From: an uncultured Gammaproteobacteria bacterium | GTDB taxonomy: Bacteria; Patescibacteriota; Patescibacteriia; JACPHY01 | Direction of reading: 5' to 3' | Assembly: GCA_964585225.1 (NCBI GenBank) | Contig: CAZPCZ010000002.1 | Coordinates: 1 to 59,418, forward strand | Length of the DNA: 59,418 bases | Shown here: positions 1 through 59,418 of the stretch, piece after piece | Position numbering within the stretch: the first letter of the stretch is position 1 | Layout: each line of letters begins with the position of its first letter | Notes under the pieces: generated by a model | Seen by the model: the letters and a program-made list of their open reading frames with translations, nothing else | Told to the model about the DNA's origin: nothing | Databases searched by the model: none | Program-made: the position numbers and the translations under genes

Positions 1-505
1 CCTCGAGGTGGGTGCGGAACTCGCGGAGCGCGTCCGCGCTGCCGAGGAGCCACGACCACCACGCGTCGATGAGGTCCGCCTCGTCGAGCGAACGGTTGGA
101 TCGCTGGTCCGCCGCGGTCACGAGGAGGCAGCGGCTCGTGCTGCCGGCGATGACCGGGAACACCGCGCGGAGCTCGCGCGCGTTCGGTTCGACGGTTTCG
201 CAGAGGTCCCAGTGGAACACGTCGAGCGCGCCACCGGAGTGCACGCTGCGGAACACGGAAGGGAAGTCTCGGAGCTCGCCGATGTAGACATGCGCCGGGC
301 GCGCACGCGGGATGAGCCGCCGCGCCGTATGCTGATCGCGCTCGATGAGCCAGCAGTGGGCACGCGGCACATTGAGCGCCGTCCACACGTCGAGCTCGTA
401 CCCCGCGCCGCCGAGCGTCGCGAAGTGAGCGGTTGATGAGTCGTAGTGTCGCCGGAGCGCTTCGAGCGCCCGGCGAACCGTCTGCTGCTTCGGCGGGTTC
501 GACAT
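1..505 (-). CDS. Partial (runs off window) putative class I SAM-dependent methyltransferase-fold protein
   Basis: Not in ORF track (no stop in window). Manual translation MSNPPKQQTVRRALEALRRHYDSSTAHFATLGGAGYELDVWTALNVPRAHCWLIERD...GALDVFHWDLCETV has a motif I-like LGGAG, an acidic motif II (LIERD) and motif IV-like DVFHWD. GGAGGAG lies upstream of the ATG at 505. Confidence 0.5.
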   Translation of the reverse strand, partial: MSNPPKQQTVRRALEALRRHYDSSTAHFATLGGAGYELDVWTALNVPRAHCWLIERDQHTARRLIPRARPAHVYIGELRDFPSVFRSVHSGGALDVFHWDLCETVEPNARELRAVFPVIAGSTSRCLLVTAADQRSNRSLDEADLIDAWWSWLLGSADALREFRTHLE

Positions 506-704
506 TGCACTCATGCTCCTCCGCTCATCACCGCATACGCGGTATGAACGGCTTGGTTGTGGAAGAACTCACACCATTCGGTGTGCGGCAACACGGTACC
601 AAGGCGACCACACACTGTCAAGTGGAGTTGACGGGCGACGTGGTCCTTGATACCCTCAACAGCATCGAACCTTCCACAACACTCCAACCAGACAAGGGAG
701 CCCC

Positions 705-2276
705 ATGGTAGACGATCCGACGACGGTATCCGACAACGTCGTGCCGCTATTCTCGAAGGCGATGCTCCCGAAACGGATCACCGCCGCGAGCTTCGCCCGT
801 GCGATGAGCGCATTGAACGACTGCCTCCGCGGGTCGCTCCGGAAGGACGGACCCGTCGAACGGCTCTTCGTACAGATCCACGCGCTCCTCTGGACAATCG
901 CGAGACAGGACGACGTGGACAACGCGGTCCTCCAGCTCAGCATCGTGCTCACCGAGCTCGACGAAACACTCGCGCGTCGCGCAGAGGCAGCGACCGCAGC
1001 GGCGGAGGTGGAGCGCACCGCACCGCTCGAGCGCGAACTCAGCGAGCTCCGAACGGCGCTCGAGGCGATTCGTACCGCGCATGCCGCGCTCGAGACTACG
1101 CAGCGGGAGACCGCGGCGGCGCTCGAAACCGAGCGTACCGAACGTGCGGGCGATCGCACCGCGCAGAATGTACAGGTCGCCTCGCTCACGTGCGAGCTCG
1201 ATGGCGAGCGCGCAGCGCGCGCGGCGGCCGAACGCGCGCGTCTCGATGAGATCCGCATCGCGCTCGCCGCGCTCCGCGCGGAGTCGACGAGCGGCGCGCA
1301 GACCTTTGCCGCGCTCACCGATCTCGTCGAGCGGGCGAGTGCAGCGCGCGACGCGACCGCGGCCGCCATCGATGCGATGGGGACCGCCACCGCCACCGAC
1401 CGTGGCTTGAATCTCCTCGCTGCCCGCGCGAAGCTCGGACAGCGGCAGCGGACGCTCGATGGATACCTCGAGCAAATCGAGGACCTCCTCGGCCAGGTCG
1501 CGGAGGAACTCGGGGATCTCCCGGACGAGCAGCGACGCCTCGGGGCAGTTGCTCGCACCGCGGGAGGAACCGTTGCCGTCGAGGCAGTGCGCCAGCTCAC
1601 GGCGATCGACGCGCGGCAACTGCAGCTCGAGCGGTTCAGTGACGCACTCGTCCAGCTCAAGGAACCCGCAGAGCGAGAGCGCGATCACATCAAGGGGCTC
1701 ATCCACGCGGTCGACCAGCTCACGCAGCCGCCCCCGGAGAAGACCGCGCTGGCAACCATCCCCGACTACCCTGGCATGCCGACGCCGGAGGAAGCAGCCG
1801 CGATCATGGCGGCCGCCGGACCGCTGACCGCCAATCAGCCGAGTGGGGGCGACGCTGTCGAGCCAGCGGACGCATCGAGTCCCGCGGCGACCGCCGACCC
1901 GATCGCCGTACGACTCGCGGTCGTGCTGTACGACATCGTCCACCGGAACTTCGGGCCAGAACAACGGCTCATCCTCTGGGTCGCGAAGGCCGCATTCACC
2001 GCGGCTATTCTCCAACGACACGGCCTCGACTACTGGGCGTTCAGCGCGCAAGTGCTCTCAAGGAAGCACAAAGCGCTGCTCGACCGGTACCTCCGGTACA
2101 AGGGGACCATCAGTGGGAACAAGTCGGTGACCTTCTTCGTTCGTACGGAGGAGCCGACGCCCACCGAGTGGGGATCGCTCGTCACCAACACCGAGCGAGA
2201 CGCGTTCATCGCCGCGTTCAGAGAACGCATCGCTGCGCGAGCGGCGGTCAAGGCGCGAGCGGCGGCCAAGGAATGA
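705..2276 (+). CDS. Hypothetical long coiled-coil protein with globular C-terminal domain
   Basis: 523-aa ORF, SD AGGGAG; Ala/Glu/Arg/Leu-rich heptad character over about residues 80-335. Confidence 0.75.
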   Translation: MVDDPTTVSDNVVPLFSKAMLPKRITAASFARAMSALNDCLRGSLRKDGPVERLFVQIHALLWTIARQDDVDNAVLQLSIVLTELDETLARRAEAATAAAEVERTAPLERELSELRTALEAIRTAHAALETTQRETAAALETERTERAGDRTAQNVQVASLTCELDGERAARAAAERARLDEIRIALAALRAESTSGAQTFAALTDLVERASAARDATAAAIDAMGTATATDRGLNLLAARAKLGQRQRTLDGYLEQIEDLLGQVAEELGDLPDEQRRLGAVARTAGGTVAVEAVRQLTAIDARQLQLERFSDALVQLKEPAERERDHIKGLIHAVDQLTQPPPEKTALATIPDYPGMPTPEEAAAIMAAAGPLTANQPSGGDAVEPADASSPAATADPIAVRLAVVLYDIVHRNFGPEQRLILWVAKAAFTAAILQRHGLDYWAFSAQVLSRKHKALLDRYLRYKGTISGNKSVTFFVRTEEPTPTEWGSLVTNTERDAFIAAFRERIAARAAVKARAAAKE

Positions 2277-2379
2277 ACCACGACGTAAGAAATCTGGCAA
2301 TCGAAGCGCCCCCCGATGACCCCGCCCAAGGCGGGCAGGCATCAGGGGGCGCATTCCATTTTGTACGACGCGAAAGGAA

Positions 2380-2408
2380 ACGGCGGTCCGGGTACTCCGG
2401 ACCGCCGT
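2380..2408. terminator. Hairpin between convergent genes (probable terminator)
   Basis: ACGGCGGTCCGG-gtact-CCGGACCGCCGT perfect 12-bp stem; a second long hairpin lies at ~2307-2352. Confidence 0.6.
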
Positions 2409-2433
2409 CATGCGCATTGCCGCACCGGGAACG

Positions 2434-3966
2434 CTACCGCTTCCTCCCGAGGAGCTCGCGGCGGCGCTCGGTGACGTACTGCATCGCCACCTTCGTGTCG
2501 AACGGAGCCTTCGCCTTCCCGATCGCCCCGAGCAACCCGAGGAGTGCGTGCTCGGCTCGCGCGGACTCCCCCTTCGGGAGGACATCGTAGGCCGCGTTGA
2601 TCATCACGATCCTCCGCTCCCCGTCATCCGCCTTGGCGAAGAGGTTCGCGTCGTCTCGTGTGACGCCCACCCACCACGTCTCACCACCGATCGGCAACGG
2701 GACGTAGTGCTGCTTCCCGTCGCGCTTCGGGTCGCGGGGGCCTCGCTGCACGCCACCGCCACCACCACCGCCTCCACCGCCTCCACCGCCGCGGCGGCGG
2801 ACACCACCGAATCCACCGCACCCGGGGGGTGGGTTGGACAGGTCGGGGGTGCCGTACGCGCGACGGAAGAGATCGAGCAACTGACCGCTGATGAGACGCC
2901 CCACGGAGGAAGCGCTCACGACGGTGTCCGATTCCTCGAGGAGCGCCCGCGCCTGTTCCGTGACGTGGGCGACGAGGAGGTCGACGAACCGCTTCCACAC
3001 GCGTCCCTGCAAGAACGACGCCCGCAGTCCTGCGCGCGTGGTGTCCTGCTCGGCGATGAGCCCCGGAAAGAAGATGTCCCCCCCGAGGTCCGTCCGTCCG
3101 AGCGGGAATGGGAGGTGCGCGTTGAGGGTTGGACCGAACGCGACGCGGAAGCCGGTCGTGTGGTCCACGAGCCAGATGCCGCCGGACGTCCCGTGCTCCA
3201 CGCGTTCGATGTACACCTCGAGCCGCTCGTTCGGCGGCTTCATGATCACGCCGCTCGCGAGCGGCGACGGCGTGAACGGTGTGCCGCCGATGAGGATCTC
3301 GCCACAGAGCTCCGGCTTGCGCGGGAGGTGTGGGGCGAGCGCATCGCGCAGCTCGTCATTCGTCCCGAACACCGGGTTCGGGATGACGACGAGGGAGAAG
3401 CGGCCCTTGATGTTCCGGTAGCGTCCGAGCTCCGTCGCATCCGCCGCAAGCCTCCCGTGCGGCAGCCCCTGGCCCTTGGTGTTGAGCGTCGCCCGGGTGA
3501 CCTCGATCCATCGCACCGGCCCCTCATTCGAGGTCCGGGTGAGGATCGTGAAGCCACCATCGCGTTCTTGGTCACGCCGCAACGCGAGGTACGCGATGCG
3601 ACCGAGCTGCTTCTGCGACGCGCCGGCGTGCCGCAGCGCGAGCTCGACGCCGTACTCGTCCGGTCCCACCGTGCAGAACCGCTCGAGGTCGCCCGCCGTG
3701 AACCCGTGCCCGCGGTCCATACAGGTGAGCGCGTCGGTTCCGACCAGCGGGTGGCGCTTGACCACTTCGAGTTCGACATGGATCCGCTTGGGATCCCAAC
3801 TGCTACCGTTCCCCTCGTCCTGGCACGCGACCATGCCGTTCCGGCACAGCTCGCACACGCAGCGTCCGGGGTTCGGGTACAGCCCTCGTGAGAGTTCATC
3901 CAAGAACCCGCCGCCCATTCGGACGGGCAGGTACCCTTCGGGCTTCATCGGCATCGCCATGGTCAT
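2434..3966 (-). CDS. Divergent GHKL (MORC/Hsp90/MutL-like) ATPase
   Basis: LYPNPGRCVCELCRNG (ExxxN), MDRGHGF (DxGxG), degenerate lid ASQKQLGRIAYL; poly-Gly linker; C-terminal IVMINAAY domain. Start may be 3960 (AAGGAGG spacing). Confidence 0.75.
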   Translation of the reverse strand: MTMAMPMKPEGYLPVRMGGGFLDELSRGLYPNPGRCVCELCRNGMVACQDEGNGSSWDPKRIHVELEVVKRHPLVGTDALTCMDRGHGFTAGDLERFCTVGPDEYGVELALRHAGASQKQLGRIAYLALRRDQERDGGFTILTRTSNEGPVRWIEVTRATLNTKGQGLPHGRLAADATELGRYRNIKGRFSLVVIPNPVFGTNDELRDALAPHLPRKPELCGEILIGGTPFTPSPLASGVIMKPPNERLEVYIERVEHGTSGGIWLVDHTTGFRVAFGPTLNAHLPFPLGRTDLGGDIFFPGLIAEQDTTRAGLRASFLQGRVWKRFVDLLVAHVTEQARALLEESDTVVSASSVGRLISGQLLDLFRRAYGTPDLSNPPPGCGGFGGVRRRGGGGGGGGGGGGGVQRGPRDPKRDGKQHYVPLPIGGETWWVGVTRDDANLFAKADDGERRIVMINAAYDVLPKGESARAEHALLGLLGAIGKAKAPFDTKVAMQYVTERRRELLGRKR

Positions 3967-5414
3967 TCCTCCTTGCGGTCACCCTTGCGGCGGCCGCGCC
4001 GGGGGGGGGAGAATGCATCGAGTACCGCGCGAAACGCTGGTGCCGACGCATCGGCGACCGAGACGGTCGCCTTGGATGTCAGATCAGCGTGCGTGAGCCC
4101 ACCGACCTCCATCGCGGTCTGCGCGACGGCGATGAGGTGCTCGCGGCTGGTGCCATCCGGACGCCAGCCGGCACGGTACATCGCGCGGAGCCCCCGCGCG
4201 GTGCTCGCCATGCCGACGAGGATGTCGGCCGCGCCGTCGGTGGGGACCGGGGCTGCCGGCTCCGGCGGCGCCCTGTGGGCTGCCCGTGTCGCGACGAGTG
4301 CTGCCGACGACTCCGCGCTCGCGGGTGTCGGATCCGCAGCACGGCCTTCGAGCCGCTCGAGTGCATTCTGGAGCTGCTCGAGCATCGAGAAGTCCGGGAG
4401 CACGCGTCCATTTAACCAGCTCCCGAGGCGGTGCGAGCGCAGGCCGGTCCGCACGCACAGCTCGCGCGTCGTGAGCCGCGACCGCTCGCACGCGATGCAG
4501 AAACGCACGAGCACCAACGCGGCAAACTCGCCGTTCGGGCAGCGGTAGCCGAGGAACCGATGCGTTCCCTTTCGGAGCTCCCGCTCGATGCGCTCCCACC
4601 GGACCGTCGTGCGACCCTTGGTCGAACCCCTCGGTCGCGGCGGTCGCCGCGTGAGGAGCTCGAGTGCCTGTCTGGTCGCATCAGTCGCCCCGATCGCCGA
4701 CGTACTGAACTGATCGTGGTGTGCGATGATGTACCGCGCGAGCCCGACGATCACCCCAGCGATCGATGCCGCGTTGTACAGCTTCTGCCGCGTCTCCGGC
4801 AACCGCGCGAGACCGTCGAGCTGGGACTTCCGGAGGCCCGTCCGCTTCGCCAGCGCCTCCCTCGTCAAGCCGCTCCGACGCTGGATCTCGAGAATTGCCT
4901 GGCGGAGCGCCGCGGCATCCACTGCAGCGTCGAGTGGTGCGGGGAGCTGGCGTCCGAAATGCTGCCCCGCCGCCTCGTGCCCGCGCTGGAACCGCAGCGC
5001 GTCGAAGTCGTATCCGGTCCGCCGCACGACCACCTCTCGGACGTGGTCGAACGGAACTTCGCCCCAGCGGTGCCAACGGTGCCCGTGCCACTCGGGCGCG
5101 CCGACGCGCTTCGCGAAGGCCTCGGGTGTCACGTGTTCCCGATCGCAGTACGAACGGAAGTGCGCAGCCCAGCGCTCGTCGCAGATCTCGGGGTTCGTCC
5201 CGCGCCGATCGAGCTCGGTGCGATGCTCCGTGAGCTTCCGCTCGATCACCGGCCAGTCACGCTGGCACTTCGGCGTCGTCTTGCCTTCGAGCCAGTTCCT
5301 GATCAAGGAACCCGCACTCGCACCGACGACGCGACGGATGGTCTCGTAGCTCTGCCCGGGGTACCCGAGGCACTCCCGGAGGAGCGCCCGAACCGGTTCG
5401 AACGATGTTCCCAT
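3963..5414 (-). CDS. Protein with four XRE/Cro-like HTH domains
   Basis: Start MGTSFEP after GAAGGAG. HTH-like segments: SYETIRRVVGASAGSLIRNWLEGKTTP, VTPEAFAKRVGAPEWHGHRW, LTREALAKRTGLRKSQLDGL, LTTRELCVRTGLRSHRLGSWLNGRVLPDFSMLEQL. Stop abuts or overlaps the GHKL start. Confidence 0.75.
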   Translation of the reverse strand: MGTSFEPVRALLRECLGYPGQSYETIRRVVGASAGSLIRNWLEGKTTPKCQRDWPVIERKLTEHRTELDRRGTNPEICDERWAAHFRSYCDREHVTPEAFAKRVGAPEWHGHRWHRWGEVPFDHVREVVVRRTGYDFDALRFQRGHEAAGQHFGRQLPAPLDAAVDAAALRQAILEIQRRSGLTREALAKRTGLRKSQLDGLARLPETRQKLYNAASIAGVIVGLARYIIAHHDQFSTSAIGATDATRQALELLTRRPPRPRGSTKGRTTVRWERIERELRKGTHRFLGYRCPNGEFAALVLVRFCIACERSRLTTRELCVRTGLRSHRLGSWLNGRVLPDFSMLEQLQNALERLEGRAADPTPASAESSAALVATRAAHRAPPEPAAPVPTDGAADILVGMASTARGLRAMYRAGWRPDGTSREHLIAVAQTAMEVGGLTHADLTSKATVSVADASAPAFRAVLDAFSPPRRGRRKGDRKEE

Positions 5415-5581
5415 GGGGGCTCCTTCGTAGTGTGTGCCAACCGTGTCATGTTCGGTTGGGAAAGGTCTCGGGTGGACGGTAGCAGGGGGCGCCTCCGCCG
5501 TCAAGAAGGCGGCGGGGGAGAAACGGGATATGTGAAGAACGCCCCGAGCATGTCGGGGCGTTCGATCGTATACCACGCAGA

Positions 5582-6325
5582 TCACGCGACGTTGACGAGC
5601 AGCGTCGTCGGTTCGTGCTTTTTCCAGCCGATCGGGATGAAGGTGCTGCGGTACGGCGTGAGGTGCGGGACGAGCGATGCGAAGAGCTCCACGCGCTCGC
5701 GGTTGCCAGCGATCGCGTAGGCGAAGAGGTGCTCGAGAGCGATGCGCACGTGCATCCCATCGTCCTCATCCATCACGGATGACAGAACATCGGTGAGCGC
5801 CATACGCGCCTTGAGTTTTTCGAGGCAGATGCTCCGCCAGGAAAAACCCTGGGGGACGGCGAGGGCCGCAGCCCGCTCCTGTGCGTCGAAGTCGATCGTG
5901 CCCCATCGGAGGGCGAGGTCTCGCTCCCGCGCCACCGCTCGGAGTGCCCGCTCGAGTGGTTCGCTCTGGGCGCTCTCGAGCGCTTCCCGAAACGTCGGAC
6001 TCACGCTTTCCTCGAGAATCACGGCTCCAGCATTTCGGAGCTCGATCTCGCGGTGTCGCTCGTACGCCTCCGGGGTCATCCACGGTTCCTTCGAAATCAG
6101 GTACCTCCTACTGAGGCACATGGAGCGTTCAACGGGTCGGCCGGTCACGCTGCTGACCACCGCCGCAAGGCGTGAGGGGTCGACCGGATCATCGGGCGAC
6201 CGACGACTAGTGTCGAGGACCGCAAAGAGTTCTTCGGCGGCTCGCATCGCGTCATCGGCGATATCGTCCGGCGTGCCGCTCTCTCGGAGGAACGCGCGGA
6301 TGGCGTCCCGGTTCACCTGTGGCAT
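5582..6325 (-). CDS. Hypothetical protein
   Basis: 247-aa ORF with SD GGAGG and an upstream sigma70-like promoter. Confidence 0.7.
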   Translation of the reverse strand: MPQVNRDAIRAFLRESGTPDDIADDAMRAAEELFAVLDTSRRSPDDPVDPSRLAAVVSSVTGRPVERSMCLSRRYLISKEPWMTPEAYERHREIELRNAGAVILEESVSPTFREALESAQSEPLERALRAVARERDLALRWGTIDFDAQERAAALAVPQGFSWRSICLEKLKARMALTDVLSSVMDEDDGMHVRIALEHLFAYAIAGNRERVELFASLVPHLTPYRSTFIPIGWKKHEPTTLLVNVA

Positions 6326-6367
6326 GGGACCTCCGTGGTGTGTGGTGAAGGTGCGTCAACCGTCTGG

Positions 6368-6453
6368 ACTCTAGCACGCGGTCGTAGCGGCGTCAAGCGG
6401 CGGAAGGCCATTGACGGGAGGCCCTTGACGGCGACCAACGCCCCCGCTACGAT
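6368..6453. promoter_or_regulatory. Divergent sigma70-like promoters
   Basis: Minus: TTGACG-17-TAGAGT (6396-6368). Plus: TTGACG-17-TACGAT (6425-6453). Confidence 0.6.
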
Positions 6454-6492
6454 CGCCTCGCTCCTTTGCACACAATCGTAGGAGGTGAACGC

Positions 6493-7086
6493 ATGCAGAA
6501 GGACCCTGTCAGAGCGCCTCCGGCGCTCCCACCGGAAGTCGACGCGTGGCTCCGCGGGCTCGCGCCGGAGATCGCCGGTGCGCTCCGCACGCTCTTCACG
6601 CAGTCGCAGCGAACCGCTGCAACGGTCGAGGCGATGCATACTCGCCTCGGCGTCACCGAGGCGAAGCTCGACGACTTCCTCCGAGGCGGCCGCGGCGAGC
6701 GCGCGTCGGAGCCGGAGACGCTCGACGAAATCCGTCGGCGCCTCGACAGCATGATGCCGGAATCCGATCGGCGACTGACGATCGAGGAAGTCGATCGCCT
6801 CCGCATGCGGATGCTCGCTGCGATGAAGCGCGGCCGTGCACAGTTCGAACGCGAGCGCGACCGGATCGCCGCGGAGCACCACGCGAGCGGCCACCAGGTG
6901 AACGCATGGTGGGCGCGCTGCCAAGGGAAGTTCCGTCCGGACTTCGTCGGCCGGGTGATCGCGCGGACGCCGCACGATGACCGCGTGGGGGCACGCAACG
7001 GCTTGGCTGAACTCTACGGTGTCTCCCGCGATCAAATCCTCGAGTGGTGGAAGGCCTGGAACGGCAACGGCCATGGGAGGGCTTGA
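6493..7086 (+). CDS. Hypothetical protein with repeated HTH-like helical module
   Basis: SD AGGAGG; C-terminal half is paralogous to the next ORF (shared FERERDRI). Confidence 0.75.
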   Translation: MQKDPVRAPPALPPEVDAWLRGLAPEIAGALRTLFTQSQRTAATVEAMHTRLGVTEAKLDDFLRGGRGERASEPETLDEIRRRLDSMMPESDRRLTIEEVDRLRMRMLAAMKRGRAQFERERDRIAAEHHASGHQVNAWWARCQGKFRPDFVGRVIARTPHDDRVGARNGLAELYGVSRDQILEWWKAWNGNGHGRA

Positions 7087-7142
7087 CGGCGCTGCGGGGG
7101 CGCGGTACAAGGGAAACGGATCGAACCTTCCCAGGAGGACCC

Positions 7143-7427
7143 ATGCCGAACCATCGGAACGAGACGCCAGCCATCTCGGCACACGACGCGCTGCGTCTGC
7201 GCCTCTTCGAAGCGCGTCACAATGGACGCGACTCGTTCGAACGCGAGCGCGACCGGATCAAGCGCCGCCACCGCTTCAGCGTCGCCCAGATCGCCGCGAT
7301 CTGGGCGCGCGGCCGCGGGGCGTTCGAACGCGAGTTCATCGCCCGCGTCCTCAACGCAACGCCGCCAGCCAGACGCGCCACACGTCGCCGCGAGCTCCGG
7401 GAGCTCTGCCGCGCCGCCCGCACGTGA
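7143..7427 (+). CDS. Small hypothetical protein, paralog of the upstream ORF C-terminal half
   Basis: SD GGAGG before ATG 7143; LRLRLFEARHNGRDSFERERDRIKRRHRFSVAQIAAIWARGRG. Confidence 0.7.
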   Translation: MPNHRNETPAISAHDALRLRLFEARHNGRDSFERERDRIKRRHRFSVAQIAAIWARGRGAFEREFIARVLNATPPARRATRRRELRELCRAART

Positions 7428-7510
7428 TCACGACGCACGGCCACACGCACAAGACCCTCTCCGACAAACATCGGAGGGGGTCTCAACGTGACGAGAGCGA
7501 ACCGTGCGCC

Positions 7511-8062
7511 TCATCTCGTGCGCGTGCTCCGCAACCATCCGACGATCCCACCGAGGATCAATAGGTCCGCGACGTTGAAGGCCGGAAAGAGGTTCGTGAA
7601 TGAGAGGTAGTCGGTCACGCCGCCGAGGAACGTGCGGTCGGTGAGGTTCGAGAGCGCGCCGAGCACGATCGCCACGATCGCTACGCGGCGATCGAAAACC
7701 CGAAATCCTCCTCCAAAGGCGGATCCGCCTCTGGCGGAGAAATCCGAAATCCGAAACAAACCCGAAAGTTCAAATTTTGAAAATTTGATTTTTGGAAATT
7801 GTTTCGAGTTTCGAGTTTCGAGTTTCGAGTTTCGCCGCAGCTCCCACAGGAGCACTGCGACGATGGCCCATCCCACTGGCCAGATCCACGCGTTCGGCAC
7901 TGGCAGCGAGAACGCGAGGACGTCATTCACGGACGGTGCGAGGCCGATCGTGCCGAAGCGCGTCGGGAATGAAAAACGCCCGAGGGCATTGGGGTTCATC
8001 CGCGCAACGATCTTCAACGCGACATCAATCGCGAATGGGATGAGGAGGAATGCGCTGCGCAT
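7511..8062 (-). CDS. lspA: Lipoprotein signal peptidase II with in-frame repeat insertion
   Basis: VNDVLAFSL, GALSNLTDR, VTDYL and FNVAD motifs; ~47-aa insert NSKLETRNSK...SARGGSAFGGGFRVF. Confidence 0.85.
   Translation of the reverse strand: MRSAFLLIPFAIDVALKIVARMNPNALGRFSFPTRFGTIGLAPSVNDVLAFSLPVPNAWIWPVGWAIVAVLLWELRRNSKLETRNSKQFPKIKFSKFELSGLFRISDFSARGGSAFGGGFRVFDRRVAIVAIVLGALSNLTDRTFLGGVTDYLSFTNLFPAFNVADLLILGGIVGWLRSTRTR
7693..7834. repeat. Heptamer-array inverted-repeat element with nested 30-nt palindrome, in frame in lspA
   Basis: (CCGAAAT)-type left arm, (TTTCGAG)x4-5 right arm, nested TCCTCCAAAGGCGGATCCGCCTCTGGCGGA at 7709-7738. Confidence 0.9.
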
Positions 8063-8075
8063 CGTTTCGAGATAC

Positions 8076-8471
8076 CTAGACCGCGTTCGCCTTCCGCTCG
8101 ACTTTGCACGCGATGCACGCGCTCGACGTCGGTCGCGCGAGCAGGCGTTTTTCATCAATCGGCTTGCTGCAGTACCGACAGGTGCCGTACGTCCCGCCCT
8201 CGATACGCGAGAGCGCGTTCGTGACGTCACGGAGCTCCTTCTCGAGCGTCCGCTCGAGCGAGAGGTTATCGGAGTAGATCGTCACCTCCGCGGCGTTCTC
8301 ATCCTCGCTCCGTCCGACATCCGCGTACCGCGCCTGCCAGTCGCCGGACGCATGCGGGTTACGCGACGCGAACGCCTTGAGCTCGACCTCGAGCTGCGTT
8401 TTCCGCTCTCGGAGCTTCTGCTCGATGGATCGGAGGCGCTCCTGTGTGAGTGGTGAGGTGGATGTCGCCAT
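8076..8471 (-). CDS. dksA: TraR/DksA C4-type zinc finger protein
   Basis: Coiled coil plus GTYGTCRYCSKPIDEKRLLARPTSSACIAC; adjacent to lspA. Confidence 0.85.
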   Translation of the reverse strand: MATSTSPLTQERLRSIEQKLRERKTQLEVELKAFASRNPHASGDWQARYADVGRSEDENAAEVTIYSDNLSLERTLEKELRDVTNALSRIEGGTYGTCRYCSKPIDEKRLLARPTSSACIACKVERKANAV

Positions 8472-8479
8472 AGGTCCCC

Positions 8480-8930
8480 GTAGGGCCCAGCATACCCCGA
8501 CAAGAATTACCTGTCCAGTGCCCTGCAAAAGGAAAGAGGCGTGAGTCGTGCTCCGCCGTTTTGATGGCGGTAATGGTTGCTGCACGTCCCACGCCTCCCC
8601 ATGAGGTCCCTGGCTGGTCCCCGACCCGCTTGCGCAGGGCAGAGAAGTCCCACCGTGGACCCGAGCGCGCGCTGACCCGCGCCAATCCCCCCCTTCCATT
8701 CTCCGGGTGGCCACAAGCTTCATCAGCGAGGGACTGCACCCTTTTTGCTTTTGGTTTGCAAAAGCGGTCCGGCCTCGGTCAGCGACGAGACCAATGGAAT
8801 AGGAGAGGGGGAGGGAACTCCGTTCGTCATCACCGGAATCACACGAGCCGGAGACGCCAAAACGGATCGGCACTGGACGCCGGCCCGATGAGACCAACCG
8901 GAGGTCCCTCGTTCTCGTTCCCATCCGTCA
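8480..8930 (-). ncRNA. Putative ~450-nt structured leader or ncRNA (part weakly 6S-like)
   Basis: Non-coding region downstream of a good promoter; multiple stems incl. GTCCCTCGCTG/CAGCCAGGGAC, GGGAAC/GTTCCC, GCTTTTG/CAAAAGC. Confidence 0.35.
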
Positions 8931-8937
8931 GACGTGA

Positions 8938-8965
8938 AGTATAGCACGGGACCACATGACGTCAA
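8938..8965 (-). promoter_or_regulatory. sigma70-like promoter with extended -10
   Basis: TTGACG-16-TATACT, preceded by TGC. Confidence 0.65.
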
Positions 8966-9147
8966 GCAGGGGACACGGCATCGAAGCGATGCGAAAATCG
9001 CACAACCGAGCGCCGCTGCCGAAACGAAGAACACCGACGTTGTTCATTGCCGCGACGATGGAAGCGTTCTCTCGTTTTTGACTGCAATGATCATGAACAA
9101 GTTGTCCCCACTGGAAAGAGACTCGGTTGAGCCAATACGTCTCTGCT

Positions 9148-10428
9148 CTACAATGATCGTCCACAAACGGCGAACTCCGACCACGCCTGATCCAGGCCAA
9201 CAGAAACGATGAGGTGTGGATAGGGTAACCAAACGGCGAATACGGCACCATCACCGAACCGACACCGCCCAGGGAGAGCCACGTCGTGCTCCGGCGAGTC
9301 GCCGAGCTCGTTGAGGAGCGACGCGTCCGTCGAGAGGAGAATCTGCCCATCACGTCGTTCTACGGTGACGACCGCGCTGTCGGTACCCCGTTGCCGGAGG
9401 ACCCAGCGGTTCTCGCCGGTTGGTATGACCTCGAACTCGCTGGGGTCGGCCACCTGCACGGTAGCCGGGAGCCCGTCGAGGCGGCGGGTCCGCGCGGACG
9501 GCCAGATGCGCGCGGCGAGCGAACGGATGGTGACATCGGGCGGTGAGACGGCTGGCTCACCCATGCGAATCGCAATGCGGCCACCAGCGAGGAGGAGATC
9601 TACGAGGTCGGGGAGCGATGGCTCGATCGCCGCACGGAGCTCCGCATGGAACGGGAGGTCGAGCTGTGCCGCAATCGCACGGATTGGGAGTCCGATGACC
9701 TGGAGTCTCCCCGGTTGCGCCCCGACGAGGAGTGGCGTGCGTACGGTGCGCAGGACGAGCGGGATCCGGCCGTCGCTCCGGAGGATGAATCCACGACGAC
9801 CGGTCGTCCCTGCGGCAGTCAACACCTCCGGGAGGAGGTGCCGCGCGGCGTCAAGCGCGGGGATGGGAAGAAGCTGCGGGCGCAAGAACGCTTGGATCGG
9901 TTGGCTCCAGGGCCGATGCCCCGCCTCCGCCATTGCGAGCACAGACCCTCCTCGTCCTCGGGAGGAGCTGGACGTAACAATCTCGCCACGAACTCGGACC
10001 ACGAGGATACGAATCTCCTGCCCTCCGACATCGAACGTCTCGGTTGGCACGACATCCGGTCGTTCGGACGCCCGTTGACCGATGATGACCGCAACGGTTG
10101 GCTCATGCTGCTCCGGCTGGAACGATACGAACGCCAATTCTTGGACGTCCGGCGATCGGATAGCGGTCATCAGCGTGTCATCCATCGTCCACCCCCTCCC
10201 GCTCCCCCTCCTACTACTTGGAGGGGGAGAAAAGATAAAAGAATTTCCCCACCGAAGGAGATCCCTCCGCATCGCTGGCGTGAGGTTGACGTGCGCGTAC
10301 GCAATGGTCTGCTCCGGCAGGAATTCCGCGATCCCATCGCGAAACGGGAACACCTGCCGCCACAAAAACGCTGCGGCGATGTACGCAACAACGGTAATGG
10401 TGGTAACCCCGATGACCCGAAAACGCAT
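9148..10428 (-). CDS. Hypothetical membrane-anchored protein
   Basis: N-terminal TM segment after MRFRVIG; in-frame palindromic inserts at ~10190-10240 and ~9945-9968. Confidence 0.7.
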   Translation of the reverse strand: MRFRVIGVTTITVVAYIAAAFLWRQVFPFRDGIAEFLPEQTIAYAHVNLTPAMRRDLLRWGNSFIFSPPPSSRRGSGRGWTMDDTLMTAIRSPDVQELAFVSFQPEQHEPTVAVIIGQRASERPDVVPTETFDVGGQEIRILVVRVRGEIVTSSSSRGRGGSVLAMAEAGHRPWSQPIQAFLRPQLLPIPALDAARHLLPEVLTAAGTTGRRGFILRSDGRIPLVLRTVRTPLLVGAQPGRLQVIGLPIRAIAAQLDLPFHAELRAAIEPSLPDLVDLLLAGGRIAIRMGEPAVSPPDVTIRSLAARIWPSARTRRLDGLPATVQVADPSEFEVIPTGENRWVLRQRGTDSAVVTVERRDGQILLSTDASLLNELGDSPEHDVALPGRCRFGDGAVFAVWLPYPHLIVSVGLDQAWSEFAVCGRSL

Positions 10429-10430
10429 AC

Positions 10431-10476
10431 AAAAAGGTACCAGGTACCTTACCGAGAGGGTACCTGGTACCTTCTT
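10431..10476. repeat. Intergenic perfect palindrome (REP-like)
   Basis: AAGGTACCAGGTACC...GGTACCTGGTACCTT 15-bp stem downstream of pnp. Confidence 0.8.
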
Positions 10477-10497
10477 CGCCGTCACGATGATGTCCGC

Positions 10498-12822
10498 CTA
10501 GTACCGCCGCGGGGGACCACGCCGCGGGCCGCCGGGGCCACCGTGCCCACGCGGACCGCCGTGTGGCGGGCCTCCACGGAACCCGCTCGGGCCGTGACCA
10601 TGGCCTCGCGTTCCTCGCTCCGCGAACCCACCACCGTCTGGCGGCGCGGGAGGATACTCGAACGCCTCTCCCGCAGCGACCGCCGCCTTCAAGGACAAGT
10701 TGATGCGCCCGAGGTCGTCGATCTCTTTCACCATGACCGGCACCTCGTCGCCGATCTTCACGATGTCGGTCACCTCGTTCACCCGGTACGGCGCGAGCTC
10801 GGAGATGTGCACGAGCCCCTCCTGCTTCGGAAGGATTTCAACGAACGCGCCGAAGTCGAGGAGCCGCGTCACCTTCCCGCGGAAGATCTCGCCGGCCACC
10901 ACCTCGCGCGTGAGCTGCTTGATCCAGTCAATCGCGCGATCCATGCCCTCCTTCGTGACCGACGTGATGAAGATGAGGCCGGACTGCTCGATATCGATCT
11001 CCGCGCCGGTCTTGTCGATGATCTCGTTGATGATCTTCCCGCCCGGACCGATGACGTCGCGGATGCGATCGGGTTTGATCTGGAGCGTCTGCACGCGCGG
11101 TGCGTACGGCGAGAGCTCCGGACGCGGCGCCGCAATCGTCTGTTCCATGACGCGCAGGACCTCAAGGCGTCCCTCGTGTGCCTGGGTGAGCGTCGCCGCG
11201 ATCATGTCCGCCGTGAGCCCAGCGGTCTTCGTGTCCATCTGCACTGCGGTGATGCCGGCTTTCGTCCCCGCAATCTTGAAGTCCATCCCACCCTTGCCAT
11301 CCTCGAGATCCTGGAGGTCGGTGAGGACCTTCCATCGCCCATTCGCGTCCGATGCAAGCCCCATCGCGACCCCGCCAACCGATGCCGTGATCGGGACGCC
11401 TGCATCCATGAGCGCGAGCGATGAGGCGCAGGTCGAGGCCATGGAGGACGACCCGTTCGACGAGAGCGTCTCCGACACCACGCGCATGGCGTACGGGAAT
11501 TGCTCCTTCGCGGGGAGCACCGGCTCCAGTGCGCGCTCCGCGAGCGCGCCATGACCGATCTCTCGGCGACCAGGGCCGCGATTCGGCCCCGCCTCCCCAA
11601 CGGAGTACGCCGGGAAATTGTAGTGGTGCATGTACCGCTTCTTCACGTCAAACTCCATCGTATCGATGACCTGCTCCTTCGACGGAGCGCCGAGCGTGAC
11701 GGCCGAGAGGATCCGCGTATCCCCGCGCGTGAAGTACCCACTCCCGTGGCAGCGCGGCAGCAACGCAACCTCGGCGCCGAGCGGTCGGATCTCATCGAGC
11801 GCACGGCCGTCCACGCGCTTCCCCTCATCGAGGATAAGCGTGACGACACCCTCCTCGACGAGCGGCTTCACGAGGTCGAAGCAGCGCTTGCGTTTGTCCT
11901 TCCCGACCTGCGCGCTCGTCAGGAACGCCTCGAGCTCCACCTTGAGCTTCGCGACGAACTCACTCCGCTCGCGTTTCGTCTCGCGCACGCCTTGCCGGAG
12001 CGCCTCGCGGATGCGGGTCGTGAGGAATTCACGCGCACGCTGCTCGATCTTGACGTCATCCTCGGTGAGCCCCGACGCTGCGGTCGGGGGGGTCCACTTC
12101 GGCTTCCCGACCTGCTCCCGAATCTGTGCGATGAGCGCAACGATCGGCCGGAGGTGCTTCATGGCAAATGCGATCGCGTCTCGAAAATCATCCTCTGGCA
12201 CCTCTTTCGCTCCCGCCTCGATCATGATCGCGCGCTCGTGCGTTCCTGCGACGATGAGATCGAGGAGCGATTTCTCGCGTGCAGCGTACGTGGGGTTGAT
12301 CGCCCATTCGTGCCGTGTGTCGTCCTCCGACGCGATGCGCCCGATGCGTATACCTGCGATCAACCCATTCCACGGGATGTCGGAAATGGAAAGCACGACC
12401 GATGCACCGATGATGCCGAGGATGTCAGAATCATTCTCGCCATCCCACGAGAGCGTCGTGATGACGACCTGCACGTCGTTCCGAATACCCTCCGGGAAGA
12501 ACGGACGAATCGCGCGGTCAATGAGCCGCCCAGAGAGAATCGCCTCGTCGGATGGTCGTCCCTCGCGCTTGATGAACCGCGAGCCCTTGATCTTCCCCGC
12601 GGCGTACAGCCGCTCCTCGAAGTCCACCATGAGCGGAAAGAAATCAATGCCCTCGCGCGAGTTTGCGGAGAGCACGACGGTTGCGAGCACGACGGTGTCG
12701 CCGTAGCGCACCGTGCACGCGCCATTCGCCTGACCGGCGAATTTCCCGATGTCGATCGCTAACGTGCGGCCGCCCCACTCGATCTCAAAGTGGCGCGGCG
12801 AAACCGAAGATGATTCGGCCAT
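10498..12822 (-). CDS. pnp: Polyribonucleotide nucleotidyltransferase
   Basis: RRE-IGHGALAERAL, SETLSSNGSSSMAS, DMDFK-like GMDFKIAG, KH and S1 domains, Gly/Arg-rich tail. Confidence 0.97.
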   Translation of the reverse strand: MAESSSVSPRHFEIEWGGRTLAIDIGKFAGQANGACTVRYGDTVVLATVVLSANSREGIDFFPLMVDFEERLYAAGKIKGSRFIKREGRPSDEAILSGRLIDRAIRPFFPEGIRNDVQVVITTLSWDGENDSDILGIIGASVVLSISDIPWNGLIAGIRIGRIASEDDTRHEWAINPTYAAREKSLLDLIVAGTHERAIMIEAGAKEVPEDDFRDAIAFAMKHLRPIVALIAQIREQVGKPKWTPPTAASGLTEDDVKIEQRAREFLTTRIREALRQGVRETKRERSEFVAKLKVELEAFLTSAQVGKDKRKRCFDLVKPLVEEGVVTLILDEGKRVDGRALDEIRPLGAEVALLPRCHGSGYFTRGDTRILSAVTLGAPSKEQVIDTMEFDVKKRYMHHYNFPAYSVGEAGPNRGPGRREIGHGALAERALEPVLPAKEQFPYAMRVVSETLSSNGSSSMASTCASSLALMDAGVPITASVGGVAMGLASDANGRWKVLTDLQDLEDGKGGMDFKIAGTKAGITAVQMDTKTAGLTADMIAATLTQAHEGRLEVLRVMEQTIAAPRPELSPYAPRVQTLQIKPDRIRDVIGPGGKIINEIIDKTGAEIDIEQSGLIFITSVTKEGMDRAIDWIKQLTREVVAGEIFRGKVTRLLDFGAFVEILPKQEGLVHISELAPYRVNEVTDIVKIGDEVPVMVKEIDDLGRINLSLKAAVAAGEAFEYPPAPPDGGGFAERGTRGHGHGPSGFRGGPPHGGPRGHGGPGGPRRGPPRRY

Positions 12823-12908
12823 ACCGATGGAAGGCTGGCCGCTGGACACGAATGCTCCTCACGATCCGAGGAGAACTCTCTGTCCCGCGGTCAGCAGTGA
12901 ATGATGAA

Positions 12909-13457
12909 TTACTCCGAGGTATTCGCTCCCGATCCCCCGTCTCTCCGCCCGCGACGACGCGCGCGGATGATGAAGCGCTTCGGATCCGCGGCGAGGTCGG
13001 TGAAGTCGTCAACGAGGTTCTGGAGCTTCCCGGATGTCGTCGGACGGAACGCCGCGACCTCGACGAGGCGCCCCTGGTGCTGGAGGTACTCGACGAGCGG
13101 GATGAAGTCGCCGTCGCCGGAACAGACGACGACGACATCCACGAGCGCGCTGATGCGGATCGCGTCGACCGCGAGTCCGACGTCCCAGTCCGCCTTCTTC
13201 GCGCCGGATGCGAACTCCTGGAGATCCTTCTCCTTCGTCGCGATACCGAGCTTCTGGAGCGCTTCAAAGAACGGCTGCTCGGTGCCGGATTTCCCGCGGA
13301 TGACGTACGCGATCGCGCGGACGAGCCGGCGACCGGCGACGACCTCCTTGAGGATCTCCGCGAAGTTCGGGTTGCCCCCGAACATGTGCTGGCCGGAGTG
13401 GTAGAGGTTCTGTGCGTCAATGAAGACCGCGACCCGTTGTTCGGCGTGCTTGATCAT
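12909..13457 (-). CDS. NYN domain (LabA/DUF88) protein
   Basis: [33 protein letters not shown]. Confidence 0.92.
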
Positions 13458-13795
13458 GCTGGTGTACTCGCTGCTGCTTTTGCGACCGGTTGCACGTTCC
13501 CGACTTCATCGGCCGGCTTTTCGGTGACCTTGATCTTGATCTTCAGCCGCTTCGCGAGCTCGATGTACGCCTCGACGTTCTCACGCTCGAGGTACTTCAA
13601 GAGTCGGCGTCGCTCGCTCACCTTCTTGAGCAATCCGCGCCGCGACGAGAAATCCTTCTTGTGCGTCTTCAGGTGCTCGACGAGCTCCCGGATTTCTTCC
13701 GTGAGGATCGCGACCTGCACCTGCGGGGACCCCGTGTCTCCGTCATGCGTCTGGAACTTCTTGATGATCTTATCCTTCGCCGCTTTATCGAGCAT
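13454..13795 (-). CDS. rpsO: 30S ribosomal protein S15
   Basis: [38 protein letters not shown]. Confidence 0.97.
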
Positions 13796-13937
13796 ATACG
13801 GGGCGCGCTGCTGAGCTGCCGCTGGACTCACGGACAGCCAAGGAGCCGCGACGTGAATGATGGATGATGGAACGACCGTAGCATGGTGCCGTTCTACGAG
13901 CAAGTAGGTGTGCAACGGAGTATACTTATACGACCCT

Positions 13938-14120
13938 ATGCAGCTCACGGGCGCCATTCGTCAATTCCTCGAATACTGCGGAGTCGAGCGGGGACGGTTG
14001 TTGCTTGTCACAAGGGGCTTCGCCCCCTGTGCGACCCCCGGCTCGTTCCGTACGCGAGGGTCGGGCAAAGCCCTTCTTCCCTCGCGCGCTCCACGAGCCA
14101 CGGCGACCGCCAGCCGCTGA
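13938..14120 (+). other. Duplicated first 20 codons of the Xer gene followed by a ~125-nt structured insert
   Basis: [20 protein letters not shown] versus [20 protein letters not shown] at 14127; nested stems follow at 14009-14101. Confidence 0.8.
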
Positions 14121-14126
14121 ACGCCT

Positions 14127-15197
14127 ATGCAGCTCCCGAATGCTATCCGGCAGTTTCTCGAATACTGTGAGGTCGAGCGCGGGCGGTCGCCGGCGACCGT
14201 CCGGATGTACGCGTTCGTGCTCGAACGGTTCGCGACGTTCGCGGAAACGAAATGTGTCCGCACGACCGATCAACTCACCCTCGAGCTCATCCGACAATTC
14301 CGTCTCTGGCTCCATCGGCGGCCGGGCCGGAAGGGCGAAACGCTCACGAAGGGCACGCAGGCGCTCCACCTCGTCGTGATCCGCGCATTCCTGAAATACC
14401 TCACGAAACGGGACATCCCGTCCCTCGCCGCGGAAAAAATCGAGCTCCCTAAAACAGAAGACCGCCAGGTCGAATTCCTCGAGCCGGAGGAGGTCGAGCG
14501 GCTACTCGATGCGCCGTTGGCGCAGAATAAAGAATCGAGAATGAAGAATCAAGGGAAATCGAAATCGAAGGCCATCATTCATGATTCATTATTCATCATT
14601 CACCTCCGCGACAAGGCCATCCTCGAGGTCCTCTTCTCCACCGGCATGCGCGTTGGGGAACTCGTCTCGCTCCAACGCGACGACGTGAACCTCGAGCGAG
14701 ACGAGTTCGCGGTGCGGGGCAAGGGTGGGAAGGTACGCGTTGTGTTCCTATCTCCGGAAGCGAAGCAGTCACTGCGGCGGTACCTCGATGCTCGTGCCGA
14801 CATGAGCCCATTCCTATTCGTACGGCACGATCGAGCGGCCGCTCTTGTGTCATCCCGAGCGAAGCCGAGGGATCTCACGCGAGGCAAGCGTGCGATGAGT
14901 GAGATTTCTCGCTTTGCTCGAAATGACGAACGGGGTGACGATCAACCCCTCACCGCCCGATCCGTCGAACGCCTCGTCCAGCGGTACGCGCGTGCGGCGG
15001 GAATCATGAAACCGGTGCACCCGCACACGCTCCGGCACTCCTTCGCGACCGATCTCCTGCGCGGCGGCGCACAGCTCCGCGAGGTGCAGGCGATGCTCGG
15101 CCACGCCTCTATCACGACGACACAAATCTACACGCACGTGACCGAGCAGCACCTCCGCGAAGCGCACAAACGATTCCATCGCCGAAAACACCGTTGA
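14127..15197 (+). CDS. XerC/XerD-like tyrosine recombinase with two in-frame palindromic inserts
   Basis: STGMRVGEL (R), GKGGKVR (K), HPHTLRHSFAT (HxxR), LGH, TQIYTHV (Y). Confidence 0.93.
   Translation: MQLPNAIRQFLEYCEVERGRSPATVRMYAFVLERFATFAETKCVRTTDQLTLELIRQFRLWLHRRPGRKGETLTKGTQALHLVVIRAFLKYLTKRDIPSLAAEKIELPKTEDRQVEFLEPEEVERLLDAPLAQNKESRMKNQGKSKSKAIIHDSLFIIHLRDKAILEVLFSTGMRVGELVSLQRDDVNLERDEFAVRGKGGKVRVVFLSPEAKQSLRRYLDARADMSPFLFVRHDRAAALVSSRAKPRDLTRGKRAMSEISRFARNDERGDDQPLTARSVERLVQRYARAAGIMKPVHPHTLRHSFATDLLRGGAQLREVQAMLGHASITTTQIYTHVTEQHLREAHKRFHRRKHR
14525..14602. repeat. Heptamer inverted-repeat element in frame in the Xer gene
   Basis: AGAATAA AGAATCG AGAATGA AGAATCA ... TCATTCA TGATTCA TTATTCA TCATTCA; encodes NKESRMKNQGKSKSKAIIHDSLFIIH. 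Confidence 0.85.
14849..14927. repeat. GTCATYYCGAG...GAAATGAC-family palindromic element in frame in the Xer gene
   Basis: GTCATCCCGAGCGAAGCCGAGGGATCTCAC...GTGAGATTTCTCGCTTTGCTCGAAATGAC. Confidence 0.85.
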
Positions 15198-15222
15198 CGC
15201 TACGCACAATCACCGCTATGGT
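15194..15222 (+). promoter_or_regulatory. sigma70-like promoter for tRNA-Arg copy 1
   Basis: TTGACG-17-TATGGT. Confidence 0.6.
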
Positions 15223-15247
15223 ACGTTGATGTCAGGCCTCGGTAGCT

Positions 15248-15277
15248 TCCGCCAGAGGCGGATCCGCCTTGGGTGGA
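15248..15277. repeat. 30-nt palindrome (SARGGSAFGG family), intergenic copy
   Basis: TCCGCCAGAGGCGGATCCGCCTTGGGTGGA; related copies at 7709-7738 and 42654-42683. Confidence 0.85.
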
Positions 15278-15305
15278 CAACGGATACCTGCCCGCCATGG
15301 CCCGA

Positions 15306-15377
15306 GCCCCCATAGCTCAATGGAAGAGCACCGGACTTCTAAGCCGTGAGATGTACGTTCGAATCGTACTGGGGGCA
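15306..15377 (+). tRNA. tRNA-Arg(TCT), atypical anticodon stem, no encoded CCA
   Basis: Acceptor GCCCCCA/TGGGGGC, D-arm GCTC/GAGC, T-arm GTACG-TTCGAAT-CGTAC, loop CT-TCT-AA; only 3 of 5 anticodon-stem pairs. Confidence 0.75.
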
Positions 15378-15421
15378 CGGGCGATGGCAGGCGGGGAACG
15401 ACGACGCAAGATAGTGCGCGT

Positions 15422-16015
15422 ATGAAGAACCCTGATCAAGCTTCTCCTTCTCCAGAACGTGGCGTTCCGGATATCGGTGGGATACGGGATACGCTCCTCG
15501 GTACACCACTCGAAGCAGTACGACGGAAATGGGAATCAATACTGAAAAGGGAAGCGGGACCTTTCCTGCAGTTTTACGTCGCATGTCCTGACGATCAGCT
15601 CCCCGCGATCGTGCAGTATCTCACGGAGCATGTTGGCGGAGCGGCAAGCGGCCAGCCTCTTCCGGAAATCGATGTACGACACGACGCTGGAATCCACAAT
15701 GCGGTGGAGGGCTTGGAGGATCGCATTGCACGGCATCCGGCAAATCGTGTGGTGGTGGTCGTTCGTGGATTTGAGCATTACGTCCATGGCTTCAGCGACG
15801 AGCCGACACGGCTGTATGCCAGCCATAATCTCAACCAAGAAATTTCGGAGTCCTACCGTCGAGAGCGCCCCCTTCAGGTACCGCCGGGGAAAAAGGTGAT
15901 CCTTATCATCCATATTGGCTACTCGCTGGGGGAAAACGTCTCCCGCACTGCGATTCAAAGTGCTCTCCGCTCACAATTCAAGGATGGCATCGTTCTCATT
16001 GACGCCCCCACATGA
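15422..16015 (+). CDS. Hypothetical protein (possibly degenerate P-loop-like fold), lower GC
   Basis: 197-aa ORF between two tRNA-Arg genes; Walker-B-like VVVVVRGFE but no Walker A. Confidence 0.65.
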   Translation: MKNPDQASPSPERGVPDIGGIRDTLLGTPLEAVRRKWESILKREAGPFLQFYVACPDDQLPAIVQYLTEHVGGAASGQPLPEIDVRHDAGIHNAVEGLEDRIARHPANRVVVVVRGFEHYVHGFSDEPTRLYASHNLNQEISESYRRERPLQVPPGKKVILIIHIGYSLGENVSRTAIQSALRSQFKDGIVLIDAPT

Positions 16016-16115
16016 TGCGGTTCGGTCGTCATGGAACTCGCGGAGCACCAATTCCTCTGCGCACTACACGATGGGACCAATGAATCACCAACGCTCCCGA
16101 TGTTGCTCGGAAGCA

Positions 16116-16144
16116 TTGACTCCGTGTTCCTGGACCGCTATGCT
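16116..16144 (+). promoter_or_regulatory. sigma70-like promoter for tRNA-Arg copy 2
   Basis: TTGACT-17-TATGCT. Confidence 0.6.
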
Positions 16145-16157
16145 ACGGTGTCAACGA

Positions 16158-16234
16158 GCCCCGGTAGCTCAACTGGATAGAGCGGCGGCGTTCTAAGCCG
16201 ACGGCTGGAGGTTCGATCCCCTCCCGGGGCACCA
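16158..16234 (+). tRNA. tRNA-Arg(TCT)
   Basis: GCCCCGG/CCGGGGC acceptor, anticodon TCT, TTCGATC T-loop, encoded CCA. Confidence 0.9.
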
Positions 16235-16379
16235 AGACAACATCCTCAGAGTCCCCTCGAACTGGTCACGCCCCCGATACACATCGAGGACGTGCACGCA
16301 TCCTGCAGAGGTTGCCGCTCACAGCCGAAGTTGCTACAATTTGAGAAAGGAATTTCACGATGGCCGCTCCAACTCGGCT

Positions 16380-16871
16380 ATGACTTGGGCCTACATTGCT
16401 GGATTCTTTGATGGAGAAGGGAGTCTGTCCCGTAACGGTAATGGCTTCCGTGTCACTATTCCGCAAACAAATGTCGAGGTCCTCTGTACCATTCAACGAT
16501 TTGCTGGATACGGGAACGTCATTCACGTAACGAAACGACAACGCCATTGGAAAGAAAGTTGGATATACGCCGTCGCCAAGCAGGAAGAGGTGCTCCACTT
16601 TCTCCACAGAATCGGACCGTATCTCGTGGTCAAACGTAATCTGGTGAAGGCGGCACTGCCGGGCATTGCCCAAATGGTTGCTCAATACCGCCACGAGATG
16701 GTGCGTCGCAAACAACAATTCCGTACCGCAGTTTCGCTCCGGAAACGTGGATGGACATACCGCGATATTGGAAGGCGTCTGGGGATGGATTGGAGTTGGA
16801 CACGCCGGATCATCATGAAGGCTCCTACGAACCCGGACGGAACCACTACGGTGGGCGTAGCTCAATGGTAG
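16380..16871 (+). CDS. LAGLIDADG homing endonuclease with C-terminal HTH
   Basis: WAYIAGFFDGEGS motif; C-terminal RKRGWTYRDIGRRLGMDWSWTRRII; 3' end overlaps tRNA-His. An upstream TTG at 16341 is in frame. Confidence 0.9.
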   Translation: MTWAYIAGFFDGEGSLSRNGNGFRVTIPQTNVEVLCTIQRFAGYGNVIHVTKRQRHWKESWIYAVAKQEEVLHFLHRIGPYLVVKRNLVKAALPGIAQMVAQYRHEMVRRKQQFRTAVSLRKRGWTYRDIGRRLGMDWSWTRRIIMKAPTNPDGTTTVGVAQW

Positions 16872-16925
16872 AGCACTGGTTTGTGGAGCCAGTGGCTGCG
16901 GGTTCGATCCCCGTCGCCCACCCCA
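16850..16925 (+). tRNA. tRNA-His(GTG)
   Basis: G-1, GTGGGCG/CGCCCAC acceptor, CTGGT-TT-GTG-GA-GCCAG, C73 + CCA. Confidence 0.93.
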
Positions 16926-16941
16926 GAGTTCACTATTGGAA

Positions 16942-16969
16942 GACGACCACCCCGGAAGGGGTGGTCGTC
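16942..16969. terminator. Hairpin after tRNA-His, between convergent units
   Basis: GACGACCACCCC-ggaa-GGGGTGGTCGTC. Confidence 0.65.
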
Positions 16970-16980
16970 GTGGTGCGGGC

Positions 16981-17496
16981 CTACAGTGCCCGGACGACGA
17001 GCGTGTCGCCGTCGCGGTGGATCGTGAACTGCTGGCCGTCGATCGTGAGCGACTCCGGCTCGACGAACTGCGCGCGATCGCAGAAGAGATCGGCGGTGAG
17101 GCCGGCGGCGGTCTGGGTGTCCGCTTCGGAGAGGCCGAGTCGGCGGGCTTCGATCTTTGCCTTCGCGAGCGCACGAACTTCCGCGTCCGTGCAGCGTGTG
17201 GTGCGCTCCGCGCTGGCTTCGGCCTGGTCGCAGATCACGTGGAGGAGACTGGCGATGCACGTCTCGGCGACCGGACGCCACGTGAGACGGTCGACGAGCG
17301 CTTCCTCTTCGTCCGTGAGCTGCCGGAGCGTCACGCCGGCCGCGACCGCCTCCGCTTCGAATTGGCGATCCACCTCCGACTGGGGGAACTTGATCGCCTT
17401 GGCGAGCTGGGCCTCGAGGAACAGCAGGAGCCGCTCCGTGAGCTTCTTCGCGTGCGGCAGTGCGCCCCGGAGGAGCGCGTCCTGAGCAGGATCCAT
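16981..17496 (-). CDS. Hypothetical protein
   Basis: 171-aa helical ORF with AGGAGG/GGAG upstream. Confidence 0.7.
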   Translation of the reverse strand: MDPAQDALLRGALPHAKKLTERLLLFLEAQLAKAIKFPQSEVDRQFEAEAVAAGVTLRQLTDEEEALVDRLTWRPVAETCIASLLHVICDQAEASAERTTRCTDAEVRALAKAKIEARRLGLSEADTQTAAGLTADLFCDRAQFVEPESLTIDGQQFTIHRDGDTLVVRAL

Positions 17497-17596
17497 GGAT
17501 CTCCGATGCCTCCTGTGCGATTGGGAACGAACACCTCACCCTACCACACCCGCCCGCACGTGTCAACTACCGACAAAAAATCTGATGCAACGACGA

Positions 17597-17622
17597 GCCG
17601 CCCCGACGGACATCGGGGCGGC
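17597..17622 (-). terminator. Hairpin downstream of the small ORF
   Basis: GCCGCCCCGA-cggaca-TCGGGGCGGC. Confidence 0.5.
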
Positions 17623-17637
17623 GTTCCTGTTCTGTCT

Positions 17638-17727
17638 CTACAAACTCTCCAACCACACGAACATGCCGAGCGAGGTGATGACGGCGATCGCGATGATGAT
17701 GTGCGACGCGCTGATCGTGATTTCCAT
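17638..17727 (-). CDS. Putative 29-aa single-pass membrane peptide
   Basis: Manual translation MEITISASHIIIAIAVITSLGMFVWLESL*; followed by a hairpin; below the ORF-track cutoff. Confidence 0.4.
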   Translation of the reverse strand: MEITISASHIIIAIAVITSLGMFVWLESL

Positions 17728-17882
17728 CGCAGTGTCCGCACGCGGTTTCGCGTACGAGTAATGAACCCGGCAGTATTCAATCATTCGGATTGTACTGCCG
17801 GGTGAACAAGATATTTAACATACAATCACTGCGCCGTGACGCAAGATGTGGACAACTCACCACGAAACGCTACGATGGGGGC

Positions 17883-19493
17883 ATGGTTGCTGTCGAGACG
17901 CCACAGGAATCCTTCCGCAAGCTCTTCACGCACCCCCTGCTGCAGGGGGTGGTGCTCGTCGTGCTCAGCTTTGTCCTCGCGGTGTGGGTCGAGGTACCGA
18001 ATCGCTTCCCAGACCCCGATTCCTTCTACCACGCCGGCATGGCCGAGCTCGCATCCGAGGGTCGCTTCCCGAGCCGATTCCCGTGGCTCGAGCTCACGTC
18101 GCTCCGGGACACCTACGCCGACCTCCACCTCGTCTACCACCTCCTCCTCGTCCCGTTCGTGAAGGCGTTCGACCCGATGCCCGGCATCCGCATCGCGACG
18201 ATCACCGCGTTCGCGCTCCTCGCCATCGCCTTCTTCGTCCTCCTCCGTCGACTCACGGTCCGCGGCGCGTTCCTCTTCACGCTGCTCCTCCTTGGGAGCA
18301 GCGCGTTCGTGTTCCGTTTGAACCTCGCGAAGTCACAGGGGTTCGCGTTCATCGTGCTCTTCCTCGGACTCATCACCCTCCACCGCCGGTCGCGTACCGG
18401 CGTCTTCCTCGCTGCGGTCTTCGCCGCATGGATGTCGAGCCACTGGCCAGTCTACGTGGTCGCCGTTACCACGCTCGCCGCATGCCACGTCTTCGCCACC
18501 GTGCTCGGCGAGCCCGGGTCGTGGCGAACGATCCGACTGAGTCTCATGGAGGGGACGCGGCTCCTCGGGAGCGCGCTCGCCGGTGCGGCTGCTGGACTCG
18601 TCGTCCATCCGTACTTCCCGGGCATCCTCCATGTCGCAAAACAGCAGATTTGGGAGATCGCGCTCGTCGGCGGCGTCGCAGAGGCGAACGTCGGCATCGA
18701 GTGGGGCGCGCTCTCGCTGAGAGAGTTCGCTCGGTCAGTCGGCTTCCTCTTCCCGCTCATCGCGCTCGCGGCGGCCGGGACGCTCTCGACGGTGATCCGA
18801 CTCGTGCGTCGGTCAGAGGTCAATGCCCGCGATGCGGTCGCGCGGGTGCTCACGTTCGGACTCCTCACCACCGCATTCGCAGTGCTCACACTTCGGTCGC
18901 GACGGCACGTCGAGTTCTTCGTTCCGTTCGCCGTGCTCTTCGCTGCCGTTGGCATACAACCGTTCATCAGCTGGCTCTGGCCCCCGCGTGTGCAAGTCGG
19001 CTGGCGGCGACCCGGCGGTACCCGACGCGCGTTCTCCTCCATCATCCTCGTCGTCGCGATCTTGGGTTTCACGGTCGGGAGCTACCGAGCGATCCGTAAC
19101 CAACGACAGTACTTCCTCGACGGATTCCGCGGCGACCACCTCCGCGGCGCGGCGATGTGGGTCCGCGAGCACGTCCCGAAGGGCGAGCTCGTGTTCCACG
19201 GTGACTGGGATGACTTTCCATTCCTGTTCCTCTGGGATCGCGAGCATCGGTACCTCGTCGGGCTCGACCCACGGTTCGCATTCTGGGAGGACCACGATCG
19301 GTTCCGCGCCTGGCAGATGATCGGACGCGGCGATGCCACGGATGCCAGCCGCCGCATCGTCGAGGAATTCGGCGCGACGTACGCAGTCGTCGCGAACCAA
19401 CAGGACAAACTCCAGGCGGTACTCGGTGCCGATCAAGCCGCGACGATAGTGTACTCTGATGCGGACGCAAAAGTGTACGCGCTCCGGCATTGA
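17883..19493 (+). CDS. Multi-pass membrane GT-C fold glycosyltransferase-like protein
   Basis: N-terminal FPDPDSFYH (STT3-like DxxYH), many TM helices, C-terminal soluble WDD-containing domain. Confidence 0.7.
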   Translation: MVAVETPQESFRKLFTHPLLQGVVLVVLSFVLAVWVEVPNRFPDPDSFYHAGMAELASEGRFPSRFPWLELTSLRDTYADLHLVYHLLLVPFVKAFDPMPGIRIATITAFALLAIAFFVLLRRLTVRGAFLFTLLLLGSSAFVFRLNLAKSQGFAFIVLFLGLITLHRRSRTGVFLAAVFAAWMSSHWPVYVVAVTTLAACHVFATVLGEPGSWRTIRLSLMEGTRLLGSALAGAAAGLVVHPYFPGILHVAKQQIWEIALVGGVAEANVGIEWGALSLREFARSVGFLFPLIALAAAGTLSTVIRLVRRSEVNARDAVARVLTFGLLTTAFAVLTLRSRRHVEFFVPFAVLFAAVGIQPFISWLWPPRVQVGWRRPGGTRRAFSSIILVVAILGFTVGSYRAIRNQRQYFLDGFRGDHLRGAAMWVREHVPKGELVFHGDWDDFPFLFLWDREHRYLVGLDPRFAFWEDHDRFRAWQMIGRGDATDASRRIVEEFGATYAVVANQQDKLQAVLGADQAATIVYSDADAKVYALRH

Positions 19494-19494
19494 A

Positions 19495-19590
19495 ATGGTT
19501 TCATTGTCTCATGGTTTCATTGTTCGATCAACCACGGCACCACGCCCAAAAACAATGAAGCAATGGAACAATGAAGCAATGGAACAATGG
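19495..19590. repeat. Octamer-array inverted-repeat element filling the intergenic space
   Basis: CATGGTTT/CATTGTCT arm versus (AACAATGA AGCAATGG)n arm; the last unit supplies the ATG of the next gene. Confidence 0.85.
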
Positions 19591-20402
19591 TCGTCATCGT
19601 CCTCCCCACCCACAACGAGGCCGCGATCATCCGAGCGAACCTCGAACGCCTCCTCGCGTTCCTGTCCCAGGGTACCGCTCCCACCGATTTCAACGATCGT
19701 GGAAAAGGGTGGGATCGTCCGTCTACCGATCAATGGCGCGTTATCATCGCAGATAACGCCTCGACGGATGCCACACGGGCGATCGTGCGCGAGGTCGCGG
19801 CACGCGAGTCTTCTGTCGAGCTCCTCGAGATTCCCGAAGTCGGAAAAGGCGGCGCGGTGCTCGCAGCGTGGCAGAAAGCCGCTGGTCAAATGTCAAATGT
19901 CAAATGTCAAATGTCGCCGGTGTTCGTTTTCATGGACGCCGACCTGGCGACGGACCTCGCGGCGCTCCCCGCCCTCATCTCCGCCATCCGCAACGGCCCG
20001 CCTTCGCGAAACGCTCCGGCGAGGGAACCTGCCGACATCGCCGTCGGCTCACGCTACCTCCCCGGGAGCCGCACCGAGCGCGGTAGCCTCCGACGGCTCA
20101 CCTCGTGGTGCTACCGCCTACTCCTGCGATTGCTCTTCAGTCTCCACGTTTCTGATCCTCCGTGCGGATTTAAGGCGGTGAACGAGCGGGTGGTGCGGGA
20201 GATCGCGCCGCTCGTACGCGACCGGCAATGGTTTTTCGACACCGAGCTCCTCATCCGCGCGCAGGCAGCGGGCATGCACATCGCGGAGGTCCCGGTGACG
20301 TGGCACGAGCCGCGTCGTGACCGCTCATTCGGAAAGGTCCTCCGCATCACGTGGAGCGACCTTCTGGCGATGTGGCGGCTCCGACGTGAGCTCCGCGCGT
20401 AA
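19587..20402 (+). CDS. GT2 glycosyltransferase (dolichyl-phosphate glucosyltransferase-like) with in-frame inserts
   Basis: VIVLPTHNEA, IIADNASTD, GKGGAV, FMDADLA, VGSRY, DPPCGFKA, WFFDTELL; inserts at 19679-19714, 19885-19915 (GTCAAAT x4), 19997-20027. Confidence 0.9.
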   Translation: MVVIVLPTHNEAAIIRANLERLLAFLSQGTAPTDFNDRGKGWDRPSTDQWRVIIADNASTDATRAIVREVAARESSVELLEIPEVGKGGAVLAAWQKAAGQMSNVKCQMSPVFVFMDADLATDLAALPALISAIRNGPPSRNAPAREPADIAVGSRYLPGSRTERGSLRRLTSWCYRLLLRLLFSLHVSDPPCGFKAVNERVVREIAPLVRDRQWFFDTELLIRAQAAGMHIAEVPVTWHEPRRDRSFGKVLRITWSDLLAMWRLRRELRA

Positions 20403-20440
20403 CCGCCCGCCGCCTTCCTTTCGTACCACCAACCCTCATA

Positions 20441-20476
20441 CCTCCACTATTTCCACGGCCGTGAGTTTAGTGGAGG
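20441..20476. repeat. Hairpin element repeated at 23939-23976
   Basis: CCTCCACTA-tttccacggccgtgagtt-TAGTGGAGG versus CCTCCCCCTA-ttttcacggccgttggtt-TAGGGGGAGG. Confidence 0.75.
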
Positions 20477-20644
20477 CCCGTCGGAAGAAATGATCAAGAC
20501 TGTCTCTGGGGTGACCCGGTGTGAAACGAAAGCGGCCCGCCTAGGGCGGACCGCTCAGCACACAAATCAAGCACCGCCTCCCGCATGGTACGGTTAACGA
20601 CGGGGACCGAAGTCCCCGTCTCTCACGATACCCATGCTCGCGGA

Positions 20645-21109
20645 TCAGCCCGCGGCGGGCGATGCCGGGGCCGGGATCGGCGGCAGCAGCTTCGCGTACC
20701 ACGCGTCCGACTGGCGGATCTCCTCGGCTGCGATGCGGCAGCGCTCGTTGCACGTGATGAGCACGAGGAGGCGCTCGTACACCGCCGACGTGCGTGCCCG
20801 CGCGTGGCCGTTCGCGATGCCGTAGGCGATCACCATCGAGATCGCCGTGATCATGATCGTGGTGATGATGCCCGTACGGAAGGTTGCGACCGTAGCGACG
20901 ACGGCGATGAGCGCGATGATGAACGCGCTCAATCCCGTGAGCGCGGCAGCGACCACCGGCAGCCCGTCGAGGCTCTTGGTGCGCTCTACCAACCCGAAAA
21001 ATTCGCCAATCTCCGCGCGCTCGGGTGGTGTGAGGTCGTCGGTGCGGACGAGGATCATCCGTCCGTGCCCCTCCAGCGGGTGCATCGTCTGGAATCCTTG
21101 GTGAACCAT
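20645..21109 (-). CDS. Hypothetical two-TM membrane protein
   Basis: Start MVHQGFQ after AAGGAAGG; two hydrophobic helices; hairpin at ~20530-20556 downstream. Confidence 0.65.
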   Translation of the reverse strand: MVHQGFQTMHPLEGHGRMILVRTDDLTPPERAEIGEFFGLVERTKSLDGLPVVAAALTGLSAFIIALIAVVATVATFRTGIITTIMITAISMVIAYGIANGHARARTSAVYERLLVLITCNERCRIAAEEIRQSDAWYAKLLPPIPAPASPAAG

Positions 21110-21232
21110 TGATCGCCTTCCTTCCTTGTTGTGGTGAAATGGACTAACGGTAGCATCGCATGTCACGAGGAGCGTGTCAAGCTGCGGTTGCGAGAGTACG
21201 ATCGTGCAGCCGTGTGAGATCCTTCTCCGCCA

Positions 21233-23821
21233 ATGGCGGATCAGGACGAACGGAAGACCATGCGCGTCACCATCGTCATCCCCACGTACAACGAACGCGA
21301 GAATCTGCGACCGCTCATCGAGCGGATCGCGGCATTGCCCACTCCGTACGACGTCCTCATTGTCGACGATAACTCTCCGGATGGTACCGGTGATCTTGCA
21401 GAGGAGCTCGCGCGTCACCCCCTCCCGCTCCCCCTCAAAACGAGGGGGAGGGTCCGCGTCCTTCGCCGTGAGCGCAAAGAGGGCCTCGGGGCCGCGTACG
21501 TCGCGGGATTCCATGAGGCGTTGACGCAGGGGGCGGAGGTCATCGTCCAGATGGATGCGGACGGCTCACATGATCCGAGCGAGCTCCTGGGGATGATCGA
21601 GGCGCTCTCCACGAGAACGAAGACGAATCCACGAATGGACACGAATCTACGAAATATTCGTGACATTGGTGTTCATTCGCGAATTCGTGCTCCCGTGGAT
21701 CTCGTCATTGGTTCTCGCCGCGTCCCCGGCGGGCGCATCGTCGGTTGGGGCCTGCACCGCCGCCTCGCGAGCTGGATGGCGCAAGTCCTCGCCCGCGTCC
21801 TGCTCGGCTTCCGCGCCCGCGATATCACGAGCGGGTTCCGGGTGTGGCGCGCAGCGGCGCTCCGAGTGGCGCTCGACTACCCTCCCCCTCAACTCCCTCT
21901 CCCGAGGGGAGAGGGAGAAAAGAGAAGAGAACATCTCGCATCTGGCTATGCGTTCCAAGAGGAACTCCTCTACCGGGCAGAGCAGCTCGGGCTCCGCGTT
22001 GCCGAGCACCCGATCACCTTCCGCGACCGCGAGCGCGGTCGCTCGAAACTTGGGATCCGTGACATCCTCGGGTTCTTCCGATCGCTCGCGCGCCTGTGGT
22101 GGTCCGATCGCGAGCGCCGCTTCGCGGTGTGGCTCGGCGTGAGTCTTGTAGTCCTCACGAGCCTCCCGTACCTCTACGGCTGGCTCCGCACGCCACCCGG
22201 CCACGTGTACACCGGCGTCCACGCGCTCGCGTCCGGCGACATGGCCGTGTACGGCTCGTACATCGAGCAGGTCCGCGATGGTCGGTGGCTGTTCGTGGAT
22301 CTCTTCACCTCCGAATGGCCGCAGCGCGGACTCCTCAATATCTTCTGGCTCCCGGTTGGCCTCCTCGCGCGCGTCGCCCACCTCCCGACCATCCTCACCT
22401 TCCATCTCGCACGCGTGCTCCTCATCATCCCGTTCGTGCTGTTCCTCGCCCGGTTCGTCGCTGCGTTTCTCCGCACGCCGATCGCGGGGTTCCCGCTCCG
22501 TACCGTGCACCGGATTGCACTCCTCTTCCTCGCGTTCTCCTCGGGCCTCGGCCCGCTCGTCGCAAACGCGATTCTGCCGCTCTCGAACGCACGCTGGCGC
22601 ACCGGCTATGACTTCTGGCCCATGGACCTCTGGGTACCGGAGTCCAACACGTTCCTCACGCTCTTCCAATCCCCTCACTTCATTGCGTCACTCTGGCTCC
22701 TCCTCGCGATCATCCTCGCAACTCTACGTTTTGCCGAGCAGAGACAAGCGGGGTCGGCACATGATACGAGATCCTTCGCTTCACTCAGGATGACACAGCG
22801 GTGGGGTCGCTCCATCTTCGCTGGTATCGCCGCGCTCGCACTTTTCCAATTCCACCCATTCTACGTCCCAACCGTCGCGGTGCTGCTCGCCGCGTGGACA
22901 GTCGTCGAGTCGATCGTCGCTCGTCGCGTTCGCTGGGACCTCGTCGGCCACGGCGCAATCGTCGGCATCCTCAGCGCCCCGTCCGTGCTCTCCCACCTCT
23001 GGCTCGTCCAGACGGATCCGATCACGAGCGCGCGCGCGAGCCAGAACCTCCTCTTCACGACCGACTGGTGGCTCGTCGCGCTGAGCTACGGCTTCCTCGT
23101 CCCGCTCGCTGCAATCGGAATCGCACGGCTCTTTCGTGGACGAACGATCGAGGGACGGCTGCTCCTTGTCTGGCTCGTCGCGACCATCGTCCTCATGTAC
23201 TCCCCGCTCACCTGGCAACGCCGGCTCGTCGAGGGGCTCCACGTCGTCGTCGTACTCATCGCAATCCTCGGGCTCTTCCCGTTCCTCGCGTGGCTGCGAG
23301 CGCGCGCCCCAAAATGGGTCCATCGGTACGCATGGGGCGTTACCACCGCGACCATCATCGCCATCCCGCTCTTCGGCGTCTCCACCGTCGTGAACCTCGT
23401 GCGGGATGTCGTCCTCTACACGATCCGATTCCCGCAGTCGATCCCGCGTCACTCGTTCTACTACCCCAGCGATGCGCTCGATGCGATGCGCTGGATCCGG
23501 GGACACGCGCCGCTCGGCGAAGCGACGTTCGCGGTCGGCATTGATGGGCATTTCCTTCCAATGTTCGCCGCGCGACAGACCGTCCTCGGGCATGGCGTCG
23601 AGACCGCGCACTTCGTCGAGAAGTACGAAACGAGCTACGCGCTCTCGCTCGGGCGACTCTCCCCAACCGAGGCACGCGCATTCCTCGAACGCGAGCGCGC
23701 ACGTTTCATCCTCGTCACGGATGCGAGCCGCGGCCTCTGGACCATTGATCCCGCCTCGCTCCCCGGCGCGACACTCGCGTACCGGAACGGCGGGGCGGAG
23801 ATGTATGAGTTGAGGCCGTAG
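21233..23821 (+). CDS. Fusion of GT2 polyprenol-phosphate mannosyltransferase-like domain and multi-pass GT-C-like membrane domain
   Basis: VIPTYNERENL, VDDNSPDGTG, QMDADGSH, GYAFQEEL, then ~12 TM segments; in-frame inserts at ~21417-21454, 21610-21690, 21880-21916, 22768-22795. Start may be 21260. Confidence 0.85.
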   Translation: MADQDERKTMRVTIVIPTYNERENLRPLIERIAALPTPYDVLIVDDNSPDGTGDLAEELARHPLPLPLKTRGRVRVLRRERKEGLGAAYVAGFHEALTQGAEVIVQMDADGSHDPSELLGMIEALSTRTKTNPRMDTNLRNIRDIGVHSRIRAPVDLVIGSRRVPGGRIVGWGLHRRLASWMAQVLARVLLGFRARDITSGFRVWRAAALRVALDYPPPQLPLPRGEGEKRREHLASGYAFQEELLYRAEQLGLRVAEHPITFRDRERGRSKLGIRDILGFFRSLARLWWSDRERRFAVWLGVSLVVLTSLPYLYGWLRTPPGHVYTGVHALASGDMAVYGSYIEQVRDGRWLFVDLFTSEWPQRGLLNIFWLPVGLLARVAHLPTILTFHLARVLLIIPFVLFLARFVAAFLRTPIAGFPLRTVHRIALLFLAFSSGLGPLVANAILPLSNARWRTGYDFWPMDLWVPESNTFLTLFQSPHFIASLWLLLAIILATLRFAEQRQAGSAHDTRSFASLRMTQRWGRSIFAGIAALALFQFHPFYVPTVAVLLAAWTVVESIVARRVRWDLVGHGAIVGILSAPSVLSHLWLVQTDPITSARASQNLLFTTDWWLVALSYGFLVPLAAIGIARLFRGRTIEGRLLLVWLVATIVLMYSPLTWQRRLVEGLHVVVVLIAILGLFPFLAWLRARAPKWVHRYAWGVTTATIIAIPLFGVSTVVNLVRDVVLYTIRFPQSIPRHSFYYPSDALDAMRWIRGHAPLGEATFAVGIDGHFLPMFAARQTVLGHGVETAHFVEKYETSYALSLGRLSPTEARAFLERERARFILVTDASRGLWTIDPASLPGATLAYRNGGAEMYELRP

Positions 23822-23938
23822 GAGGAGTAGAGGTGTAGAGGAGTAGATGGAGACAGACGCCCCACCAGGTGAACCCGGTGGGGCGTTCCACGTTCCGTAG
23901 TCCGTCAACTCTCGCTCGGCAACCCTCACGAAAGGAAA

Positions 23939-23976
23939 CCTCCCCCTATTTTCACGGCCGTTGGTTTAGGGGGAGG
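23939..23976. repeat. Second copy of the 20441 hairpin element, between convergent genes
   Basis: Same loop core CACGGCCGT; stem differs with pairing retained. Confidence 0.75.
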
Positions 23977-24000
23977 CCTTTTCTATCTTGGTCGTCACCA

Positions 24001-26043
24001 TCATTCCGTGTCGAATTTCACAACCGTATCTCGGAGACCATCAATGACGAGACGGCCGCGTACCGGTTGGCTGGGTTCGAAGTATTGCGAGTCAAGCCCC
24101 CGCGGTAGCCCTTCGACGTGCTCGGCTCGCTCAGAGGGTCCATTGCGCTCGAGGAGCGCAACCCCACCACGCTCGGCAAGCACCCCGAATCGTCCACGCT
24201 CAAGGTTCGCGCGCAGGCGATCGGGTCCGCTGGCAGCATGCGGCGCGGACCAGCGCACCTCCGGGAACTGTACGCCGTACGCGACGGCGTCGCGCTGGTC
24301 GAGGAGGAGGTAGCGCGTGTCATCCGGGAGCTGGTACGGCGCAAACGCGTATTGGTTCACCCCGAGGTACGCGTACGGAAGGGCGTAGACGCCACGTCGT
24401 GCGGCGACGTGCGGGAGTGCGGCGTACCCGACGGCGACCGGAGCGTCCGACGGCACGCGGGCGAGGAGATCATCGTACGCAGCGCGGCGTGCGCGATCCT
24501 CCGATGATGCGCCGTACACGACCACCGACGCGATGCCTGGGAATGGACCGAGCATCCATGCCGCCGCGAGGTACACCGCGATGCCGAGTCCGATTGCAAC
24601 TCGCCGCGGGAGGGGAACGTGATGTGCGAACCAACGGACCGCCGGCGACACATCGCGTGGTGGTTCAAAACGGCCCACGATCGTAGTTTGATTTGAACCA
24701 GCTCCGGCACGCTGCCATGACGTGATCGCGGCAATGCTCGCGAGCGCGAGCGCGGGGAGGAAGAGGAGACCGTAGTGGAGCTCGACGACGACGTTCGAGC
24801 CGCCGGGCTCGCTGAGGAGAATCTGGAAGAGCGGCGGAATTGCCAGCACCAACCAGCGCAGGCGCAGGATCGGAAGGAAAAGGAACGGGAGGAGGAGACC
24901 CAGCACCATGTCGAGGTTCCCAATGCTCGCGAGGTGCCGAACAACATCGATCGGACCTGCGTGCGCGAGCCATCCGTAGTACACCGAAAACTTGTACCCA
25001 CCGCTCGCGCTGTGTGTGCCCGCGATGCGGATGGCGAGGAGGAACCAGGAGAGGCCGAGCACGACCGGCAGTACAATCCAACGCCATGAGGGATCGAAGC
25101 CGGCCTCGTTTGTCGGTAATCCGTTTCGCTGCTCGTATCGTTGTCGTTGAACGGCAACGTCTGGAACCGTTTGACGAAACCGTTGAACGATACGAGCTGC
25201 GACACCGTTCACCGTCGTACGACACCGGAAGATCTCCGCTACCCCGAACATCACGACGATGAGCGCGACGTCCTCCCGAACGGAGAGGGAGAGGAGGAGG
25301 AAGAGGAAAAACCACCAGAACCTCCGCCGCACGTATGCGTATGCAGCGCTGAGGAGAAACAGCGGTGCGAACGCGAGCGCGTGGAACTCGAAGAGCGCGG
25401 CGTTCCAGAGGATGGGGTTGAGGAGCCAGAGGGAGGTGAGGAGGACGGCGGTCGAACACCGAGCTGAGGTCGGGCGCGCTCCCTCGGGAACACTCGCTCG
25501 CCCAGCGTGCTCGCTCGCTCCTATTCCTCCCTCGCTCCCCGCCCAAAGCCCGCTTCGCGGGCATTGTGGCGGGACCATGCCCGCTCGGTCGTCAACGGTC
25601 CCGATGGAACGCATCCCTCTCCGCTCGTCGTTCTCCCTCCTCTGGCTGAAGGTAAGGGAGAGAAGAAGGAAGACCGGAATCGCCGTGAGTCCCAATGCGA
25701 GTGCCTGGAGGATGAGGAGGAGGCGCGGGTCGGACCAAAGGCGAAAGAGCGGGGCGATGAGGAGCAGGATTGGTTCGACGTGATCGCCGAGGTAGGAACC
25801 GCCTTGGATGGAGGAGTACCAGCTGTCGACGGCCCCCAACCCCTCAAGCTTCCCACGCACCCCCTCCAGCTCCCCGAGGGAGGGGGAGAAAGCGAGTTGG
25901 TGGAGGACGTTCGTGTAGATTGCGAGATCCATCCCTCCGTAGCGGTAGTGGCTGTACTTCCAGAATCCAACCGCGGAGACCGCGATGGTGAAGGCGAGGA
26001 TGAGCGCCGCGAGCCACGCAGTCGCCCGTAGGTTCTGGCGCAT
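24001..26043 (-). CDS. DUF2079-like membrane protein (GT-C-like) with at least five in-frame inserts
   Basis: MDLAIYTNVL, LGDHVEPIL, FEFHALAF, SVREDVAL, ELHYG motifs interrupted by low-complexity palindromic peptides. Confidence 0.8.
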   Translation of the reverse strand: MRQNLRATAWLAALILAFTIAVSAVGFWKYSHYRYGGMDLAIYTNVLHQLAFSPSLGELEGVRGKLEGLGAVDSWYSSIQGGSYLGDHVEPILLLIAPLFRLWSDPRLLLILQALALGLTAIPVFLLLSLTFSQRRENDERRGMRSIGTVDDRAGMVPPQCPRSGLWAGSEGGIGASEHAGRASVPEGARPTSARCSTAVLLTSLWLLNPILWNAALFEFHALAFAPLFLLSAAYAYVRRRFWWFFLFLLLSLSVREDVALIVVMFGVAEIFRCRTTVNGVAARIVQRFRQTVPDVAVQRQRYEQRNGLPTNEAGFDPSWRWIVLPVVLGLSWFLLAIRIAGTHSASGGYKFSVYYGWLAHAGPIDVVRHLASIGNLDMVLGLLLPFLFLPILRLRWLVLAIPPLFQILLSEPGGSNVVVELHYGLLFLPALALASIAAITSWQRAGAGSNQTTIVGRFEPPRDVSPAVRWFAHHVPLPRRVAIGLGIAVYLAAAWMLGPFPGIASVVVYGASSEDRARRAAYDDLLARVPSDAPVAVGYAALPHVAARRGVYALPYAYLGVNQYAFAPYQLPDDTRYLLLDQRDAVAYGVQFPEVRWSAPHAASGPDRLRANLERGRFGVLAERGGVALLERNGPSERAEHVEGLPRGLDSQYFEPSQPVRGRLVIDGLRDTVVKFDTE

Positions 26044-26168
26044 ATAGCTCCATCATCCCACCTCTCCCACTCCTACTCCTCCTCTCCCCCCAGCGGAGAG
26101 GAGGAGGGATGATTGGTCGAAATATTTACTCGTTGGCTCTCTTTAGAGCCAAATATTGTCAGAATGGC

Positions 26169-26197
26169 TTGACAGTTCCTGGATTCCCTGCTATGGT
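26169..26197 (+). promoter_or_regulatory. sigma70-like promoter
   Basis: TTGACA-17-TATGGT with TGC extension. Confidence 0.7.
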
Positions 26198-26300
26198 GAT
26201 GGGTTCGAGAAATCGCGGAAGTACCGCGAAATCTCGGCTTTCCCAACCGAACACGTTTCCCCGTCGGCGAGCAGCCACGGGCCAACATCAGGAGGACACC

Positions 26301-26729
26301 ATGGTCAATGAGGAATTCTGCGGCGAAATGGAACGCCGCAACGGTCGGCCCGAGGCGTCGGGCAGGATCGGCTGGTTCCTGGCCGCGGTCCCCGTGGCCT
26401 GGGCCTTCCGGCTCGCGATCGTCGCGCTGATCGGCGCTGGCTGTGCCCACACGGGCATCAGCCGGAGCGACGACTGTGGGAGCTTCAGCTCCACGGTCGT
26501 CGGCGTGCCGCCGTTCTACACGCCGGCCGGGCAGTACGCGACGTACGCCCAGGCGTGCGGGAACGAACGGTTCTCGCGCGTCATCGCGGCGCAGCGGCTG
26601 GCGGTCGTCGCCGGTGCACGCGCCGCGGTGGGCGGTGGTCGCGACGAGCTCGCGCGTAAGGAGATCGCGCGGACGCAGCGCGACCTCGGCCAGCTCGCGG
26701 CCACTGTCGCGGAAGGAGGTGCCCGATGA
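26301..26729 (+). CDS. Putative lipoprotein
   Basis: SD CAGGAGG; lipobox-like LIGAG-C. Confidence 0.65.
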   Translation: MVNEEFCGEMERRNGRPEASGRIGWFLAAVPVAWAFRLAIVALIGAGCAHTGISRSDDCGSFSSTVVGVPPFYTPAGQYATYAQACGNERFSRVIAAQRLAVVAGARAAVGGGRDELARKEIARTQRDLGQLAATVAEGGAR

Positions 26730-27307
26730 CGCGGCGCACGATGGACGGGATTGCCGCGGGCCGTTTCGCGGCCCTCGCAATGACGATGGCGGCGGGCTGC
26801 GCCTCCACGGGCGGCCTCGAGCGGCGCGTGGCGCAGCTCGAAGCCGAGCTCAAGGCGGCGCGGGCGACCCCCGCAACGGCGCGACCGATCACCGCCGACG
26901 AGGCGGTGGCGACGGGCGACGCGATCGCAGCGGCGAGCCCGCCGACGTACGTCGTGTTCGTAGACGAGCGCCCGAGCCACTGCCGGGGGGCGCTCTGCCT
27001 CGAGATCGCGAATAGGCACCCGAACCCGGCGCTGCTCTGGATCAACGGGCAGCCGGCAAGGGTGGTCGGTCCCATGGGAGAACTCCTCCCGCCCGGAGCC
27101 CACGGATTCGTGCGTCTCACGAACCCGGGCGAGATCACGGTGTCGTACGCCCTGTACGACACGATCTCGTTCGGCGACGCGGCGCAGGGAGTGCCAATCG
27201 CGACGGCGCTCGCGCGCTGTCGGATCCGCACGCACGTCGGTGGCGCGTACGGCGCGGAGCGCGGGGGGAAGAAGATCAACCTCACCCCGTGGTTCTGCGA
27301 CGGGTAA
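26726..27307 (+). CDS. Putative lipoprotein
   Basis: ATGA overlap, SD AGGAGG, MAAG-C lipobox, short coiled coil, beta-rich C-terminus. Confidence 0.7.
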   Translation: MTRRTMDGIAAGRFAALAMTMAAGCASTGGLERRVAQLEAELKAARATPATARPITADEAVATGDAIAAASPPTYVVFVDERPSHCRGALCLEIANRHPNPALLWINGQPARVVGPMGELLPPGAHGFVRLTNPGEITVSYALYDTISFGDAAQGVPIATALARCRIRTHVGGAYGAERGGKKINLTPWFCDG

Positions 27308-27323
27308 CGAGGCTCGACATCAG

Positions 27324-27366
27324 CCGCCCCGTGAGACGAGGAGTCTCACGGGGCGGTTTCCTTTTC
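27324..27366 (+). terminator. Intrinsic terminator
   Basis: CCGCCCCGTGAGAC-gagga-GTCTCACGGGGCGG followed by TTTCCTTTT. Confidence 0.8.
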
Positions 27367-27375
27367 GGCGGTGTG

Positions 27376-27807
27376 TTACCCCAACGGAGTCCCCACGCTG
27401 CTGGCTGACTGGAGGAGCTTCCGGATGACGAACACGCTGATCGCGTACGCACTCAACACGATGGCAATCCCAATGATGGCATTCCGGATGATCTGCTTCG
27501 CCTTCGTGATCTGCTCCTCGTTGCCCATGGCGGTCATCCAGAGGTACCCACCGTAGACGAGCAGCGCGACCATGATGATCCCGAGCAGCGAGAGCGACGC
27601 CCGAATGATGCGCGCGACGACGAACTCGAGCTCTCCCTCCTGCTGTCCTGCACCGGCAGCGTTCGACGCTTCGAGGAATTGATTGCCGATTTCCGCCTCA
27701 ATGCTCTGCGCGACCGCTACGATCGGGACGAACGCAATCGCGACGAGCACCGCTCCGGCGGCGACCCGTTCGGCGCACCGACGCCATCGGAGGCTGGGGA
27801 CGCGCAT
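27376..27807 (-). CDS. CPR-type pilin (TrbC/VirB2-like)
   Basis: Signal peptide plus YGGYLWMTAMGNEEQITKAKQIIRNAIIG. Confidence 0.85.
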   Translation of the reverse strand: MRVPSLRWRRCAERVAAGAVLVAIAFVPIVAVAQSIEAEIGNQFLEASNAAGAGQQEGELEFVVARIIRASLSLLGIIMVALLVYGGYLWMTAMGNEEQITKAKQIIRNAIIGIAIVLSAYAISVFVIRKLLQSASSVGTPLG

Positions 27808-27814
27808 ACAGAGG

Positions 27815-28231
27815 CTAGCCAGCGGTCGCGTTGGTAATACGCAGGAGCACCGCCAAGCTGATCGCCCAGGCGCTGAGCACGATCGCGAGGCCGATGATCG
27901 ATCGCTTGATGATGTTCTTCGCCTTCGTGATCTGCTCCTCATTCCCCGACGCGGTCATCCAGAGGTAACCGGCGTACACCATCTGCGCAACGAGGATGAC
28001 CCCGATGAGCGTGGTCGCATACCTAATGATGCCACCGATGATCCTCGCGAATCGGTACTCATCCGTATCACTGTCGAACCCCGCGGAACCCGCGGTCCGC
28101 TGGAGACGACCGCGGAGGCTTCCCGGCGTGGCACCGGCGGGCGCCGGTTCATCGGCGAGTGCGAGTGGTGCAGCGTGGATCAGTACAATCGCGACCACGC
28201 TCGTCACCGCGAGGATGCGCAGGAATCGCAT
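27815..28231 (-). CDS. CPR-type pilin
   Basis: YAGYLWMTASGNEEQITKAKNIIKRSIIG. Confidence 0.85.
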   Translation of the reverse strand: MRFLRILAVTSVVAIVLIHAAPLALADEPAPAGATPGSLRGRLQRTAGSAGFDSDTDEYRFARIIGGIIRYATTLIGVILVAQMVYAGYLWMTASGNEEQITKAKNIIKRSIIGLAIVLSAWAISLAVLLRITNATAG

Positions 28232-28251
28232 AGTACGAGCACGCGCTCGAG

Positions 28252-28671
28252 CTAGCCGCGGGCCTGCTCGAGCCGGGAGATGATGAACACGGTGATCGCG
28301 TACGCGGCGAGCGTGATGACGAGGCCGATCGTGCCGCCGGAGATCATCTTCTTCGCCTGCGTGATCTTCTCCTCCTCGCCGTGCGCGGTCATCCAGAGGT
28401 ACCCCGCCCACACGATGTACCCGAAGAAAATGACGCCGGCGAGCGAGAGCGCGGCTTTGATGAGCTTCCCGATCGTGTCCTCAAGTGCGCCTTCCCGCAC
28501 GCTTCCTGCCTGGCCTGCCTTTCCGGCGACCGTCCCGAGCTGGGTACCGGCGTTCGTGAACGGATTCTCCCTCATGTGCGCGACGAGCGGCAGCGCGAGC
28601 GCGCCCACCACCATCGCGGACGACACCCATGCCACGCAGCGGCGTACACGGATGGAAGGGCTCGGCATCAT
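28252..28671 (-). CDS. CPR-type pilin
   Basis: WAGYLWMTAHGEEEKITQAKKMISGGTIG. Confidence 0.85.
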   Translation of the reverse strand: MMPSPSIRVRRCVAWVSSAMVVGALALPLVAHMRENPFTNAGTQLGTVAGKAGQAGSVREGALEDTIGKLIKAALSLAGVIFFGYIVWAGYLWMTAHGEEEKITQAKKMISGGTIGLVITLAAYAITVFIISRLEQARG

Positions 28672-28693
28672 AGCCTCAGGAACGCGCAGGATG

Positions 28694-29140
28694 TCACCCT
28701 CCCGCCGCAGGAGCGGCAGCTGGCGTCGCGCCCTGCGCCTCAGTGATCCGGTTGATGACGAAGCTCGTGATCGCGAATGCGAGGCCGATGATGACGACCC
28801 CGATGATCGCGGACTCGATGATCTTCTTCGCCTTCGCCACATCCTCCTGGTTCCCGCGCGCCTGCATCCACATGAACCCGCCGTAGATGATGAGGATGAC
28901 GAAGATAATCCCGGTGAGCGAGAGCGCCGCGTAGATGATGGTCCCGACAATGACCGGCAGCGGCGTCGCGGTTGTCCCGAGCCCCGCGGTGTTCGCGGTG
29001 CCACTAAGCCCCTGCCGTGTGAGGTCCGCCGCGCTCTCCCGCGCGGAGGCTGGTTGCACGAATACGAAGGCCACCGCGAGCAGCGCTGCCGCGGTGACCA
29101 CCGTGAAAGCCGAGTGGATACGCGGGCGGACCACCCGCAT
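28694..29140 (-). CDS. CPR-type pilin
   Basis: YGGFMWMQARGNQEDVAKAKKIIESAIIG. Confidence 0.85.
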   Translation of the reverse strand: MRVVRPRIHSAFTVVTAAALLAVAFVFVQPASARESAADLTRQGLSGTANTAGLGTTATPLPVIVGTIIYAALSLTGIIFVILIIYGGFMWMQARGNQEDVAKAKKIIESAIIGVVIIGLAFAITSFVINRITEAQGATPAAAPAAGG

Positions 29141-29162
29141 ACAAATCGCTCTGGTACTCAGT

Positions 29163-29558
29163 TTAATCCGCTGCCGCCGTGACGAGCGATCGGATGACGA
29201 ACTGCGCGATTGCGAACGACGTGAGGATGATCGCGAGCCCGATGATGCCGGAAAAGATGAGCTTCTTCGCCTTCTCCACCTTCTCCTCGTTCCCGGCTGC
29301 GGTCATCCAAATGAAGCCGCCAGCGAGGATGATGACGACCGCGACGATGCCGAGGAGGCCCATCGCGACGTTAATGATCCGCGCGACGACCTCGCGGACA
29401 TCACGGGTCGAGAGGCCGGTCGCGGTCCCGTAGTTGATGCCGGTGTCGATCCCACCGGCGAACGCCGTGAGTGGGAGGATGAGCGAGAGCCCAACCGTTG
29501 CGGCCGTCGCGGCGACCTTCCGCGCGAGGCGCGCTCGGTCCGTGTGCGTGGTGCGCAT
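29163..29558 (-). CDS. CPR-type pilin
   Basis: LAGGFIWMTAAGNEEKVEKAKKLIFSGIIG. Confidence 0.85.
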   Translation of the reverse strand: MRTTHTDRARLARKVAATAATVGLSLILPLTAFAGGIDTGINYGTATGLSTRDVREVVARIINVAMGLLGIVAVVIILAGGFIWMTAAGNEEKVEKAKKLIFSGIIGLAIILTSFAIAQFVIRSLVTAAAD

Positions 29559-29609
29559 AGTGATGAGATGAGACTTGAGTCGTGAGTTATGAGTGAAGGT
29601 TGTGGATAA

Positions 29610-30038
29610 TTACGAGCTCGTGAGCGCGCCGATGACGAAATTCACGATAGCGTAGGCGGCAAACGTGATCGCGATGCCTAAGACTGCCCACACCATCGTA
29701 TCCTTCCCCTTCTGTATCTTCTCAGCTGCGCCACCCGACGTCAACCACGTGAATCCACCGTAGATGAACATGAGGAGCGCAAGAGACCCGAGGATACCGA
29801 AGAACGCCCGGAGCACGTTCCCGAGGATCGTGGGGATATCGGCGGATGGGAGCGGGTTGTCGAGGCCGGTGCCGGTCCCACCACCTCCGCCGCTTCCGCT
29901 CGGACAGGGAGGGAGCGGTGTCACCGGACCGTGTGCTGGTTGACCCGGACAGTGGAATGCCACTGCGCCGAACGGTACCGCGAGCACCACCGCAAGCGCG
30001 AAGAGGAGGATCGTCGTGCGGATGTAGTACGGACGCAT
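29610..30038 (-). CDS. CPR-type pilin
   Basis: LDNPL...YGGFTWLTSGGAAEKIQKGKDTMVWAVLG. Confidence 0.85.
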   Translation of the reverse strand: MRPYYIRTTILLFALAVVLAVPFGAVAFHCPGQPAHGPVTPLPPCPSGSGGGGGTGTGLDNPLPSADIPTILGNVLRAFFGILGSLALLMFIYGGFTWLTSGGAAEKIQKGKDTMVWAVLGIAITFAAYAIVNFVIGALTSS

Positions 30039-30052
30039 ACCGACAACCAATG

Positions 30053-30595
30053 TTACGGACGGCCACCTCGCGGCGCGTTGCACCTGGTCTCCGTCCACGT
30101 ACCACCGAGCACTTCGGCAACCCCACACCGGTTCACGCGGCCGGTGAGCGAGGCGAGGAGCGTGTTCACGATCACCCAGGCTCCAAAGATAATGATAATC
30201 CCAACGACCGCCGCGACCAAGGTCTTCTTCCCCTTCTCAATCCGCTCGGCGGTCCCGGCGGCCGTGAGCCACCAGAACCCGCCGACTGCGAACATAAGGA
30301 GTGCGAGCGATCCTGTGATCCAGAAGATGAACCGCGACGCCTCGACCGCGAGCTTCGTGAAGTCCTCGAGCTTGCAGTCCCCACAGCACGCGCAGTTCGG
30401 GTTCGTGATGAACGTCCGCTGCTGATTCCGACACTCGGTGCTCGGCACGTTGTTCACGCACTGCTGGGCGAGCGCTGGCGTTGGAAGTAAAAAGTAGGAA
30501 GTAAGAAGGAAGAAGACGGGGAGCATGATGATCCCCCACCCCCTCCAGCTCCCCCTCCCCCGGGAGGGGGAAAAAACGTAGTTCTGCATTCTCAC
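30053..30595 (-). CDS. CPR-type pilin, Cys-rich variant
   Basis: CACCGDCKLEDF...VGGFWWLTAAGTAERIEKGKKTLVAAVVG; repeat-derived N-terminus. Confidence 0.8.
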   Translation of the reverse strand: MRMQNYVFSPSRGRGSWRGWGIIMLPVFFLLTSYFLLPTPALAQQCVNNVPSTECRNQQRTFITNPNCACCGDCKLEDFTKLAVEASRFIFWITGSLALLMFAVGGFWWLTAAGTAERIEKGKKTLVAAVVGIIIIFGAWVIVNTLLASLTGRVNRCGVAEVLGGTWTETRCNAPRGGRP

Positions 30596-32049
30596 AGAGT
30601 TTGATTTACCTTTTCGGCGGTGAGCTGGAGCGCCTGGTTGGGGTCCGCGCTGCGGAGCACGTCATCCATGAGCTCATGGAACGCGGTTTCCGCGGCCTCC
30701 GGCTGCACCCCGCGGTACCACGTGCGACTGGTGAGGAGCTGGGCGGCGAAGACTTTCAGCTGCGGATCCTGGAGCTGCTCGGCGACGAGGCTCCGGAGCG
30801 CGGTCGGCCGCTGGGCAGCCGCGAGGACCTGCTTCACGACCGGGGTCTTCGTCGCCATGAAATTGACGAGATCCCACGTCTCGTTCGGGTGCTTCGTGCG
30901 CTCGGAGACGGTCTGGAGCCAGAGGTTCGCGTAGTTGATCGCGACGGCCTGAGTCCCCTCGATGACGTCGCTTCCGACGACGGTGCCGGTCGTCGGGTCC
31001 ACCGCCGCCGCGATGTGTGGAATGCCGGTGACGCTCAGGTTGATGCGCGGCGCGCGCGCCGTGATGATCGGCCGGTGGTAGCTGTAGCCGAAGAAGTACG
31101 CAACGCGTCCCTGGAGGAACGCTTCGAGGGAATCCGGCTGCTCCGCGTTCCAGGTGTAGATGAGCTTCGTCGGGTTCGCGAAGTCCGTGTAGTAGAGGAG
31201 CGCGTCGAGTCCCGGCGGCGTCTGGCGCGTGCCGGAGAGCGCGGAGGGAATCTGGTGAAAGCGCACCTCGCCATCCGGCGTTGCCATGACCGCACCGTTC
31301 TGCATCATGAGGAGCGAGAGGAGATCGAACGACCGCTGGACGTTGCGAGCAGTGCCGATCGCCGCACCAGACTGGACGAGCTTGCCGGCAGCGTCGAGCT
31401 TCGTGAGTCGTGGGATGTGCGTCTGGAGCTCCGTCCACGTCTTCGCCGGCTCCGGGATGCCGGCGGCGTTCAGGAGATCGCGGTTCGCGTACGTCACGAG
31501 CGTATCGACGGCGAGCGGGAGGCCGAACACCGCAGGCTCGGATGCCTTCCCCTCGACGGGCTCGGTCTCGAACACCGCGTCCTGGACGACCGCATCGAGG
31601 AAGAGGTTCCCGAGCTCCGACGGCGCGGGGAGCCGCGTCGTGCGGAGCTCTGCGTAGAGCTCCTTCTTCACGCTCCCACGCAACTCCTTGAACGGCATCG
31701 TCACCGCGCGCGGCGCCGGGAGGAGCTTCGAGCGGTACTTCCGCGCCCACGATGACGGCAGCGCGAAGATGTCTGGCCCCTTGAAGTCCCCCTCTGCGAT
31801 CGCATTGAGGAGCCGGCGTTCGTACTCGTCGAACCGGAACCGACGGTACGTGATCGACACGTGCGGGTTGATCTTCCGGTACTCGTCGAGGATCGGTTGC
31901 ACCTCATCTTCGGTCTCCTGCACGCCCCACCATTCGAGCTGGACGGGCTTCAAGCGCGCCGCGACATCCTTCGGGATGCCTTTCTTGCAGCCAGCGCCGA
32001 GGAGCAGCAGAGCAGCAGAGCAGCAGAGCAGCAGTGCCTTGAATCTCAT
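30592..32049 (-). CDS. Extracellular solute-binding lipoprotein (family 1, sugar-binding-like)
   Basis: Lipobox LGAG-C, GPDIFAL, FGLPLAVDTLVTYANRDLL; (GAGCAGCA)x4 repeat at 32002-32033 in the signal peptide. Confidence 0.88.
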   Translation of the reverse strand: MRFKALLLCCSAALLLLGAGCKKGIPKDVAARLKPVQLEWWGVQETEDEVQPILDEYRKINPHVSITYRRFRFDEYERRLLNAIAEGDFKGPDIFALPSSWARKYRSKLLPAPRAVTMPFKELRGSVKKELYAELRTTRLPAPSELGNLFLDAVVQDAVFETEPVEGKASEPAVFGLPLAVDTLVTYANRDLLNAAGIPEPAKTWTELQTHIPRLTKLDAAGKLVQSGAAIGTARNVQRSFDLLSLLMMQNGAVMATPDGEVRFHQIPSALSGTRQTPPGLDALLYYTDFANPTKLIYTWNAEQPDSLEAFLQGRVAYFFGYSYHRPIITARAPRINLSVTGIPHIAAAVDPTTGTVVGSDVIEGTQAVAINYANLWLQTVSERTKHPNETWDLVNFMATKTPVVKQVLAAAQRPTALRSLVAEQLQDPQLKVFAAQLLTSRTWYRGVQPEAAETAFHELMDDVLRSADPNQALQLTAEKVNQTL

Positions 32050-32915
32050 ACAATTCCTTTCAAGAACGTCCGGAATTTTCCGTTCAGGTCCGGGTGACGG
32101 AGCGCGAACGCGACGTTCGCTTCGAGGAACCCGAGCTTGTCCCCGCACCCGTACCACTTCCCCGCGATCTCCCGAGCGAAGAGCGGCTCGCCCTTTCCGA
32201 TTGCGGTGATGAATGCGTCCGCGAGGCGGATCTCTCCGTCCTTCCCCGGTCGCTGCTGTCGGAGGATCTTCGCGACGGCCGGCGTGATGAGGTACCGACC
32301 GAGCACCGCGAGATTCGTCGGTGCATCGGCCGGTTTCGGTTTCTCGACGAACTCCCGCACCGCGTACGTCCGCGGACCCACGCGCTTCCCGGCGATGACG
32401 CCGTAGAGGTGCGTCTCCTCGCGCGGAATCGCCGAGACCGCGACGACGGATCCGCCGCGCTCACGGTGGCACGCGATGAGCTGTGCGATGCCGGGGGTCT
32501 TCGCATCCACGATGTCGTCGCCGAAGAGCACCGCGACGGTCTCGTCGTCGTCCACGAACGGGAGCGCGCACGCGACCGCATGTCCGTCGCCGAGCGGCTT
32601 CGGTTGTCGCACGAATGCGAACGCCGCGAGCTTTCCGATCGCCGCGATCTCCTTGAGCTCCTGGCGCTTCCGCTTCTGCTCGAGGCGGTACTCGAGCTCG
32701 AAATTCCGATCGAAGTGGTCCTCAATCGCGCGTTTCCCGATCGCGGTGACGAAGATGATCTCCTCAATCCCCGCAGCGACCGCCTCCTCGACGATGTACT
32801 GGATGACCGGCTTGTCCACGACCGGCAGCATCTCCTTCGGCTGCGCCTTCGTGGCCGGCAGGAAGCGCGTGCCTAAGCCCCCGACCGGGATGATCGCCTT
32901 GCGAATCTTCGTCAT
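32046..32915 (-). CDS. galU: UTP-glucose-1-phosphate uridylyltransferase
   Basis: KAIIPVGGLGTRFLPATKAQPKEMLPVVDKP, FVEKP, EIRLADA. Confidence 0.95.
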   Translation of the reverse strand: MTKIRKAIIPVGGLGTRFLPATKAQPKEMLPVVDKPVIQYIVEEAVAAGIEEIIFVTAIGKRAIEDHFDRNFELEYRLEQKRKRQELKEIAAIGKLAAFAFVRQPKPLGDGHAVACALPFVDDDETVAVLFGDDIVDAKTPGIAQLIACHRERGGSVVAVSAIPREETHLYGVIAGKRVGPRTYAVREFVEKPKPADAPTNLAVLGRYLITPAVAKILRQQRPGKDGEIRLADAFITAIGKGEPLFAREIAGKWYGCGDKLGFLEANVAFALRHPDLNGKFRTFLKGIV

Positions 32916-32968
32916 GTGCGCAGGAATCGTGGTACCGTATCCACAGTATAGCGTACCACACGGAGGGG

Positions 32969-32997
32969 TTGACGAACGAACGGTTCCGTGCTATCCT
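32969..32997 (+). promoter_or_regulatory. sigma70-like promoter, probably yielding a near-leaderless mRNA
   Basis: TTGACG-17-TATCCT; ATG 8 nt after the -10. Confidence 0.6.
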
Positions 32998-33005
32998 AAG
33001 CTGTT

Positions 33006-34550
33006 ATGACCAAGCCTATTGATCGGCTCCCAGACGATGCTGAGCCGACCGAAGTGGAACCCCGCCCGCGCGGCGCGCAACCGGACGAGATCGAACTCGT
33101 TGAGGCCGAGCCCGTAGCGCTCGAGGTTGGCGTCGTGACGGACAAGAACTTCGAGAAGGGCCCGAACAATGAGGACGCCGTGCTCGTGGACGAACGGTCC
33201 GACACGTACGGCGTGCTCGACGGGATGGGCGGCGCTGCGGCCGGCGAGGTCGCCTCATCGCGCGCCTCGGAGTTCATCCGCGAGCACCTCGTGCGCATGC
33301 CGAAGGGCATCGCTCACGATGGCGCGCAAGTGGCCGACTACCTCCGCAGTGCGATTGTCCAGGCTGGTGGCAAGCTCCAGATCATGGTGGAGGCTGACCC
33401 GAAGCTCAAGGGCATGGGGACGACGTGCTCGATCATGCACGTCCTCAAGGACCGCGAGAGCGGGAGGCCAAAGGAGCTCATCACCGCGCAGGTCGGCGAC
33501 AGTCGCGTGTACCGGCTCCGGGCCGGTAGACTCGAGCGGATCACGAAGGACCAGTCGCTCATCCAGCAGATGATCGACAAAGGGCATCGCGTCGACGGCC
33601 AGCTCCTCCCGCCGGATGCAGATCAGGTTGGCGACCCCGAGGTGGATCGGCGGATGACCGATGCGCAGCGCGCGACCATCATGGAGTTTCGGAATCGCAT
33701 CTCGAGCGCGCTCGGTTACCCGAACGTCCGCGTTGACGTCACGCGAACCCCCATTGAGGAGGGTGACGAGTTCATCGCGATCAGTGACGGGGTCGGCGAC
33801 TGCCTCACCGATCGAGAGATCGCAACGATCGCCCGAGAGTACTCCGGCGATCCGGTGCGCATTTCGAAGGCGCTCGTCGCGGCATCGCAGGAACGCGTGA
33901 AGGCGAAGGACAAGGCGTGGATAGCGGGCCGCGAGGTCGATGCGCTCACGGACCGCGGCAAGGACGACGACCGGAGCGCGGTCGCCATCCGCATCGTCGA
34001 ACGATCGCCTGTCCCACCGACGATGCTCGAGGCGTGGCGCAGCAAGCACGACGATACGCTCGATGGGATGGTGAGGGAGTACCAGCAGATCCTCCAGGAC
34101 CGGATGCGCGGGAATCGGGGAAGCCCAGGACAGGTCTCCCGAGCGCGAGGTTTGCGCGATAGGTACGAACAGGCGCAGACGGACACCGCGCGCGCGGCGG
34201 TGATCGCGAAGGATACCGCGTACAAGCAGGCCGCGCTCGACGCGATTGACACCATCCTCATTGAACGACACGTCCCGCAGGAGACACTCGCCCAGTGGCA
34301 GGCGATGCCGAGCTCTGACCTCGAGGGCAGTGCGGTGGAGTACCGAAAGATCCTCGACGCGTACGGCCGTGGCGAGCGAAATCCGCGCATCGTCGCTCTG
34401 GCAATGTCTCGCGCGCACGGCATGCGCGATGCCTACAAGCAAGCGAGGACCGATGCGCAGCGCGAGGAGCTCATCCGGCGCGACTGGCGCTACAAACGCG
34501 CCGCCCTCGTCGCGATCCACCGCATCCTTGCGCAGCGGCAGGATTCCTGA
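33006..34550 (+). CDS. PP2C-family Ser/Thr phosphatase with duplicated C-terminal helical domain
   Basis: NNEDA, VLDGMGG, VGDSRVY, SDGVGD, DDRSAV motifs. Confidence 0.9.
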   Translation: MTKPIDRLPDDAEPTEVEPRPRGAQPDEIELVEAEPVALEVGVVTDKNFEKGPNNEDAVLVDERSDTYGVLDGMGGAAAGEVASSRASEFIREHLVRMPKGIAHDGAQVADYLRSAIVQAGGKLQIMVEADPKLKGMGTTCSIMHVLKDRESGRPKELITAQVGDSRVYRLRAGRLERITKDQSLIQQMIDKGHRVDGQLLPPDADQVGDPEVDRRMTDAQRATIMEFRNRISSALGYPNVRVDVTRTPIEEGDEFIAISDGVGDCLTDREIATIAREYSGDPVRISKALVAASQERVKAKDKAWIAGREVDALTDRGKDDDRSAVAIRIVERSPVPPTMLEAWRSKHDDTLDGMVREYQQILQDRMRGNRGSPGQVSRARGLRDRYEQAQTDTARAAVIAKDTAYKQAALDAIDTILIERHVPQETLAQWQAMPSSDLEGSAVEYRKILDAYGRGERNPRIVALAMSRAHGMRDAYKQARTDAQREELIRRDWRYKRAALVAIHRILAQRQDS

Positions 34551-34565
34551 GCATCACAAATGAGT

Positions 34566-34592
34566 AGCAGCCCCGACAATGTCGGGGCTGCT
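34566..34592. terminator. Bidirectional hairpin terminator
   Basis: AGCAGCCCCGAC-aat-GTCGGGGCTGCT between convergent genes. Confidence 0.7.
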
Positions 34593-34606
34593 CGGTTGTT
34601 GCGCCG

Positions 34607-35359
34607 TCACGCGTCGGCAGCCTCGCTCAAGCCCTCCTCGTCCGCGAGCGCGCTCGCGCAGTAGACGTTCCGCACGCGGAGCGGGGGCAGCATGCCGGTG
34701 TCGAGCATGAGCGCCGTGATGTTCGAGAGGCCCGTCGTCGGGTCGCTGCGGACCGCCTCGCGGAATGTCGCCTCGGTGGCATCGTCCGCAGGGACGAGCT
34801 CGAGCTCATGCCGGTACACCTGCGCGATGGTGACGCGGCCGGAACACTGTATCGGCTCCTCTCGCTCGGAGATCGCGACCGCGTACCGCGCGTCCCGAAG
34901 GAACGCCTCCGGGAGCGCATCAGCGTGCTCGATCGCGACGCGCAGCGACGCTGGGTCGTCGGCCACTCGAATCGTGCACCTCGTGATCCGCCCGCGATGG
35001 TACTCCTCGAGGAGCAGCTGGAGCGGGAAGGCGGTACCGGGCTGGGTCGGTCGCCGCTCGATCACTGAGAGGAGCGCAGGGGATGCCTGCGCCCGCCATG
35101 CGGCATGGCGGCTCATGAGCTTCGGGTGATCGGGGATGAGCGTGAGCGCGCGGTTCAAGACCGCGAACGCCTTGAGGATCGAACCGTCCGCCCAGCAGAG
35201 GTCGGCGGTGACCACGGAGAGCGCGATCGCCTCTGCGGTCTCGCCCGCCTCGATGAGGAGCCCGATGAGCGGGAGGTGGATGCGGTGGACGTCTCGGGAC
35301 CCCTCGGCGATCTTGCCGCGGAGCCAATTGATCTCCGCTGCGCGTGCCTCGTGGTCCAT
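34607..35359 (-). CDS. Hypothetical protein with TPR-like N-terminus
   Basis: KAFAVLNRALTLIPDHP TPR-like helix pair. Confidence 0.65.
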   Translation of the reverse strand: MDHEARAAEINWLRGKIAEGSRDVHRIHLPLIGLLIEAGETAEAIALSVVTADLCWADGSILKAFAVLNRALTLIPDHPKLMSRHAAWRAQASPALLSVIERRPTQPGTAFPLQLLLEEYHRGRITRCTIRVADDPASLRVAIEHADALPEAFLRDARYAVAISEREEPIQCSGRVTIAQVYRHELELVPADDATEATFREAVRSDPTTGLSNITALMLDTGMLPPLRVRNVYCASALADEEGLSEAADA

Positions 35360-35438
35360 GGTGTGGTCCTCTCGTTGGTGAAAGGAACGGATTGAGCTTC
35401 GCCGCGACCATAACGTGAACGACGCGCTTGGTCAAGAG

Positions 35439-35496
35439 AGAAAATCCCACCTCGACGGTGGGATTTTCTATTCCTTATTCCTGATTCCTCATTCCC
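35439..35496 (-). terminator. Terminator hairpin plus heptamer array
   Basis: AGAAAATCCCACC-tcgac-GGTGGGATTTTCT, then TATTCCT TATTCCT GATTCCT CATTCCC. Confidence 0.65.
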
Positions 35497-35505
35497 GCCT
35501 GTGTG

Positions 35506-38500
35506 TCACGGCCCTCCGCCCGCAACGATCGGCGTCGCGAGGCCACTCAGGATTGCGCCGAGGATGGAGCGGAACGGCGAGGCGACCGTTCGTGCTGGTG
35601 TCGCCGACGCCGCGCCGCCGACCGTGAACGTCTGCTCCCGACAGTTGTTCTCCTCGTTGGCCTCCTCCACGTCTTCCGCGACGTCCGCGCACACTTCGAT
35701 CCGGTGCGTGCCTGCGACTGCGGCCTCTCCCTGCCACGTCACCGTCTTCGTTGTTCCCGCAGCGATCGCGGGCACATCCTCTGGTTCCGGCGCGCCCTCG
35801 AGATCATCATCGTCCCCGAGGTCGAGTGAGAGGTATGCCACCGATGCATCCGATGCTGCTCCACCGATGTTTCGCACGACTGCCGTGAAGGTGAGCGCGG
35901 CGTCTCCAACCACTGGCTTCGCGGGGGTGACCGAAATCCGCTCGACGACGAGGTCGGCCTGCTTCGGCGCGACCGGCTCCGGCGCACGCACGACCACGTT
36001 GACCGCCGAGCAGTTGTTCTGCTCGTTGGACTCGGTGATCAGCTTCATGTTATCCACGCACACGGAGATGCGGTGTGACCCGGCTTGCGGCTTCCAGTGG
36101 TAGGAGCGGTCCTTCGGATCGTTCCAATGGAATTCCTGCGACTCGCCGGGCGCGAGGTCGCGCACGACGGGTTGCGCGAGCTGGGTGCGATACTTGCTGT
36201 CGGTCCAGATGTCGAAACTCACCGAACTCACGGTACCGACCGAGATGGTGCTTCGATTCACAACGCGAACGGTGAACGTGACGGTGTCTCCCGGCTTGGG
36301 TTGCGTCGGCGTCATGGTGAACGCGTCGAGCGCGAGATCGGGTTGCGTCGCTGGTTTCGGCTGCACCGTCACCCGCACGGTGTCCGTCGCGGTGAGACCG
36401 CCGTTATCCGTGACCGTGAGCGTCACCTCGTGCGTTCCGACCGGCACGTCACGCCAGTACGGGAACTGGCCGGTCGCCACCTCTCGTCCGGCAACCGTCC
36501 ACGCCCACTTCACGATCTTCCCATCGGGATCCTTGGAATTCCTACTGTAGAATCGGGTCATCTCCTTCCCGTCTCCATCATCATCGCGTTCAGTGATGTC
36601 CTCGCCGGCATCCGCGACTGGTAGCTGGTTCGCTGTGGTCGCGAGCTTCGCGCGGTCGAGCCACGCGTCGTTATTTTGCTCATTCGCCTCATCGACCTTC
36701 CGGCTGCCATCGAGGAAAATCCGGAGGCGCGTACCGTCCGTCGGGGGGTCGCGGAGAATCCTCGAGGCCTTCTGTGACCCGTCGAGCGGCACGACGACCG
36801 TCGTCTCTTTCCCCGCCGCAATCGCCGGGAGGTCCACCGCGCCGCTCGACGGGAGCGCGCCCTTCACACCGAACCACATGAGCCAGGCATCCGTCGCCTT
36901 CGCATCTGCCGTACCGACGTTCCGTGCTCCGAGGTGGAGCGCACCATCACGCACCTCGACGTCCGAGACCACGAGGTCCGACTGCGACGGGAGGACGACA
37001 CGTGCGGTATTGTTCCGCTCGTCGGATTCCGCGATGGCACCCTTCGGATCCACGGCGATCTCGAGTGCGACCGAACCATTCGGCATGTCCCGGAGGAACC
37101 GGAAGATGCCGAACGCACGCGCGTTCGCGATCGGGAGCTCGACCGGGTACGATGCCCCGGGTTTGAGCGTCCCGACCGCCGCCTCGATCTCCGACGTCGC
37201 AAGCGCCTCGCTGTTCTTCCCGCGCCACACGAACTGCCACATGACGCGCTCCGCCGTCCCTTTCCCCACGTTCACGATCGTCACTTTCAGTTTCTCGCGG
37301 CTGAGCGCTGCGTCGCGGAGGATGAGGTCGGGCCTGAGCAGAACCAGATTCGGGAGCAACACCGAGTTGTTCTGCTCGTTCGCTTCCGCATGCGCGTTCG
37401 GCCCATCAATCGTGAGCTTGAGGTGCGTCGCGGATTCCGGAGCGTTGGCAACGAACTCGCCGAGGAATATTTTCCCGCGCTCCCCGTCGAGATCGGCGAA
37501 ATCAAGGAGCTGATTCCCCTCGCTCGTCGTTCTCGGCCCCATGCCGCCGATGTTGATCCACCGGAGCTCGCTGACGCGCCGCCCCGCCGCATCTACCCAC
37601 TCGTACCAGAAGGAAACCCCGGGCCGGGCCTCGCCGTCGCCGCGGTTGTGGTACTGGAATCGAAGCGCCGCGGTATCGAACGTCGCCTTCGTGATCGTGA
37701 GATCGGGGAGCTTTGGTGTCTCTCGTTTCGGCGGTGACCACCCATCGAATGTTGTACGGTTGTTCGTTTCATCAGACTCGGCAATGCGGTTCTCCGGATC
37801 AATGACGATCTCGAGCTGTGTCGCTCCGGCAGGCTTCGGCTGCGCGAGCCATTTGCCGAGCGGAACATCTGTATCCGACGAGGCTCCGGAAGATCCCCAA
37901 GCCTTCAGCGCGGGCCGAGTACCCTCGTATGGCGTACCCAGCCGCTTGCCAGACGCGTCCACCCAGTACATCGCCCAAGAAAACTCCGGAGAGCCCACTG
38001 CGCTTTCGAGATTTTTATATTCAACCGCCAACCACGACCTTCCTTCTGGGATGAAAACCCGAGAAAATGTCAGGTCCGGCCTTTTGAGCGCTGATTCGGG
38101 GATGGCAATCTCTACCGCGTTGTTCCCCTCGTCCTTCTCCGCGACGGTGTTCTTCGGGTCCACGGTGACGCGAAGTTTCACCGCGCCCCGCGGCGGTGCG
38201 AAGAACGAGGCGGGGATCCCGTACGCCACCCTGGTATCCTGAGCGCCGACTACGCCTTTCGGCAGCAGCTTGGGCGTGAAGGTCTCCGGTTCTTGACGGG
38301 CGAGCGTCGTGCCATTGGTATCGAGCCATTCCACGAGGGTGACGAAGGAGAACTTGCCGCTCACGGCATCACCAATGTTCTCCTGTTTCCATGTGATGGC
38401 ATCTCCCGTGTGCGCGAGATTCGTGACCGCAAGGTCCGGGCGGTGCGCCGGTATCGTGATGGTAACGATGTTGTTCCCCTCGTCCGACTCTCCGATCGTA

Positions 38501-40809
38501 TGCTTCGCGTCCGTGACCACCCGCAGTGTCACCGCACCGAGCGGCGGGATGAAGAATTCCTCTGGGATGCCGTACTCCACCTTCGTGTCCTGCGGCCCCA
38601 CCACGCCCCGCTCCATCACCGTGACAACGAACGTCTCGGGATCCTGACTCCCGAGCGTCGTACCCTTGGCATCGAGCCATTCCACGCGGGTGACGAAGGA
38701 AAACCTACCGCTCGCCTCCCTGCCGATGTTCTCCTGTTTCCATGTGATGGCCTTATCGGCGAGCGCGAGGTTCGAAACCGTGAGGTCTGGTTTCGGTTGC
38801 GGGAGCTGCTCGAGCAGCGCGCTGTTGTTCCCCTCATCCTTCTCCACCACGTCGCCCTTTGCATCGACGACCACCCGGAACTTCACCGCACCCGCGGGGG
38901 GGTTGCGGAAGTCCGCGGGAATGTCTTCGAGTAGCGCTTGACCACCGAAGAGCTGTTCGATCGCCGTCTGCATGGTCTGCTCAGCGAGTACCCGACCGTC
39001 CGCAGCGAGCCACGCGAGTGTCGTGCGGTAGGAGATGCCTCCCTCCGCCGTGTCCCCGAGGTTCTTGACCTTCCACGTGATCGCGTCATCTGTGAGTGTG
39101 AGCGCGATGACCGTGAGGTCGGGCAGAGGGACGCTGAGGAGCACGGTGTTGTTCGCTTCGTTCGACTCCGCGATGCGATTCGGTCCGTCCACCCACACCT
39201 TGAGACCGGTGACGCCGGGTACTGGTGCGGCGAGAATCGCCGCGAAGGGCGACTCGACGACGCGATCCCCGCGAGCAGGCACGCCCCAGACGCGCAGGTT
39301 CGCGGAGTCGATGAGCACCGATTGCTTCGCCGCAATGTCACGAGGCTCGTCGTACCAGAACGGCCCGAGCTCGCGCTCGCCGTCCGCGTTCACCCACTCG
39401 AACCAGAAGGAGACTGGAGCCCGCGCGGGACCGGCACTCGTGTTCACCGCGATGAACCGAAGGCGACCGGCTGTAAACGATGCGTCGCGGATCGTGAGGT
39501 CCGGATCCGGCTGCTTCGACACGACGGTTGCGATATTGTTGCCTTCGTTGGACTCCGCGAGCGCTCGCTCGGAGTCGATCGTGATGCGCAGGAGCTCGGC
39601 ACCCGACGGCTGGTTGTGCAGGAACGTGCTGAGGTACTGGTACGCCTGACGGTTCCCGCTTCCGGAAAACACAGTGACGCCCTTTGAGGAGAACGGGCGT
39701 TCCTCTTTCGGGCCGAGCGCGCCGGTCAGCGCTGCGTACTCCCGACCGACGGGGATCCCATCCGGCGTCACCCACTGGAATCCGATCATGAATGAACCGG
39801 TGCCAGCATCGGACGCGTTCGCGGATGTGAGCGTGAGCGTGTCGCCGAAGAGCACCGCATCGCGGATGGTGAGGTCCGGCATCGCAACGCGCAGGAGCAC
39901 GGCGTTGTTCTGCTCATTCGATTCCGTCACGGTCCCCGCGTCATCGAGCGTGATCTTGAGCTGCGCCGCCTTCGCCGGACGACGCCCGAGGTACCAGTCG
40001 AGCCGATCGCCAGCCTGCCCCCCGCTCTCGGAAATGTACGACGCGTCCGTGCGCATCGTCTGCAACGTCGCCTCCGCTCCGGATTCAGGCTCGAGGGCAT
40101 ATACCCACCGCGTCGCGGCCTGCACCGCGCCCGCGTCATCCACCCACGTGAATCCGATACGGAACGACTGCGCGATGACCGCGGGGTTCGCGTTCCGGTA
40201 CTTCAGCTCCACTCTACTCGCGTCCGTAAATCCGGCTGCGGTGATCTGGAGGTCCGGCAGCGAGAACTTCAACGCCGCGATATTGTTCGTCTCGTCCGTC
40301 TCACCGATGCGGTCCCCATCATCTACGGTCACGCGGAGTTCGACCGCCGTGTCTGGTCGCTCTGCGACGAAGGCCGAGAGGCGACGGCCGTACACGCCAT
40401 CGCGCCGCTTGTACGAGAGCTCCGTGCGGTACTTCGTGTCGAGGATCGCAACCCCGCCGCGCTCCACCTCCGGCTGCGGAAGCCAGTGACGCACACCAAT
40501 CGACTGGCCAGCCGCGTCGTACCACTGGAACCCCACCTCGTATCGCCGTCGGTCGTACACGCCGGTCGCATTCACGTACTCGACATGGAGGTTTCGTCCG
40601 TCGAACGTCGCGACGGTGATCTTGAGGTCCGGACGCTCGCCCGTGAGCGTCGGGGACACCGCCCGCGATGGCCCGCGGGTGGCTGCGTGCGCGCTCGGAA
40701 CCCACGCCGCAACAACAAGCGCCGCGGTGAACAAGGCGGCTGCGATGACGAACCGGGGGGTGAACCACGAAGCGGTCCGGGTTGCGTAGAGCATACGCGG
40801 TGGTCTCAA
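35506..40809 (-). CDS. Large secreted/surface protein with ~13 CARDB modules and one PKD-like domain
   Basis: Signal peptide; 13 units of PDL...E[STAK][ND]ExNN; PVADAG...SKDPDGKIVKWAW...VTLTVTDNGG PKD signature. Confidence 0.9.
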   Translation of the reverse strand: MRPPRMLYATRTASWFTPRFVIAAALFTAALVVAAWVPSAHAATRGPSRAVSPTLTGERPDLKITVATFDGRNLHVEYVNATGVYDRRRYEVGFQWYDAAGQSIGVRHWLPQPEVERGGVAILDTKYRTELSYKRRDGVYGRRLSAFVAERPDTAVELRVTVDDGDRIGETDETNNIAALKFSLPDLQITAAGFTDASRVELKYRNANPAVIAQSFRIGFTWVDDAGAVQAATRWVYALEPESGAEATLQTMRTDASYISESGGQAGDRLDWYLGRRPAKAAQLKITLDDAGTVTESNEQNNAVLLRVAMPDLTIRDAVLFGDTLTLTSANASDAGTGSFMIGFQWVTPDGIPVGREYAALTGALGPKEERPFSSKGVTVFSGSGNRQAYQYLSTFLHNQPSGAELLRITIDSERALAESNEGNNIATVVSKQPDPDLTIRDASFTAGRLRFIAVNTSAGPARAPVSFWFEWVNADGERELGPFWYDEPRDIAAKQSVLIDSANLRVWGVPARGDRVVESPFAAILAAPVPGVTGLKVWVDGPNRIAESNEANNTVLLSVPLPDLTVIALTLTDDAITWKVKNLGDTAEGGISYRTTLAWLAADGRVLAEQTMQTAIEQLFGGQALLEDIPADFRNPPAGAVKFRVVVDAKGDVVEKDEGNNSALLEQLPQPKPDLTVSNLALADKAITWKQENIGREASGRFSFVTRVEWLDAKGTTLGSQDPETFVVTVMERGVVGPQDTKVEYGIPEEFFIPPLGAVTLRVVTDAKHTIGESDEGNNIVTITIPAHRPDLAVTNLAHTGDAITWKQENIGDAVSGKFSFVTLVEWLDTNGTTLARQEPETFTPKLLPKGVVGAQDTRVAYGIPASFFAPPRGAVKLRVTVDPKNTVAEKDEGNNAVEIAIPESALKRPDLTFSRVFIPEGRSWLAVEYKNLESAVGSPEFSWAMYWVDASGKRLGTPYEGTRPALKAWGSSGASSDTDVPLGKWLAQPKPAGATQLEIVIDPENRIAESDETNNRTTFDGWSPPKRETPKLPDLTITKATFDTAALRFQYHNRGDGEARPGVSFWYEWVDAAGRRVSELRWINIGGMGPRTTSEGNQLLDFADLDGERGKIFLGEFVANAPESATHLKLTIDGPNAHAEANEQNNSVLLPNLVLLRPDLILRDAALSREKLKVTIVNVGKGTAERVMWQFVWRGKNSEALATSEIEAAVGTLKPGASYPVELPIANARAFGIFRFLRDMPNGSVALEIAVDPKGAIAESDERNNTARVVLPSQSDLVVSDVEVRDGALHLGARNVGTADAKATDAWLMWFGVKGALPSSGAVDLPAIAAGKETTVVVPLDGSQKASRILRDPPTDGTRLRIFLDGSRKVDEANEQNNDAWLDRAKLATTANQLPVADAGEDITERDDDGDGKEMTRFYSRNSKDPDGKIVKWAWTVAGREVATGQFPYWRDVPVGTHEVTLTVTDNGGLTATDTVRVTVQPKPATQPDLALDAFTMTPTQPKPGDTVTFTVRVVNRSTISVGTVSSVSFDIWTDSKYRTQLAQPVVRDLAPGESQEFHWNDPKDRSYHWKPQAGSHRISVCVDNMKLITESNEQNNCSAVNVVVRAPEPVAPKQADLVVERISVTPAKPVVGDAALTFTAVVRNIGGAASDASVAYLSLDLGDDDDLEGAPEPEDVPAIAAGTTKTVTWQGEAAVAGTHRIEVCADVAEDVEEANEENNCREQTFTVGGAASATPARTVASPFRSILGAILSGLATPIVAGGGP

Positions 40810-40884
40810 ATCATGAGAGAGACTCAGTATAGCAGGAAATCGAGTGACCCGCCACGTGGCGGGTCACTCGTGTCTCCTGACACG

Positions 40885-41931
40885 CTACCTCCCGATGTCC
40901 CGCAGTAATGGCAACCCGTTCGCGGGATTCGTTGGGACGTAGATCGTGCCCGGGCGGTCCTTGAGCGACTCGATGTACTTGAAGTGGAGGTACTCCGGCG
41001 TGAGCGAGGTGGTGATGATCCGCTGCGCGTCGCGCTGGCCCTCGGCCTCGATGCGCTTGCGCTCTGCTTCCTTCTTCGCGGTCTGGAGTGTGAACTCGTA
41101 GCGTTGCGCCTCCTGCTCCGCGGTGAGCTTCTCCTGGATGCTCTCGGTCAGCCGCTCCGGCAGTGCGACATCGCGGAGCAGTACCTCCTCGAGCGTGATC
41201 CCGCGCGGTTCGAGGTCCTTCGCAATGAGTTCACGGAGTTTTCGTGCAACTTCCTCACGCTTCGCGGAGTAGATGTCCTTCGCTTCGAACTCCGCAACGG
41301 TCGAACGGATCGCGCTCCGGATGATCGGCCGTACGATGCGATCGCGATACTGCGGCCCCACCTCGCGGAAGATGTCCGATGCCTTCGCCTCTTGGAGTCG
41401 GTACAGTACGGTGAGGTCGAGCGAGACATCCAGTCCTTCCTTCGTGAGGACGGTGAGCGTGTCGCCCGAACCGCCTTCGCGCGTCTTCGTCATGGAGAAC
41501 TCTTCGGTACGGATGCTCATCTTCTCGACGCGTGCGAGCGGGTTCACGAGGTGGATGCCGCTCCGGAGCTCGGCATCACGGACCTTGCCGAACAGGTGCA
41601 CGACGCCGGTTTGTCCCGCACCAATGACCACCACGCTCGATGCGAGAACAACGAGCACGACAACCGCGACGATAACCCACGGGGCTTTGGAACGCATAGT
41701 GTTGAGGATAGTGGAAGTAGTACCAGTCGAAATGACGCGCGAACGGCCTGCCCCGGCCCGCGCGTCGGAGCCACTCCATTGCGCGCGACGGAGAAAGAAG
41801 TAGATCGCCCCGATGACGAGGAGGGGGAAGAAGTACTTGCCGAACAGTGTGAGCGCGATGGTGATCCCGATGATCGCGCCAACGATCTGCTGCGGCCGCA
41901 GGTTCCGAAGCCACTCGGGGGTTGGAGGCAT
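40885..41931 (-). CDS. SPFH/prohibitin (band 7) family membrane protein
   Basis: GQTGVVHLFGKV, TKEGLDVSLD, ITLEEVLLRDV, EAEGQRDAQ. Confidence 0.92.
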   Translation of the reverse strand: MPPTPEWLRNLRPQQIVGAIIGITIALTLFGKYFFPLLVIGAIYFFLRRAQWSGSDARAGAGRSRVISTGTTSTILNTMRSKAPWVIVAVVVLVVLASSVVVIGAGQTGVVHLFGKVRDAELRSGIHLVNPLARVEKMSIRTEEFSMTKTREGGSGDTLTVLTKEGLDVSLDLTVLYRLQEAKASDIFREVGPQYRDRIVRPIIRSAIRSTVAEFEAKDIYSAKREEVARKLRELIAKDLEPRGITLEEVLLRDVALPERLTESIQEKLTAEQEAQRYEFTLQTAKKEAERKRIEAEGQRDAQRIITTSLTPEYLHFKYIESLKDRPGTIYVPTNPANGLPLLRDIGR

Positions 41932-41964
41932 AGTGTATGCAAAAGGGTGCTCAACGTATCGTTC

Positions 41965-43149
41965 TCACTGTACATCACGACGGGGGCCCGAGAACAGTCG
42001 AGGGGCGGGGAGCCATCGCACGTCGTCAATGGATGCCGCATTCGTAAGGAGCATAACAAGGCGATCGACGCCGAGGGCCATGCCGGCCGTCGGTGGCATG
42101 CGGCGGAGGGCGGCGATGAAATCCATGTCGATCGGGTAGACCGGCTTCCCGAGTTTCCGGCGGAGGCGCTGATCGGCCCGGAATCGCGCGAGTTGTTCAT
42201 CTGCGTCGGTGAGCTCTGAAAATCCGTTCGCGATCTCGAGACCACCGATGTAGAGCTCGACGCGCTCAGCGTAGCGCGGGTCTTTGGATTTCTTCCGCGC
42301 AAGCGCAGCCATCTGCACGGGCCAGTCAAGGAGGAATGTCGGACGCGTTCTCCCAAGTTTCGGCTCCACCTCCGTGAGGTGGATCTTGAAAAAGAGATCG
42401 TCGAAGGTATCGTCCGTCGTCACCGTATATCCCTTCGCGCGACATACTCTCGCCATCGCCGCGCGTGCCCCGCGAAAGTGGCCAACCCCCGGGGTTGGCC
42501 ACTTTGTGGACCCGAGGAGGTGATCGAGGTCGAGCTTCGCGTACCGCTTCCACGCCTGACGCATGGTAAGCCGCTCCCAGGGCGTGGTGAGGTTGATGGA
42601 TTGGCCTCGGTAGGAAATCTTGAATTTTGAATTTTGAATTTGTTTGGAATTTGTCCGCCAGAGGCGGATCCGCCTTTGGCGGAGAATTTGGTTCTTGGTC
42701 ATTCCGCGATGCTCGTCGGGGAGGATAGCGTCGAGGAGATGGGAGAGCAACGTCTCACAGTCAACCATGAGCGCCCGGTAGTCCGCATCACGGTGGTACC
42801 ATTCGAGCATCGTGAACTCGGGATTGTGCGTGCCGCCCCAGGGCTCACCGTCACGAAAGACCGGACCGATTTCAAAAAGACCTGGCGCCTGACACCTGAC
42901 ACCTGACACCTGACCAAGGCACTTCTTCAGTGAAAACTCCGGACTCATGCGGAGAAAGGCATCATGCGCACGTCCGCGCTCGTCATGGACCGTCGTCCGC
43001 AGGGGTTCAAGGTACGGCTCCTGCGATGGATGTGCGAGCATCACCGGAGTCTCAACCTCTAAAAAATTCCGCGCCCAAAAAAACTCACGGATCCCTCGCA
43101 GGATCCGGTGCCGCTCCATGAGTCGATCCTGTTGCGTACGATCCGTCAT
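41965..43149 (-). CDS. epmA: EF-P lysine aminoacylase EpmA/GenX with three in-frame repeat inserts
   Basis: FLEVETP, LRMSPEFSLK, FRDGE..THNPEFTMLEWY, ERVELYIGGLEIANGFSEL, GMALGVDRL; no anticodon-binding domain. Inserts at 42475-42505, 42617-42703, 42888-42915. Confidence 0.88.
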   Translation of the reverse strand: MTDRTQQDRLMERHRILRGIREFFWARNFLEVETPVMLAHPSQEPYLEPLRTTVHDERGRAHDAFLRMSPEFSLKKCLGQVSGVRCQAPGLFEIGPVFRDGEPWGGTHNPEFTMLEWYHRDADYRALMVDCETLLSHLLDAILPDEHRGMTKNQILRQRRIRLWRTNSKQIQNSKFKISYRGQSINLTTPWERLTMRQAWKRYAKLDLDHLLGSTKWPTPGVGHFRGARAAMARVCRAKGYTVTTDDTFDDLFFKIHLTEVEPKLGRTRPTFLLDWPVQMAALARKKSKDPRYAERVELYIGGLEIANGFSELTDADEQLARFRADQRLRRKLGKPVYPIDMDFIAALRRMPPTAGMALGVDRLVMLLTNAASIDDVRWLPAPRLFSGPRRDVQ

Positions 43150-43409
43150 TCCGGGATGTACGGCATCAACGCCATGACCCGTGCGCGTTTGATGGCCGTC
43201 TTCAGCTTCCGCTGGTGCGCGGTGCACACGCCGGAGCGGCGCGTCGGGGCAATCTTCTTGTACGAGGACACGAACCGCCCGAGGAGCTGCACATCCTTGT
43301 AGTCCGGCTCCTCGATGTGGTGGATGCAGAAGAAGCAGTGCCGCTGCTCGGGGATGATGCGGCTCTTGCGTTTCGTACGTGATGGCGGCGCATTCGGAGG
43401 GAGTGACAT
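43146..43409 (-). CDS. rpsR: 30S ribosomal protein S18 (Zn-binding type)
   Basis: CFFC...DYKDV...KIAPTRRSGVCTAHQRKLKTAIKRAR. Confidence 0.96.
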   Translation of the reverse strand: MSLPPNAPPSRTKRKSRIIPEQRHCFFCIHHIEEPDYKDVQLLGRFVSSYKKIAPTRRSGVCTAHQRKLKTAIKRARVMALMPYIPE

Positions 43410-43411
43410 GG

Positions 43412-43487
43412 GAGTTATGAGTGATGAGTTATGAGTGATGAGTTGATCGCCCTTCCCCCTTCACTCGTCCCTCTTCCCTCTTCACTT
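43412..43487. repeat. Heptamer inverted-repeat element between ssb and rpsR
   Basis: (GAGTGAT/GAGTTAT)n-GATCG-(TTCCCTC/TTCACTC)n; near copy at 43941-44015. Confidence 0.85.
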
Positions 43488-43940
43488 CTAAAACGGTATC
43501 TCCTCCACTTTGAGCTCGTCCTTTGCGACCATCTCCGCTGGCATCTCCTCCTCGGCCGCATTCGGCGGTGCTGCGGGCTGTCGCTTGTTGAACTGCTGGG
43601 TCCCGCCGCCGGGCGCGCGGTCGAGCATGATCATGTTCTCCGCGACGATCTCCGTGCGGTTGCGCTTCGTGCCATCCTGCGCGGTCCACTCGCGGGTCTT
43701 CATGCGACCCTCGACGTACACCTTGCGCCCACGCCCGAGGTACTGCGCGCAAATCTCTGCGAGCCGACCGAACGCGACGACGTTGTGGAACTCCGCCTCA
43801 TCGTGACGCACCCCCTGCGGATCCACGAACGCACGGTTCGTCGCAACACCGAACGTGCAGACGTTCGTGCCGCCCGCGGTCGTGCGCGATTCTGGATCTC
43901 GCGTGAGGTTCCCGATGACCATGACCTTATTGAGCGTCAT
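43488..43940 (-). CDS. ssb: Single-stranded DNA-binding protein
   Basis: LNKVMVIGNLTRDPE...C-terminal EEIPF. Confidence 0.97.
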   Translation of the reverse strand: MTLNKVMVIGNLTRDPESRTTAGGTNVCTFGVATNRAFVDPQGVRHDEAEFHNVVAFGRLAEICAQYLGRGRKVYVEGRMKTREWTAQDGTKRNRTEIVAENMIMLDRAPGGGTQQFNKRQPAAPPNAAEEEMPAEMVAKDELKVEEIPF

Positions 43941-44015
43941 AGAAGTGATGAGTGATGAGTTACGAGTGATGAGTTGATCGTTCCCTCTTCACTCTTCCCT
44001 CTTCACTCTTCCCTT
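43941..44015. repeat. Heptamer inverted-repeat element between rpsF and ssb
   Basis: GAGTGATGAGTTACGAGTGATGAGTTGATCG-TTCCCTCTTCACTCTTCCCTCTTCACTC. Confidence 0.85.
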
Positions 44016-44017
44016 GC

Positions 44018-44482
44018 TTAGACCATTTCCTTCCCCAAAATCTCCTCGAGCTTCTTGTCGAGGTCTTCGATCGCCGATGGCTCGGCGACGGGCGCGGTGA
44101 CCGCGGCGGCACGTTCGGCGACCGCTGCCTTCGCCTCTCGCTCGCGCGCCTTCGCGCGCTCCATGACCTCGATCTGCGCGCCGACCGCGCGTGCCTTCTC
44201 GCTCTTCACGGTCACGAGGCACCGGAGGACGAACGGGAGGAGCCGGAACTCGCGTTCAATCTCCTTCACCGCGGGTCCGGACGCGGTGAACTCGACGAGC
44301 GCGTACTCGCCCGCCTGGTTCCGCTTGACGGGGTACGCGAGTCGCTGCCGCGCAACCTCACGCGTCGTCACGACGGATCCACCGTTCGCCTGAATGACCT
44401 TCACCGCCTGTTCGCGGATTGCGGTGCGATCGGCCTCGCGATCCTGCAGTGGCGTGAGGAAGAGGAGTTCGTAGGATTGCAT
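44018..44482 (-). CDS. rpsF: 30S ribosomal protein S6
   Basis: MQSYELLFL...RLAYPVK...VLRCLV; rpsF-ssb-rpsR order. Confidence 0.93.
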   Translation of the reverse strand: MQSYELLFLTPLQDREADRTAIREQAVKVIQANGGSVVTTREVARQRLAYPVKRNQAGEYALVEFTASGPAVKEIEREFRLLPFVLRCLVTVKSEKARAVGAQIEVMERAKAREREAKAAVAERAAAVTAPVAEPSAIEDLDKKLEEILGKEMV

Positions 44483-44567
44483 AGCTCGCGGTCACCGTAC
44501 CATCCGCTCGGGGGACGCGCAACCCTCCACCGCGATCCCGGTGGAGGGACGGTGGACGATCAGAGGA

Positions 44568-45737
44568 TTACCGCAAATAGCGGAATGGGTTCACGCGAGC
44601 GCCGTTCGCGAACACTTCGAGGTGGATGTGCGGACCGGTCGAACGCCCGGTTGACCCGACGAGCGCGATCACTTGTCCGCGGCTCACCGGCTGCCCCTTC
44701 GTCACGAGGAGCTTCGAGTTGTGCGCGTAGCGCGTCTGGAGTCCGTTCCCATGGTCAACGAGCACCTGGTAGCCATAGCCGCGGATCCATCCGGATGAGA
44801 CGACCGTACCGGCCTCGGACGCGAACACCGACGTCCCGTGCGCAACCGCGATATCAATGCCGTGGTGCCGCCACGTGAAGTACTGCGAGATGCGGTACCC
44901 GCCCTCGGATGGCCAGAGGAACTTCCCCGCAATGGACGGGAGCGGGAGCGCGGGTCGCGCCGGACGACGGATGACCGGCGGCGCGACAACGGCGGGCGGA
45001 CGACCGCCCGGAATGATGAGGAGGTCACCGACATCAATGTCATCCGCGTCGACGAGTCGGTTGAACTCGAGGATTTCCTCGGCATCCGCGCCGAACCGCT
45101 TCGCGATCGCCTCGAGGGTGTCCACGCGACGCACGGTGTACGACACGCCGTCGGTCGGCAGGATCCGAAGCACATCACCCGGACGGATCGTGCTCCACGC
45201 CGAGAGCGCGTTCTCCCAGAGAACCGTCGCGGTTTGCAGCCCGAACCGCTCCGCGATCGTGGATGGGGTGTCGCCGGGCTCCACGGTGTACGTCTGGATA
45301 CCAGCGCGTCCGGTCTCCTCGACCGCCGTGTCCGTGAGGATCGGCTGGATGAGCGCGAAGCCGGTCGTTGATGGTGGAGTGTCGGCAACCGCCTCTGCCG
45401 CGAGCACGGTTGGCTGGAACGCCGTCGAAACGCTCGCGAGCCGGAACGTCGGCCGCTGCGTCGGCAATGCCGGGCCCTCGACGATCTCCTCTGCGAGGTC
45501 TTCCTCCTCGCTCGTAATGAAGGCGGAGAGGAGCGCGCGTTCGCCGATGAACCCGCCGAACTCCCGCGCGTGGATCGTCTGCGCGGCGATGCCGAGCACG
45601 ACGACGGCGAAAATACCCTGGAGTATGAGTCGGCTCGTGAGGAATCGCACCACGATCCCCGTCGCGTTGAGCCGACCGTGGACCCCCACCCGGCGCATCG
45701 TCCACCACAGCCGGTAGAACGGAATGAGCGCGCGCAC
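44568..45737 (-). CDS. LysM + M23 peptidase
   Basis: Two LysM domains (YTVEPGDT, YTVRRVDTL); HHGIDI, YAHNS, STGPHIHLEV. Frame is open upstream to ~45890. Confidence 0.92.
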   Translation of the reverse strand: MRALIPFYRLWWTMRRVGVHGRLNATGIVVRFLTSRLILQGIFAVVVLGIAAQTIHAREFGGFIGERALLSAFITSEEEDLAEEIVEGPALPTQRPTFRLASVSTAFQPTVLAAEAVADTPPSTTGFALIQPILTDTAVEETGRAGIQTYTVEPGDTPSTIAERFGLQTATVLWENALSAWSTIRPGDVLRILPTDGVSYTVRRVDTLEAIAKRFGADAEEILEFNRLVDADDIDVGDLLIIPGGRPPAVVAPPVIRRPARPALPLPSIAGKFLWPSEGGYRISQYFTWRHHGIDIAVAHGTSVFASEAGTVVSSGWIRGYGYQVLVDHGNGLQTRYAHNSKLLVTKGQPVSRGQVIALVGSTGRSTGPHIHLEVFANGARVNPFRYLR

Positions 45738-46013
45738 GAAGCGACCGCCGAGACCCGTGTTCCCGGCGGCAATGCGGTGCCCAAACCACCCGAGCGCGCG
45801 CCCGATGGCGAAGAGCCACTCGATGCACTTCAGGCAAACTGCGATGGCGGTTTTCTTGAGTGATCGTGCGATAGAGAGAGTAAGTTTTATTGGCGTTTCC
45901 GCATCCGCTCAGGAGTGCGGAAATGCGGGCCTGTGGACAACGCTGCCGGAAAACAAAAGCACCTGGAGTTCCAGCGCAAGGACGAGCGCAACTGGGCTTC
46001 CAGGACTGCCACC

Positions 46014-46042
46014 ATCCTACCACAGAATCGCCCCCCGGTCAA
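46014..46042 (-). promoter_or_regulatory. sigma70-like promoter for the M23 gene
   Basis: TTGACC-17-TAGGAT. Confidence 0.55.
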
Positions 46043-46048
46043 CCGTCG

Positions 46049-46798
46049 TCAAGCGCGAAATGTCAGGCGATGGTTGACAGAGGTACCGAATTTCCTGATG
46101 GCTTCCCTATGGGCAACTGTCGCGTACCCCCGATGCGCCGCGAAGCCGTACTGAGGGAACTCGCGGTCGAGCTCGTCCATGTGCGCATCGCGTGTGCATT
46201 TCGCAATGATGGATGCCGCGGCGATGGATTTCACGAGCCGATCACCGTGGATGATGCCGCATTGCGGGATGGAGAGGTTGGGAATGGTCCATGCGTCGAC
46301 GAGCGCGAACCAATCCCCCACGTTCGTCATTTCGACCGGAACATTCTCCTCCCGTTCCGTCATTTCTGCGCCATGAACGCATTCGCCTTTGGCGGAGACC
46401 GTCCAGTGGAGCGGAGAAATCTCCGATCGATCGGGGATCTCTCGACTGCGCTGCGACTCCGCTCGAGATGACGGATGGCCAAGGAACGCGCGTACCGCGC
46501 GTTCCATCGCCAGATACGTCGCTTGCCGAATGTTCAGCCGATCAATCTCCTCAACGGACGCGCTCCCGATCGCCCAACGGTACCCGCGTCGGCGAAACTC
46601 CACGAGGAGGCGCTCGCGCTGCTGGCGCGAGAGGAGTTTCGAATCGCGAATGAGCCCCAGACGAGAATCGAGCGGCAAGACGCACGCCGCAGCAACCACC
46701 GGCCCCGCAAGACACCCGCACCCCGCCTCATCAACACCGATCGGGACATGCCCCAATGCGATGAGCTCGCGCTCGTGGATGAATGTCGGAGGACGCAT
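46049..46798 (-). CDS. rnhB: Ribonuclease HII with a 49-codon in-frame insert
   Basis: GVDEAGCGCLAGPVVAAA, DSKLLS, LVDAW, GDRLVKSIAAASIIAK, HRGYAT; insert 46326-46472. Confidence 0.93.
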   Translation of the reverse strand: MRPPTFIHERELIALGHVPIGVDEAGCGCLAGPVVAAACVLPLDSRLGLIRDSKLLSRQQRERLLVEFRRRGYRWAIGSASVEEIDRLNIRQATYLAMERAVRAFLGHPSSRAESQRSREIPDRSEISPLHWTVSAKGECVHGAEMTEREENVPVEMTNVGDWFALVDAWTIPNLSIPQCGIIHGDRLVKSIAAASIIAKCTRDAHMDELDREFPQYGFAAHRGYATVAHREAIRKFGTSVNHRLTFRA

Positions 46799-46953
46799 GC
46801 ACCTGCAGGATACCACTGCGCGGTACAGCTCCCTTGACCCCTCCACCGATGCGCGCCACACTGGAGATGCAGCGCGTACCCATCGGTACGCTGTTTGTTT
46901 CCTCAGGTTCACCCTGAGCGAAGCGAAGGGTCTCTCACGCCGGAAAGTAGCTG

Positions 46954-47058
46954 TTGAGAAATGAGAACGTGGTTATGGAGAATGGAAACGAGAAAGTGGA
47001 ATCCTTCATCTCCAATTTCCATTACCATTTTCTATCTTCCATACAGCCAATTTCTCAA
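46954..47058. repeat. Heptamer inverted-repeat element upstream of hppA
   Basis: TTGAGAAAT/ATTTCTCAA ends; ATGGAGA ATGGAAA versus TCTCCAA TTTCCAT TTTCTAT. Confidence 0.75.
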
Positions 47059-47110
47059 ATTCGTAAGATCCTTCGTCAGTCTTCGGCTTCCTCAGGATAA
47101 ACTCGTATCT

Positions 47111-49132
47111 ATGACCGCCGTGCTCACGTTTGCGCTCCTCTCCGCCGTCGCCGCGATTGCGTACGGCCTCGTCCTCACCGCGCAGATCATGCGCCTCCCC
47201 GCTGGCGAGGGGAAGATGATCGGCATCGCGCATGCGATTCAGGAAGGCGCGCGCGCGTTCTTGAAGCGTCAGTACACCGCGGTCGCGTGGATCGGCATCC
47301 TCCTCTTCCTCGTCATTGGGTTCGTGCCCGCGCTCGGCTGGCGTTCCGCGATCGGCTTCCTCGTCGGCGCAGTCCTCTCCGCGGTCGCGGGCGCGATCGG
47401 CATGAGCGTTGCGGTACGCGCGAACGTACGCACCGCGCAGGCAGCGAAGCGGGGGATCGCACCAGCGCTTGATGTCGCGGTGAAGGGCGGCGCGGTCACC
47501 GGTATGCTCGTCGTCGGGCTCGCGCTCCTCGGCGTGGTGTCCATCTACTCGCTCGGTGGGAGAGATGCTGCGGCGCTCAAGATGCTCGTGGGCTTCGGAT
47601 TCGGCGGCTCGCTCATCTCCGTGTTCGCGCGGCTCGGCGGCGGCATCTACACGAAAGCAGCGGATGTCGGCGCGGACCTCGTTGGCAAAGTGGAGGCGGG
47701 CATCCCGGAGGATGATCCACGAAATCCCGCGGTCATCGCGGACAACGTCGGCGATAACGTCGGCGATGATGCGGGGATGGCCGCGGACCTCTTCGAGACG
47801 TACGCGGTGACGCTCGTCGCCACGATGCTCCTCGGCTCACTCACCGGCGGCGGTGGGAACGCCGCGGTCCTCTACCCGATCCTCATCGGCGGCATCGCCG
47901 CCATCGCCTCGATCCTCGGGACGTTCGCAATCCGGCTCGGGAAGGGATCAACGGCAATCATGGGCGCGCTGTACAAGGGACTCGCCGCTGCCGGCATCCT
48001 CGCCGCGATCGGTATCGTCATGGTCCCGCGGTTCTTCCAGCTCGGGAATGCCTCGTTCAACCCCGCCTCCTCGATGCTCTGGGGGCCCGCGCTCATCGGG
48101 CTCGCCGTGACCGCGCTCCTCGTCGTCATCACGGAGTACTACACCTCGACATCACGCAAGCCGGTACGGTCGATCGCGGCGGCATCGGAGACCGGCCACG
48201 GGACGAACGTCATCCAAGGGCTCGCGGTTGGCATGCGCTCGACGGCATGGCCCGTCCTCGTCATCGCCGCAGCAATCTGGGCATCGTTCCAGATTGGCGG
48301 GTTGTACGGCATCGGTATCGCCGCGATGGCCATGCTCTCACTCGCGGGCATCATTGTGACGATCGACGCGTATGGCCCGATCACGGACAACGCCGGCGGC
48401 ATCGCGGAGATGGCCGGGCTGCCGGATGAAGTACGCGCGGTCACGGATCCGCTCGACGCGGTCGGGAACACGACGAAGGCGGTGACGAAAGGGTACGCGA
48501 TCGGATCCGCAGCGCTCGCGGCACTCGTGCTCTTCGCGGACTACACGCACGCGCTCGGCGAACGCGGGCTCAACGTCGAGTTCCGCCTCGACGACCCAAA
48601 GGTGCTCATCGGGCTCTTGATCGGCGGCATTCTCCCGTACCTCTTTGGCGCGCGAGCGATGGAAGCCGTGCGCCGCGCCGCGTCGAGCGTCGTCAAGGAG
48701 GTACGCCGACAATTCCGCGAAATCCCGGGTATCATGGAGGGGACAGGAAAACCTGACTACGCCCGCTGCGTTGACATTGTCACGAAGGCCGCGATCAAGG
48801 AAATGGTCGTCCCCGCGCTCCTCCCCGTCGTCGCCCCGATCCTCGTCGGCCTCTTCTTGGGTGCGCACGCGCTCGGTGGACTCTTGATCGGCGTGCTCAT
48901 CTCCGGGCTGTTCCTCGCGATCGCGATGACGACGGGCGGCGCAGCGTGGGACAACGCGAAGAAGTACATCGAGGCCGGCAACCACGGCGGGAAGAAATCC
49001 CCCGCCCACCAAGCCGCCGTCACCGGCGACACCGTCGGCGATCCCTACAAAGACACTGCGGGTCCCGCCATCAACCCGATGATAAAAATCGTAAATATCG
49101 TTGCCCTGCTCATTGTGGGGCTCTTGCGGTAG
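47111..49132 (+). CDS. hppA: Membrane H+-translocating pyrophosphatase, K+-independent type
   Basis: [36 protein letters not shown] (Lys = K+-independent), [11 protein letters not shown]. Confidence 0.96.
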
Positions 49133-49251
49133 AGGCCCTCCCCCTCGTTCTGAGGGGGAGTGGTGGGGGTGCGGGGACGATGATTGCGCGGATCGAGGGC
49201 GCGTGGTACGGTCTCCTTCGTTCCTTCACCCAACCGACACAGGAGGCGTCC

Positions 49252-49782
49252 ATGCCCACGGACCAACCACGACCGGCCGCGGTCATTTTCGACTTCGACG
49301 ACGCGATTGCTGGGAGCCCAGAACTCCCCGAGCTCCTCGCCGCGCTCCAGACGAGCGACGTGCGAACGGCTGCCGTGTCAGCGGTGCGCCCGCTCGCGGA
49401 CATCACGCGGTCGTTCGGCAGCGCTCTCAACGTCGTCTTCGATCGCGGGAATGTGGGGGACGGCTCACCCGGCCGCAACCTCTTCCTCACCACTGCCGAA
49501 TGGTTCGGCATCACATCCGAACGCTGCTGCGGCATCGGGAACTCGACTGTCGCCATCCAGGCGATCGCGACGGCCGGCATGTGCCCGATCGCGATCGGGA
49601 AACCGGCGAGCGCGGAGGTGCTCGGCAAGACCGGCGCATTCCGCATCTTCCAGGGCTTCCGCATCCTCACGCCATTCCGCATCGAGCAAGCGTATTGCGA
49701 CTGGCACCTCGAGCGTGCACGTGAGGTCGTTCGCGCCGCAACCGCCACCCGCAGCCCGAAGAAGAACGGCGCTCCGTCGTGA
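49252..49782 (+). CDS. HAD-fold (beta-PGM-like) protein with degenerate catalytic motifs
   Basis: SD CAGGAGG; AVIFDFDD motif I; motif III Lys missing (GSPGRNLF); motif IV GIGNS lacks acidic residues. Confidence 0.65.
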   Translation: MPTDQPRPAAVIFDFDDAIAGSPELPELLAALQTSDVRTAAVSAVRPLADITRSFGSALNVVFDRGNVGDGSPGRNLFLTTAEWFGITSERCCGIGNSTVAIQAIATAGMCPIAIGKPASAEVLGKTGAFRIFQGFRILTPFRIEQAYCDWHLERAREVVRAATATRSPKKNGAPS

Positions 49783-49830
49783 GGGTCCCGTACGGATCAA
49801 AGAAACTGGACCCCACAAAACTCCCGTCTG

Positions 49831-49919
49831 TGTCATTTCGACGAGCGAAGCGAGGAGAAATCTCACGCGCCCGTGCCAGCACCGTGATGTGAGATTCCTC
49901 GCGGCGGCTCGGAACGACA
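49831..49919. repeat. GTCATYYCGA-family palindromic element, intergenic
   Basis: TGTCATTTCGACGAGCGAAGCGAGGAGAAATCTCAC...GTGAGATTCCTCGCGGCGGCTCGGAACGACA. Confidence 0.85.
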
Positions 49920-49983
49920 CACCAAAAGGAAGACCACCCCGAGAGCATCGGGGTGGTCCATTGTTTCTGGTCTAGCGCCTACG

Positions 49984-50853
49984 TCACGTCTGCGACTCGT
50001 TGCCGAGCCACCGCACGAGCTCGATATGAGACGTACAGTGGCTGAGCGCTTCCGCAGCCGACGATTCCTGGACGGACTGCAGCAGCGCTCGGGCCACCCG
50101 CTCGATCTCCTGCAGCCGCCGCCACTCCGATCCGAATCCCTCGACGGTCGTGCCCATTTCCGCGAGGGCCGCCTCCACGCGCCGCAGCTTCGGCTCGATC
50201 TCCGCGAGCCGCTCACGCGCGGACTTCTCCTCCGCGTGCTCCGTCGCCGCGGCGACCACGCGGTCCAGCGGCGCCGTCCCGACGACGTACTCCAGGAGGA
50301 GGTTCCCGTCCGGGACGTGGCGCAGCCCGTGCTTCTTCGCGATGATCGCGTCCGTCGTAAACCGCGTCCCCGACTGCACGTCCGTGACGTGGAGACCGAT
50401 GTTGTCCACCTGGGCGATCCGATGCCCCTCCGGCACCCACGGGCGATCGAGGTTCATGTGGACGCGTCCATCATCGCCACGCGTGAGCTCGACGACGTAG
50501 CCGCTCCAAACTTTGGCGCCGTTCCAGTGGTGTTGTACGGCGACCGCGATGTGCCCGCGGTCCTGCCCTTCCGGCAGATGCACCGTGAACGTCAGCGCGC
50601 TCTCGCCCGGCATGGCACTCACGGGGGCTGTTGCGCCGAACACGCGACATTCGAGGCCGTAGCAGTTGAGGAAGACGTTGCTCCCAGCCGCTCGAGGACC
50701 AAACAGTTCTTTCAATCGGGCCGCCATTGGCGCCCTCTCTTTTCTCCCGGCGATTGCCGGGCGATGGTGGTCCGATGATCCATCGGACCGAGTGAAGGTA
50801 CGACGGTCGGTCTCCCGACCGCTTCGAGCATCAAAACCCTGCTCGATGGGCAT
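49984..50853 (-). CDS. Hypothetical protein with C-terminal coiled coil
   Basis: Long ORF with typical codon bias; start may be 50727 (MAARLKELF). Confidence 0.65.
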   Translation of the reverse strand: MPIEQGFDARSGRETDRRTFTRSDGSSDHHRPAIAGRKERAPMAARLKELFGPRAAGSNVFLNCYGLECRVFGATAPVSAMPGESALTFTVHLPEGQDRGHIAVAVQHHWNGAKVWSGYVVELTRGDDGRVHMNLDRPWVPEGHRIAQVDNIGLHVTDVQSGTRFTTDAIIAKKHGLRHVPDGNLLLEYVVGTAPLDRVVAAATEHAEEKSARERLAEIEPKLRRVEAALAEMGTTVEGFGSEWRRLQEIERVARALLQSVQESSAAEALSHCTSHIELVRWLGNESQT

Positions 50854-50894
50854 GGCTCCAAGATAGCGTATCAGGAGGAATATGTCAAATGCTA

Positions 50895-50923
50895 TTGACA
50901 GAACCGCGCCTTTACGCTACATT
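50895..50923 (+). promoter_or_regulatory. sigma70-like promoter
   Basis: TTGACA-17-TACATT. Confidence 0.65.
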
Positions 50924-51041
50924 GCTATGGTTGGCTGTTACTTCACATGACAGACCCTCCCCCTCGTTCTGAGGGGGAGCGAGAGGGGGTGCAGGAAAGC
51001 CCCAACAACATCGCAGAACGAAGACAGGAATGGAGGACACG

Positions 51042-51170
51042 ATGCAGCGAACGATCACCGTCTCCCGAAATGGAGAAAACGTGTTCATCGCGGGGCTGTC
51101 ACGTGGTTTCGGCGCCGTGCACGTCGTGCCCGTCCTCACTCCGGACGATCTCGCGGTGGACGACACCTAA
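51042..51170 (+). CDS. Putative 42-aa small protein
   Basis: GGAGG SD then MQRTITVSRNGENVFIAGLSRGFGAVHVVPVLTPDDLAVDDT*; downstream of the 50895 promoter. Confidence 0.5.
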   Translation: MQRTITVSRNGENVFIAGLSRGFGAVHVVPVLTPDDLAVDDT

Positions 51171-51509
51171 CTACGTCCACGCGGAAACACGCGGCAGCAC
51201 CGGCGTCTCCGCCGAGCTCCGCCGTCGCGCGAACCACGAGGTCGTCCGACGCGCCTCGTCGAACCGATCGGTCACGCACCTGTCCGTTGGCGGCCGCACG
51301 CGGCGTGCGTGAGTTCGGAAACCCCCGCCCGCACGCGGCAATCTGAGGCCCGGTCCATCCACGGACCGGGTCTTCACTTTGCCGAAAAGAGCCGAGCATT
51401 GACACGTGCTGCGGGGCCATGTACACCTGAAATGCGGCGATTGACCTGGGGCCAAGCCGCCACCGCCATGGGTGCACCATGCGCAGCACATCAGAGAGGC
51501 AGGTTCTAC

Positions 51510-51938
51510 GTGAGCAAACTCGTATTTCTCGGGGGAACGGCCGGGGGAAATCCCTGGCGCGAGCGCTTCATCGAAGCGCTCGTCGGACGCGGCGCGAGTC
51601 GCGATGCGCTCTTCAACCCAGTCGTGAAGGACTGGAACGAAGAGGCGCAGCGGCGCGAGGAAACGGCGAAGGCGGAGGCAAGCCACCTCGTCTTCTACGT
51701 CGCCGACCCCAAGCAGGACGGCAACCCGCTCTCGGCGTACTCCATGGTCGAGGCCACGATGGCGCTCTACGACAAGGCGGAGCGCACGGTCGTCGTCTTC
51801 GACACCGACGGCATGAGCGGCCACCCGCTCAAGGCGATGAACCAGGCGCTGAAGGTCCTCCGGACGCGATTCCCGAACGCCAACATCTTCGGGACGCGGC
51901 AGGAAGCCCTCGACTGGCTCGCCGCGCAGCTCGCCTAG
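51510..51938 (+). CDS. Nucleoside 2-deoxyribosyltransferase-like domain protein
   Basis: GTG start; VFLGGTAGGNPWRE, FNPVVKDWNEE, SAYSMVEA match the NDT-like Rossmannoid family. Confidence 0.75.
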   Translation: MSKLVFLGGTAGGNPWRERFIEALVGRGASRDALFNPVVKDWNEEAQRREETAKAEASHLVFYVADPKQDGNPLSAYSMVEATMALYDKAERTVVVFDTDGMSGHPLKAMNQALKVLRTRFPNANIFGTRQEALDWLAAQLA

Positions 51939-52044
51939 TACTTGCGCGCACACGACGAGGGCCACACCCGTGGCCCTCGTTCTCATTTCCCCATCTTATT
52001 GACACCTCCGCTGCACTTCGCGTACAACTCAGAGACAGTCCGGT

Positions 52045-53337
52045 ATGCAAACTACGACAACATCGCTCCCAAAATCATCCATCAGCATCGACGTCGAGCT
52101 CGCGGTTGAGGAACTCCAGCCGTACCTTCGCAAAGCTGCGGAGGCGCTGTCGCGTGAGCATCCGATGAAGGGGTTCCGCCCGGGCAAAGTGCCGTACGAC
52201 GTCGCGGTTCAACGGTATGGCGCTGTGGCACTCTACGAGGAGGCGGCGGACCAGGCGGTGCGCGACGCGTACGTCCGCGCGGTGCGCGAGCAGAACCTGA
52301 AGACCGTCGGCTCCCCGCGCATCGAGGTGAAGACGCTCGCGCCGGACAATCCCATGAAGTTCACCGCCACGGTTGCAGTACTCCCGGCCGTCGTGCTGCC
52401 GGACCTCAGCACGATCTCGGTCACGCGAAGAGCCGTGCGTATCGCGCCGAACGACGTCGACCGTGCGCTCGAGGACCTCCGCAAGTTGCAGCCGACCGAG
52501 GCGCTCGTCGATCGTCCAGCCACCGCGACGGATAAGGTCGTCGTCGACCTCGACCTCTCGCGGGAGAACGTGCCGCTCGAGGGCGGACAAGCGCGTGGCC
52601 ATCAGATCGAGCTCACGGAATCGTACTACCTCCCGAAAGTGAAAGAGGAACTCATTGGGATGTCGCGGGGCGAGACGAAATCATTCCCGCTCGCGTTTCC
52701 CGCCGACCACTACCAGAAGCACCTCGCGGGGACGACGGTCGATTGCTCAGTCACGGTGAAGGACGTGTACAGCGTCGAACTCCCGCCCATCGACGATGCG
52801 TTCGCGAAACGACTCGGGCAGGGGGACCTCGCGGCGCTCCGGGTCCTCATCGAACGGAACCTCACCGCAGAATCAGAGAAGAAGGCGGCTGATGCGGAGG
52901 AGATCGAGATGCTCGACGCGATCATGGATCGCGCGACCATTGCCGACCTCCCAGAGATCCTCATCACCGGCGAGGCGCGACGGATGATCGACGAGCTCGA
53001 GCGTGGCGTCGGAAGCCAAGGACTCACGTTCGACGAGTACCTGACGAAGCTCAAGAAGACGCGCGATGAAATCCTCCTCGACTTCGCACCGGATGCCGTG
53101 CGTCGCGTGAAGGTCGCACTCGTGACACGGGCCATCGCCGAAGCGAACGTGGAGGCGACCGCGGTCACAGACGACGAAGTCAAATCTGAAGTCCAGCAGC
53201 AGCTCGCGCGGTACGAGGACACGCCGGAATTCCGCCAACGCATGCAGTCCGAGGAAGCGCGGGACTACGTGGCCTCAATGCTCCGCAACCGCAAAGTCAT
53301 CGCGTGGCTGCGGGGGCAGGTGAAGTGGCGAAACTAG
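52045..53337 (+). CDS. tig: Trigger factor
   Basis: MKGFRPGKVP signature, FKBP-like middle domain, C-terminal domain. Confidence 0.95.
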   Translation: MQTTTTSLPKSSISIDVELAVEELQPYLRKAAEALSREHPMKGFRPGKVPYDVAVQRYGAVALYEEAADQAVRDAYVRAVREQNLKTVGSPRIEVKTLAPDNPMKFTATVAVLPAVVLPDLSTISVTRRAVRIAPNDVDRALEDLRKLQPTEALVDRPATATDKVVVDLDLSRENVPLEGGQARGHQIELTESYYLPKVKEELIGMSRGETKSFPLAFPADHYQKHLAGTTVDCSVTVKDVYSVELPPIDDAFAKRLGQGDLAALRVLIERNLTAESEKKAADAEEIEMLDAIMDRATIADLPEILITGEARRMIDELERGVGSQGLTFDEYLTKLKKTRDEILLDFAPDAVRRVKVALVTRAIAEANVEATAVTDDEVKSEVQQQLARYEDTPEFRQRMQSEEARDYVASMLRNRKVIAWLRGQVKWRN

Positions 53338-53458
53338 AAACTCGAAATTCGAATTTCGAAATCCGAAACAAGCACGAATGTTCAAATGAACCAAAGAACG
53401 TTTTGAGTTTTCGCCTTTTGAATTTGTTTCGGATTTCGAGTTTCGTGCTTCGGATTTC
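53329..53458. repeat. Heptamer inverted-repeat element overlapping the tig stop
   Basis: CGAAACT AGAAACT CGAAATT CGAATTT CGAAATC ... TTTCGGA TTTCGAG TTTCGTG CTTCGGA; same family as the lspA insert. Confidence 0.9.
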
Positions 53459-53467
53459 TTTCCACGC

Positions 53468-54304
53468 ATGCCAATCGGTGCTCACGTTTCCATCGCGGGC
53501 GGTATCTGGAACGCACCCGAACGCGCGGCGGCACTCGGGTGCGAGTGTTTCCAGTTGTTCACGCGCTCGCCGCAGGGAGGCGGCGCGCCGCCACTTACCG
53601 ACGAGGGCGTGAAGAAGTTCCGCGCAGCGTGCGAGACGCACGGCCAGCAGCTCTGGGTCGTGCACACGCCGTACTACATCAACCTCGCATCGAAAGAGGA
53701 ACGTACGCGCGCGAATTCCGCGCGCGTCATCCGTGACGAACTCGAACGCGCGTCGCTCATCGGTGCGACGTACGTCATGACGCACCTCGGGAGCGCGAAG
53801 GACGTCGGGCAATCGCAAGGCGTCACATACGCTGCCCAAGGACTCCGCAAAGCGCTCGATGGCTACACCGGCTCCGCCCAATTCCTCATCGAAATCTCCG
53901 CCGGCGCCGGTTCCGTCATCGGGGGGACGTTCGAGGAAGTCGCGCAGCTCCTCACCATGATCGACCGCGAGGACGTGGGGATCTGCTTCGACACCCAGCA
54001 CGCCTTCGGTTCCGGCTACGATCTCCGTACGCCCGAGGCGGTCGCGGAAACCATGCAGAAGTTCGACGCGACGATCGGTCTCCACCGCCTCAGAATGTCC
54101 CACGTGAACGACTCGAAAGTGGAACTCGGCGCGCACAAGGATCGCCACGAGCACATCGGCCACGGCCACATCGGCGCCGACGGCATCCGCGCCTTTGTCC
54201 AAAGTCGAGCTTTGGACAACCTCCCGCTCATCATCGAAACCGAGGACGGCCCCGAACGCGCGGAGGACGTGCGGCTCCTCAAGGAGTTTCGTGGAAACAT
54301 TTGA
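53468..54304 (+). CDS. nfo: Endonuclease IV
   Basis: IGAHVSIAGG, HTPYYINLAS, ICFDTQHAF, HVNDSK, DRHEHIG, IIET. Confidence 0.95.
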   Translation: MPIGAHVSIAGGIWNAPERAAALGCECFQLFTRSPQGGGAPPLTDEGVKKFRAACETHGQQLWVVHTPYYINLASKEERTRANSARVIRDELERASLIGATYVMTHLGSAKDVGQSQGVTYAAQGLRKALDGYTGSAQFLIEISAGAGSVIGGTFEEVAQLLTMIDREDVGICFDTQHAFGSGYDLRTPEAVAETMQKFDATIGLHRLRMSHVNDSKVELGAHKDRHEHIGHGHIGADGIRAFVQSRALDNLPLIIETEDGPERAEDVRLLKEFRGNI

Positions 54305-54349
54305 ACCCAGTGGGAGTCCTGTGCTATAGTCACGATGTCCTCATCGTGT

Positions 54350-54622
54350 ATGCCCGCCACACTCCGCCGTGAACGAGTCACACCCCGTCGTCGCGCACTC
54401 CGGCGTTCTCCATCCGGTCATCGTCTCCTCACGCGTGTGACACACGATGGTCACACCCGTACCTTCGCGATCTCTCGGCGTGCCTACGAGAATCTCATTG
54501 AGGATCTCGAGGCGCTGTCGAGTCCGCGGTACCTCGCGTCCATCCGGCGTGCGCGCCGTGAAGCCGCACGTGGAGAGACGCACACGCTCGCAGAGGTCAA
54601 GCGTCGGTTTGGAATCCAATAG
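54350..54622 (+). CDS. Putative antitoxin (Phd/YefM-like C-terminus)
   Basis: YENLIEDLEALSSPRYLASIRRARREAARGETHTLAEV; directly upstream of RelE. Confidence 0.7.
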   Translation: MPATLRRERVTPRRRALRRSPSGHRLLTRVTHDGHTRTFAISRRAYENLIEDLEALSSPRYLASIRRARREAARGETHTLAEVKRRFGIQ

Positions 54623-54628
54623 TGCGGT

Positions 54629-54880
54629 ATGCACGTGGTGCTGACGCCGAGTGCGGGGCGCGACCTCGACGCACTCGATCCGCAGGTACGTCATCGCGTA
54701 CTTCGAAAGCTTGGGTGGTTCGTCCGATCGGATGACCCACTCATTTTCGCTGAACCACTCTCCCATTCGAAGCTGGGGACGTGGCGGTTCCGTATCGGAG
54801 ATTGGCGAGTGACATTCGATGTAGACGTGGATCGTATTGTTGTGCTCCGCATCGGCAACCGCCGCGACATCTACTGCTAA
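54629..54880 (+). CDS. RelE/ParE family toxin
   Basis: VVLTPSAGRDLDALD, WRFRIGDWRVTF, VLRIGNRRDIY. Confidence 0.9.
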   Translation: MHVVLTPSAGRDLDALDPQVRHRVLRKLGWFVRSDDPLIFAEPLSHSKLGTWRFRIGDWRVTFDVDVDRIVVLRIGNRRDIYC

Positions 54881-54925
54881 CGCATCCGCGTTCATCCGCG
54901 TTGCTATCCGCACTGATCCGCTTCT

Positions 54926-55843
54926 ATGGTTCGTAATCTCATCATCATCGGTGGCGGTCCGGCGGCGCTCACGGCGGCGATCTACGCGGGACGCGCGTCA
55001 TTGCGGCCGCTCGTGTTCGCGGGCGCGATGCCGGGTGGGCAGCTCATGCTGACCTCCGAGGTCGAGAACTACCCGGGGTTCGACGACCCCATCATGGGAC
55101 CGGAGCTCATGGAGCGGTGGCGCAAGCAGGCGCAGCGGTACGGCGCGGAGTTCGTGGATGAGGACGTCACCGCGGTGGACTTCTCCAAACAACCGTTCCG
55201 CGTCACCGTTGGCGCACAAACGTACGAGACGAAATCGGTGATCGTCGCGACCGGTGCGACCGCGAAGTGGCTCGGGATCCCCAACGAGCAGCGCCTCATC
55301 GGGAAGGGCGTCCACACGTGCGCGCAGTGCGACGGATTCGCGTACACCGGCAAACACGTCGTGGTGGTCGGTGGTGGCGATACCGCGATGGAGGAAACGA
55401 CGACGCTCGCGAAGATCGCCACAAAGGTCACGGTCGTCCACCGCCGGTCGGAGCTCCGCGCCTCAAAGATCATGGCGGATCGCGCGCTCGCCAACCCCAA
55501 AGTTGAGTTCATTTGGAACACGGCGGTTGAGGAGGTGCTCGGAGACACGCGCACGACCGGCGTAAAACTCAAGAACCTCGAAACGAACGCGGTGCGCGAG
55601 TTCCCATGTGACGGCCTCTTCGTCGCCATCGGCTACACCCCCGCGACCGCATTCCTCAAGGGCCAGCTCGAACTCAACGACAAAGGATACGTTATCGTCC
55701 ACGATCACACACGAACATCTGTGGAGGGCGTCTTCGCCGCCGGCGATGTCGAGGACTTCCGGTACCGGCAGGCGGTGACGGCCGCAGGCGCGGGTTGCGC
55801 TGCGGCCATTGATGCGGAACGATGGTTAGCCACGAATTCCTAA
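54926..55843 (+). CDS. trxB: Thioredoxin reductase
   Basis: GGGPAALTAA, VENYPGF, CAQCDG, GGGDTAME, VFAAGDV. Confidence 0.96.
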   Translation: MVRNLIIIGGGPAALTAAIYAGRASLRPLVFAGAMPGGQLMLTSEVENYPGFDDPIMGPELMERWRKQAQRYGAEFVDEDVTAVDFSKQPFRVTVGAQTYETKSVIVATGATAKWLGIPNEQRLIGKGVHTCAQCDGFAYTGKHVVVVGGGDTAMEETTTLAKIATKVTVVHRRSELRASKIMADRALANPKVEFIWNTAVEEVLGDTRTTGVKLKNLETNAVREFPCDGLFVAIGYTPATAFLKGQLELNDKGYVIVHDHTRTSVEGVFAAGDVEDFRYRQAVTAAGAGCAAAIDAERWLATNS

Positions 55844-56326
55844 TGACGAATTTCTAATTTCTAATCAAATCCCAATGCCCAATGATCAAATGACCAAAAC
55901 GAAGTTCGATCTCGAGGAGCGAACAGCGAGATTCGGCGAAGAGGTCATCCGCTTTGCGAAGAAGATACCAGAGAACGCGGTCACGAGACCACTCATTTCA
56001 CAGTGTGTCCGAGCTGGGACGAGCATCGGCGCGAACTACTGCGAGGCCGACGATGCGGAATCGCGAAAGGATTTCGTCCACAAGATTGGCATCTGCAAGA
56101 AGGAGGCGCGCGAGTGCAAGCACTGGCTCCGCATGATCGTCGTGGCAGTCCCGGAACTCACTCATGGGGCGCGGGTGCTCTGGCAAGAGGCGAAGGAGCT
56201 CAACCTCATTTTCAACGCGATCACTCGCTCGAGTCGCGACCACGAACGGTAGGAGCGCTCAATCGTCATTGGTGCTTGGGCATTACGTCATTGATTAGAA
56301 ATTAGGAATTAGAAATTAGGAATTCG
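55833..56326 (+). mobile_element. Candidate element: four-helix-bundle gene bracketed by inverted heptamer arrays
   Basis: Left arm CGAATTCCTAATGACGAATTTCTAATTTCTAATCAA... (55833-55895) is an imperfect inverse of right arm ...TTGATTAGAAATTAGGAATTAGAAATTAGGAATTCG (56263-56326). Confidence 0.6.
55875..56252 (+). CDS. Four helix bundle protein (23S-IVS/Avd-like family)
   Basis: FDLEERTARF, QCVRAGTSIGANYCEAD.AESRKDF.HK..I..KE..E..HWL. Confidence 0.92.
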   Translation: MPNDQMTKTKFDLEERTARFGEEVIRFAKKIPENAVTRPLISQCVRAGTSIGANYCEADDAESRKDFVHKIGICKKEARECKHWLRMIVVAVPELTHGARVLWQEAKELNLIFNAITRSSRDHER

Positions 56327-56336
56327 GTTATTTTCT

Positions 56337-56504
56337 ATGCGCACTCTCTTCTCCCTGGTCACACTCAGTGGCGTCTGGCTCTTCGCCTCGCCCTTCGTCC
56401 TGGGTTATCTTGGTGTGGCGCGCGGCAACGCGCTCCTCCTCGGCCTCATCCTCACGATCATTGGGATCATGGGGATCGCCGGGACCGTTCAACCGAAACG
56501 GTAG
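56337..56504 (+). CDS. Small SPW-repeat membrane protein
   Basis: Manual translation MRTLFSLVTLSGVWLFASPFVLGYLGVARGNALLLGLILTIIGIMGIAGTVQPKR*. Confidence 0.7.
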   Translation: MRTLFSLVTLSGVWLFASPFVLGYLGVARGNALLLGLILTIIGIMGIAGTVQPKR

Positions 56505-56574
56505 CTGCGCCCTCCACAAAACCACGCCGTTCGCCATTATAGGCGGCATACGGTATACTCCAAATTGTCCATCT

Positions 56575-56853
56575 ATGAACCGCGTCACACAGAAATCGAA
56601 CGTGCGAAGTGTACGACGCACCCGACGCACTCACGCGCATCATGAGCTCCCGAAGAACCCGTGGGAGCCGCTGCCGATGGAACGGCGCCTCCTCGCGGAT
56701 GCAATCGAACGAACGCGGGGCATTCTCCGCAGCAGTCGCACTGATCCGGTGGCATGGCAGCGACGCATCCGCTCGTTAGATACTCGGCGACTCCGAGAGC
56801 AGGATCGTCTGTGGGCCAAACTCAAAAAACAGCGACGGACGAAGCGTCCGTAA
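56575..56853 (+). CDS. Putative antitoxin of the PIN toxin
   Basis: RGILRSSRTDPVAWQRRIR motif; 6 nt upstream of the PIN gene; TATACT upstream. Confidence 0.6.
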   Translation: MNRVTQKSNVRSVRRTRRTHAHHELPKNPWEPLPMERRLLADAIERTRGILRSSRTDPVAWQRRIRSLDTRRLREQDRLWAKLKKQRRTKRP

Positions 56854-56859
56854 TCACGC

Positions 56860-57267
56860 ATGTCAACGCAGGTACTCTTGGACACCAACATCGTCATCGA
56901 GCATCTACGGGACGATCCGATGGTCGCCCCGTTCTTCGATGCGATCGGCCGCGGCACGCTGGTGCCCGCAGTATCGACCATCACGGAGTTCGAACTGCTC
57001 CGGTATCCCGACCTCATCGACACCCACGAAATTGTGATCCTCCGCCTCCTCAACGACTTCCGAATACATACGGTTGGCAGGAGGACGGCACAAATTGCCG
57101 CACTCCTCTACCGACGGTACCGCGGAAAAACCAACGACCTTCTCATCGCTGCGACAGCGATTGAGCACAGCGTCCCGCTCCTCACGAGGAACATTCGGGA
57201 CTTTCGGAAGATTCAAGAGCTCAAGCTCCTCGCGGAACCACCTATTAATCCTACGGAGCACGTCTAA
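56860..57267 (+). CDS. PIN domain (VapC) toxin
   Basis: VLLDTNIVI, STITEFEL, NDLLIAATA, LLTRNIRDF. Confidence 0.92.
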   Translation: MSTQVLLDTNIVIEHLRDDPMVAPFFDAIGRGTLVPAVSTITEFELLRYPDLIDTHEIVILRLLNDFRIHTVGRRTAQIAALLYRRYRGKTNDLLIAATAIEHSVPLLTRNIRDFRKIQELKLLAEPPINPTEHV

Positions 57268-57298
57268 TTGAAATCCGTAAAATCTCACCGTAATGGAC

Positions 57299-57330
57299 AG
57301 TAAAAGTGGCTCAAAGGAGCCACTTTTACT
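57299..57330. terminator. Bidirectional intrinsic terminator
   Basis: AGTAAAAGTGGCTC-aaag-GAGCCACTTTTACT perfect 14-bp stem. Confidence 0.85.
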
Positions 57331-57339
57331 TATTGGTGC

Positions 57340-57368
57340 TTGACAGAATTGACAGAGTATGCTATGGT
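57340..57368 (+). promoter_or_regulatory. sigma70-like promoter with extended -10
   Basis: TTGACA-17-TATGGT preceded by TGC. Confidence 0.7.
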
Positions 57369-57374
57369 GGTTTT

Positions 57375-57760
57375 GTTGATACTCGTTCGTGCCACACGCT
57401 CTTCACCAACCCACGGAGGAGAGAGCCCGAGGTGGCCGGGTCATGCGCCACCGCACCACGTGTTTCATGGTGCCAATTTCAGAAAATCCTGATCCCCGCC
57501 GAACTCTCTCCCCACAAGGAGGGAGTTTGGTCGTTCTCATCGTATCTCCACCCGGGTTCCAGGGGGCCGCGCCTTCGTTCGCAAGAATGATTGCCTCTGG
57601 AGCCCGGGTTGGGATGCGAAGCCAAAGAGTGACGCGGTCTGCACCACAGCGTCGTCCTCCCACCCGAGCGCCGGATCCTCAAGTGGGATTCGGTGCTCAG
57701 GTGGGAGTCGCACCTTCAACCCACAACTGCCCGAGGCAAGGCCTCGGGGGAAAGGAGCGC
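57375..57760 (+). ncRNA. Putative long structured leader RNA
   Basis: About 390 nt with long hairpins at ~57500-57530, 57548-57613, 57660-57702, 57730-57750. Confidence 0.35.
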
Positions 57761-57762
57761 AG

Positions 57763-58188
57763 ATGCATCTGCTCAATGCGTTCTCCCTCAACATGCTCGG
57801 CGGATTTCCGGCCGTCGTGCGCGTGGAGGAGATTTCGCTCGAAAAGGCGCGGCACCTCGCGCGGGGCATCTGCTCCGCGTGCGGCGGAACGCCCGATCCC
57901 CAACACCGCGGCCTGTCCATCGAGGACGCGGGGGCATGGGGCGGGCAGAGCGGCTGCGGTGATCTCCACCGCTTCGAGCCGCTCGCCTCCGCCGTCGGCC
58001 ACACCGACACGGCCGCGGTGTTCGCGGACGTACTCGGCGTGCCGGTGCCAGCCGCGCGAGTGACCGTGTCGCTGAAGCAAGGCGACGCGGCGCTCGTAGG
58101 CCAGTACCGCGGGCCGCGTCTCCCGGAGGGTGCGACACGCCTTCCGGAGGAGGCCACGATCCAGTGGCTCCTCGTCTCGGTCGAGTGA
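57763..58188 (+). CDS. DUF1874 / STIV B116-like protein with Cys/His-rich insertion
   Basis: MHLLNAFSLNML, SAVGHTDTAAVFADVLGV, GDAALVGQY.GPRLPEGATRLP; insert ICSACGG...CGDLH; SD AAAGGAG. Confidence 0.8.
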   Translation: MHLLNAFSLNMLGGFPAVVRVEEISLEKARHLARGICSACGGTPDPQHRGLSIEDAGAWGGQSGCGDLHRFEPLASAVGHTDTAAVFADVLGVPVPAARVTVSLKQGDAALVGQYRGPRLPEGATRLPEEATIQWLLVSVE

Positions 58189-58214
58189 CGACCGTTACGA
58201 AGTGGACGGACGAG

Positions 58215-58342
58215 CACCGTGCCGGGTTTTCGGGTGATACCCCGGCACGAACGACAGATCATCCAGGTCCCGACTTCGGTCGGGACTCCATCCGAGGGGT
58301 CAGAAAAATATCGGACAGCTCAGATGGGGATTGAACTTTTCA
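58215..58342. repeat. Structured ~130-nt intergenic element, copy 1
   Basis: Homologous to 59078-59213; multi-stem with possible pseudoknot. Confidence 0.9.
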
Positions 58343-58479
58343 ACCGACAATCCGACCCTGGTGGCTGATCCCACAGCGAACCACGGGGCAAGTATTGTGC
58401 AGCCACCCGAGCGTGGCTCCAGAATCCTTGTCCTGTGGCATGGTGCCGCAGTGACGGACCGCGACAGCGGAAGGAGGAA

Positions 58480-59073
58480 ATGATGAAGTTCACGAAGCTC
58501 TGCGCTCGCTTCATGGGGGGGAGCACGGATGAGGAGGGCATCGGCGTCGCCCTCCGGGCCGCCTTCGGCCCGTTCGGCTCCCTCACCGAGGGAGTCGAAA
58601 CCGAGGAGCTCGCCGCAGCGATGCTGCGGTGGGTGAACGCCAAGGAGGACGAGCAGCTGGCGCTGGCCGGGGAGATCGTCCGGCTCGTCTGGTCGGCGAC
58701 GACCGACGAGCACTCGAGCGTCGAACTCGAGCGGTGGGGGCTCACCCTCCGCACCCCGACGTCGGGGACGCGGATCCGCCTCTGCCACGGAGGCGGAAAC
58801 CTCTTCGTGGAAGTGGACTTCGGACCCGAGGGGTCCGAGTCCAGGGCGGTGGAGATCCTCGCCGCTGCCGAGCGCGCGGGCGTCAGGTTCGACGCCTACG
58901 CCAAGCGGGGGCGCGTCGAGCGCGGGGACGTGCTCGACGCCCTGCGCGCGAGGGCGCGGCGCAACCTCTCACAGCTCCAGGGCCAGTGGCACGGCCGCTG
59001 GTCCAAGGAGGAGAAGGATGCGATCGTCTCCCGCGCGCGCGGGGAGGTCGCCTTCTTCGCGGGGTTGGCGTAG
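58480..59073 (+). CDS. Hypothetical protein
   Basis: SD AAGGAGG, 197 aa. Confidence 0.75.
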   Translation: MMKFTKLCARFMGGSTDEEGIGVALRAAFGPFGSLTEGVETEELAAAMLRWVNAKEDEQLALAGEIVRLVWSATTDEHSSVELERWGLTLRTPTSGTRIRLCHGGGNLFVEVDFGPEGSESRAVEILAAAERAGVRFDAYAKRGRVERGDVLDALRARARRNLSQLQGQWHGRWSKEEKDAIVSRARGEVAFFAGLA

Positions 59074-59077
59074 CACA

Positions 59078-59213
59078 CACCGTGCCGGTTTTTCGGGTGA
59101 TACCCCGGCACGGACGACAGATCACCCAGGTCCCCCGATGGACATCGGGGGGCTCCATCCGAGGACTCGAAGACGAAACACTTCGAGGGCTCAGATGGGG
59201 ATCGAACTTTTCA
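59078..59213. repeat. Structured ~135-nt intergenic element, copy 2
   Basis: Begins 4 nt after the TAG; conserved ends, variable internal stems. Confidence 0.9.
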
Positions 59214-59418
59214 CTCATGCCGTTGCCCGACAAGAAAAGGCGAGAGCCGACCTTCAACGGTCGTCGGGGAACCGCGGGACTGCAACTGTCCCCAACGGCA
59301 CCAATCTGCAGTGCGATCGCGAGATCGCAGAAAGGATCGTGATGGTCTGCAGAAGTGGGAACCATCGAGGAATAACGGCGCCTCGACGGGGATGTATAAG
59401 CAGCGCGGGAACTGGGAC

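Follow-up and report, generated by a model that had tools for sequence, protein, structure and literature searches.

The lspA gene in the window (the whole 59,418-nt stretch of DNA that was analyzed) contains, in frame among the codons for the TM2-TM3 loop of its protein, a copy of a widespread hairpin repeat that carries no genes, as is seen directly in the DNA and its alignments. The interpretation that is favored here, and that is considered probable, is that this repeat is tolerated in lspA and would be translated as a disordered loop, with LspA presumably staying active. The repeat is AT-rich and ~110 nt long, has arms of CGAAAnn heptamers, and was afterwards split by a separate, GC-rich palindrome of 30 nt. 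In the favored interpretation, the whole 138-141 nt would be transcribed and translated, giving a loop of 46-47 residues that is mostly hydrophilic and disordered. This interpretation is preferred because the reading frame is open, the catalytic motifs and the fold are kept, dN/dS is low, and the closest orthologs lack the hairpin. It is also preferred because family copies elsewhere are open-framed, in-frame members occur in other genes, the window encodes a lipobox substrate, and the contigs across the insert are exact.

The insert and its host gene

The ORF at 7511-8062 belongs to Peptidase_A8/LspA (PF01252, E=6.9e-14 in Pfam) and has the attributes of that family: the match to the Pfam model, the Asp-Asp motifs NxxDR and FNxAD, and the four-TM fold. 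A profile of this LspA and its relatives matches the structures 9emz/5dir (E ~2e-8) and also 6ryo, and a Foldseek search with the AlphaFold model gives 5dir and 6ryp as the best four matches. Both catalytic-Asp motifs, SNLTDR and FNVAD, have been kept despite the insert. In the AlphaFold model, TM2 is H57-85, TM3 is H125-145, and residues 89-122 have a pLDDT <50. An earlier note, made from the sequence alone, had placed the insert between TM segments, and the model bears this out, since the predicted TM2 and TM3 flank residues 78-123; the profile alignment agrees. In an alignment with Pseudomonas LspA, the insert site corresponds to a short TM2-TM3 loop, LKRLKKGETW, which is presumably cytoplasmic, as in the published LspA topology. 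Arg-Arg pairs lie on either side of the insert.

The same note had described a stop-free, in-frame insert of ~47 codons, consisting of heptamer arrays in which a palindrome of 30 nt is nested. The codon map gives 46 codons, or 47 when D124 (7691-7693) is counted, with no stop; the lspA frame is open throughout, and the length of the insert is a multiple of 3. The arrays are recovered by TRF and the palindrome, TCCTCCAAAGGCGGATCCGCCTCTGGCGGA, lies at 7709-7738 (Table 1). The left array, GAAATCC x2.6, is perfect at 7739-7756, and the right arm reads RNSKLETRNSK on the gene strand; the core at 7758-7800 contains no ORF. GC content is 0.40-0.43 at 7700-7849 versus 0.59-0.75 in the flanks. In the window as a whole, 11 period-7 arrays are observed versus 0.00 expected.

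Table 1. Features of the lspA insert, its host locus and the sister copy
Feature	Position	Strand	Basis or remark
lspA (lipoprotein signal peptidase II), 183 aa, gene hosting the insert	7511..8062	-	PF01252
Extra in-frame segment, N78-F123, 46 codons, TM2-TM3 loop	7694..7831	-	codon map, ortholog alignment
GCGGCGA, inverted to TCGCCGC at 7832-7838; stem base = host Arg-Arg codons	7685..7691		fold
Outer left-arm remnant CGAAAACCCGAAATCC	7693..7708		joins 7739-7757 seamlessly once the palindrome is taken out
Nested 30-nt GC-rich double palindrome splitting the left arm	7709..7738		regex
Inner left arm (GAAATCC) x2.6, ends in CGAAATCCGAAAC / CGAAAC	7739..7757		TRF
AT-rich 43-nt core with apical mini-hairpin	7758..7800		folds; homologous to core of 53329 copy
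Right arm (GTTTCGA) x4.9, perfect, 100% matches	7801..7834		TRF; inverted to 7739-7757
dksA/traR-type zinc-finger gene, directly upstream of lspA	8076..8480	-	PF01258
Sister hairpin copy, tig-nfo spacer	53329..53458	+	nhmmer E=1.8e-22, full model

The inverted arms of the insert extend over 40 nt at 75% complementarity and 24 nt at 79%. When the mRNA strand is folded, the insert reaches -72.2 kcal/mol (z = -6.5; 0/200 shuffles as stable) as a single long stem from which the GC palindrome emerges as a side branch; folded as DNA, it reaches -41.1 kcal/mol (z = -6.2). A stem of this length and stability in the lspA transcript might be cut by RNase III, much as an intervening sequence (IVS) is, and expression would then be lowered or split, perhaps alongside some read-through. 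In Coxiella, IVS hairpins with heptameric repeats are in fact cut by RNase III (PMC4990558), and the window contains a gene for a PF05635 IVS protein that is bracketed by heptamer arms weakly matching the family of the lspA hairpin (E=1.2e-6). Nevertheless, such processing is judged improbable as the main fate of the insert. Without religation, cutting would destroy the mRNA, but lspA retains its frame, its reading without stops, and its downstream half, and six other in-frame arrays in the window have been preserved likewise. Furthermore, the stem of the lspA hairpin has a mismatch about every 7 bp. A look-up of RNA runs for this lspA found none that contains it.

Selection on the gene bears on whether LspA is still used. 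Pairwise dN/dS is 0.08-0.23 in both halves of the gene against the four closest relatives, and against five relatives it is 0.08-0.37 before the insert and 0.12-0.20 after it, values from which, being pairwise, the branch after the insertion cannot be separated out. The dksA-like neighbor is conserved in relatives (L003, L004, L131, L132, L133), and the window encodes a lipoprotein with a lipobox (LLGAGC), that is, a substrate of the LspA type. LspA is dispensable in many monoderm bacteria; for the present organism, the term "essential" in the earlier note is an assumption. It could be argued, then, that LspA was dispensable here as well or that the insertion inactivated it, the open frame being a recent accident; in P0003 (L002 135-578), the closest ortholog, the first catalytic Asp is replaced by Gly (NLTGRS). 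A decaying gene is, however, highly doubtful, given that the window lspA has neither frameshifts nor stops, that both catalytic Asp residues are kept, that dN/dS remains low downstream of the insert, and that the nearby lipobox substrate and the dksA-like synteny are also in place.

The assembly itself appears sound. The metagenome contains the arms and the GC palindrome in many copies, at which contigs break, and a repeat-induced chimera could in principle have put a dispersed repeat into lspA. This explanation is largely refuted and is now barely credible. In the run that holds the sequence best, which is a hot-spring metagenome and probably represents the source sample, Logan contigs tile 7540-7729, 7721-7828, and 7805-7900 with 0 differences. 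These three contigs overlap, come from a different assembler, have similar depths (5.4, 4.46, and 7.17), and cross both junctions and the center of the insert. No joint that skips the insert was seen among the source-run contigs, whose depth is only ~5-7x and which miss minority alleles. The tiling support comes from this one sample: a second run, X2, has no high-identity contig over the insert junctions, and an exact-protein look-up found no record of further contigs encoding an insert-bearing LspA. In addition, the insert is in frame, at a codon where orthologs from other samples also have arrays.

The repeat family and its fit to reading frames

The insert had been assigned in the earlier note to the same family as the intergenic element at 53329-53458. 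Once the nested palindrome is removed, the two copies align end to end (the alignment score rises from 66 to 82 with 7709-7738 taken out), and a profile of copies from other genomes matches both. An exact 13-mer at the inner left arm of the lspA copy is found in both arms of the 53329 copy, which has a fold z of -3.7 and lies between tig (52045-53337) and nfo (53468-54304). The TAG stop codon of tig (53335-53337) falls within the first heptamers of this hairpin, so that the element ends the gene.

The CGAAATC-type family was defined here from matches in genome contigs of other organisms. The arm-core 15-mer CGAAATCCGAAACAA, which is 7745-7759 exactly, occurs in at least 120 genome loci, although on the order of a thousand occurrences of a 15-mer would be expected by chance in the searched collection. 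Among the 135 matches listed, 120 have at least one further CGAA unit just upstream of the 15-mer, and the inverted right-arm motif is also present in 69; by eye, most consist of a heptamer arm, CGAAACAA, an A-rich core with a 7-nt period, and an inverted arm. The hosts among the matches listed are MAGs of Planctomycetota, Desulfobacterota, Verrucomicrobiota, and Omnitrophota, together with several CPR lineages, Aminicenantes, WOR-3, Kuenenia, and others. From 54 of these foreign copies, with the window's own copies left out, a DNA profile (nhmmer) was made. In the window it matches 53343-53452 (E=1.8e-22) and 7739-7827 (E=3.8e-16) and, more weakly, 55840-55909 (E=1.2e-6) and an insert within an aminoacyl-tRNA synthetase (aaRS) gene at 42607-42652 (E=0.03). 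The lspA copy thus matches the profile, as does the tig-nfo copy; it also has the left arm of CGAAnnn heptamers that ends in CGAAATCCGAAACAA (7745-7759) and, across an AT-rich core, the inverted right arm TTGTTTCG(R)nTTTCG (7798-7834), which in the family lies 90-170 nt downstream. Family copies are mostly intergenic, with a median length of 146 nt and a GC content of 0.37. The dispersed copies and the presence or absence of the hairpin at given sites suggest that it is mobile.

Searches for a known identity or a parent element gave little. In Rfam, only tRNAs reached the gathering score, the other matches being generic miRNA-like hairpins with E >0.006, and no description of the CGAAATC-type family was found in the searched literature on heptamer hairpins or on in-frame repeats in CPR bacteria. 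The PF05635 gene was considered as the possible cargo of a parent cassette; tblastn on copies from other genomes gave only one partial case (L051). By ORF listing, the one-armed family loci have ordinary neighbors, and only L051 adjoins a PF05635-like fragment. In viral-class contigs of IMG/VR (L134-L233), about one quarter of ~100 matches to the 15-mer have the full hairpin by eye (e.g., L136, L159, L163, and L173).

The numbers 7 and 3 have no common factor, so a heptamer array reads out as one and the same 7-residue repeat whichever of the three frames is used; the CGAAACT array, for instance, encodes RNSKLET. CGAAATC and CGAAACT units contain no stop triplet on either strand, and the right-arm unit GTTTCGA is stop-free in every frame of both strands. 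Among 64 foreign copies of the family, 2.1 of six frames are open versus 0.24 in shuffles, and lengths are uniform modulo 3; consequently, about one insertion in 10 would keep the host ORF open. The same three frames are open in the lspA and tig-nfo copies, which argues that the lspA copy has undergone no special adaptation. Survival of the insert would thus have needed little luck, given the frame-independent heptamer peptide, the stop-free units, and a palindrome of exactly 10 codons. Furthermore, about 7 of the 15 arrays or hairpins of the window are intragenic, and all units of the intragenic arrays are stop-free on the coding strand, whereas the intergenic units (TTCTAAT, GAGTGAT) have stops, a distribution that fits a survivorship filter.

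In-frame arrays are present in five other genes of the window: an xerC/D-like gene, two GT2 genes, a class II aaRS gene, and the gene of a lipoprotein solute-binding protein. Elsewhere, a member of the family lies in frame in a Saccharibacteria transketolase subunit (L017), where it separates the two domains, and another lies in frame in an ORF (L117) that encodes TPR repeats at the C-terminal end.

The window arrays are varied in build. The XerC/D-type tyrosine recombinase (14127-15197) has an in-frame heptamer hairpin, (AGAATNA)n + (TTCATNA)n at 14524-14602, that corresponds to residues 133-159, between the SAM-like N-domain and the catalytic domain. The class II tRNA synthetase, of the Asp/Lys/Asn type (41965-43227, - strand), has two in-frame arrays: (GAATTTT/G)n at 42610-42700, split by the 30-nt GC palindrome that is also in lspA, and a perfect (ACCTGAC) x5 at 42880-42914. 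One GT2 glycosyltransferase contains (GTCAAAT) x4.4 in frame at 19885-19915, and in the other an in-frame ACGAATn hairpin splits the GT2 domain at 21620-21695. At 32002-32034, an octamer array, (GAGCAGCA) x4, encodes LLLCCSAALLL, the hydrophobic core of the signal peptide of the lipobox-bearing solute-binding lipoprotein. Outside the genes, the spacers to the left and right of ssb, next to rpsF, are filled by two copies of a further hairpin, (GAGTGAT)n-GAGTTGATCG-(TCACTCT)n (43412-43483 and 43944-44014). The PF05635 gene (23S rRNA IVS protein, 55875-56252) lies between inverted arms of the (TTCTAAT) type at 55832-55865 and 56294-56324, and it is the left-arm region of this cassette that gives the weak match to the family profile.

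The loop in other LspA proteins and the nested palindrome

LspA orthologs numbered 21 (140-199 aa). In a tree built without the loop, the window LspA groups with P0002, P0003, P0004, P0005, P0007, P0010, and P0016 in a clade whose support is 95/87. The segment is not a conserved domain common to all relatives, an outcome that the earlier note had allowed for, as the hairpin is missing from the orthologs that are closest (P0002, P0003, and P0007). The proposal in that note that relatives would define empty sites was right as to the absence of the hairpin there, but the site is not empty: short heptamer arrays occupy it. Loop DNA was compared in 12 orthologs, most of which have a short heptamer array at the insert site, with a unit that is specific to the lineage. 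The arrays are (GTGTCCG) x5 in L133, (ATTTCAG) x4 in L005, (AATCTCA) x3 + AATTTCA in L132 and L128, (AATGGAG) x4 in L007, an (ATTCCAG)-type array in L131 and L004, and a degenerate GGTCNCN x3 in L002. L006 has a mini-hairpin with inverted Arg-Arg flanks as in the window lspA, and L001 and L129 have no clear array. The solo arrays do not fold. L003 (P0004, and P0005 by protein) has a different hairpin of ~150 nt at the same site (fold z = -3.9). In the distant orthologs P0012, P0013, and P0020-P0022 the loops are short and plain; P0021 and P0022 have Glu at the position of the first catalytic Asp.

Given that most orthologs carry an array of another unit at this position, the site is better regarded as variable than as simply filled or empty. 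Taken together, the comparisons show that the TM2-TM3 loop codons have long been a heptamer site that changes fast and that hairpins have occupied at least two times independently. When the ortholog loops were searched with the family profile, only the solo array of L131 matched, weakly (E=0.005), and the L003 hairpin gave no match. One might speculate from the likeness of the units ATTTCAG and ATTTCGG that the short arrays are relics of the CGAAATC-type family.

L005 and L132 differ from each other by two substitutions that recur in several units of the array, a signature of concerted evolution. Unit turnover of this kind could also be the footprint of a contingency switch, in which the heptamer arrays slip by one unit and the resulting frame shifts turn LspA on and off. 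Perfect arrays, which are what such slippage would act on, are found both in the window (GTTTCGA x4.9) and in orthologs [(GTGTCCG)5, (ATTTCAG)4, (AATGGAG)4]. However, all 13 of the 13 sequenced lspA alleles are in frame, the source run shows no length variant or variant joint (at low coverage and in contigs, from which rare variants are lost), and similar arrays are present in the class II aaRS gene of the window, which could not plausibly be turned off. A switch is therefore quite improbable.

The nested palindrome has a history of its own. It follows the pattern TCCGCC-NNN-GGCGGATCCGCC-NNN-GGNGGA, copies of which lie in the window at 7709-7738, 15248-15277, and 42654-42683; three of four clean copies sit within heptamer arrays. 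In lspA, in the aaRS gene, and in the ortholog L004, the array resumes perfectly on the far side of the palindrome, with no duplication. The loops of the orthologs L131 and L004 differ by exactly those 30 nt (10 codons), an exact presence/absence pair. The palindrome is an independent, frame-neutral mini-element. Summed contig depth over it (7708-7741) is 350 to 44,900 versus 0-9 on the lspA flanks (runs X1, X2, X3, and X7). By the same measure, it is extremely abundant in hot-spring and groundwater communities (four metagenomes).

As to how the hairpin arrived, transposition, recombination with a resident array, or some unrecognized array-writing machinery can be suggested, each speculatively. 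A more far-reaching proposal is that the lspA loop in this CPR clade is a standing docking site of a bacteria-wide heptamer system, the same one to which the PF05635/IVS four-helix-bundle cassettes belong. In this proposal, a dedicated trans-acting machinery, rather than random slippage or classical transposition, would keep writing, homogenizing, and replacing both the arrays, with their approximately four units, and the corresponding hairpins. Translation through housekeeping proteins would be a tolerated by-product that the frame-independent coding of 7-nt units makes possible. This proposal is considered unlikely.

Comparison with known systems

If the insert is indeed translated and tolerated, it would extend the occurrence of translated selfish palindromic DNA in housekeeping proteins, for which the Rickettsia palindromic elements (RPEs) are the best-known case, to CPR bacteria and to a family that spans many phyla. 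It would also offer a simple reason why heptamer elements can live in genes, namely, that they give the same peptide in every frame and consist of stop-free units. In addition, the lspA loop constitutes a natural series, in which one codon position has held different arrays, two unrelated hairpins, and a presence/absence pair of the 30-nt palindrome. Such a series could be used to test the origin and turnover of the long-unexplained heptamer repeats of bacteria.

The insert resembles several known systems in part. It has the terminal inverted repeats of a MITE; a search for a target-site duplication found no direct repeat beside it, the flanks being the inverted Arg-Arg codons that are also present in the ortholog L006. 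The IVSs of 23S rRNA in Coxiella, Leptospira, and Salmonella, which occur with or without an S23p/PF05635 ORF (PMC4990558), are likewise long hairpins with terminal inverted repeats in a transcribed gene. Moreover, the stem region of the Coxiella IVS has heptameric repeats (PMC4990558), and the PF05635 gene of the window, too, lies between heptamer arms. In contrast to the IVSs, the host here is an ORF rather than helix 25 or 45 of 23S rRNA, and the loop of the lspA copy lacks the ORF of the ORF-bearing type. The preservation of the frame in lspA argues for translation over excision.

Xanthomonas and Nostoc have heptameric SSR arrays (GGGAATC and GGGGAYT, respectively), and cyanobacteria have STRR repeats (PMC4692102). 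These share with the present arrays the 7-nt unit, a bias to about four units, and frequent convergent inverted pairs able to form stem-loops. However, their units are G-rich, have been read as G-quadruplex formers, and are reported to be under-represented in coding regions (PMC4692102), whereas the present units are A/T-rich or varied, many of them probably being translated. Contingency loci, like the lspA insert, are perfect short tandem repeats that lie within an ORF and have a unit length not divisible by 3. They differ in that no copy-number polymorphism is seen here (in contigs at 5-7x) and that the present arrays are also found in genes that would not plausibly be switched off. The small dispersed repeats of cyanobacteria, in work of 2008 attributed to Elhai et al., are reportedly clean insertions in other repeats without duplication. 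The nested palindrome is like them a tiny palindromic clean insertion; it differs from them in sequence and host phylum, is exactly 30 nt long, and keeps the frame.

A parallel with the Rickettsia elements, in a different sequence family, had been drawn in the earlier note, and the insert does behave like them. RPE-1 to RPE-10 (Ogata et al.) are described as palindromic repeats of ~100-150 nt that are dispersed in a small genome, with nearly half of the copies lying in frame in unrelated housekeeping genes in an apparently fold-compatible manner (PMC10969869). The lspA insert is alike in lying in frame in a housekeeping ORF whose fold is, by prediction here, preserved. It is very unlikely, however, that the insert is itself an RPE, given that it is built of heptamers, that its host is of the CPR type, and that its family is spread over many phyla; its sequence is presumably unrelated. 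The arms here are tandem heptamers, whose coding does not depend on the frame; members of the family occur in many phyla, whereas the RPEs belong to one genus; and, unlike in the RPEs, a second mini-element is nested within the first, in a target loop that bears heptamer arrays in the orthologs as well.

Follow-up and report, generated by a model that had tools for sequence, protein, structure and literature searches.

What kind of element is a small gene that sits between two host genes and is bracketed by inverted arrays of 7-nt units, and how is it related to the other arrays in the same DNA? We addressed this question in the window, the whole stretch of 59,418 nucleotides that was analysed; loci from other sequences are cited by L numbers. 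A sequence-only reading had described a gene enclosed by inverted 7-nt-unit arms, with the trxB stop codon and the ATG of the gene within the left arm. The arms were recovered exactly, and both codons were located in the left arm. The features of the locus are as follows.

54926..55843, + strand: trxB (thioredoxin-disulfide reductase), upstream host gene (Pfam Pyr_redox_2, E 1.4e-57)
55833..55894, + strand: left arm, nine 7-nt units (inverted-repeat finder; tandem-repeat rows 55832-55865)
55875..56252, + strand: four-helix-bundle (4HB) gene, PF05635 / TIGR02436 (profile and structure matches)
56265..56326, + strand: right arm, nine 7-nt units, the complement series of the left arm (inverted-repeat finder)
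56337..56504, + strand: SPW-repeat membrane protein of 55 aa, downstream host gene (Pfam SPW, E 9e-7)

The repeat finder gave arms of 62 nt each, 370 nt apart, with a complementarity of 73% overall and 89% in the outer 36 nt. In the register of 55834, the left-arm units are GAATTCC, TAATGAC, GAATTTC, TAATTTC, TAATCAA, ATCCCAA, TGCCCAA, TGATCAA and ATGACCA; the outer units are of the CTAAT/CGAAT type (55834-55868) and the inner units of the CCAATG type (55869-55896). The right arm runs from TCATTGG to ATTAGAA and ATTAGGA, with CATTGG-type inner units and ATTAGAA/ATTAGGA outer units. The last two codons of trxB and its stop TAA (55841-55843) are part of the left arm, as are both candidate ATGs of the 4HB gene (55875 and 55890), and the nine tandem heptamers directly 5' of the ORF reach the start codon. 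The SPW gene starts 10 nt beyond the right arm. The protein is 125 aa long from the first ATG and 120 aa from the ATG at 55890, the start in public gene calls.

The protein matched PF05635 (E 1.5e-14), TIGR02436 (E 5.6e-20) and PDB 2RLD (E 1e-12), its closest solved relative, which has five chains. No other significant Pfam or NCBIfam match was found, two weak sub-threshold NCBIfam 'hypothetical protein' subfamilies aside, and the gene had no match among the PADLOC defence-system models. By Pfam and NCBIfam, no transposase or recombinase was recognisable inside the cassette, whose sole ORF is the 4HB gene. The proposed kinship to IVS proteins and Avd, without transposase motifs, agrees with the PF05635 match and with the fact that only 4HB models matched.

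The trxB-SPW spacer was compared among genomes with trxB proteins at least 83% identical. The spacer is empty in L104 (14 nt) and L107 (30 nt), holds the same cassette as the window in L085, and holds an unrelated cassette in L106, with 41% protein identity and different arm units. The trxB tree demands at least three events at this spacer. The C terminus of TrxB ends in ...ERWLATNS* in the window versus ...ERWLATQ* at the empty site of L104. The window cassette is a discrete insertion in a short spacer between two co-directional host genes, and its arm replaces the end of trxB and supplies the trxB stop codon. Filled and empty alleles, proposed earlier as a check, therefore both exist at trxB-SPW, and the tig-nfo spacer has three different occupants: a gene-less hairpin in the window, a hairpin distinct from it in L105 and, in L104, a GIY-YIG gene. 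No target-site duplication was visible in the comparison of the window with L104 or at the L069 and L027 junctions, where repeat termini (AATT...) could hide a short one. No strain-level change in heptamer copy number was seen among four other same-strain contigs, which are identical across the cassette.

The family genes were then examined for flanking arms, which had also been proposed as a check, and arms proved to be enriched. Inverted arms exceeded the 99th percentile of same-geometry controls in 72 of 76 relatives from several phyla, and arms were present in all 11 nearby paralogues (11/11), where they are built from other units, and in 8 copies on plasmids of cultured bacteria. The cultured arm-bearing copies come from Nostoc, Anabaena, Gloeocapsa, Chlorohelix, Chondrinema and Treponema. 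At the family loci, the hexamer CTAATT was enriched 86-fold upstream and AATTAG 59-fold downstream. The arm units of relatives are 7 nt and also 9 nt long and vary by lineage (CTAATTT, CGAATGA, CTCAAAG, TATCAAT, GTCGGAG, TTCAAAA and others). On two whole plasmids, 6/6 period-7 arrays lie no more than ~2.4 kb from the sole 4HB gene, and three directly adjoin it. Among records of plasmid-borne 4HB genes, 24 of 30 are cyanobacterial, and those read have bracketing heptamer arrays. Rfam gave no match on arms or hairpins, whether gathering thresholds were applied or E values up to 0.5 were accepted. Stop codons in all frames were considered as the cause of period 7; CTAAT-type left arms are enriched in them (53/76 versus 24% of shuffles), but CTCAAAG and CGAAATC units have none, so that they are not a general explanation.

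Copying was seen in L069, a Planctomycetales contig. A second cassette copy, 97-100% identical, lies there between unrelated flanks, and identity stops exactly at the arm tips. This copy has lost most of the gene through two internal deletions, at the microhomologies GACGACGG and CCGGAA. Likewise, the similarity of two cassettes in L027 begins and stops at the arm tips. No second copy of the window cassette was seen within the 59-kb window. Multi-copy cassettes of Nostoc flagelliforme lie within larger duplicated segments and are uninformative on termini. Gene-less CTAAT-type hairpins occur in L002, L012, L013, L026, L062, L063, L075 and L076, where they adjoin CTAAT cassettes, and only 4 of 120 loci with a (GTTTCGA)x3 array have a 4HB gene. 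The cassette behaves as a single unit delimited by the arm tips, whether it is inherited, lost, replaced or copied, and copies turn into gene-less hairpins via microhomology deletions. The arms of gene-less elements match arms around genes, as in the CTAAT hairpins, the L069 derivative and the CGAAAC/GTTTCGA units around the 4HB genes of L159 and L202. With the arm enrichment and the filled and empty alleles, this match bears out for the family the earlier proposal of a gene-plus-arms cassette with MITE-like empty derivatives.

Several routes of movement were weighed against these data. In 3 of 74 loci (L010, L034 and L061), a left arm, the gene, a near-identical second left arm and a right arm follow one another. 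This architecture is the integration product expected if a circle of arm plus gene entered a resident gene-less hairpin by a single crossover, with excision as the reverse. Such recombination would be consistent with L027, whose left arms are identical at 45/45 positions despite a pS of 0.86, as under frequent arm-to-arm exchange between diverging genes, and with the two different cassettes in the same spacer of related genomes. However, the usual architecture has the gene within the hairpin rather than beside it, and no circles were observed. The two trxB-site cassettes also differ in arm units, which excludes arm homology as the explanation of that replacement. We consider this route unlikely.

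Divergence and base composition were compared for gene and arms. The dN/dS ratio of the window 4HB gene against the orthologous L085 copy was 0.043. The left arms of the two loci are 91% identical, with synonymous sites of the flanking genes near saturation. Between loci, arm identity was 0.66-0.67, compared with 0.46 for control flanks, 0.53 for shuffles and 0.29 for 4-fold sites, all under a strict measure, as free end gaps inflate identity (control 0.71). Across loci, gene GC3 follows host GC with a slope of 1.36, and arm GC responds little to it (slope 0.45). In the window, the arms have 34% GC in a host genome of 64% GC, and the 4HB gene has a GC3 of 0.74, near host codon usage. As judged from these sequence comparisons, the arm sequence and the 4HB protein are both evidently under purifying selection.

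These values bear on the possibility that cassettes and hairpins are ordinary MITE-like non-autonomous DNA transposons, with the transposase encoded elsewhere and the 4HB gene as cargo. The arms do look like terminal inverted repeats that contain repeated sub-terminal motifs, the ends of copies coincide sharply with the arm tips, and gene-less copies far exceed gene-bearing ones, as the (GTTTCGA)x3 loci illustrate. Against this, a dN/dS of ~0.04 in every lineage is unexpected for a passenger gene; arm units differ widely, yet in at least six phyla only 4HB genes are found inside; target-site duplications were not seen; and no transposase was seen beside cassettes in annotated contexts. An ordinary transposon of this kind is, in our estimate, rather improbable.

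Alternatively, the arms could be a cis-acting expression or processing structure of an immobile gene that benefits the host, and gene-less arrays could arise in place by slippage favouring 7-nt units. In many bacterial genomes, no long simple repeats are commoner than heptanucleotide repeats, for which slippage has been proposed (PMC4679880; PMC4692102). The strong conservation of the protein, the lack of a detectable target-site duplication and the many different units of the window arrays, five of which are direct only, fit this reading, as does the finding that the exact proteins P0015 and P0020 were not found at multiple sites, each having one genomic context across >20 contigs. However, slippage in place does not readily account for a single spacer that is filled, empty or replaced among closely related genomes, for the L069 second copy with its unrelated flanks and sharp ends, for arms conserved across phyla while synonymous sites are saturated, or for the clustering of arrays at or near the 4HB gene on two whole plasmids. 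We regard this explanation as having little probability.

Transcription of the cassette was assessed from gene order and predicted RNA folding. Promoter and terminator prediction gave nothing in the trxB-SPW interval. At 73 of 77 loci the upstream gene has the same orientation as the 4HB gene, and at 63 of 73 so does the downstream gene; the median gap from the upstream stop to the 4HB ATG is 47 nt. In the minimum-energy RNA fold of the cassette, the arms pair with each other (-189.4 kcal/mol, z -4.5). In the wobble-pair test of arm mismatches, sense-strand G.U numbered 202 versus 245 A.C, without G.U excess. In the test for element-specific covariation, left arms paired equally well with foreign right arms (median 50) as with their own (49.5), so that complementarity reflects a shared clade consensus. 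Together, the two tests give no covariation evidence for an RNA stem, and the suggested RNA-level mechanism gains no support from the wobble-pair statistics.

Under such a mechanism, an excised stem-loop RNA would be reverse-transcribed in trans, with the 4HB protein as an Avd-like cofactor, and the cDNA integrated. The 4HB protein belongs to the Pfam family of DGR Avd, which binds nucleic acid and works together with the DGR reverse transcriptase (PMC10053308); RNase III frees the homologous rRNA IVS as RNA; and ~95% of loci are co-directional with host transcription. The lack of wobble-pair bias and covariation in the arms argues against it, as do the absence of a reverse transcriptase from the labelled neighbourhoods, the failure to find relatives of the 4HB protein in viral contigs and the copies themselves, which span the full arms to their tips whereas Coxiella RNase III cuts within the stem. 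RNA-mediated mobility seems very improbable to us.

We favour the reading that the cassette is probably an IVS-type promoter-less mobile element with non-autonomous hairpin derivatives. It would consist of a promoter-less 4HB gene in the loop of a ~60-bp imperfect hairpin and belong to the family of the ORF-bearing 23S rRNA IVS. The cassette would be transcribed by read-through from the host operon, and in the read-through transcript the arms would form a long stem. By analogy with the Coxiella and Leptospira IVS, this stem may be cut by RNase III; alternatively, it could be opened by ribosomes terminating in the arm. By either route the cassette would be expressed and its neighbours insulated. 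The 4HB protein, on this account the only product kept by every gene-bearing copy, might be an element factor acting on the arms by binding them, protecting them, or recruiting a host polymerase or recombination function, in analogy to its relative Avd, which escorts a reverse transcriptase. The gene-less hairpins would be non-autonomous derivatives of the 4HB cassette.

Several observations run against the favoured reading. No recombinase, transposase or reverse transcriptase was called beside the cassette in the Pfam-labelled contexts. Some hairpins lie in frame inside genes, where obligatory RNase III cutting would be harmful. The lack of a visible target-site duplication and the single contexts of P0015 and P0020 point the same way, and so do the lack of wobble bias and covariation in the arms and the fact that the other arrays of the window share no cassette units.

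The favoured reading invites comparison with known systems. In the Coxiella IVS, the repeats at the termini are inverted, 2-3 tandem heptamers (GACAGAT) directly precede the start codon of the ORF, RNase III cleaves in the stem, and the heptamer copy number differs between strains (PMC4990558). ORFs of the 23S_rRNA_IVP type are found in rRNA insertions of members of the CPR (Candidate Phyla Radiation, i.e., Patescibacteria; PMC11270868). The 23S rRNA IVS of Coxiella burnetii and Leptospira (S23p / 23S_rRNA_IVP) thus resembles the cassette in belonging to PF05635 and in having its gene in an inverted-repeat stem loop; moreover, IVS are sporadically spread and horizontally transferred, and a mobility role has already been proposed for their ORF. 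However, IVS lie in helix 25 or 45 of 23S rRNA, whereas the cassette lies between protein-coding genes, trxB and SPW, in a window from which rRNA is absent. The cassette also has longer arm arrays (nine units each) and same-arm gene-less derivatives in mRNA spacers and even inside ORFs, and its IVS-like processing would be by analogy.

The arms further resemble heptanucleotide arrays (cyanobacterial STRR, Xanthomonas GGGAATC and Beggiatoaceae TAACTGA) in their tandem 7-nt units and their position in co-transcribed intergenic spacers. As with STRR-type repeats, period 7 in the window is enriched over other periods and mostly intergenic. The STRR units (Mazel et al. 1990) may be equivalent to the inner arm units CCCAATG / ACCAATG. 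In contrast to the cassette, many of these arrays are direct only, and the papers draw no link to 4HB genes. Xanthomonas has 70-75 arrays that form convergent inverted pairs (PMC4692102). No searchable paper states a link of the 4HB/IVS protein (PF05635) with heptamer arrays.

In REPIN/RAYT systems, one small gene is flanked by inverted short repeats that are also dispersed without the gene, as hairpins in intergenic spacers, a layout much like that of the cassette and its gene-less hairpins. RAYT, however, is a HUH transposase with known catalytic motifs, and REPs are not tandem 7-nt arrays; the cassette gene is not a HUH (Y1) transposase and matches 4HB models only. The Correia elements of Neisseria and ERIC are short hairpin-forming repeats in operon spacers, and Correia hairpins are RNase III substrates. 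Rickettsia palindromic elements sit in frame in ORFs, like the window arrays in the xerC/D-like and GT2 genes. To our knowledge, the Correia, ERIC and Rickettsia families are each built on a single conserved sequence per genome and lack an associated gene, whereas units of the cassette family differ between elements and a gene-bearing form exists. DGR Avd, a small and basic oligomer of helical bundles with nucleic-acid-binding activity and a polymerase as its partner (PMC10053308), shares fold and Pfam family with the window 4HB protein, but bracketing heptamer arrays are not described for Avd genes. No reverse transcriptase was found among the called neighbours of the window cassette (AP endonuclease, trxB, SPW, PIN, STIV_B116-like and unlabelled ORFs).

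A broader reading, which we offer tentatively and hold to be possible rather than probable, is that 4HB 'IVS proteins' and inverted 7-nt (or 9-nt) arrays form one widespread, unrecognised class of bacterial mobile element, in which the 4HB oligomer is the sole element factor and recognises its own arms, and the hairpin is copied via host replication, repair or reverse transcription. If this were true, rRNA IVS, cyanobacterial STRRs, Xanthomonas GGGAATC arrays and in-frame Patescibacteria hairpins would be gene-bearing and gene-less forms of one thing, and DGR Avd a domesticated or ancestral relative. Apart from this broader reading, the family genes lie within inverted heptamer arrays in every lineage examined, and the cassette, which is gained, lost and copied whole and decays into gene-less hairpins, links several bacterial repeats that have long lacked an explanation to a single kind of mobile element. 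This ties together three questions that are decades old: the role of the conserved rRNA IVS ORF, the commonness of heptanucleotide repeats and the nature of the cyanobacterial and Xanthomonas arrays. It points to a mobile element whose sole gene has no known catalytic motif, and such questions become testable in the culturable hosts Nostoc, Anabaena and Chondrinema. For annotation, it accounts for a class of AT-rich Patescibacteria hairpins in operon spacers and, in frame, within genes.

Finally, the relation of the cassette to the other arrays of the window was examined. Period-7 arrays number 13 versus 1.0 expected from local shuffles, and periods 5, 6, 8 and 9 give no more than 4. All 14 sites listed in the sequence-only reading show arrays or hairpins (14/14; ~nine hairpins and ~five direct arrays only), although site 19495 departs from the heptamer design with a period of 8. 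The corresponding features are as follows.

7730..7840: gene-less heptamer hairpin, GAAATCC ... GTTTCGA x5 (dG -38.1, z -5.0)
14508..14622: heptamer hairpin in frame in a xerC/D-like recombinase gene, AGAATNA / CATCATT units (z -3.1)
19475..19605: period-8 hairpin filling an intergenic spacer, CATTG / CAATG cores (z -3.0)
19883..19917: direct array GTCAAAT x4.4 in a GT2 glycosyltransferase gene
21618..21693: hairpin of CGAAT-type units in a second GT2 gene (z -4.6)
29553..29626: direct array of GAGTGAT/GAGTTAT-type units, the unit family of the 43412 and 43944 arrays
30484..30561: GAAGTAA array, then TCCCCC array, at the 5' end of a T4SS-pilin-like gene
35468..35495: direct array TATTCCT x4, adjoining a terminator-like hairpin
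42591..42671: GAATTTT array abutting a GGCGGATCCGCC palindrome
42880..42916: direct array ACCTGAC x5
43412..43486: array pair GAGTGAT... / CTTCCCT... in the ssb-rpsR spacer
43944..44014: second copy of the GAGTGAT/CTTCCCT array pair, rpsF-ssb spacer
46936..47092: heptamer hairpin, GGAGAAT / ATTTCCA units (z -2.9)
53312..53470: gene-less heptamer hairpin filling the tig-nfo spacer, CGAAATN / GTTTCGN units (dG -48.7, z -2.9)

These arrays comprise at least eight other unit types, and CTAAT/ATTAG units occur in none. The window gene had been put forward as the parent of the dispersed arrays; because the repeat units differ, it is not. The other arrays would derive from other cassette lineages. 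The unit type of the tig-nfo hairpin, whose left arm contains the tig stop TAG, brackets 4HB genes in L202 and L159. The right arm of the period-8 hairpin contains the ATG of the next gene. By Pfam, the hairpin in the xerC/D-like gene lies between the SAM-like and catalytic domains, and the domain alignment of the second GT2 gene is interrupted at its hairpin. The hairpin at 46936..47092 is nested in an inverted repeat of the type that brackets the GIY-YIG gene in L104.

In the window (GC 63.9% over 59,418 nt), whose nearest named relatives are Candidatus Uhrbacteria (Patescibacteria; trxB 89% identical), a four-helix-bundle (4HB) gene lies between trxB and an SPW-repeat gene. The sequence-only reading had described this gene as bracketed by inverted heptamer arms, and the inverted-repeat finder recovered both arms where they had been placed (forward strand).

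54926-55843: trxB, upstream host gene
55833-55894: left arm, 62 nt (inverted-repeat finder)
55875-56252: 4HB ORF, PF05635 '23S rRNA-intervening sequence protein', E 1.5e-14
56265-56326: right arm, 62 nt (inverted-repeat finder)
56337-56504: SPW-repeat gene, downstream host gene

Further matches of the ORF were TIGR02436 (E 5.6e-20), a 'four helix bundle protein' model, and the solved structure 2RLD (E 1e-12). According to the repeat finder, the arms are 370 nt apart and 73% complementary, rising to 89% over the outermost 36 nt. Read in register, each arm comprises nine 7-nt units, with the core CTAAT or CGAAT in outer units and CCAATG in inner ones. The left arm does hold, as had been noticed, the stop codon of trxB (TAA at 55841-55843) along with the start of the 4HB gene, with both candidate ATGs (55875 and 55890) inside it. 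The arms were paired in the predicted minimum-energy RNA fold (-189.4 kcal/mol, z -4.5), and zero promoters or terminators were predicted in the trxB-SPW interval.

More than 7,995 relatives of the 4HB protein were found, and the best-matching ones (72-88% identical) came from many Patescibacteria classes, Planctomycetota, Bacteroidota, Omnitrophota, and WOR-3. For comparison, 80 loci from species-representative genomes were used, with same-geometry controls from the same loci. An inverted repeat above the control 99th percentile bracketed 72/76 genes. Upstream of 4HB genes (70 nt), CTAATT was enriched 86-fold; downstream (80 nt), AATTAG was enriched 59-fold. Across the 80 loci, CTAAT cores were spaced by 7 nt (n = 139), 9 nt (n = 140), or, seldom, 8 nt (n = 4); since both 7-nt and 9-nt spacings are common, 'heptamer' is half the story in the CTAAT clade. 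Stop codons in all three frames were present in 53 of 76 CTAAT-type left arms vs 24% of shuffles, and this set was not seen in the other arm unit types. All 11 further paralogues at these loci, more distant in sequence, had inverted arrays of other units, including AATTTTA, TATCAAT, CATAGNN, AAATCCCA, and ACTAAAT. The 4HB genes are clustered, with 11 extra paralogues no more than 5 kb from one of the 80 primary genes (L075, L027, L009, L011, L021, L049, and other comparison loci); some are mutually adjacent (L077), and one copy (L062, 78 aa) has a premature stop.

Among plasmid records with a 4HB relative, 24/30 were cyanobacterial. The inverted-array design was present in all eight plasmid-search copies inspected, with these arm units: Nostoc punctiforme (GTCGGAG), Nostoc flagelliforme (TTCAAAA), Anabaena cylindrica (AGTAAAA), Gloeocapsa (TTTTAGA), Nostoc C057 (GATTGCA), Chlorohelix (GATGAAG), Chondrinema (AACAGTN), and Treponema (GGAAAGN / CTCTCCG). 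On two complete plasmids (69 kb in total), all six period-7 arrays lay within ~2.4 kb of the sole 4HB gene, and three directly adjoined it. The relatives, paralogues, and plasmid copies together bear out the proposed enrichment of family genes for such arms. Some plasmid cassettes lie within operons (L109, L111, L112, and L114). The flanking genes are cas2 and cas1 in Anabaena cylindrica, a helicase and an N-6 DNA methylase in Chlorohelix, DUF1156 and a HEPN gene in Gloeocapsa, and RND adaptor and permease genes in Chondrinema.

Orthologous trxB-SPW junctions in four related loci were compared with the window.

The trxB-SPW spacer in related loci (trxB identity to the window)
L104 (89%): empty, 14 nt
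L107 (70%): empty, 30 nt
L085 (83%): window's cassette present, 4HB 88% identical
L106 (85%): other cassette, 4HB 41% identical, units CTCAAAG/TCCAAAG

Empty, filled, and replaced alleles thus occur at the trxB 3' end, one of the two sites where filled and empty alleles had been sought. In the filled site, the arm substitutes for the final trxB codon(s) and provides the stop. In the trxB tree, the window pairs with the empty L104, and L085 with carriers of the other cassette; the tree therefore calls for three or more gains, losses, or replacements at this spacer. The second site, the tig-nfo spacer, also proved variable: it is occupied by a CGAAAT-type hairpin in the window, by another hairpin in L105, and in L104 by a GIY-YIG gene that has an inverted repeat of its own.

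The 98-aa GIY-YIG gene of L104, a related Uhrbacteria locus, is bracketed by GTTTATCCTGAG..GAAGGATCTC, and a gene-less copy of the repeat lies in the nfo-trxB spacer (L104 coordinates 3690-4050 and 4880-5000). In the window, a repeat of this type (46894-46940 and 47070-47102, with CCTCAGGATAAAC at 47090) encloses a nested heptamer hairpin (46954-47040). The GIY-YIG gene and its repeat appear to represent another family of small-gene cassettes flanked by hairpins.

In L069, a Planctomycetales contig, a second copy 3.7 kb from a full cassette was 97-100% identical to it, with similarity ending at the arm tips and unrelated flanks. Two stretches of its gene are missing (nucleotides ~1-150 and 252-333), each deletion coinciding with a short direct repeat (GACGACGG and CCGGAA). 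A pair of cassettes in L027, 1.1 kb from each other, was alike only from arm tip to arm tip. Gene-less hairpins with matching outer and inner arm units occupied spacers that separate co-directional genes at nine or more loci; some retain the ATG, with five such hairpins in L075 alone. The window's CGAAAC/GTTTCGA units flank 4HB genes in L159 and L202, and a 4HB gene was present in only 4/120 metagenomic loci with a GTTTCGA array. Arms of empty elements therefore do match arms around genes, as seen in the L069 derivative, the CTAAT hairpins, and L159/L202. These results show that the 4HB gene and its arms form a discrete cassette with polymorphic insertion, which is copied as a unit and decays at microhomologies to hairpins.

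Selection acts on both the protein and the arms. Purifying selection on the protein is strong: the 4HB dN/dS between the window and L085 was 0.043 (trxB, 0.099). Across 53 CTAAT-type cassettes, 4-fold degenerate sites were saturated (identity 0.29), and arm identity was 0.66-0.67, higher than that of control flanks (0.46) or composition-matched shuffles (0.53). Gene GC3 tracked host GC (slope 1.36, r 0.85), whereas arm GC scarcely did (slope 0.45); in the window, host GC is 64%, 4HB GC3 74%, and arm GC 34%. The L027 left arms were identical at 45/45 positions with a gene pS of 0.86. The arm identity, weak GC tracking, and L027 identity indicate that arm sequence is constrained or homogenised. 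Wobble-pair bias was absent in the arms (G.U 202, A.C 245) and no element-specific covariation was detected in them, which counts against a purely RNA-structural constraint.

Neighbouring genes were co-directional upstream in 73/77 loci and downstream in 63/73, and the median distance from upstream stop to 4HB ATG was 47 nt, about one arm length. The cassette may be transcribed by read-through from the host operon. The arms would then fold in the transcript and be cleaved by RNase III, by analogy with the Coxiella intervening sequence (IVS), or be opened by ribosomes, and the 4HB protein could act on the arms as the diversity-generating retroelement (DGR) accessory protein Avd suggests. For movement, a DNA-level step by recombination at the arms has some support from a left arm-gene-left arm-right arm layout in three loci. 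A transposase acting in trans and an RNA route are both possible, with low probability. No reverse transcriptase or transposase was called beside the cassette in Pfam-labelled contexts, and no target-site duplication was present at the junctions examined (window vs L104, L069, and L027).

Among known systems, the ORF-bearing IVS of 23S rRNA is homologous to the window cassette and works alike; because the cassette lies outside rRNA, it falls outside the location that defines an IVS. Gene-less relatives of the cassette are reminiscent of STRR-type heptamer arrays and of hairpins of the REPIN or Correia kind. Heptamers have been noted within the Coxiella IVS (PMC4990558), rRNA insertions of Candidate Phyla Radiation bacteria (Patescibacteria) carry IVS-protein ORFs (PMC11270868), and heptamer arrays of Xanthomonas and Nostoc, some as inverted pairs, were left unexplained (PMC4692102). 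No paper tying 4HB genes generally to inverted heptamer arms or gene-less derivatives was found among the full texts searched, which take in only a minority of subscription journals, so an earlier description is possible.

The window contained 13 period-7 arrays, where local shuffles predict 1.0; periods 5, 6, 8, and 9 gave no more than four arrays each. An array or hairpin was present at every site that the sequence-only reading had listed. However, unit sequence differs array by array, and CTAAT units are confined to the cassette. The idea of a gene-plus-arms cassette with MITE-like derivatives thus holds for the family, but the window cassette is rejected as parent of the other arrays.

Three genes carry in-frame arrays or hairpins: a xerC/D-like recombinase (14508-14622) and two GT2 glycosyltransferases (19883-19917 and 21618-21693). 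The Pfam domain alignments of all three are broken at the array, recalling the in-frame palindromic elements of Rickettsia. In the rpsF-ssb-rpsR operon (43146-44482, minus strand), the two spacers share an array pair, GAGTGAT... then CTTCCCT/CTTCACT..., which makes a poor hairpin because the two halves are poorly complementary; the array at 29553-29626 is related. The palindrome CCAAAGGCGGATCCGCCTCTGGCGGAG occurs three times (7701-7746, 15257-15268, and 42648-42689), adjoining heptamer arrays at two sites and lying just 5' of a tRNA-Arg (15306) at one. Two tRNA-Arg(TCT) genes stand 850 nt apart (15306-15378 and 16158-16234), ahead of a tRNA-His at 16851. Between nfo and trxB, a pair of overlapping small ORFs (54335-54880; 95 and 83 aa) is a suspected toxin-antitoxin pair, missing from the equivalent L104 spacer. 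Downstream of the cassette are a PIN gene (56860-57267) and a STIV_B116-like gene (57763-58188); after the PIN gene, an AT-rich stretch (57232-57396) without a convincing ORF is strongly structured (dG -48.8, z -3.5) and includes a perfect 14-bp hairpin.

Follow-up and report, generated by a model that had tools for sequence, protein, structure and literature searches.

What are the two similar stretches of about 130 nt that follow stop codons near one end of the 59,418-nt piece of DNA analysed here (the window), and what do they do for the genes that they separate? A first-pass annotation had described them as copies of one structured, probably pseudoknotted element, either an unrecognised RNA or a single-stranded DNA recombination site. 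We investigated the structure of the repeats, their distribution in the window and in related loci (L numbers), the strand on which they would act, and the operon that contains them, which belongs to a high-GC Candidatus Uhrbacteria-like bacterium of the candidate phyla radiation (CPR).

A family of folded modules with covarying helices

Both copies were confirmed on the + strand, with 81% identity over 138 nt (Table 1). A 33-nt pattern of stem 1 matched the 59 kb at these two places only; shuffled sequences are expected to give 0 matches. Stem 1 starts 28 nt past the stop codon of gene g1 in copy 1 and 6 nt past that of gene g2 in copy 2, and both folds are more stable than shuffled sequences (z = -3.5 and -4.7). 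All three stems that had been described are real and supported by covariation. Stem 1 is CCGTGCCGG/CCGGCACG(G), stem 2 (hpB) has different letters in each copy with pairing kept, and stem 3 (P3, CTCCATCCGAG/CTCAGATGGGG) is paired throughout in both copies except for one C.A and one U.G position.

The loop of stem 1, GGGTGAT, could pair with ATCATCC in copy 1 and ATCACCC in copy 2. The pseudoknot and the covarying stems claimed at first are backed by compensatory changes in an ortholog of copy 2 from a Candidatus Uhrbacteria genome (L029, 6103-6250): stem 1 has four pairs altered on both sides, and the pseudoknot has two compensatory pairs, with GAGCGA/TCGCTC in place of GGGTGA/TCACCC. When this ortholog was included, 92% of the cells of the stems and pseudoknot were paired, compared to 27-53% with slid partner columns. 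For the seven-pair pseudoknot helix (two double-sided changes and one change to G.U), 95% of cells were paired in three sequences from two independent lineages, and slid controls reached at most 53%. On this pairing pattern, stem 1 of the two window copies is predicted to form an H-type pseudoknot, a form present in only 3 of more than 36 family copies.

The results demonstrated that the two repeats belong to a family of folded RNA modules not described before, which occurs in one long operon of a small group of uncultured CPR bacteria. The core module comprises two hairpins, hpB and P3, and a single-stranded tail, GCACCUUCAACC, corresponding to stems 2 and 3 and the conserved end of the window copies. 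hpB (CCCCGA...UCGGGG) directly abuts P3 (YCCCACCCGAG...CUCAGGYGGGA), which is about 19-22 bp long, or about two helical turns, and has a conserved base with two A.C/C.A positions and a variable top. A spacer of 2-25 nt separates P3 from the tail (CGCACCUUCAACC in RNA letters), which precedes the Shine-Dalgarno (SD) sequence of the next gene by 5-12 nt and mostly ends 14-26 nt before the ATG. An upstream hairpin stands just past the stop codon; it is stem 1 with its putative H-type pseudoknot in the window copies and a GGGGAGGGG...CCCCTCCCC hairpin elsewhere. Loop lengths range between 3 and 68 nt. Each module folds into two or three independent hairpins followed by the unpaired tail, and its 5' and 3' ends are unpaired with each other. 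A tail that stands alone before a start codon (L029, 5852-5885) indicates that tail and hairpin block can be uncoupled. Rather than following each gene, as had been annotated, the core is anchored just upstream of the ribosome-binding site of the next gene, between almost all genes of the array.

A full-length MAFFT alignment put hpB out of register, and the model was therefore built from loop-trimmed copies. In the seed alignment, the hpB columns were picked by maximising pairing, and P3 was aligned by counting inwards from its ends only. Among 24 curated copies, 87.6% of cells were paired versus 66.9% in shuffles, and the covariation score was 0.565 versus at most 0.16 with slid partners; in the copies from L031 and L033, which lay outside model building, 88.1% were paired versus 74.0%. 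Pairs altered on both sides numbered 19 of 26 in the curated set and 15 in the L031 and L033 copies, counts that do not represent independent events because the copies are related by descent and probably also by gene conversion. The perfect palindromes of the family may also be renewed via template switching at the DNA level.

At E<=1e-5, covariance model R1 found at least 36 distinct + strand core copies in four lineages. The cores of copies 1 and 2 scored 53.1 bits (E=7.6e-13) and 43.3 bits (E=4.7e-10), and a third window copy, W0, scored 44.1 bits (E=2.7e-10), with a P3 identical at 50 of 50 positions to L029 6177-6226. Extending the contig and building a covariance model, the checks proposed with the annotation, thus gave 14 or more core modules over about 13 kb of the window lineage and strong covariation, also in copies outside model building.

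Table 1. Features of the array and its spacers within the window
Feature	Position	Strand	Details
Hairpin, then T-run AAAAGTGGCTCAAAGGAGCCACTTTT	57302..57327	+	Terminator-like boundary before the array promoter; kept in L029 (from 5159) and L031 (from 83)
Predicted sigma-70-type promoter	57340..57368	+	TTGACA-17-TATGGT with TG extension; 10/12 matches
Conserved structured leader of the array transcript	57411..57545	+	Predicted hairpins; three-lineage alignment
P3-like leader hairpin CTCCACCCGGG...CCCGGGTTGGGAT	57546..57615	+	Tail-less
Core copy W0	57639..57722	+	Weak hpB; P3 57657-57707; tail 57708-57722; upstream of g1
Gene g1	57763..58188	+	141 aa; STIV_B116-like/DUF1874
Copy 1	58215..58345	+	P1 58217-58249 (stem 1 58217-58225/58242-58249; loop 58232-58238); pseudoknot partner 58258-58264; hpB 58267-58286; P3 58286-58329 (stem 3 58286-58296/58319-58329); tail 58330-58345
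Gene g2	58480..59073	+	197 aa; no family match
Copy 2	59078..59216	+	P1 59080-59113 (stem 1 59080-59088/59105-59113; loop 59095-59101); pseudoknot partner 59121-59127; hpB 59130-59153; P3 59153-59200 (stem 3 59153-59163/59190-59200); tail 59201-59216
tRNA-like element, 88 nt	59217..59304	+	Directly after copy 2; three-lineage consensus fold; 2 compensatory pairs
Start of hairpin-rich non-coding spacer	59305..59418	+	Runs past the window end to the next core module and gene g3

We then compared the elements with known RNA families. In agreement with the initial view of an unrecognised structured element, none matched at the Rfam gathering score: with Rfam 15, whose families include hammerhead, HDV, pistol, twister, preQ1, SAM-II and tRNA, this score was reached in the window only by three tRNA genes at 15-17 kb. 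Region 57200-59418 searched at E<=10 gave sub-threshold matches only, the sole one overlapping an element being mir-m107-1 (18 bits versus 83), and L006 gave nothing at E<=1. Exact-pattern scans of IMG/VR with the stem-1 loop and P3 patterns returned zero matches, a scan of GTDB genomes for the 3' block of the window copies gave none either, and blastn matched the 7-kb array to no phage or plasmid record. The P3 pattern had 14 single matches in GTDB genomes without hpB or tail, about chance level, together with a REP-like family of hairpins, three copies in all, in a single Jatrophihabitans genome, which indicates that the lineage is not among the GTDB species representatives searched with these patterns. 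Scanning metagenome contigs for the stem-1 loop gave nine loci, of which L005 and L006 are real and the others are chance matches of 19-26 nt.

These searches bear on the idea that the modules are riboswitches, self-cleaving ribozymes or plain transcription terminators. A compact fold, the pseudoknot of the two window copies and G+C-rich hairpins placed after stop codons would suit such elements. However, none of the hairpins is followed by a U-tract: in both window copies TTTT comes 8 nt after P3, at a place where CCTTC is found in most of the family. The array's own boundaries, in contrast, consist of a hairpin and a T-run, and a scan for + strand terminator-like sites found none in 56500-59418 or in the 10.8-kb L025. 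The chance-level Rfam matches at E<=10 include no ribozyme or riboswitch, the rarity of the pseudoknot in the family also argues against this group, and conserved internal-loop nucleotides typical of catalytic cores are absent. Moreover, the modules precede genes of unrelated function, which makes the riboswitch or ribozyme reading of the first-pass annotation unlikely. Taken together, we regard this group of explanations as very improbable.

A tRNA or T-arm remnant on the minus strand was also rejected, as ARAGORN and the tRNA model were silent at the elements and the flanks AAAAG/CCCAT are unpaired. The minus-strand likeness to a tRNA T-loop, which had been pointed out for the conserved end, is confined to the two window copies: the string GTTCRATCCCC is missing from most family members, which carry GGTGCGATCCC, and the majority of the family reads GGGATCGCACC at this place.

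The operon and the tRNAs in its spacers

The array is co-directional and extends beyond the end of the window by more than 10 kb, in line with the expected continuation, and it appears to be transcribed as one RNA. Judged by its motifs, the promoter is the presumed transcript start; it is conserved as TTGACA/TATAGT in L029 and TTGACA/TATGGT in L031. About 75 nt of the following leader are almost invariant across three lineages, and an indel there breaks any reading frame. L029 and L031 also have orthologs of the P3-like leader hairpin, and the L029 version has a tail followed by small ORFs.

The locus is flanked by trxB on one side and, as seen in a relative, by rpiB-rpe-tkt on the other; the genes called upstream of the array are tig, GIY-YIG, AP endonuclease, trxB, 23S_rRNA_IVP and PIN. 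The array contains ORFans and VapC/PIN toxin genes. When its proteins were compared with Pfam and PHROGs, only the DUF1874/STIV_B116 domain of g1 was matched. The initial label of phage-like ORFs has this one domain behind it; the locus is a chromosomal operon of a Candidatus Uhrbacteria-like bacterium.

The family is confined to the array in the sample covered, which comprised the window outside the array and the non-array parts of L029, L035 and L032. The first 57 kb of the window gave no credible core match, only two minus-strand matches over tRNA genes (E=0.05-0.17). No core module was found upstream of the L029 promoter or past the end of the L035 array, whose last gene is followed by a hairpin and a T5 run, and L032 has no module, though one of its proteins is a homolog of array protein g7 with 63% identity.

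Intact tRNA genes occur in array spacers, namely tRNA-Glu and tRNA-Ala in L025, tRNA-Pro in L031 and tRNA-Glu in L035. The tRNA-Ala, and a decayed Ala-like tRNA, are inserted exactly between P3 and the tail. Further decayed tRNAs keep acceptor stems at orthologous places; tRNA models gave no match to decayed tRNAs, and these assignments therefore rest on direct comparison with intact orthologs. Neither ARAGORN nor the tRNA model calls the tRNA-like element after copy 2. This element combines an acceptor-like stem of 7-8 bp with an arm of 5 bp and 7 nt where a T-arm would stand and with the 3' end ...GGC-A-CCA, and is 92% identical to L029 over 111 nt. Certain tRNA genes that later decayed also contain recurrent small perfect palindromes (CCGATG-GA-CATCGG; CCGCC-NNN-GGCGG).

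Strand asymmetry and gene order

An RNA from the minus strand was considered, because the two conserved A.C/C.A positions of the P3 base would read G.U there and because whole-module folding energy is somewhat lower for that strand, partly as a composition effect of the tail. In the variable helices, G.U on the + strand occurred in 56 unique contexts and A.C in 23 (p=2.6e-4), and the full model scored higher on the + strand everywhere except for one P3-only copy in L035. This asymmetry indicates the + (mRNA) strand, and an RNA from the minus strand was dropped as the main reading on this count.

Shuffling of gene order and content among relatives, a check suggested at the outset, was found. 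Genes g9 and g7 are swapped in L029 and L033, g4 and g5 are swapped in L031, and g1-g3 are missing from L029. Breakpoints fall within modules, as in L029, where the module before g4 combines a W3-like hpB with a W4-like downstream part; the window lineage carries a duplication of the flank GCAACGAAGTTCTGCCCCGACC.

Such variation could mean that the modules are recombination sites, acting as folded single- or double-stranded DNA where gene cassettes would be cut out, added and rearranged, in an integron-like array with a non-canonical site. The resemblance to integrons extends to co-oriented small genes, most of them orphans, that include toxin modules, to the presence of structured repeats in all spacers, and to P3-base mismatches that would read G.T on the bottom strand, which is the folding strand of attC sites. 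The integron attC site itself was rejected, as the core-site pair, the single-hairpin form and an adjacent integrase are all missing: the reported lack of attC core sites held on both strands over 11.5 kb of array (0 RYYYAAC...GTTRRRY pairs 40-150 nt apart; shuffles expect 0.8), the modules form three separate hairpins instead of one long bulged hairpin with R''/R' sites, and the genes called over about 8 kb on the upstream side (L001, L029) and about 9 kb on the downstream side (L035) include no recombinase. A non-canonical site is opposed by the strand asymmetry, by reverse-oriented array genes without a reversed module, and by the fixed SD spacing, with the repeat anchored to the downstream start and not the upstream stop; plain homologous recombination between 25-nt identical stretches would account for the shuffling. 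In our estimate, a recombination site thus has a low probability. Of the original interpretation, the unrecognised structured element stood, and the single-stranded DNA recombination site is not favoured, given the lack of a nearby recombinase, the mRNA-strand asymmetry and the fixed relation to the SD sequence.

It is also conceivable that the modules are non-functional proliferating palindromes, either REP/MITE-like or template-switch inverted repeats, in the spacers of a fast-evolving locus. The motifs CCGATG-GA-CATCGG and CCGCC-NNN-GGCGG are nested in loops of hpB, P3 and the upstream hairpin as well as in decayed tRNA genes, the wide range of loop lengths (3-68 nt) would fit, and the REP-like family of the Jatrophihabitans genome has the same CCCACCCGAG/CTCAGGTGGG base. 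Against this, the copies are limited to one transcription unit, the order hpB-P3-tail-SD and the orientation are constant, G.U is in excess on the mRNA strand, and orthologous copies are kept although housekeeping flanks are only 83-86% identical. We consider such palindromes slightly less probable still than recombination sites. Dispersed repeats of the REP/BIME type were rejected, with no credible copy outside the array in about 57 kb of the window or in the L029, L035 and L032 parts.

A possible role in transcript processing

We propose that the modules are intercistronic units for transcript processing, stability and translation start on the + strand of one long operon, a reading that we judge evenly poised between right and wrong. 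One long array RNA would start at the presumed promoter, and the hairpin block of each module would end and protect the upstream cistron. The P3/tail junction would be an endonucleolytic processing site, as suggested by the tRNA-Ala and the decayed Ala-like tRNA inserted exactly there; where a tRNA is inserted, the cuts of RNase P and of 3'-end processing would fall on these same two points. The tail, which is C/A/U-rich and anti-SD-like (CCUUC), would become the 5' leader of the downstream cistron. We thus infer processing, a nuclease and a polycistronic transcript. As a side effect, the repeats would serve as recombination substrates and shuffle cistrons. Specific sequestration of the SD sequence by the tail was rejected, since tail-SD pairing was no better for cognate ribosome-binding sites (-6.09 kcal/mol) than for control sites (-6.12 kcal/mol).

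The modules might instead be a common operator, in which the P3 base, with its two symmetric A.C positions two pairs apart, and hpB bind one trans-acting RNA-binding protein or nuclease that co-regulates translation or decay of all cistrons, comparable to phage translational repressors and the RNase III sites between T7 early genes. Base sequences of P3 and hpB are conserved and their tops free to vary, the mismatch positions are limited to C.A, C-G, U-A, U.G or to A.C, A-U, G-C, P3 spans roughly two helical turns (about 19-22 bp), and the module lies close to the ribosome-binding site. However, a 75-nt tRNA or spacers of up to about 25 nt can part P3 from the tail and SD sequence, which makes it unlikely that P3 sterically blocks the ribosome-binding site; no gene for a candidate binding protein is common to all arrays, and the conservation could stem from gene conversion. 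We therefore hold an operator to be improbable.

Among known systems, the layout recalls cluster K mycobacteriophages, where a conserved asymmetric sequence (SAS) lies just upstream of many starts in one orientation and is preceded in about half of cases by an imperfect inverted repeat with a variable spacer (ESAS; PMC3203893). The SAS measures 13 bp, takes in the ribosome-binding region and stands 3-8 bp from the start codon, and the ESAS is a single 17-bp inverted repeat; the SAS is conserved with the downstream gene family, and a link to translation initiation is thought to exist (PMC3203893). The likeness is an analogy of layout only, as sequences and dimensions differ and phage records contain no DNA match. 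Here the tail is apart from the SD sequence, the structured part consists of two or three hairpins over 80-150 nt with a mismatched conserved base, the spacers also contain tRNAs, and the modules belong to an operon of a cellular CPR host.

A second likeness is to tRNA punctuation. In mitochondria, tRNAs and tRNA-like 't-elements' define mRNA ends, according to PMC3711453, citing PMC1920247, and bacterial mRNA-tRNA co-transcripts such as secG-leuU are cut by RNase P (PMC2241853). The cistrons of the array are also parted by tRNAs, decayed tRNAs and the 88-nt tRNA-like element, with two insertions exactly at the P3/tail junction. However, the core module of hpB and P3 is not tRNA-shaped and is missed by tRNA models, and processing here is deduced. 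To our knowledge, tRNA punctuation is not known from any bacterial protein-coding operon as large as this one. It would be a further and rather unlikely step to read the array as bacterial 'tRNA punctuation', in which a single operon RNA of more than 13 kb in a CPR bacterium with a reduced genome is cut at dedicated modules, tRNAs and decaying tRNA mimics by RNase P/RNase Z or a partner nuclease, with the modules doubling as integrase-free recombination joints for gaining, losing and reordering cistrons.

The RNase III hairpins of the phage T7 early genes and the REP stabilisers of enterobacteria are also repeated intercistronic hairpins in polycistronic RNA. The modules resemble them in a stem of about two helical turns and in conserved non-Watson-Crick positions, and would likewise protect the upstream 3' end. 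They differ in having no sequence relation and in combining two adjacent hairpins with a conserved single-stranded tail, and REPs are dispersed genome-wide, whereas the family here is confined to one operon.

These findings indicate that the modules probably mark where a long transcript is cut, stabilised or translated. CPR bacteria are uncultured, with small genomes and few recognisable regulators, and the organisation of their gene expression is largely unknown. The present operon is dense in covarying RNA structures, with core modules, a predicted pseudoknot variant, a tRNA-like element, and real and decaying tRNAs. If the modules are processing or stability signals, they would show how CPR organisms set the output of single cistrons within very long transcripts and would provide a bacterial parallel to organellar tRNA punctuation. 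With its many paralogous and orthologous copies, the family is also a clean natural data set for the evolution of structured RNA repeats, useful for studying how such repeats drive cassette-like gene shuffling without a dedicated recombinase.

A hairpin module repeated in the spacers of a small-gene array

The first-pass annotation described two copies of a three-stem repeat, each lying just after a stop codon. We confirmed this observation: the copies were 81% identical across 138 nt, followed the preceding stop codons by 28 and 6 nt, and showed all three stems in their predicted folds, which were more stable than dinucleotide shuffles (z = -3.5 and -4.7). A 33-nt stem-1 pattern matched at these two copies alone in the 59-kb window, where no match was expected by chance. 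As had been stated, the element is unrecognised: no Rfam family reached the gathering score at either copy, and matches at E up to 10 were far below threshold and at chance level. The only ARAGORN calls in the window were three ordinary tRNAs at 15-17 kb.

Exact protein matches and a pattern search led us to metagenome contigs that are identical to the window tail and reach 370 nt (L001 and L005), 5.7 kb (L006) and 9.3 kb (L025) past the window end. The array goes on beyond the window, as predicted, and L006 and L025 showed a core module, comprising stems 2 and 3 and the conserved end, in nearly all spacers between its small co-oriented genes. The module consists of a G+C-rich hairpin, hpB (base CCCCGA...TCGGGG, variable top), a directly abutting hairpin, P3 (base YCCCACCCGAG...CTCAGGYGGGA, variable top), and a single-stranded tail 2-25 nt beyond P3 with the consensus CGCACCTTCAACC. 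The two annotated copies are a diverged subtype (P3 base CTCCATCCGAG/CTCAGATGGGG, tail GAACTTTTCAAC) with stem 1 and its pseudoknot 5' of the core; in many other spacers their place is taken by a hairpin, GGGGAGGGG...CCCCTCCCC, with GAAYGG after it. The tail mostly ends 14-26 nt 5' of the start codon, i.e. 5-12 nt 5' of the Shine-Dalgarno (SD) sequence. Where the distance is longer, an additional hairpin is inserted, and in the relative L029 (Candidatus Uhrbacteria, GCA_016205885.1) one tail precedes a start codon without hairpins. Two small perfect palindromes (CCGATG-GA-CATCGG and CCGCC-NNN-GGCGG) recur in array spacers of the window and throughout L025 and the relatives L029, L031, L033 and L035, nested in the loops of other hairpins and in decayed tRNAs; they look as if they spread through insertion or template switching.

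We built a covariance model of the core module, R1, on 24 loop-trimmed copies. It gave exactly three plus-strand matches in the window (each E <= 5e-10) and nothing credible over the remaining 57 kb, where two weak minus-strand matches (E = 0.05-0.17) overlapped two tRNA genes of a cluster holding two tRNA-Arg(TCT) and one tRNA-His(GTG), owing to the T-arm-like string that the annotation had noticed. Across all loci, R1 found 36 distinct plus-strand copies in four lineages at E <= 1e-5, all between the array promoter and the array end. The stems had been said to covary, and pairing was indeed kept in the seed alignment (paired cells 87.6% versus 66.9% shuffled; both-sided change in 19 of 26 pairs; covariation score 0.565 versus 0.06-0.16 for slid partners) and in L031 and L033 copies outside model building (88.1% versus 74.0%; both-sided change in 15 pairs), figures to be read with the copies being kin by descent, the seed hpB columns picked by pairing and model-made alignments leaning to the model.

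The proposed pseudoknot was examined in the L029 ortholog of copy 2, taken as such because the same conserved element comes after both. Stem 1 reads CCCACCGGA/TCCGGTGGG in L029 and CCGTGCCGG/CCGGCACGG in the window, with both-sided change in four pairs; the pseudoknot loop and linker read GAGCGA/TCGCTC versus GGGTGA/TCACCC, with both-sided change in two. Copy 1 contributes one G.U pair to this helix. The pseudoknot is thus supported by compensatory change, though among only three sequences from two lineages. It belongs to the subtype of the two annotated copies, not to the module family.

Coordinates of the array, its modules and associated features
Feature	Window	Other contigs	Remarks
23S_rRNA_IVP family genes	55875-56252	L035 6621-7253	free-standing, near both ends of array region
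PIN/VapC gene	56860-57267	L029 4935-5150	intact in window; uncalled remnant in L029
Terminator-like hairpin with T-run	57302-57327		conserved in L029, L031
Promoter TTGACA-17-TATGGT	57340-57368		TG extension; conserved in L029, L031
Terminator hairpin, promoter and leader	57302-57545	L029 5159-5395; L031 83-325	
R1 matches	57639-57721; 58266-58344; 59129-59215		plus strand
Copy 1	58215-58345		after gene 57763-58188
Copy 2	59078-59216	L029 6103-6250	after gene 58480-59073; L029 ortholog
Small palindrome	59130-59153		
88-nt tRNA-like element	59217-59304	L029 6252-6339; L031 504-592	directly 3' of copy 2
tRNA cluster	15306-16925		
Tail without hairpins		L029 5852-5885	
tRNA genes decaying in place		L006 1795-1930; L025 7375-7410; L029 11185-11310; L033 1815-1890; L035 275-420, 2150-2240	
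g4; g5; g7		L025 2130-2555; 2819-3556; 4540-5118	
Second PIN gene with antitoxin-like partner		L025 6064-6453	reversed, inside array
REP-like hairpins, Jatrophihabitans MAG		L019 2501-2554; L022 3778-3831, 2784-2837; L024 7454-7508	

Strand and presumed transcription unit

On the plus strand, the P3 base carries two conserved non-standard positions, A.C (16/24 seed copies; A-U in 8) and C.A (15/24; C-G in 7, U-A in 1, U.G in 1), and one copy beyond the seed has G-C at the A.C position. Because both would read as G.U on the minus strand, where whole-module folding energy is also lower, we put a minus-strand or DNA reading to the test. The count was limited to variable helix parts, in which changes are more nearly independent. 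There, plus-strand G.U exceeded A.C, with 73 versus 26 occurrences and 56 versus 23 unique sequence contexts (p = 2.6e-4). The promoter is consistent with this strand, as are the full-model scores, which are better there, and the fact that all copies point the same way as the genes. We read the modules as plus-strand RNA, in which the two A.C positions would be a distinctive, conserved property of P3. It is highly probable that they form a real, conserved, plus-strand structured RNA family.

The array is bounded by ordinary signals on both sides: a terminator-like hairpin and a promoter upstream and, in L035, a hairpin with T5 after the last array gene, followed by a promoter-like site, rpiB, rpe and tkt; modules do not recur beyond the array end. 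No plus-strand terminator-like sites were found within the array. Judging by sequence, the organism appears to use ordinary terminators at the array boundaries, the internal hairpins being without U-tracts, and one long transcript across the array would be the simplest reading.

Over about 75 nt, the leader hardly varies among three lineages (GGAGGAGAGAGCCCGAGGTGGCCGGGTCATGCGCCACC...TGGTGCCAATTTCAG). An indel breaks its frame, indicating that it is non-coding; it had no Rfam match and may be a regulatory leader for the entire array. Just 5' of the promoter lies a PIN/VapC gene, and a second PIN gene stands inside the array. Genes of the 23S_rRNA_IVP family, four-helix bundles whose usual home is rRNA intervening sequences, also occur in the region.

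tRNA genes in the spacers and a possible processing role

Array spacers carry tRNA genes in the same orientation as the modules' genes: tRNA-Glu and tRNA-Ala in L025, tRNA-Pro in L031, with its end 1 nt from the module that follows, and tRNA-Glu in L035. The tRNA-Ala sits exactly at the P3/tail junction. Another window-lineage spacer, just past the window end in L006, holds a decayed Ala-like tRNA, also between P3 and tail, whose middle is lost and whose acceptor stem with G3.U70 is kept. At the site of the L031 tRNA-Pro, the other three lineages have remnants retaining CGGGCG...CGCCCGGACC; tRNA models did not call these, so their assignment rests on direct comparison. Only L031 has an intact tRNA-Pro, and only the window lineage an intact tRNA-Ala; in the other places small hairpins replace or interrupt the tRNA middle, with the acceptor stem and following ACC retained.

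The 88-nt tRNA-like element combines an acceptor-like stem of 7-8 bp with a 5-bp/7-nt arm at the T-arm position and the 3' end ...GGC-A-CCA. Its L029 counterpart is 92% identical; the element shows two compensatory pairs and is more conserved than the flanking genes. One of its hairpins holds ACCTTCAAC, a string identical to the module tail.

Because a whole tRNA can split P3 from the tail and the tail can stand alone, we assign the hairpin block to the cistron before it and the tail to the cistron after it, of which they would be parts, with the P3/tail junction as a likely cleavage point. Where a spacer carries a tRNA, cuts by RNase P and by 3'-end processing would fall exactly at the two points where the tRNA parts P3 from the tail; elsewhere the cut would be made by some nuclease or by an enzyme of tRNA processing that acts on the P3 helix. 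The tail is anti-SD-like, CCUUC being able to pair with GGAGG. Its pairing with its own ribosome-binding site was no stronger than with control sites, and SD sequestration is therefore not claimed. We put the chances evenly that the modules act in processing, stability and translation start.

Gene order in relatives and comparison with known systems

L029 shares the gene order of the window (tig, GIY-YIG, AP endonuclease, trxB, then the array), and the housekeeping flanks are 83-86% identical. L031 and L033/L034 represent two more array-bearing lineages, but L032, a Patescibacteria genome whose g7 homolog (63% identical) sits in ordinary gene surroundings, has no module, indicating that the family is confined to a sub-lineage and to the array locus. 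The array gene g7 itself encodes 192 aa without a Pfam domain. Its 316 homologs (50-80% identity) are spread over Patescibacteria and mostly lie outside any array; those with names come from Candidatus Uhrbacteria, Parcubacteria and Patescibacteria. The protein represents an uncharacterised family that is widespread in CPR bacteria. The adjoining paralogs g4 and g5, both without a family match, share the motifs W-x-GGG-x-GDG-x-D and V/S-NG-x-x-x-D/E-DWL.

Cross-lineage protein comparison, the check proposed for a cassette-like region, revealed differences in gene order and content. Relative to the window lineage, L029 and L033 have g9 and g7 in the opposite order, and L031 has g4 and g5 interchanged. 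L029 has two other small ORFs instead of g1, g2 and g3, and the window lineage alone has a reversed toxin-antitoxin pair and one small gene that is reversed as well. The rearrangement junctions fall within modules, which would be consistent with recombination between repeats. A dedicated site-specific recombination system acting at the modules is argued against by the array having no recombinase nearby, by the absence of attC features, in line with the annotated lack of attC core sites, and by the strand evidence, which lies on the RNA side. The original interpretation, a structured RNA or single-stranded DNA recombination site organising the array, is partly supported.

The closest layout is that of SAS/ESAS in Cluster K mycobacteriophages, a start-associated sequence that is conserved, often has an inverted repeat ahead of it and is still of unknown function (PMC3203893). 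The closest mechanistic parallels are mitochondrial mRNA-end tRNAs and tRNA-like t-elements (PMC3711453) and, in bacteria, co-transcripts of mRNA and tRNA that RNase P cleaves (PMC2241853). REP-like hairpins of a Jatrophihabitans MAG, an unrelated actinobacterium (GCCTTCCCACCCGAGRTGGTCG...CGACCAYCTCAGGTGGGAAGGCG), have the P3-base sequence including the C.A position in common with the modules, whereas hpB and the tail are absent there. The module family belongs to none of SAS/ESAS, t-elements, mRNA-tRNA co-transcripts, attC, REP or the Rfam families. We regard these cis-acting, intercistronic RNA structures as a new family, unusual in its density, tRNA association and cassette-like dynamics.
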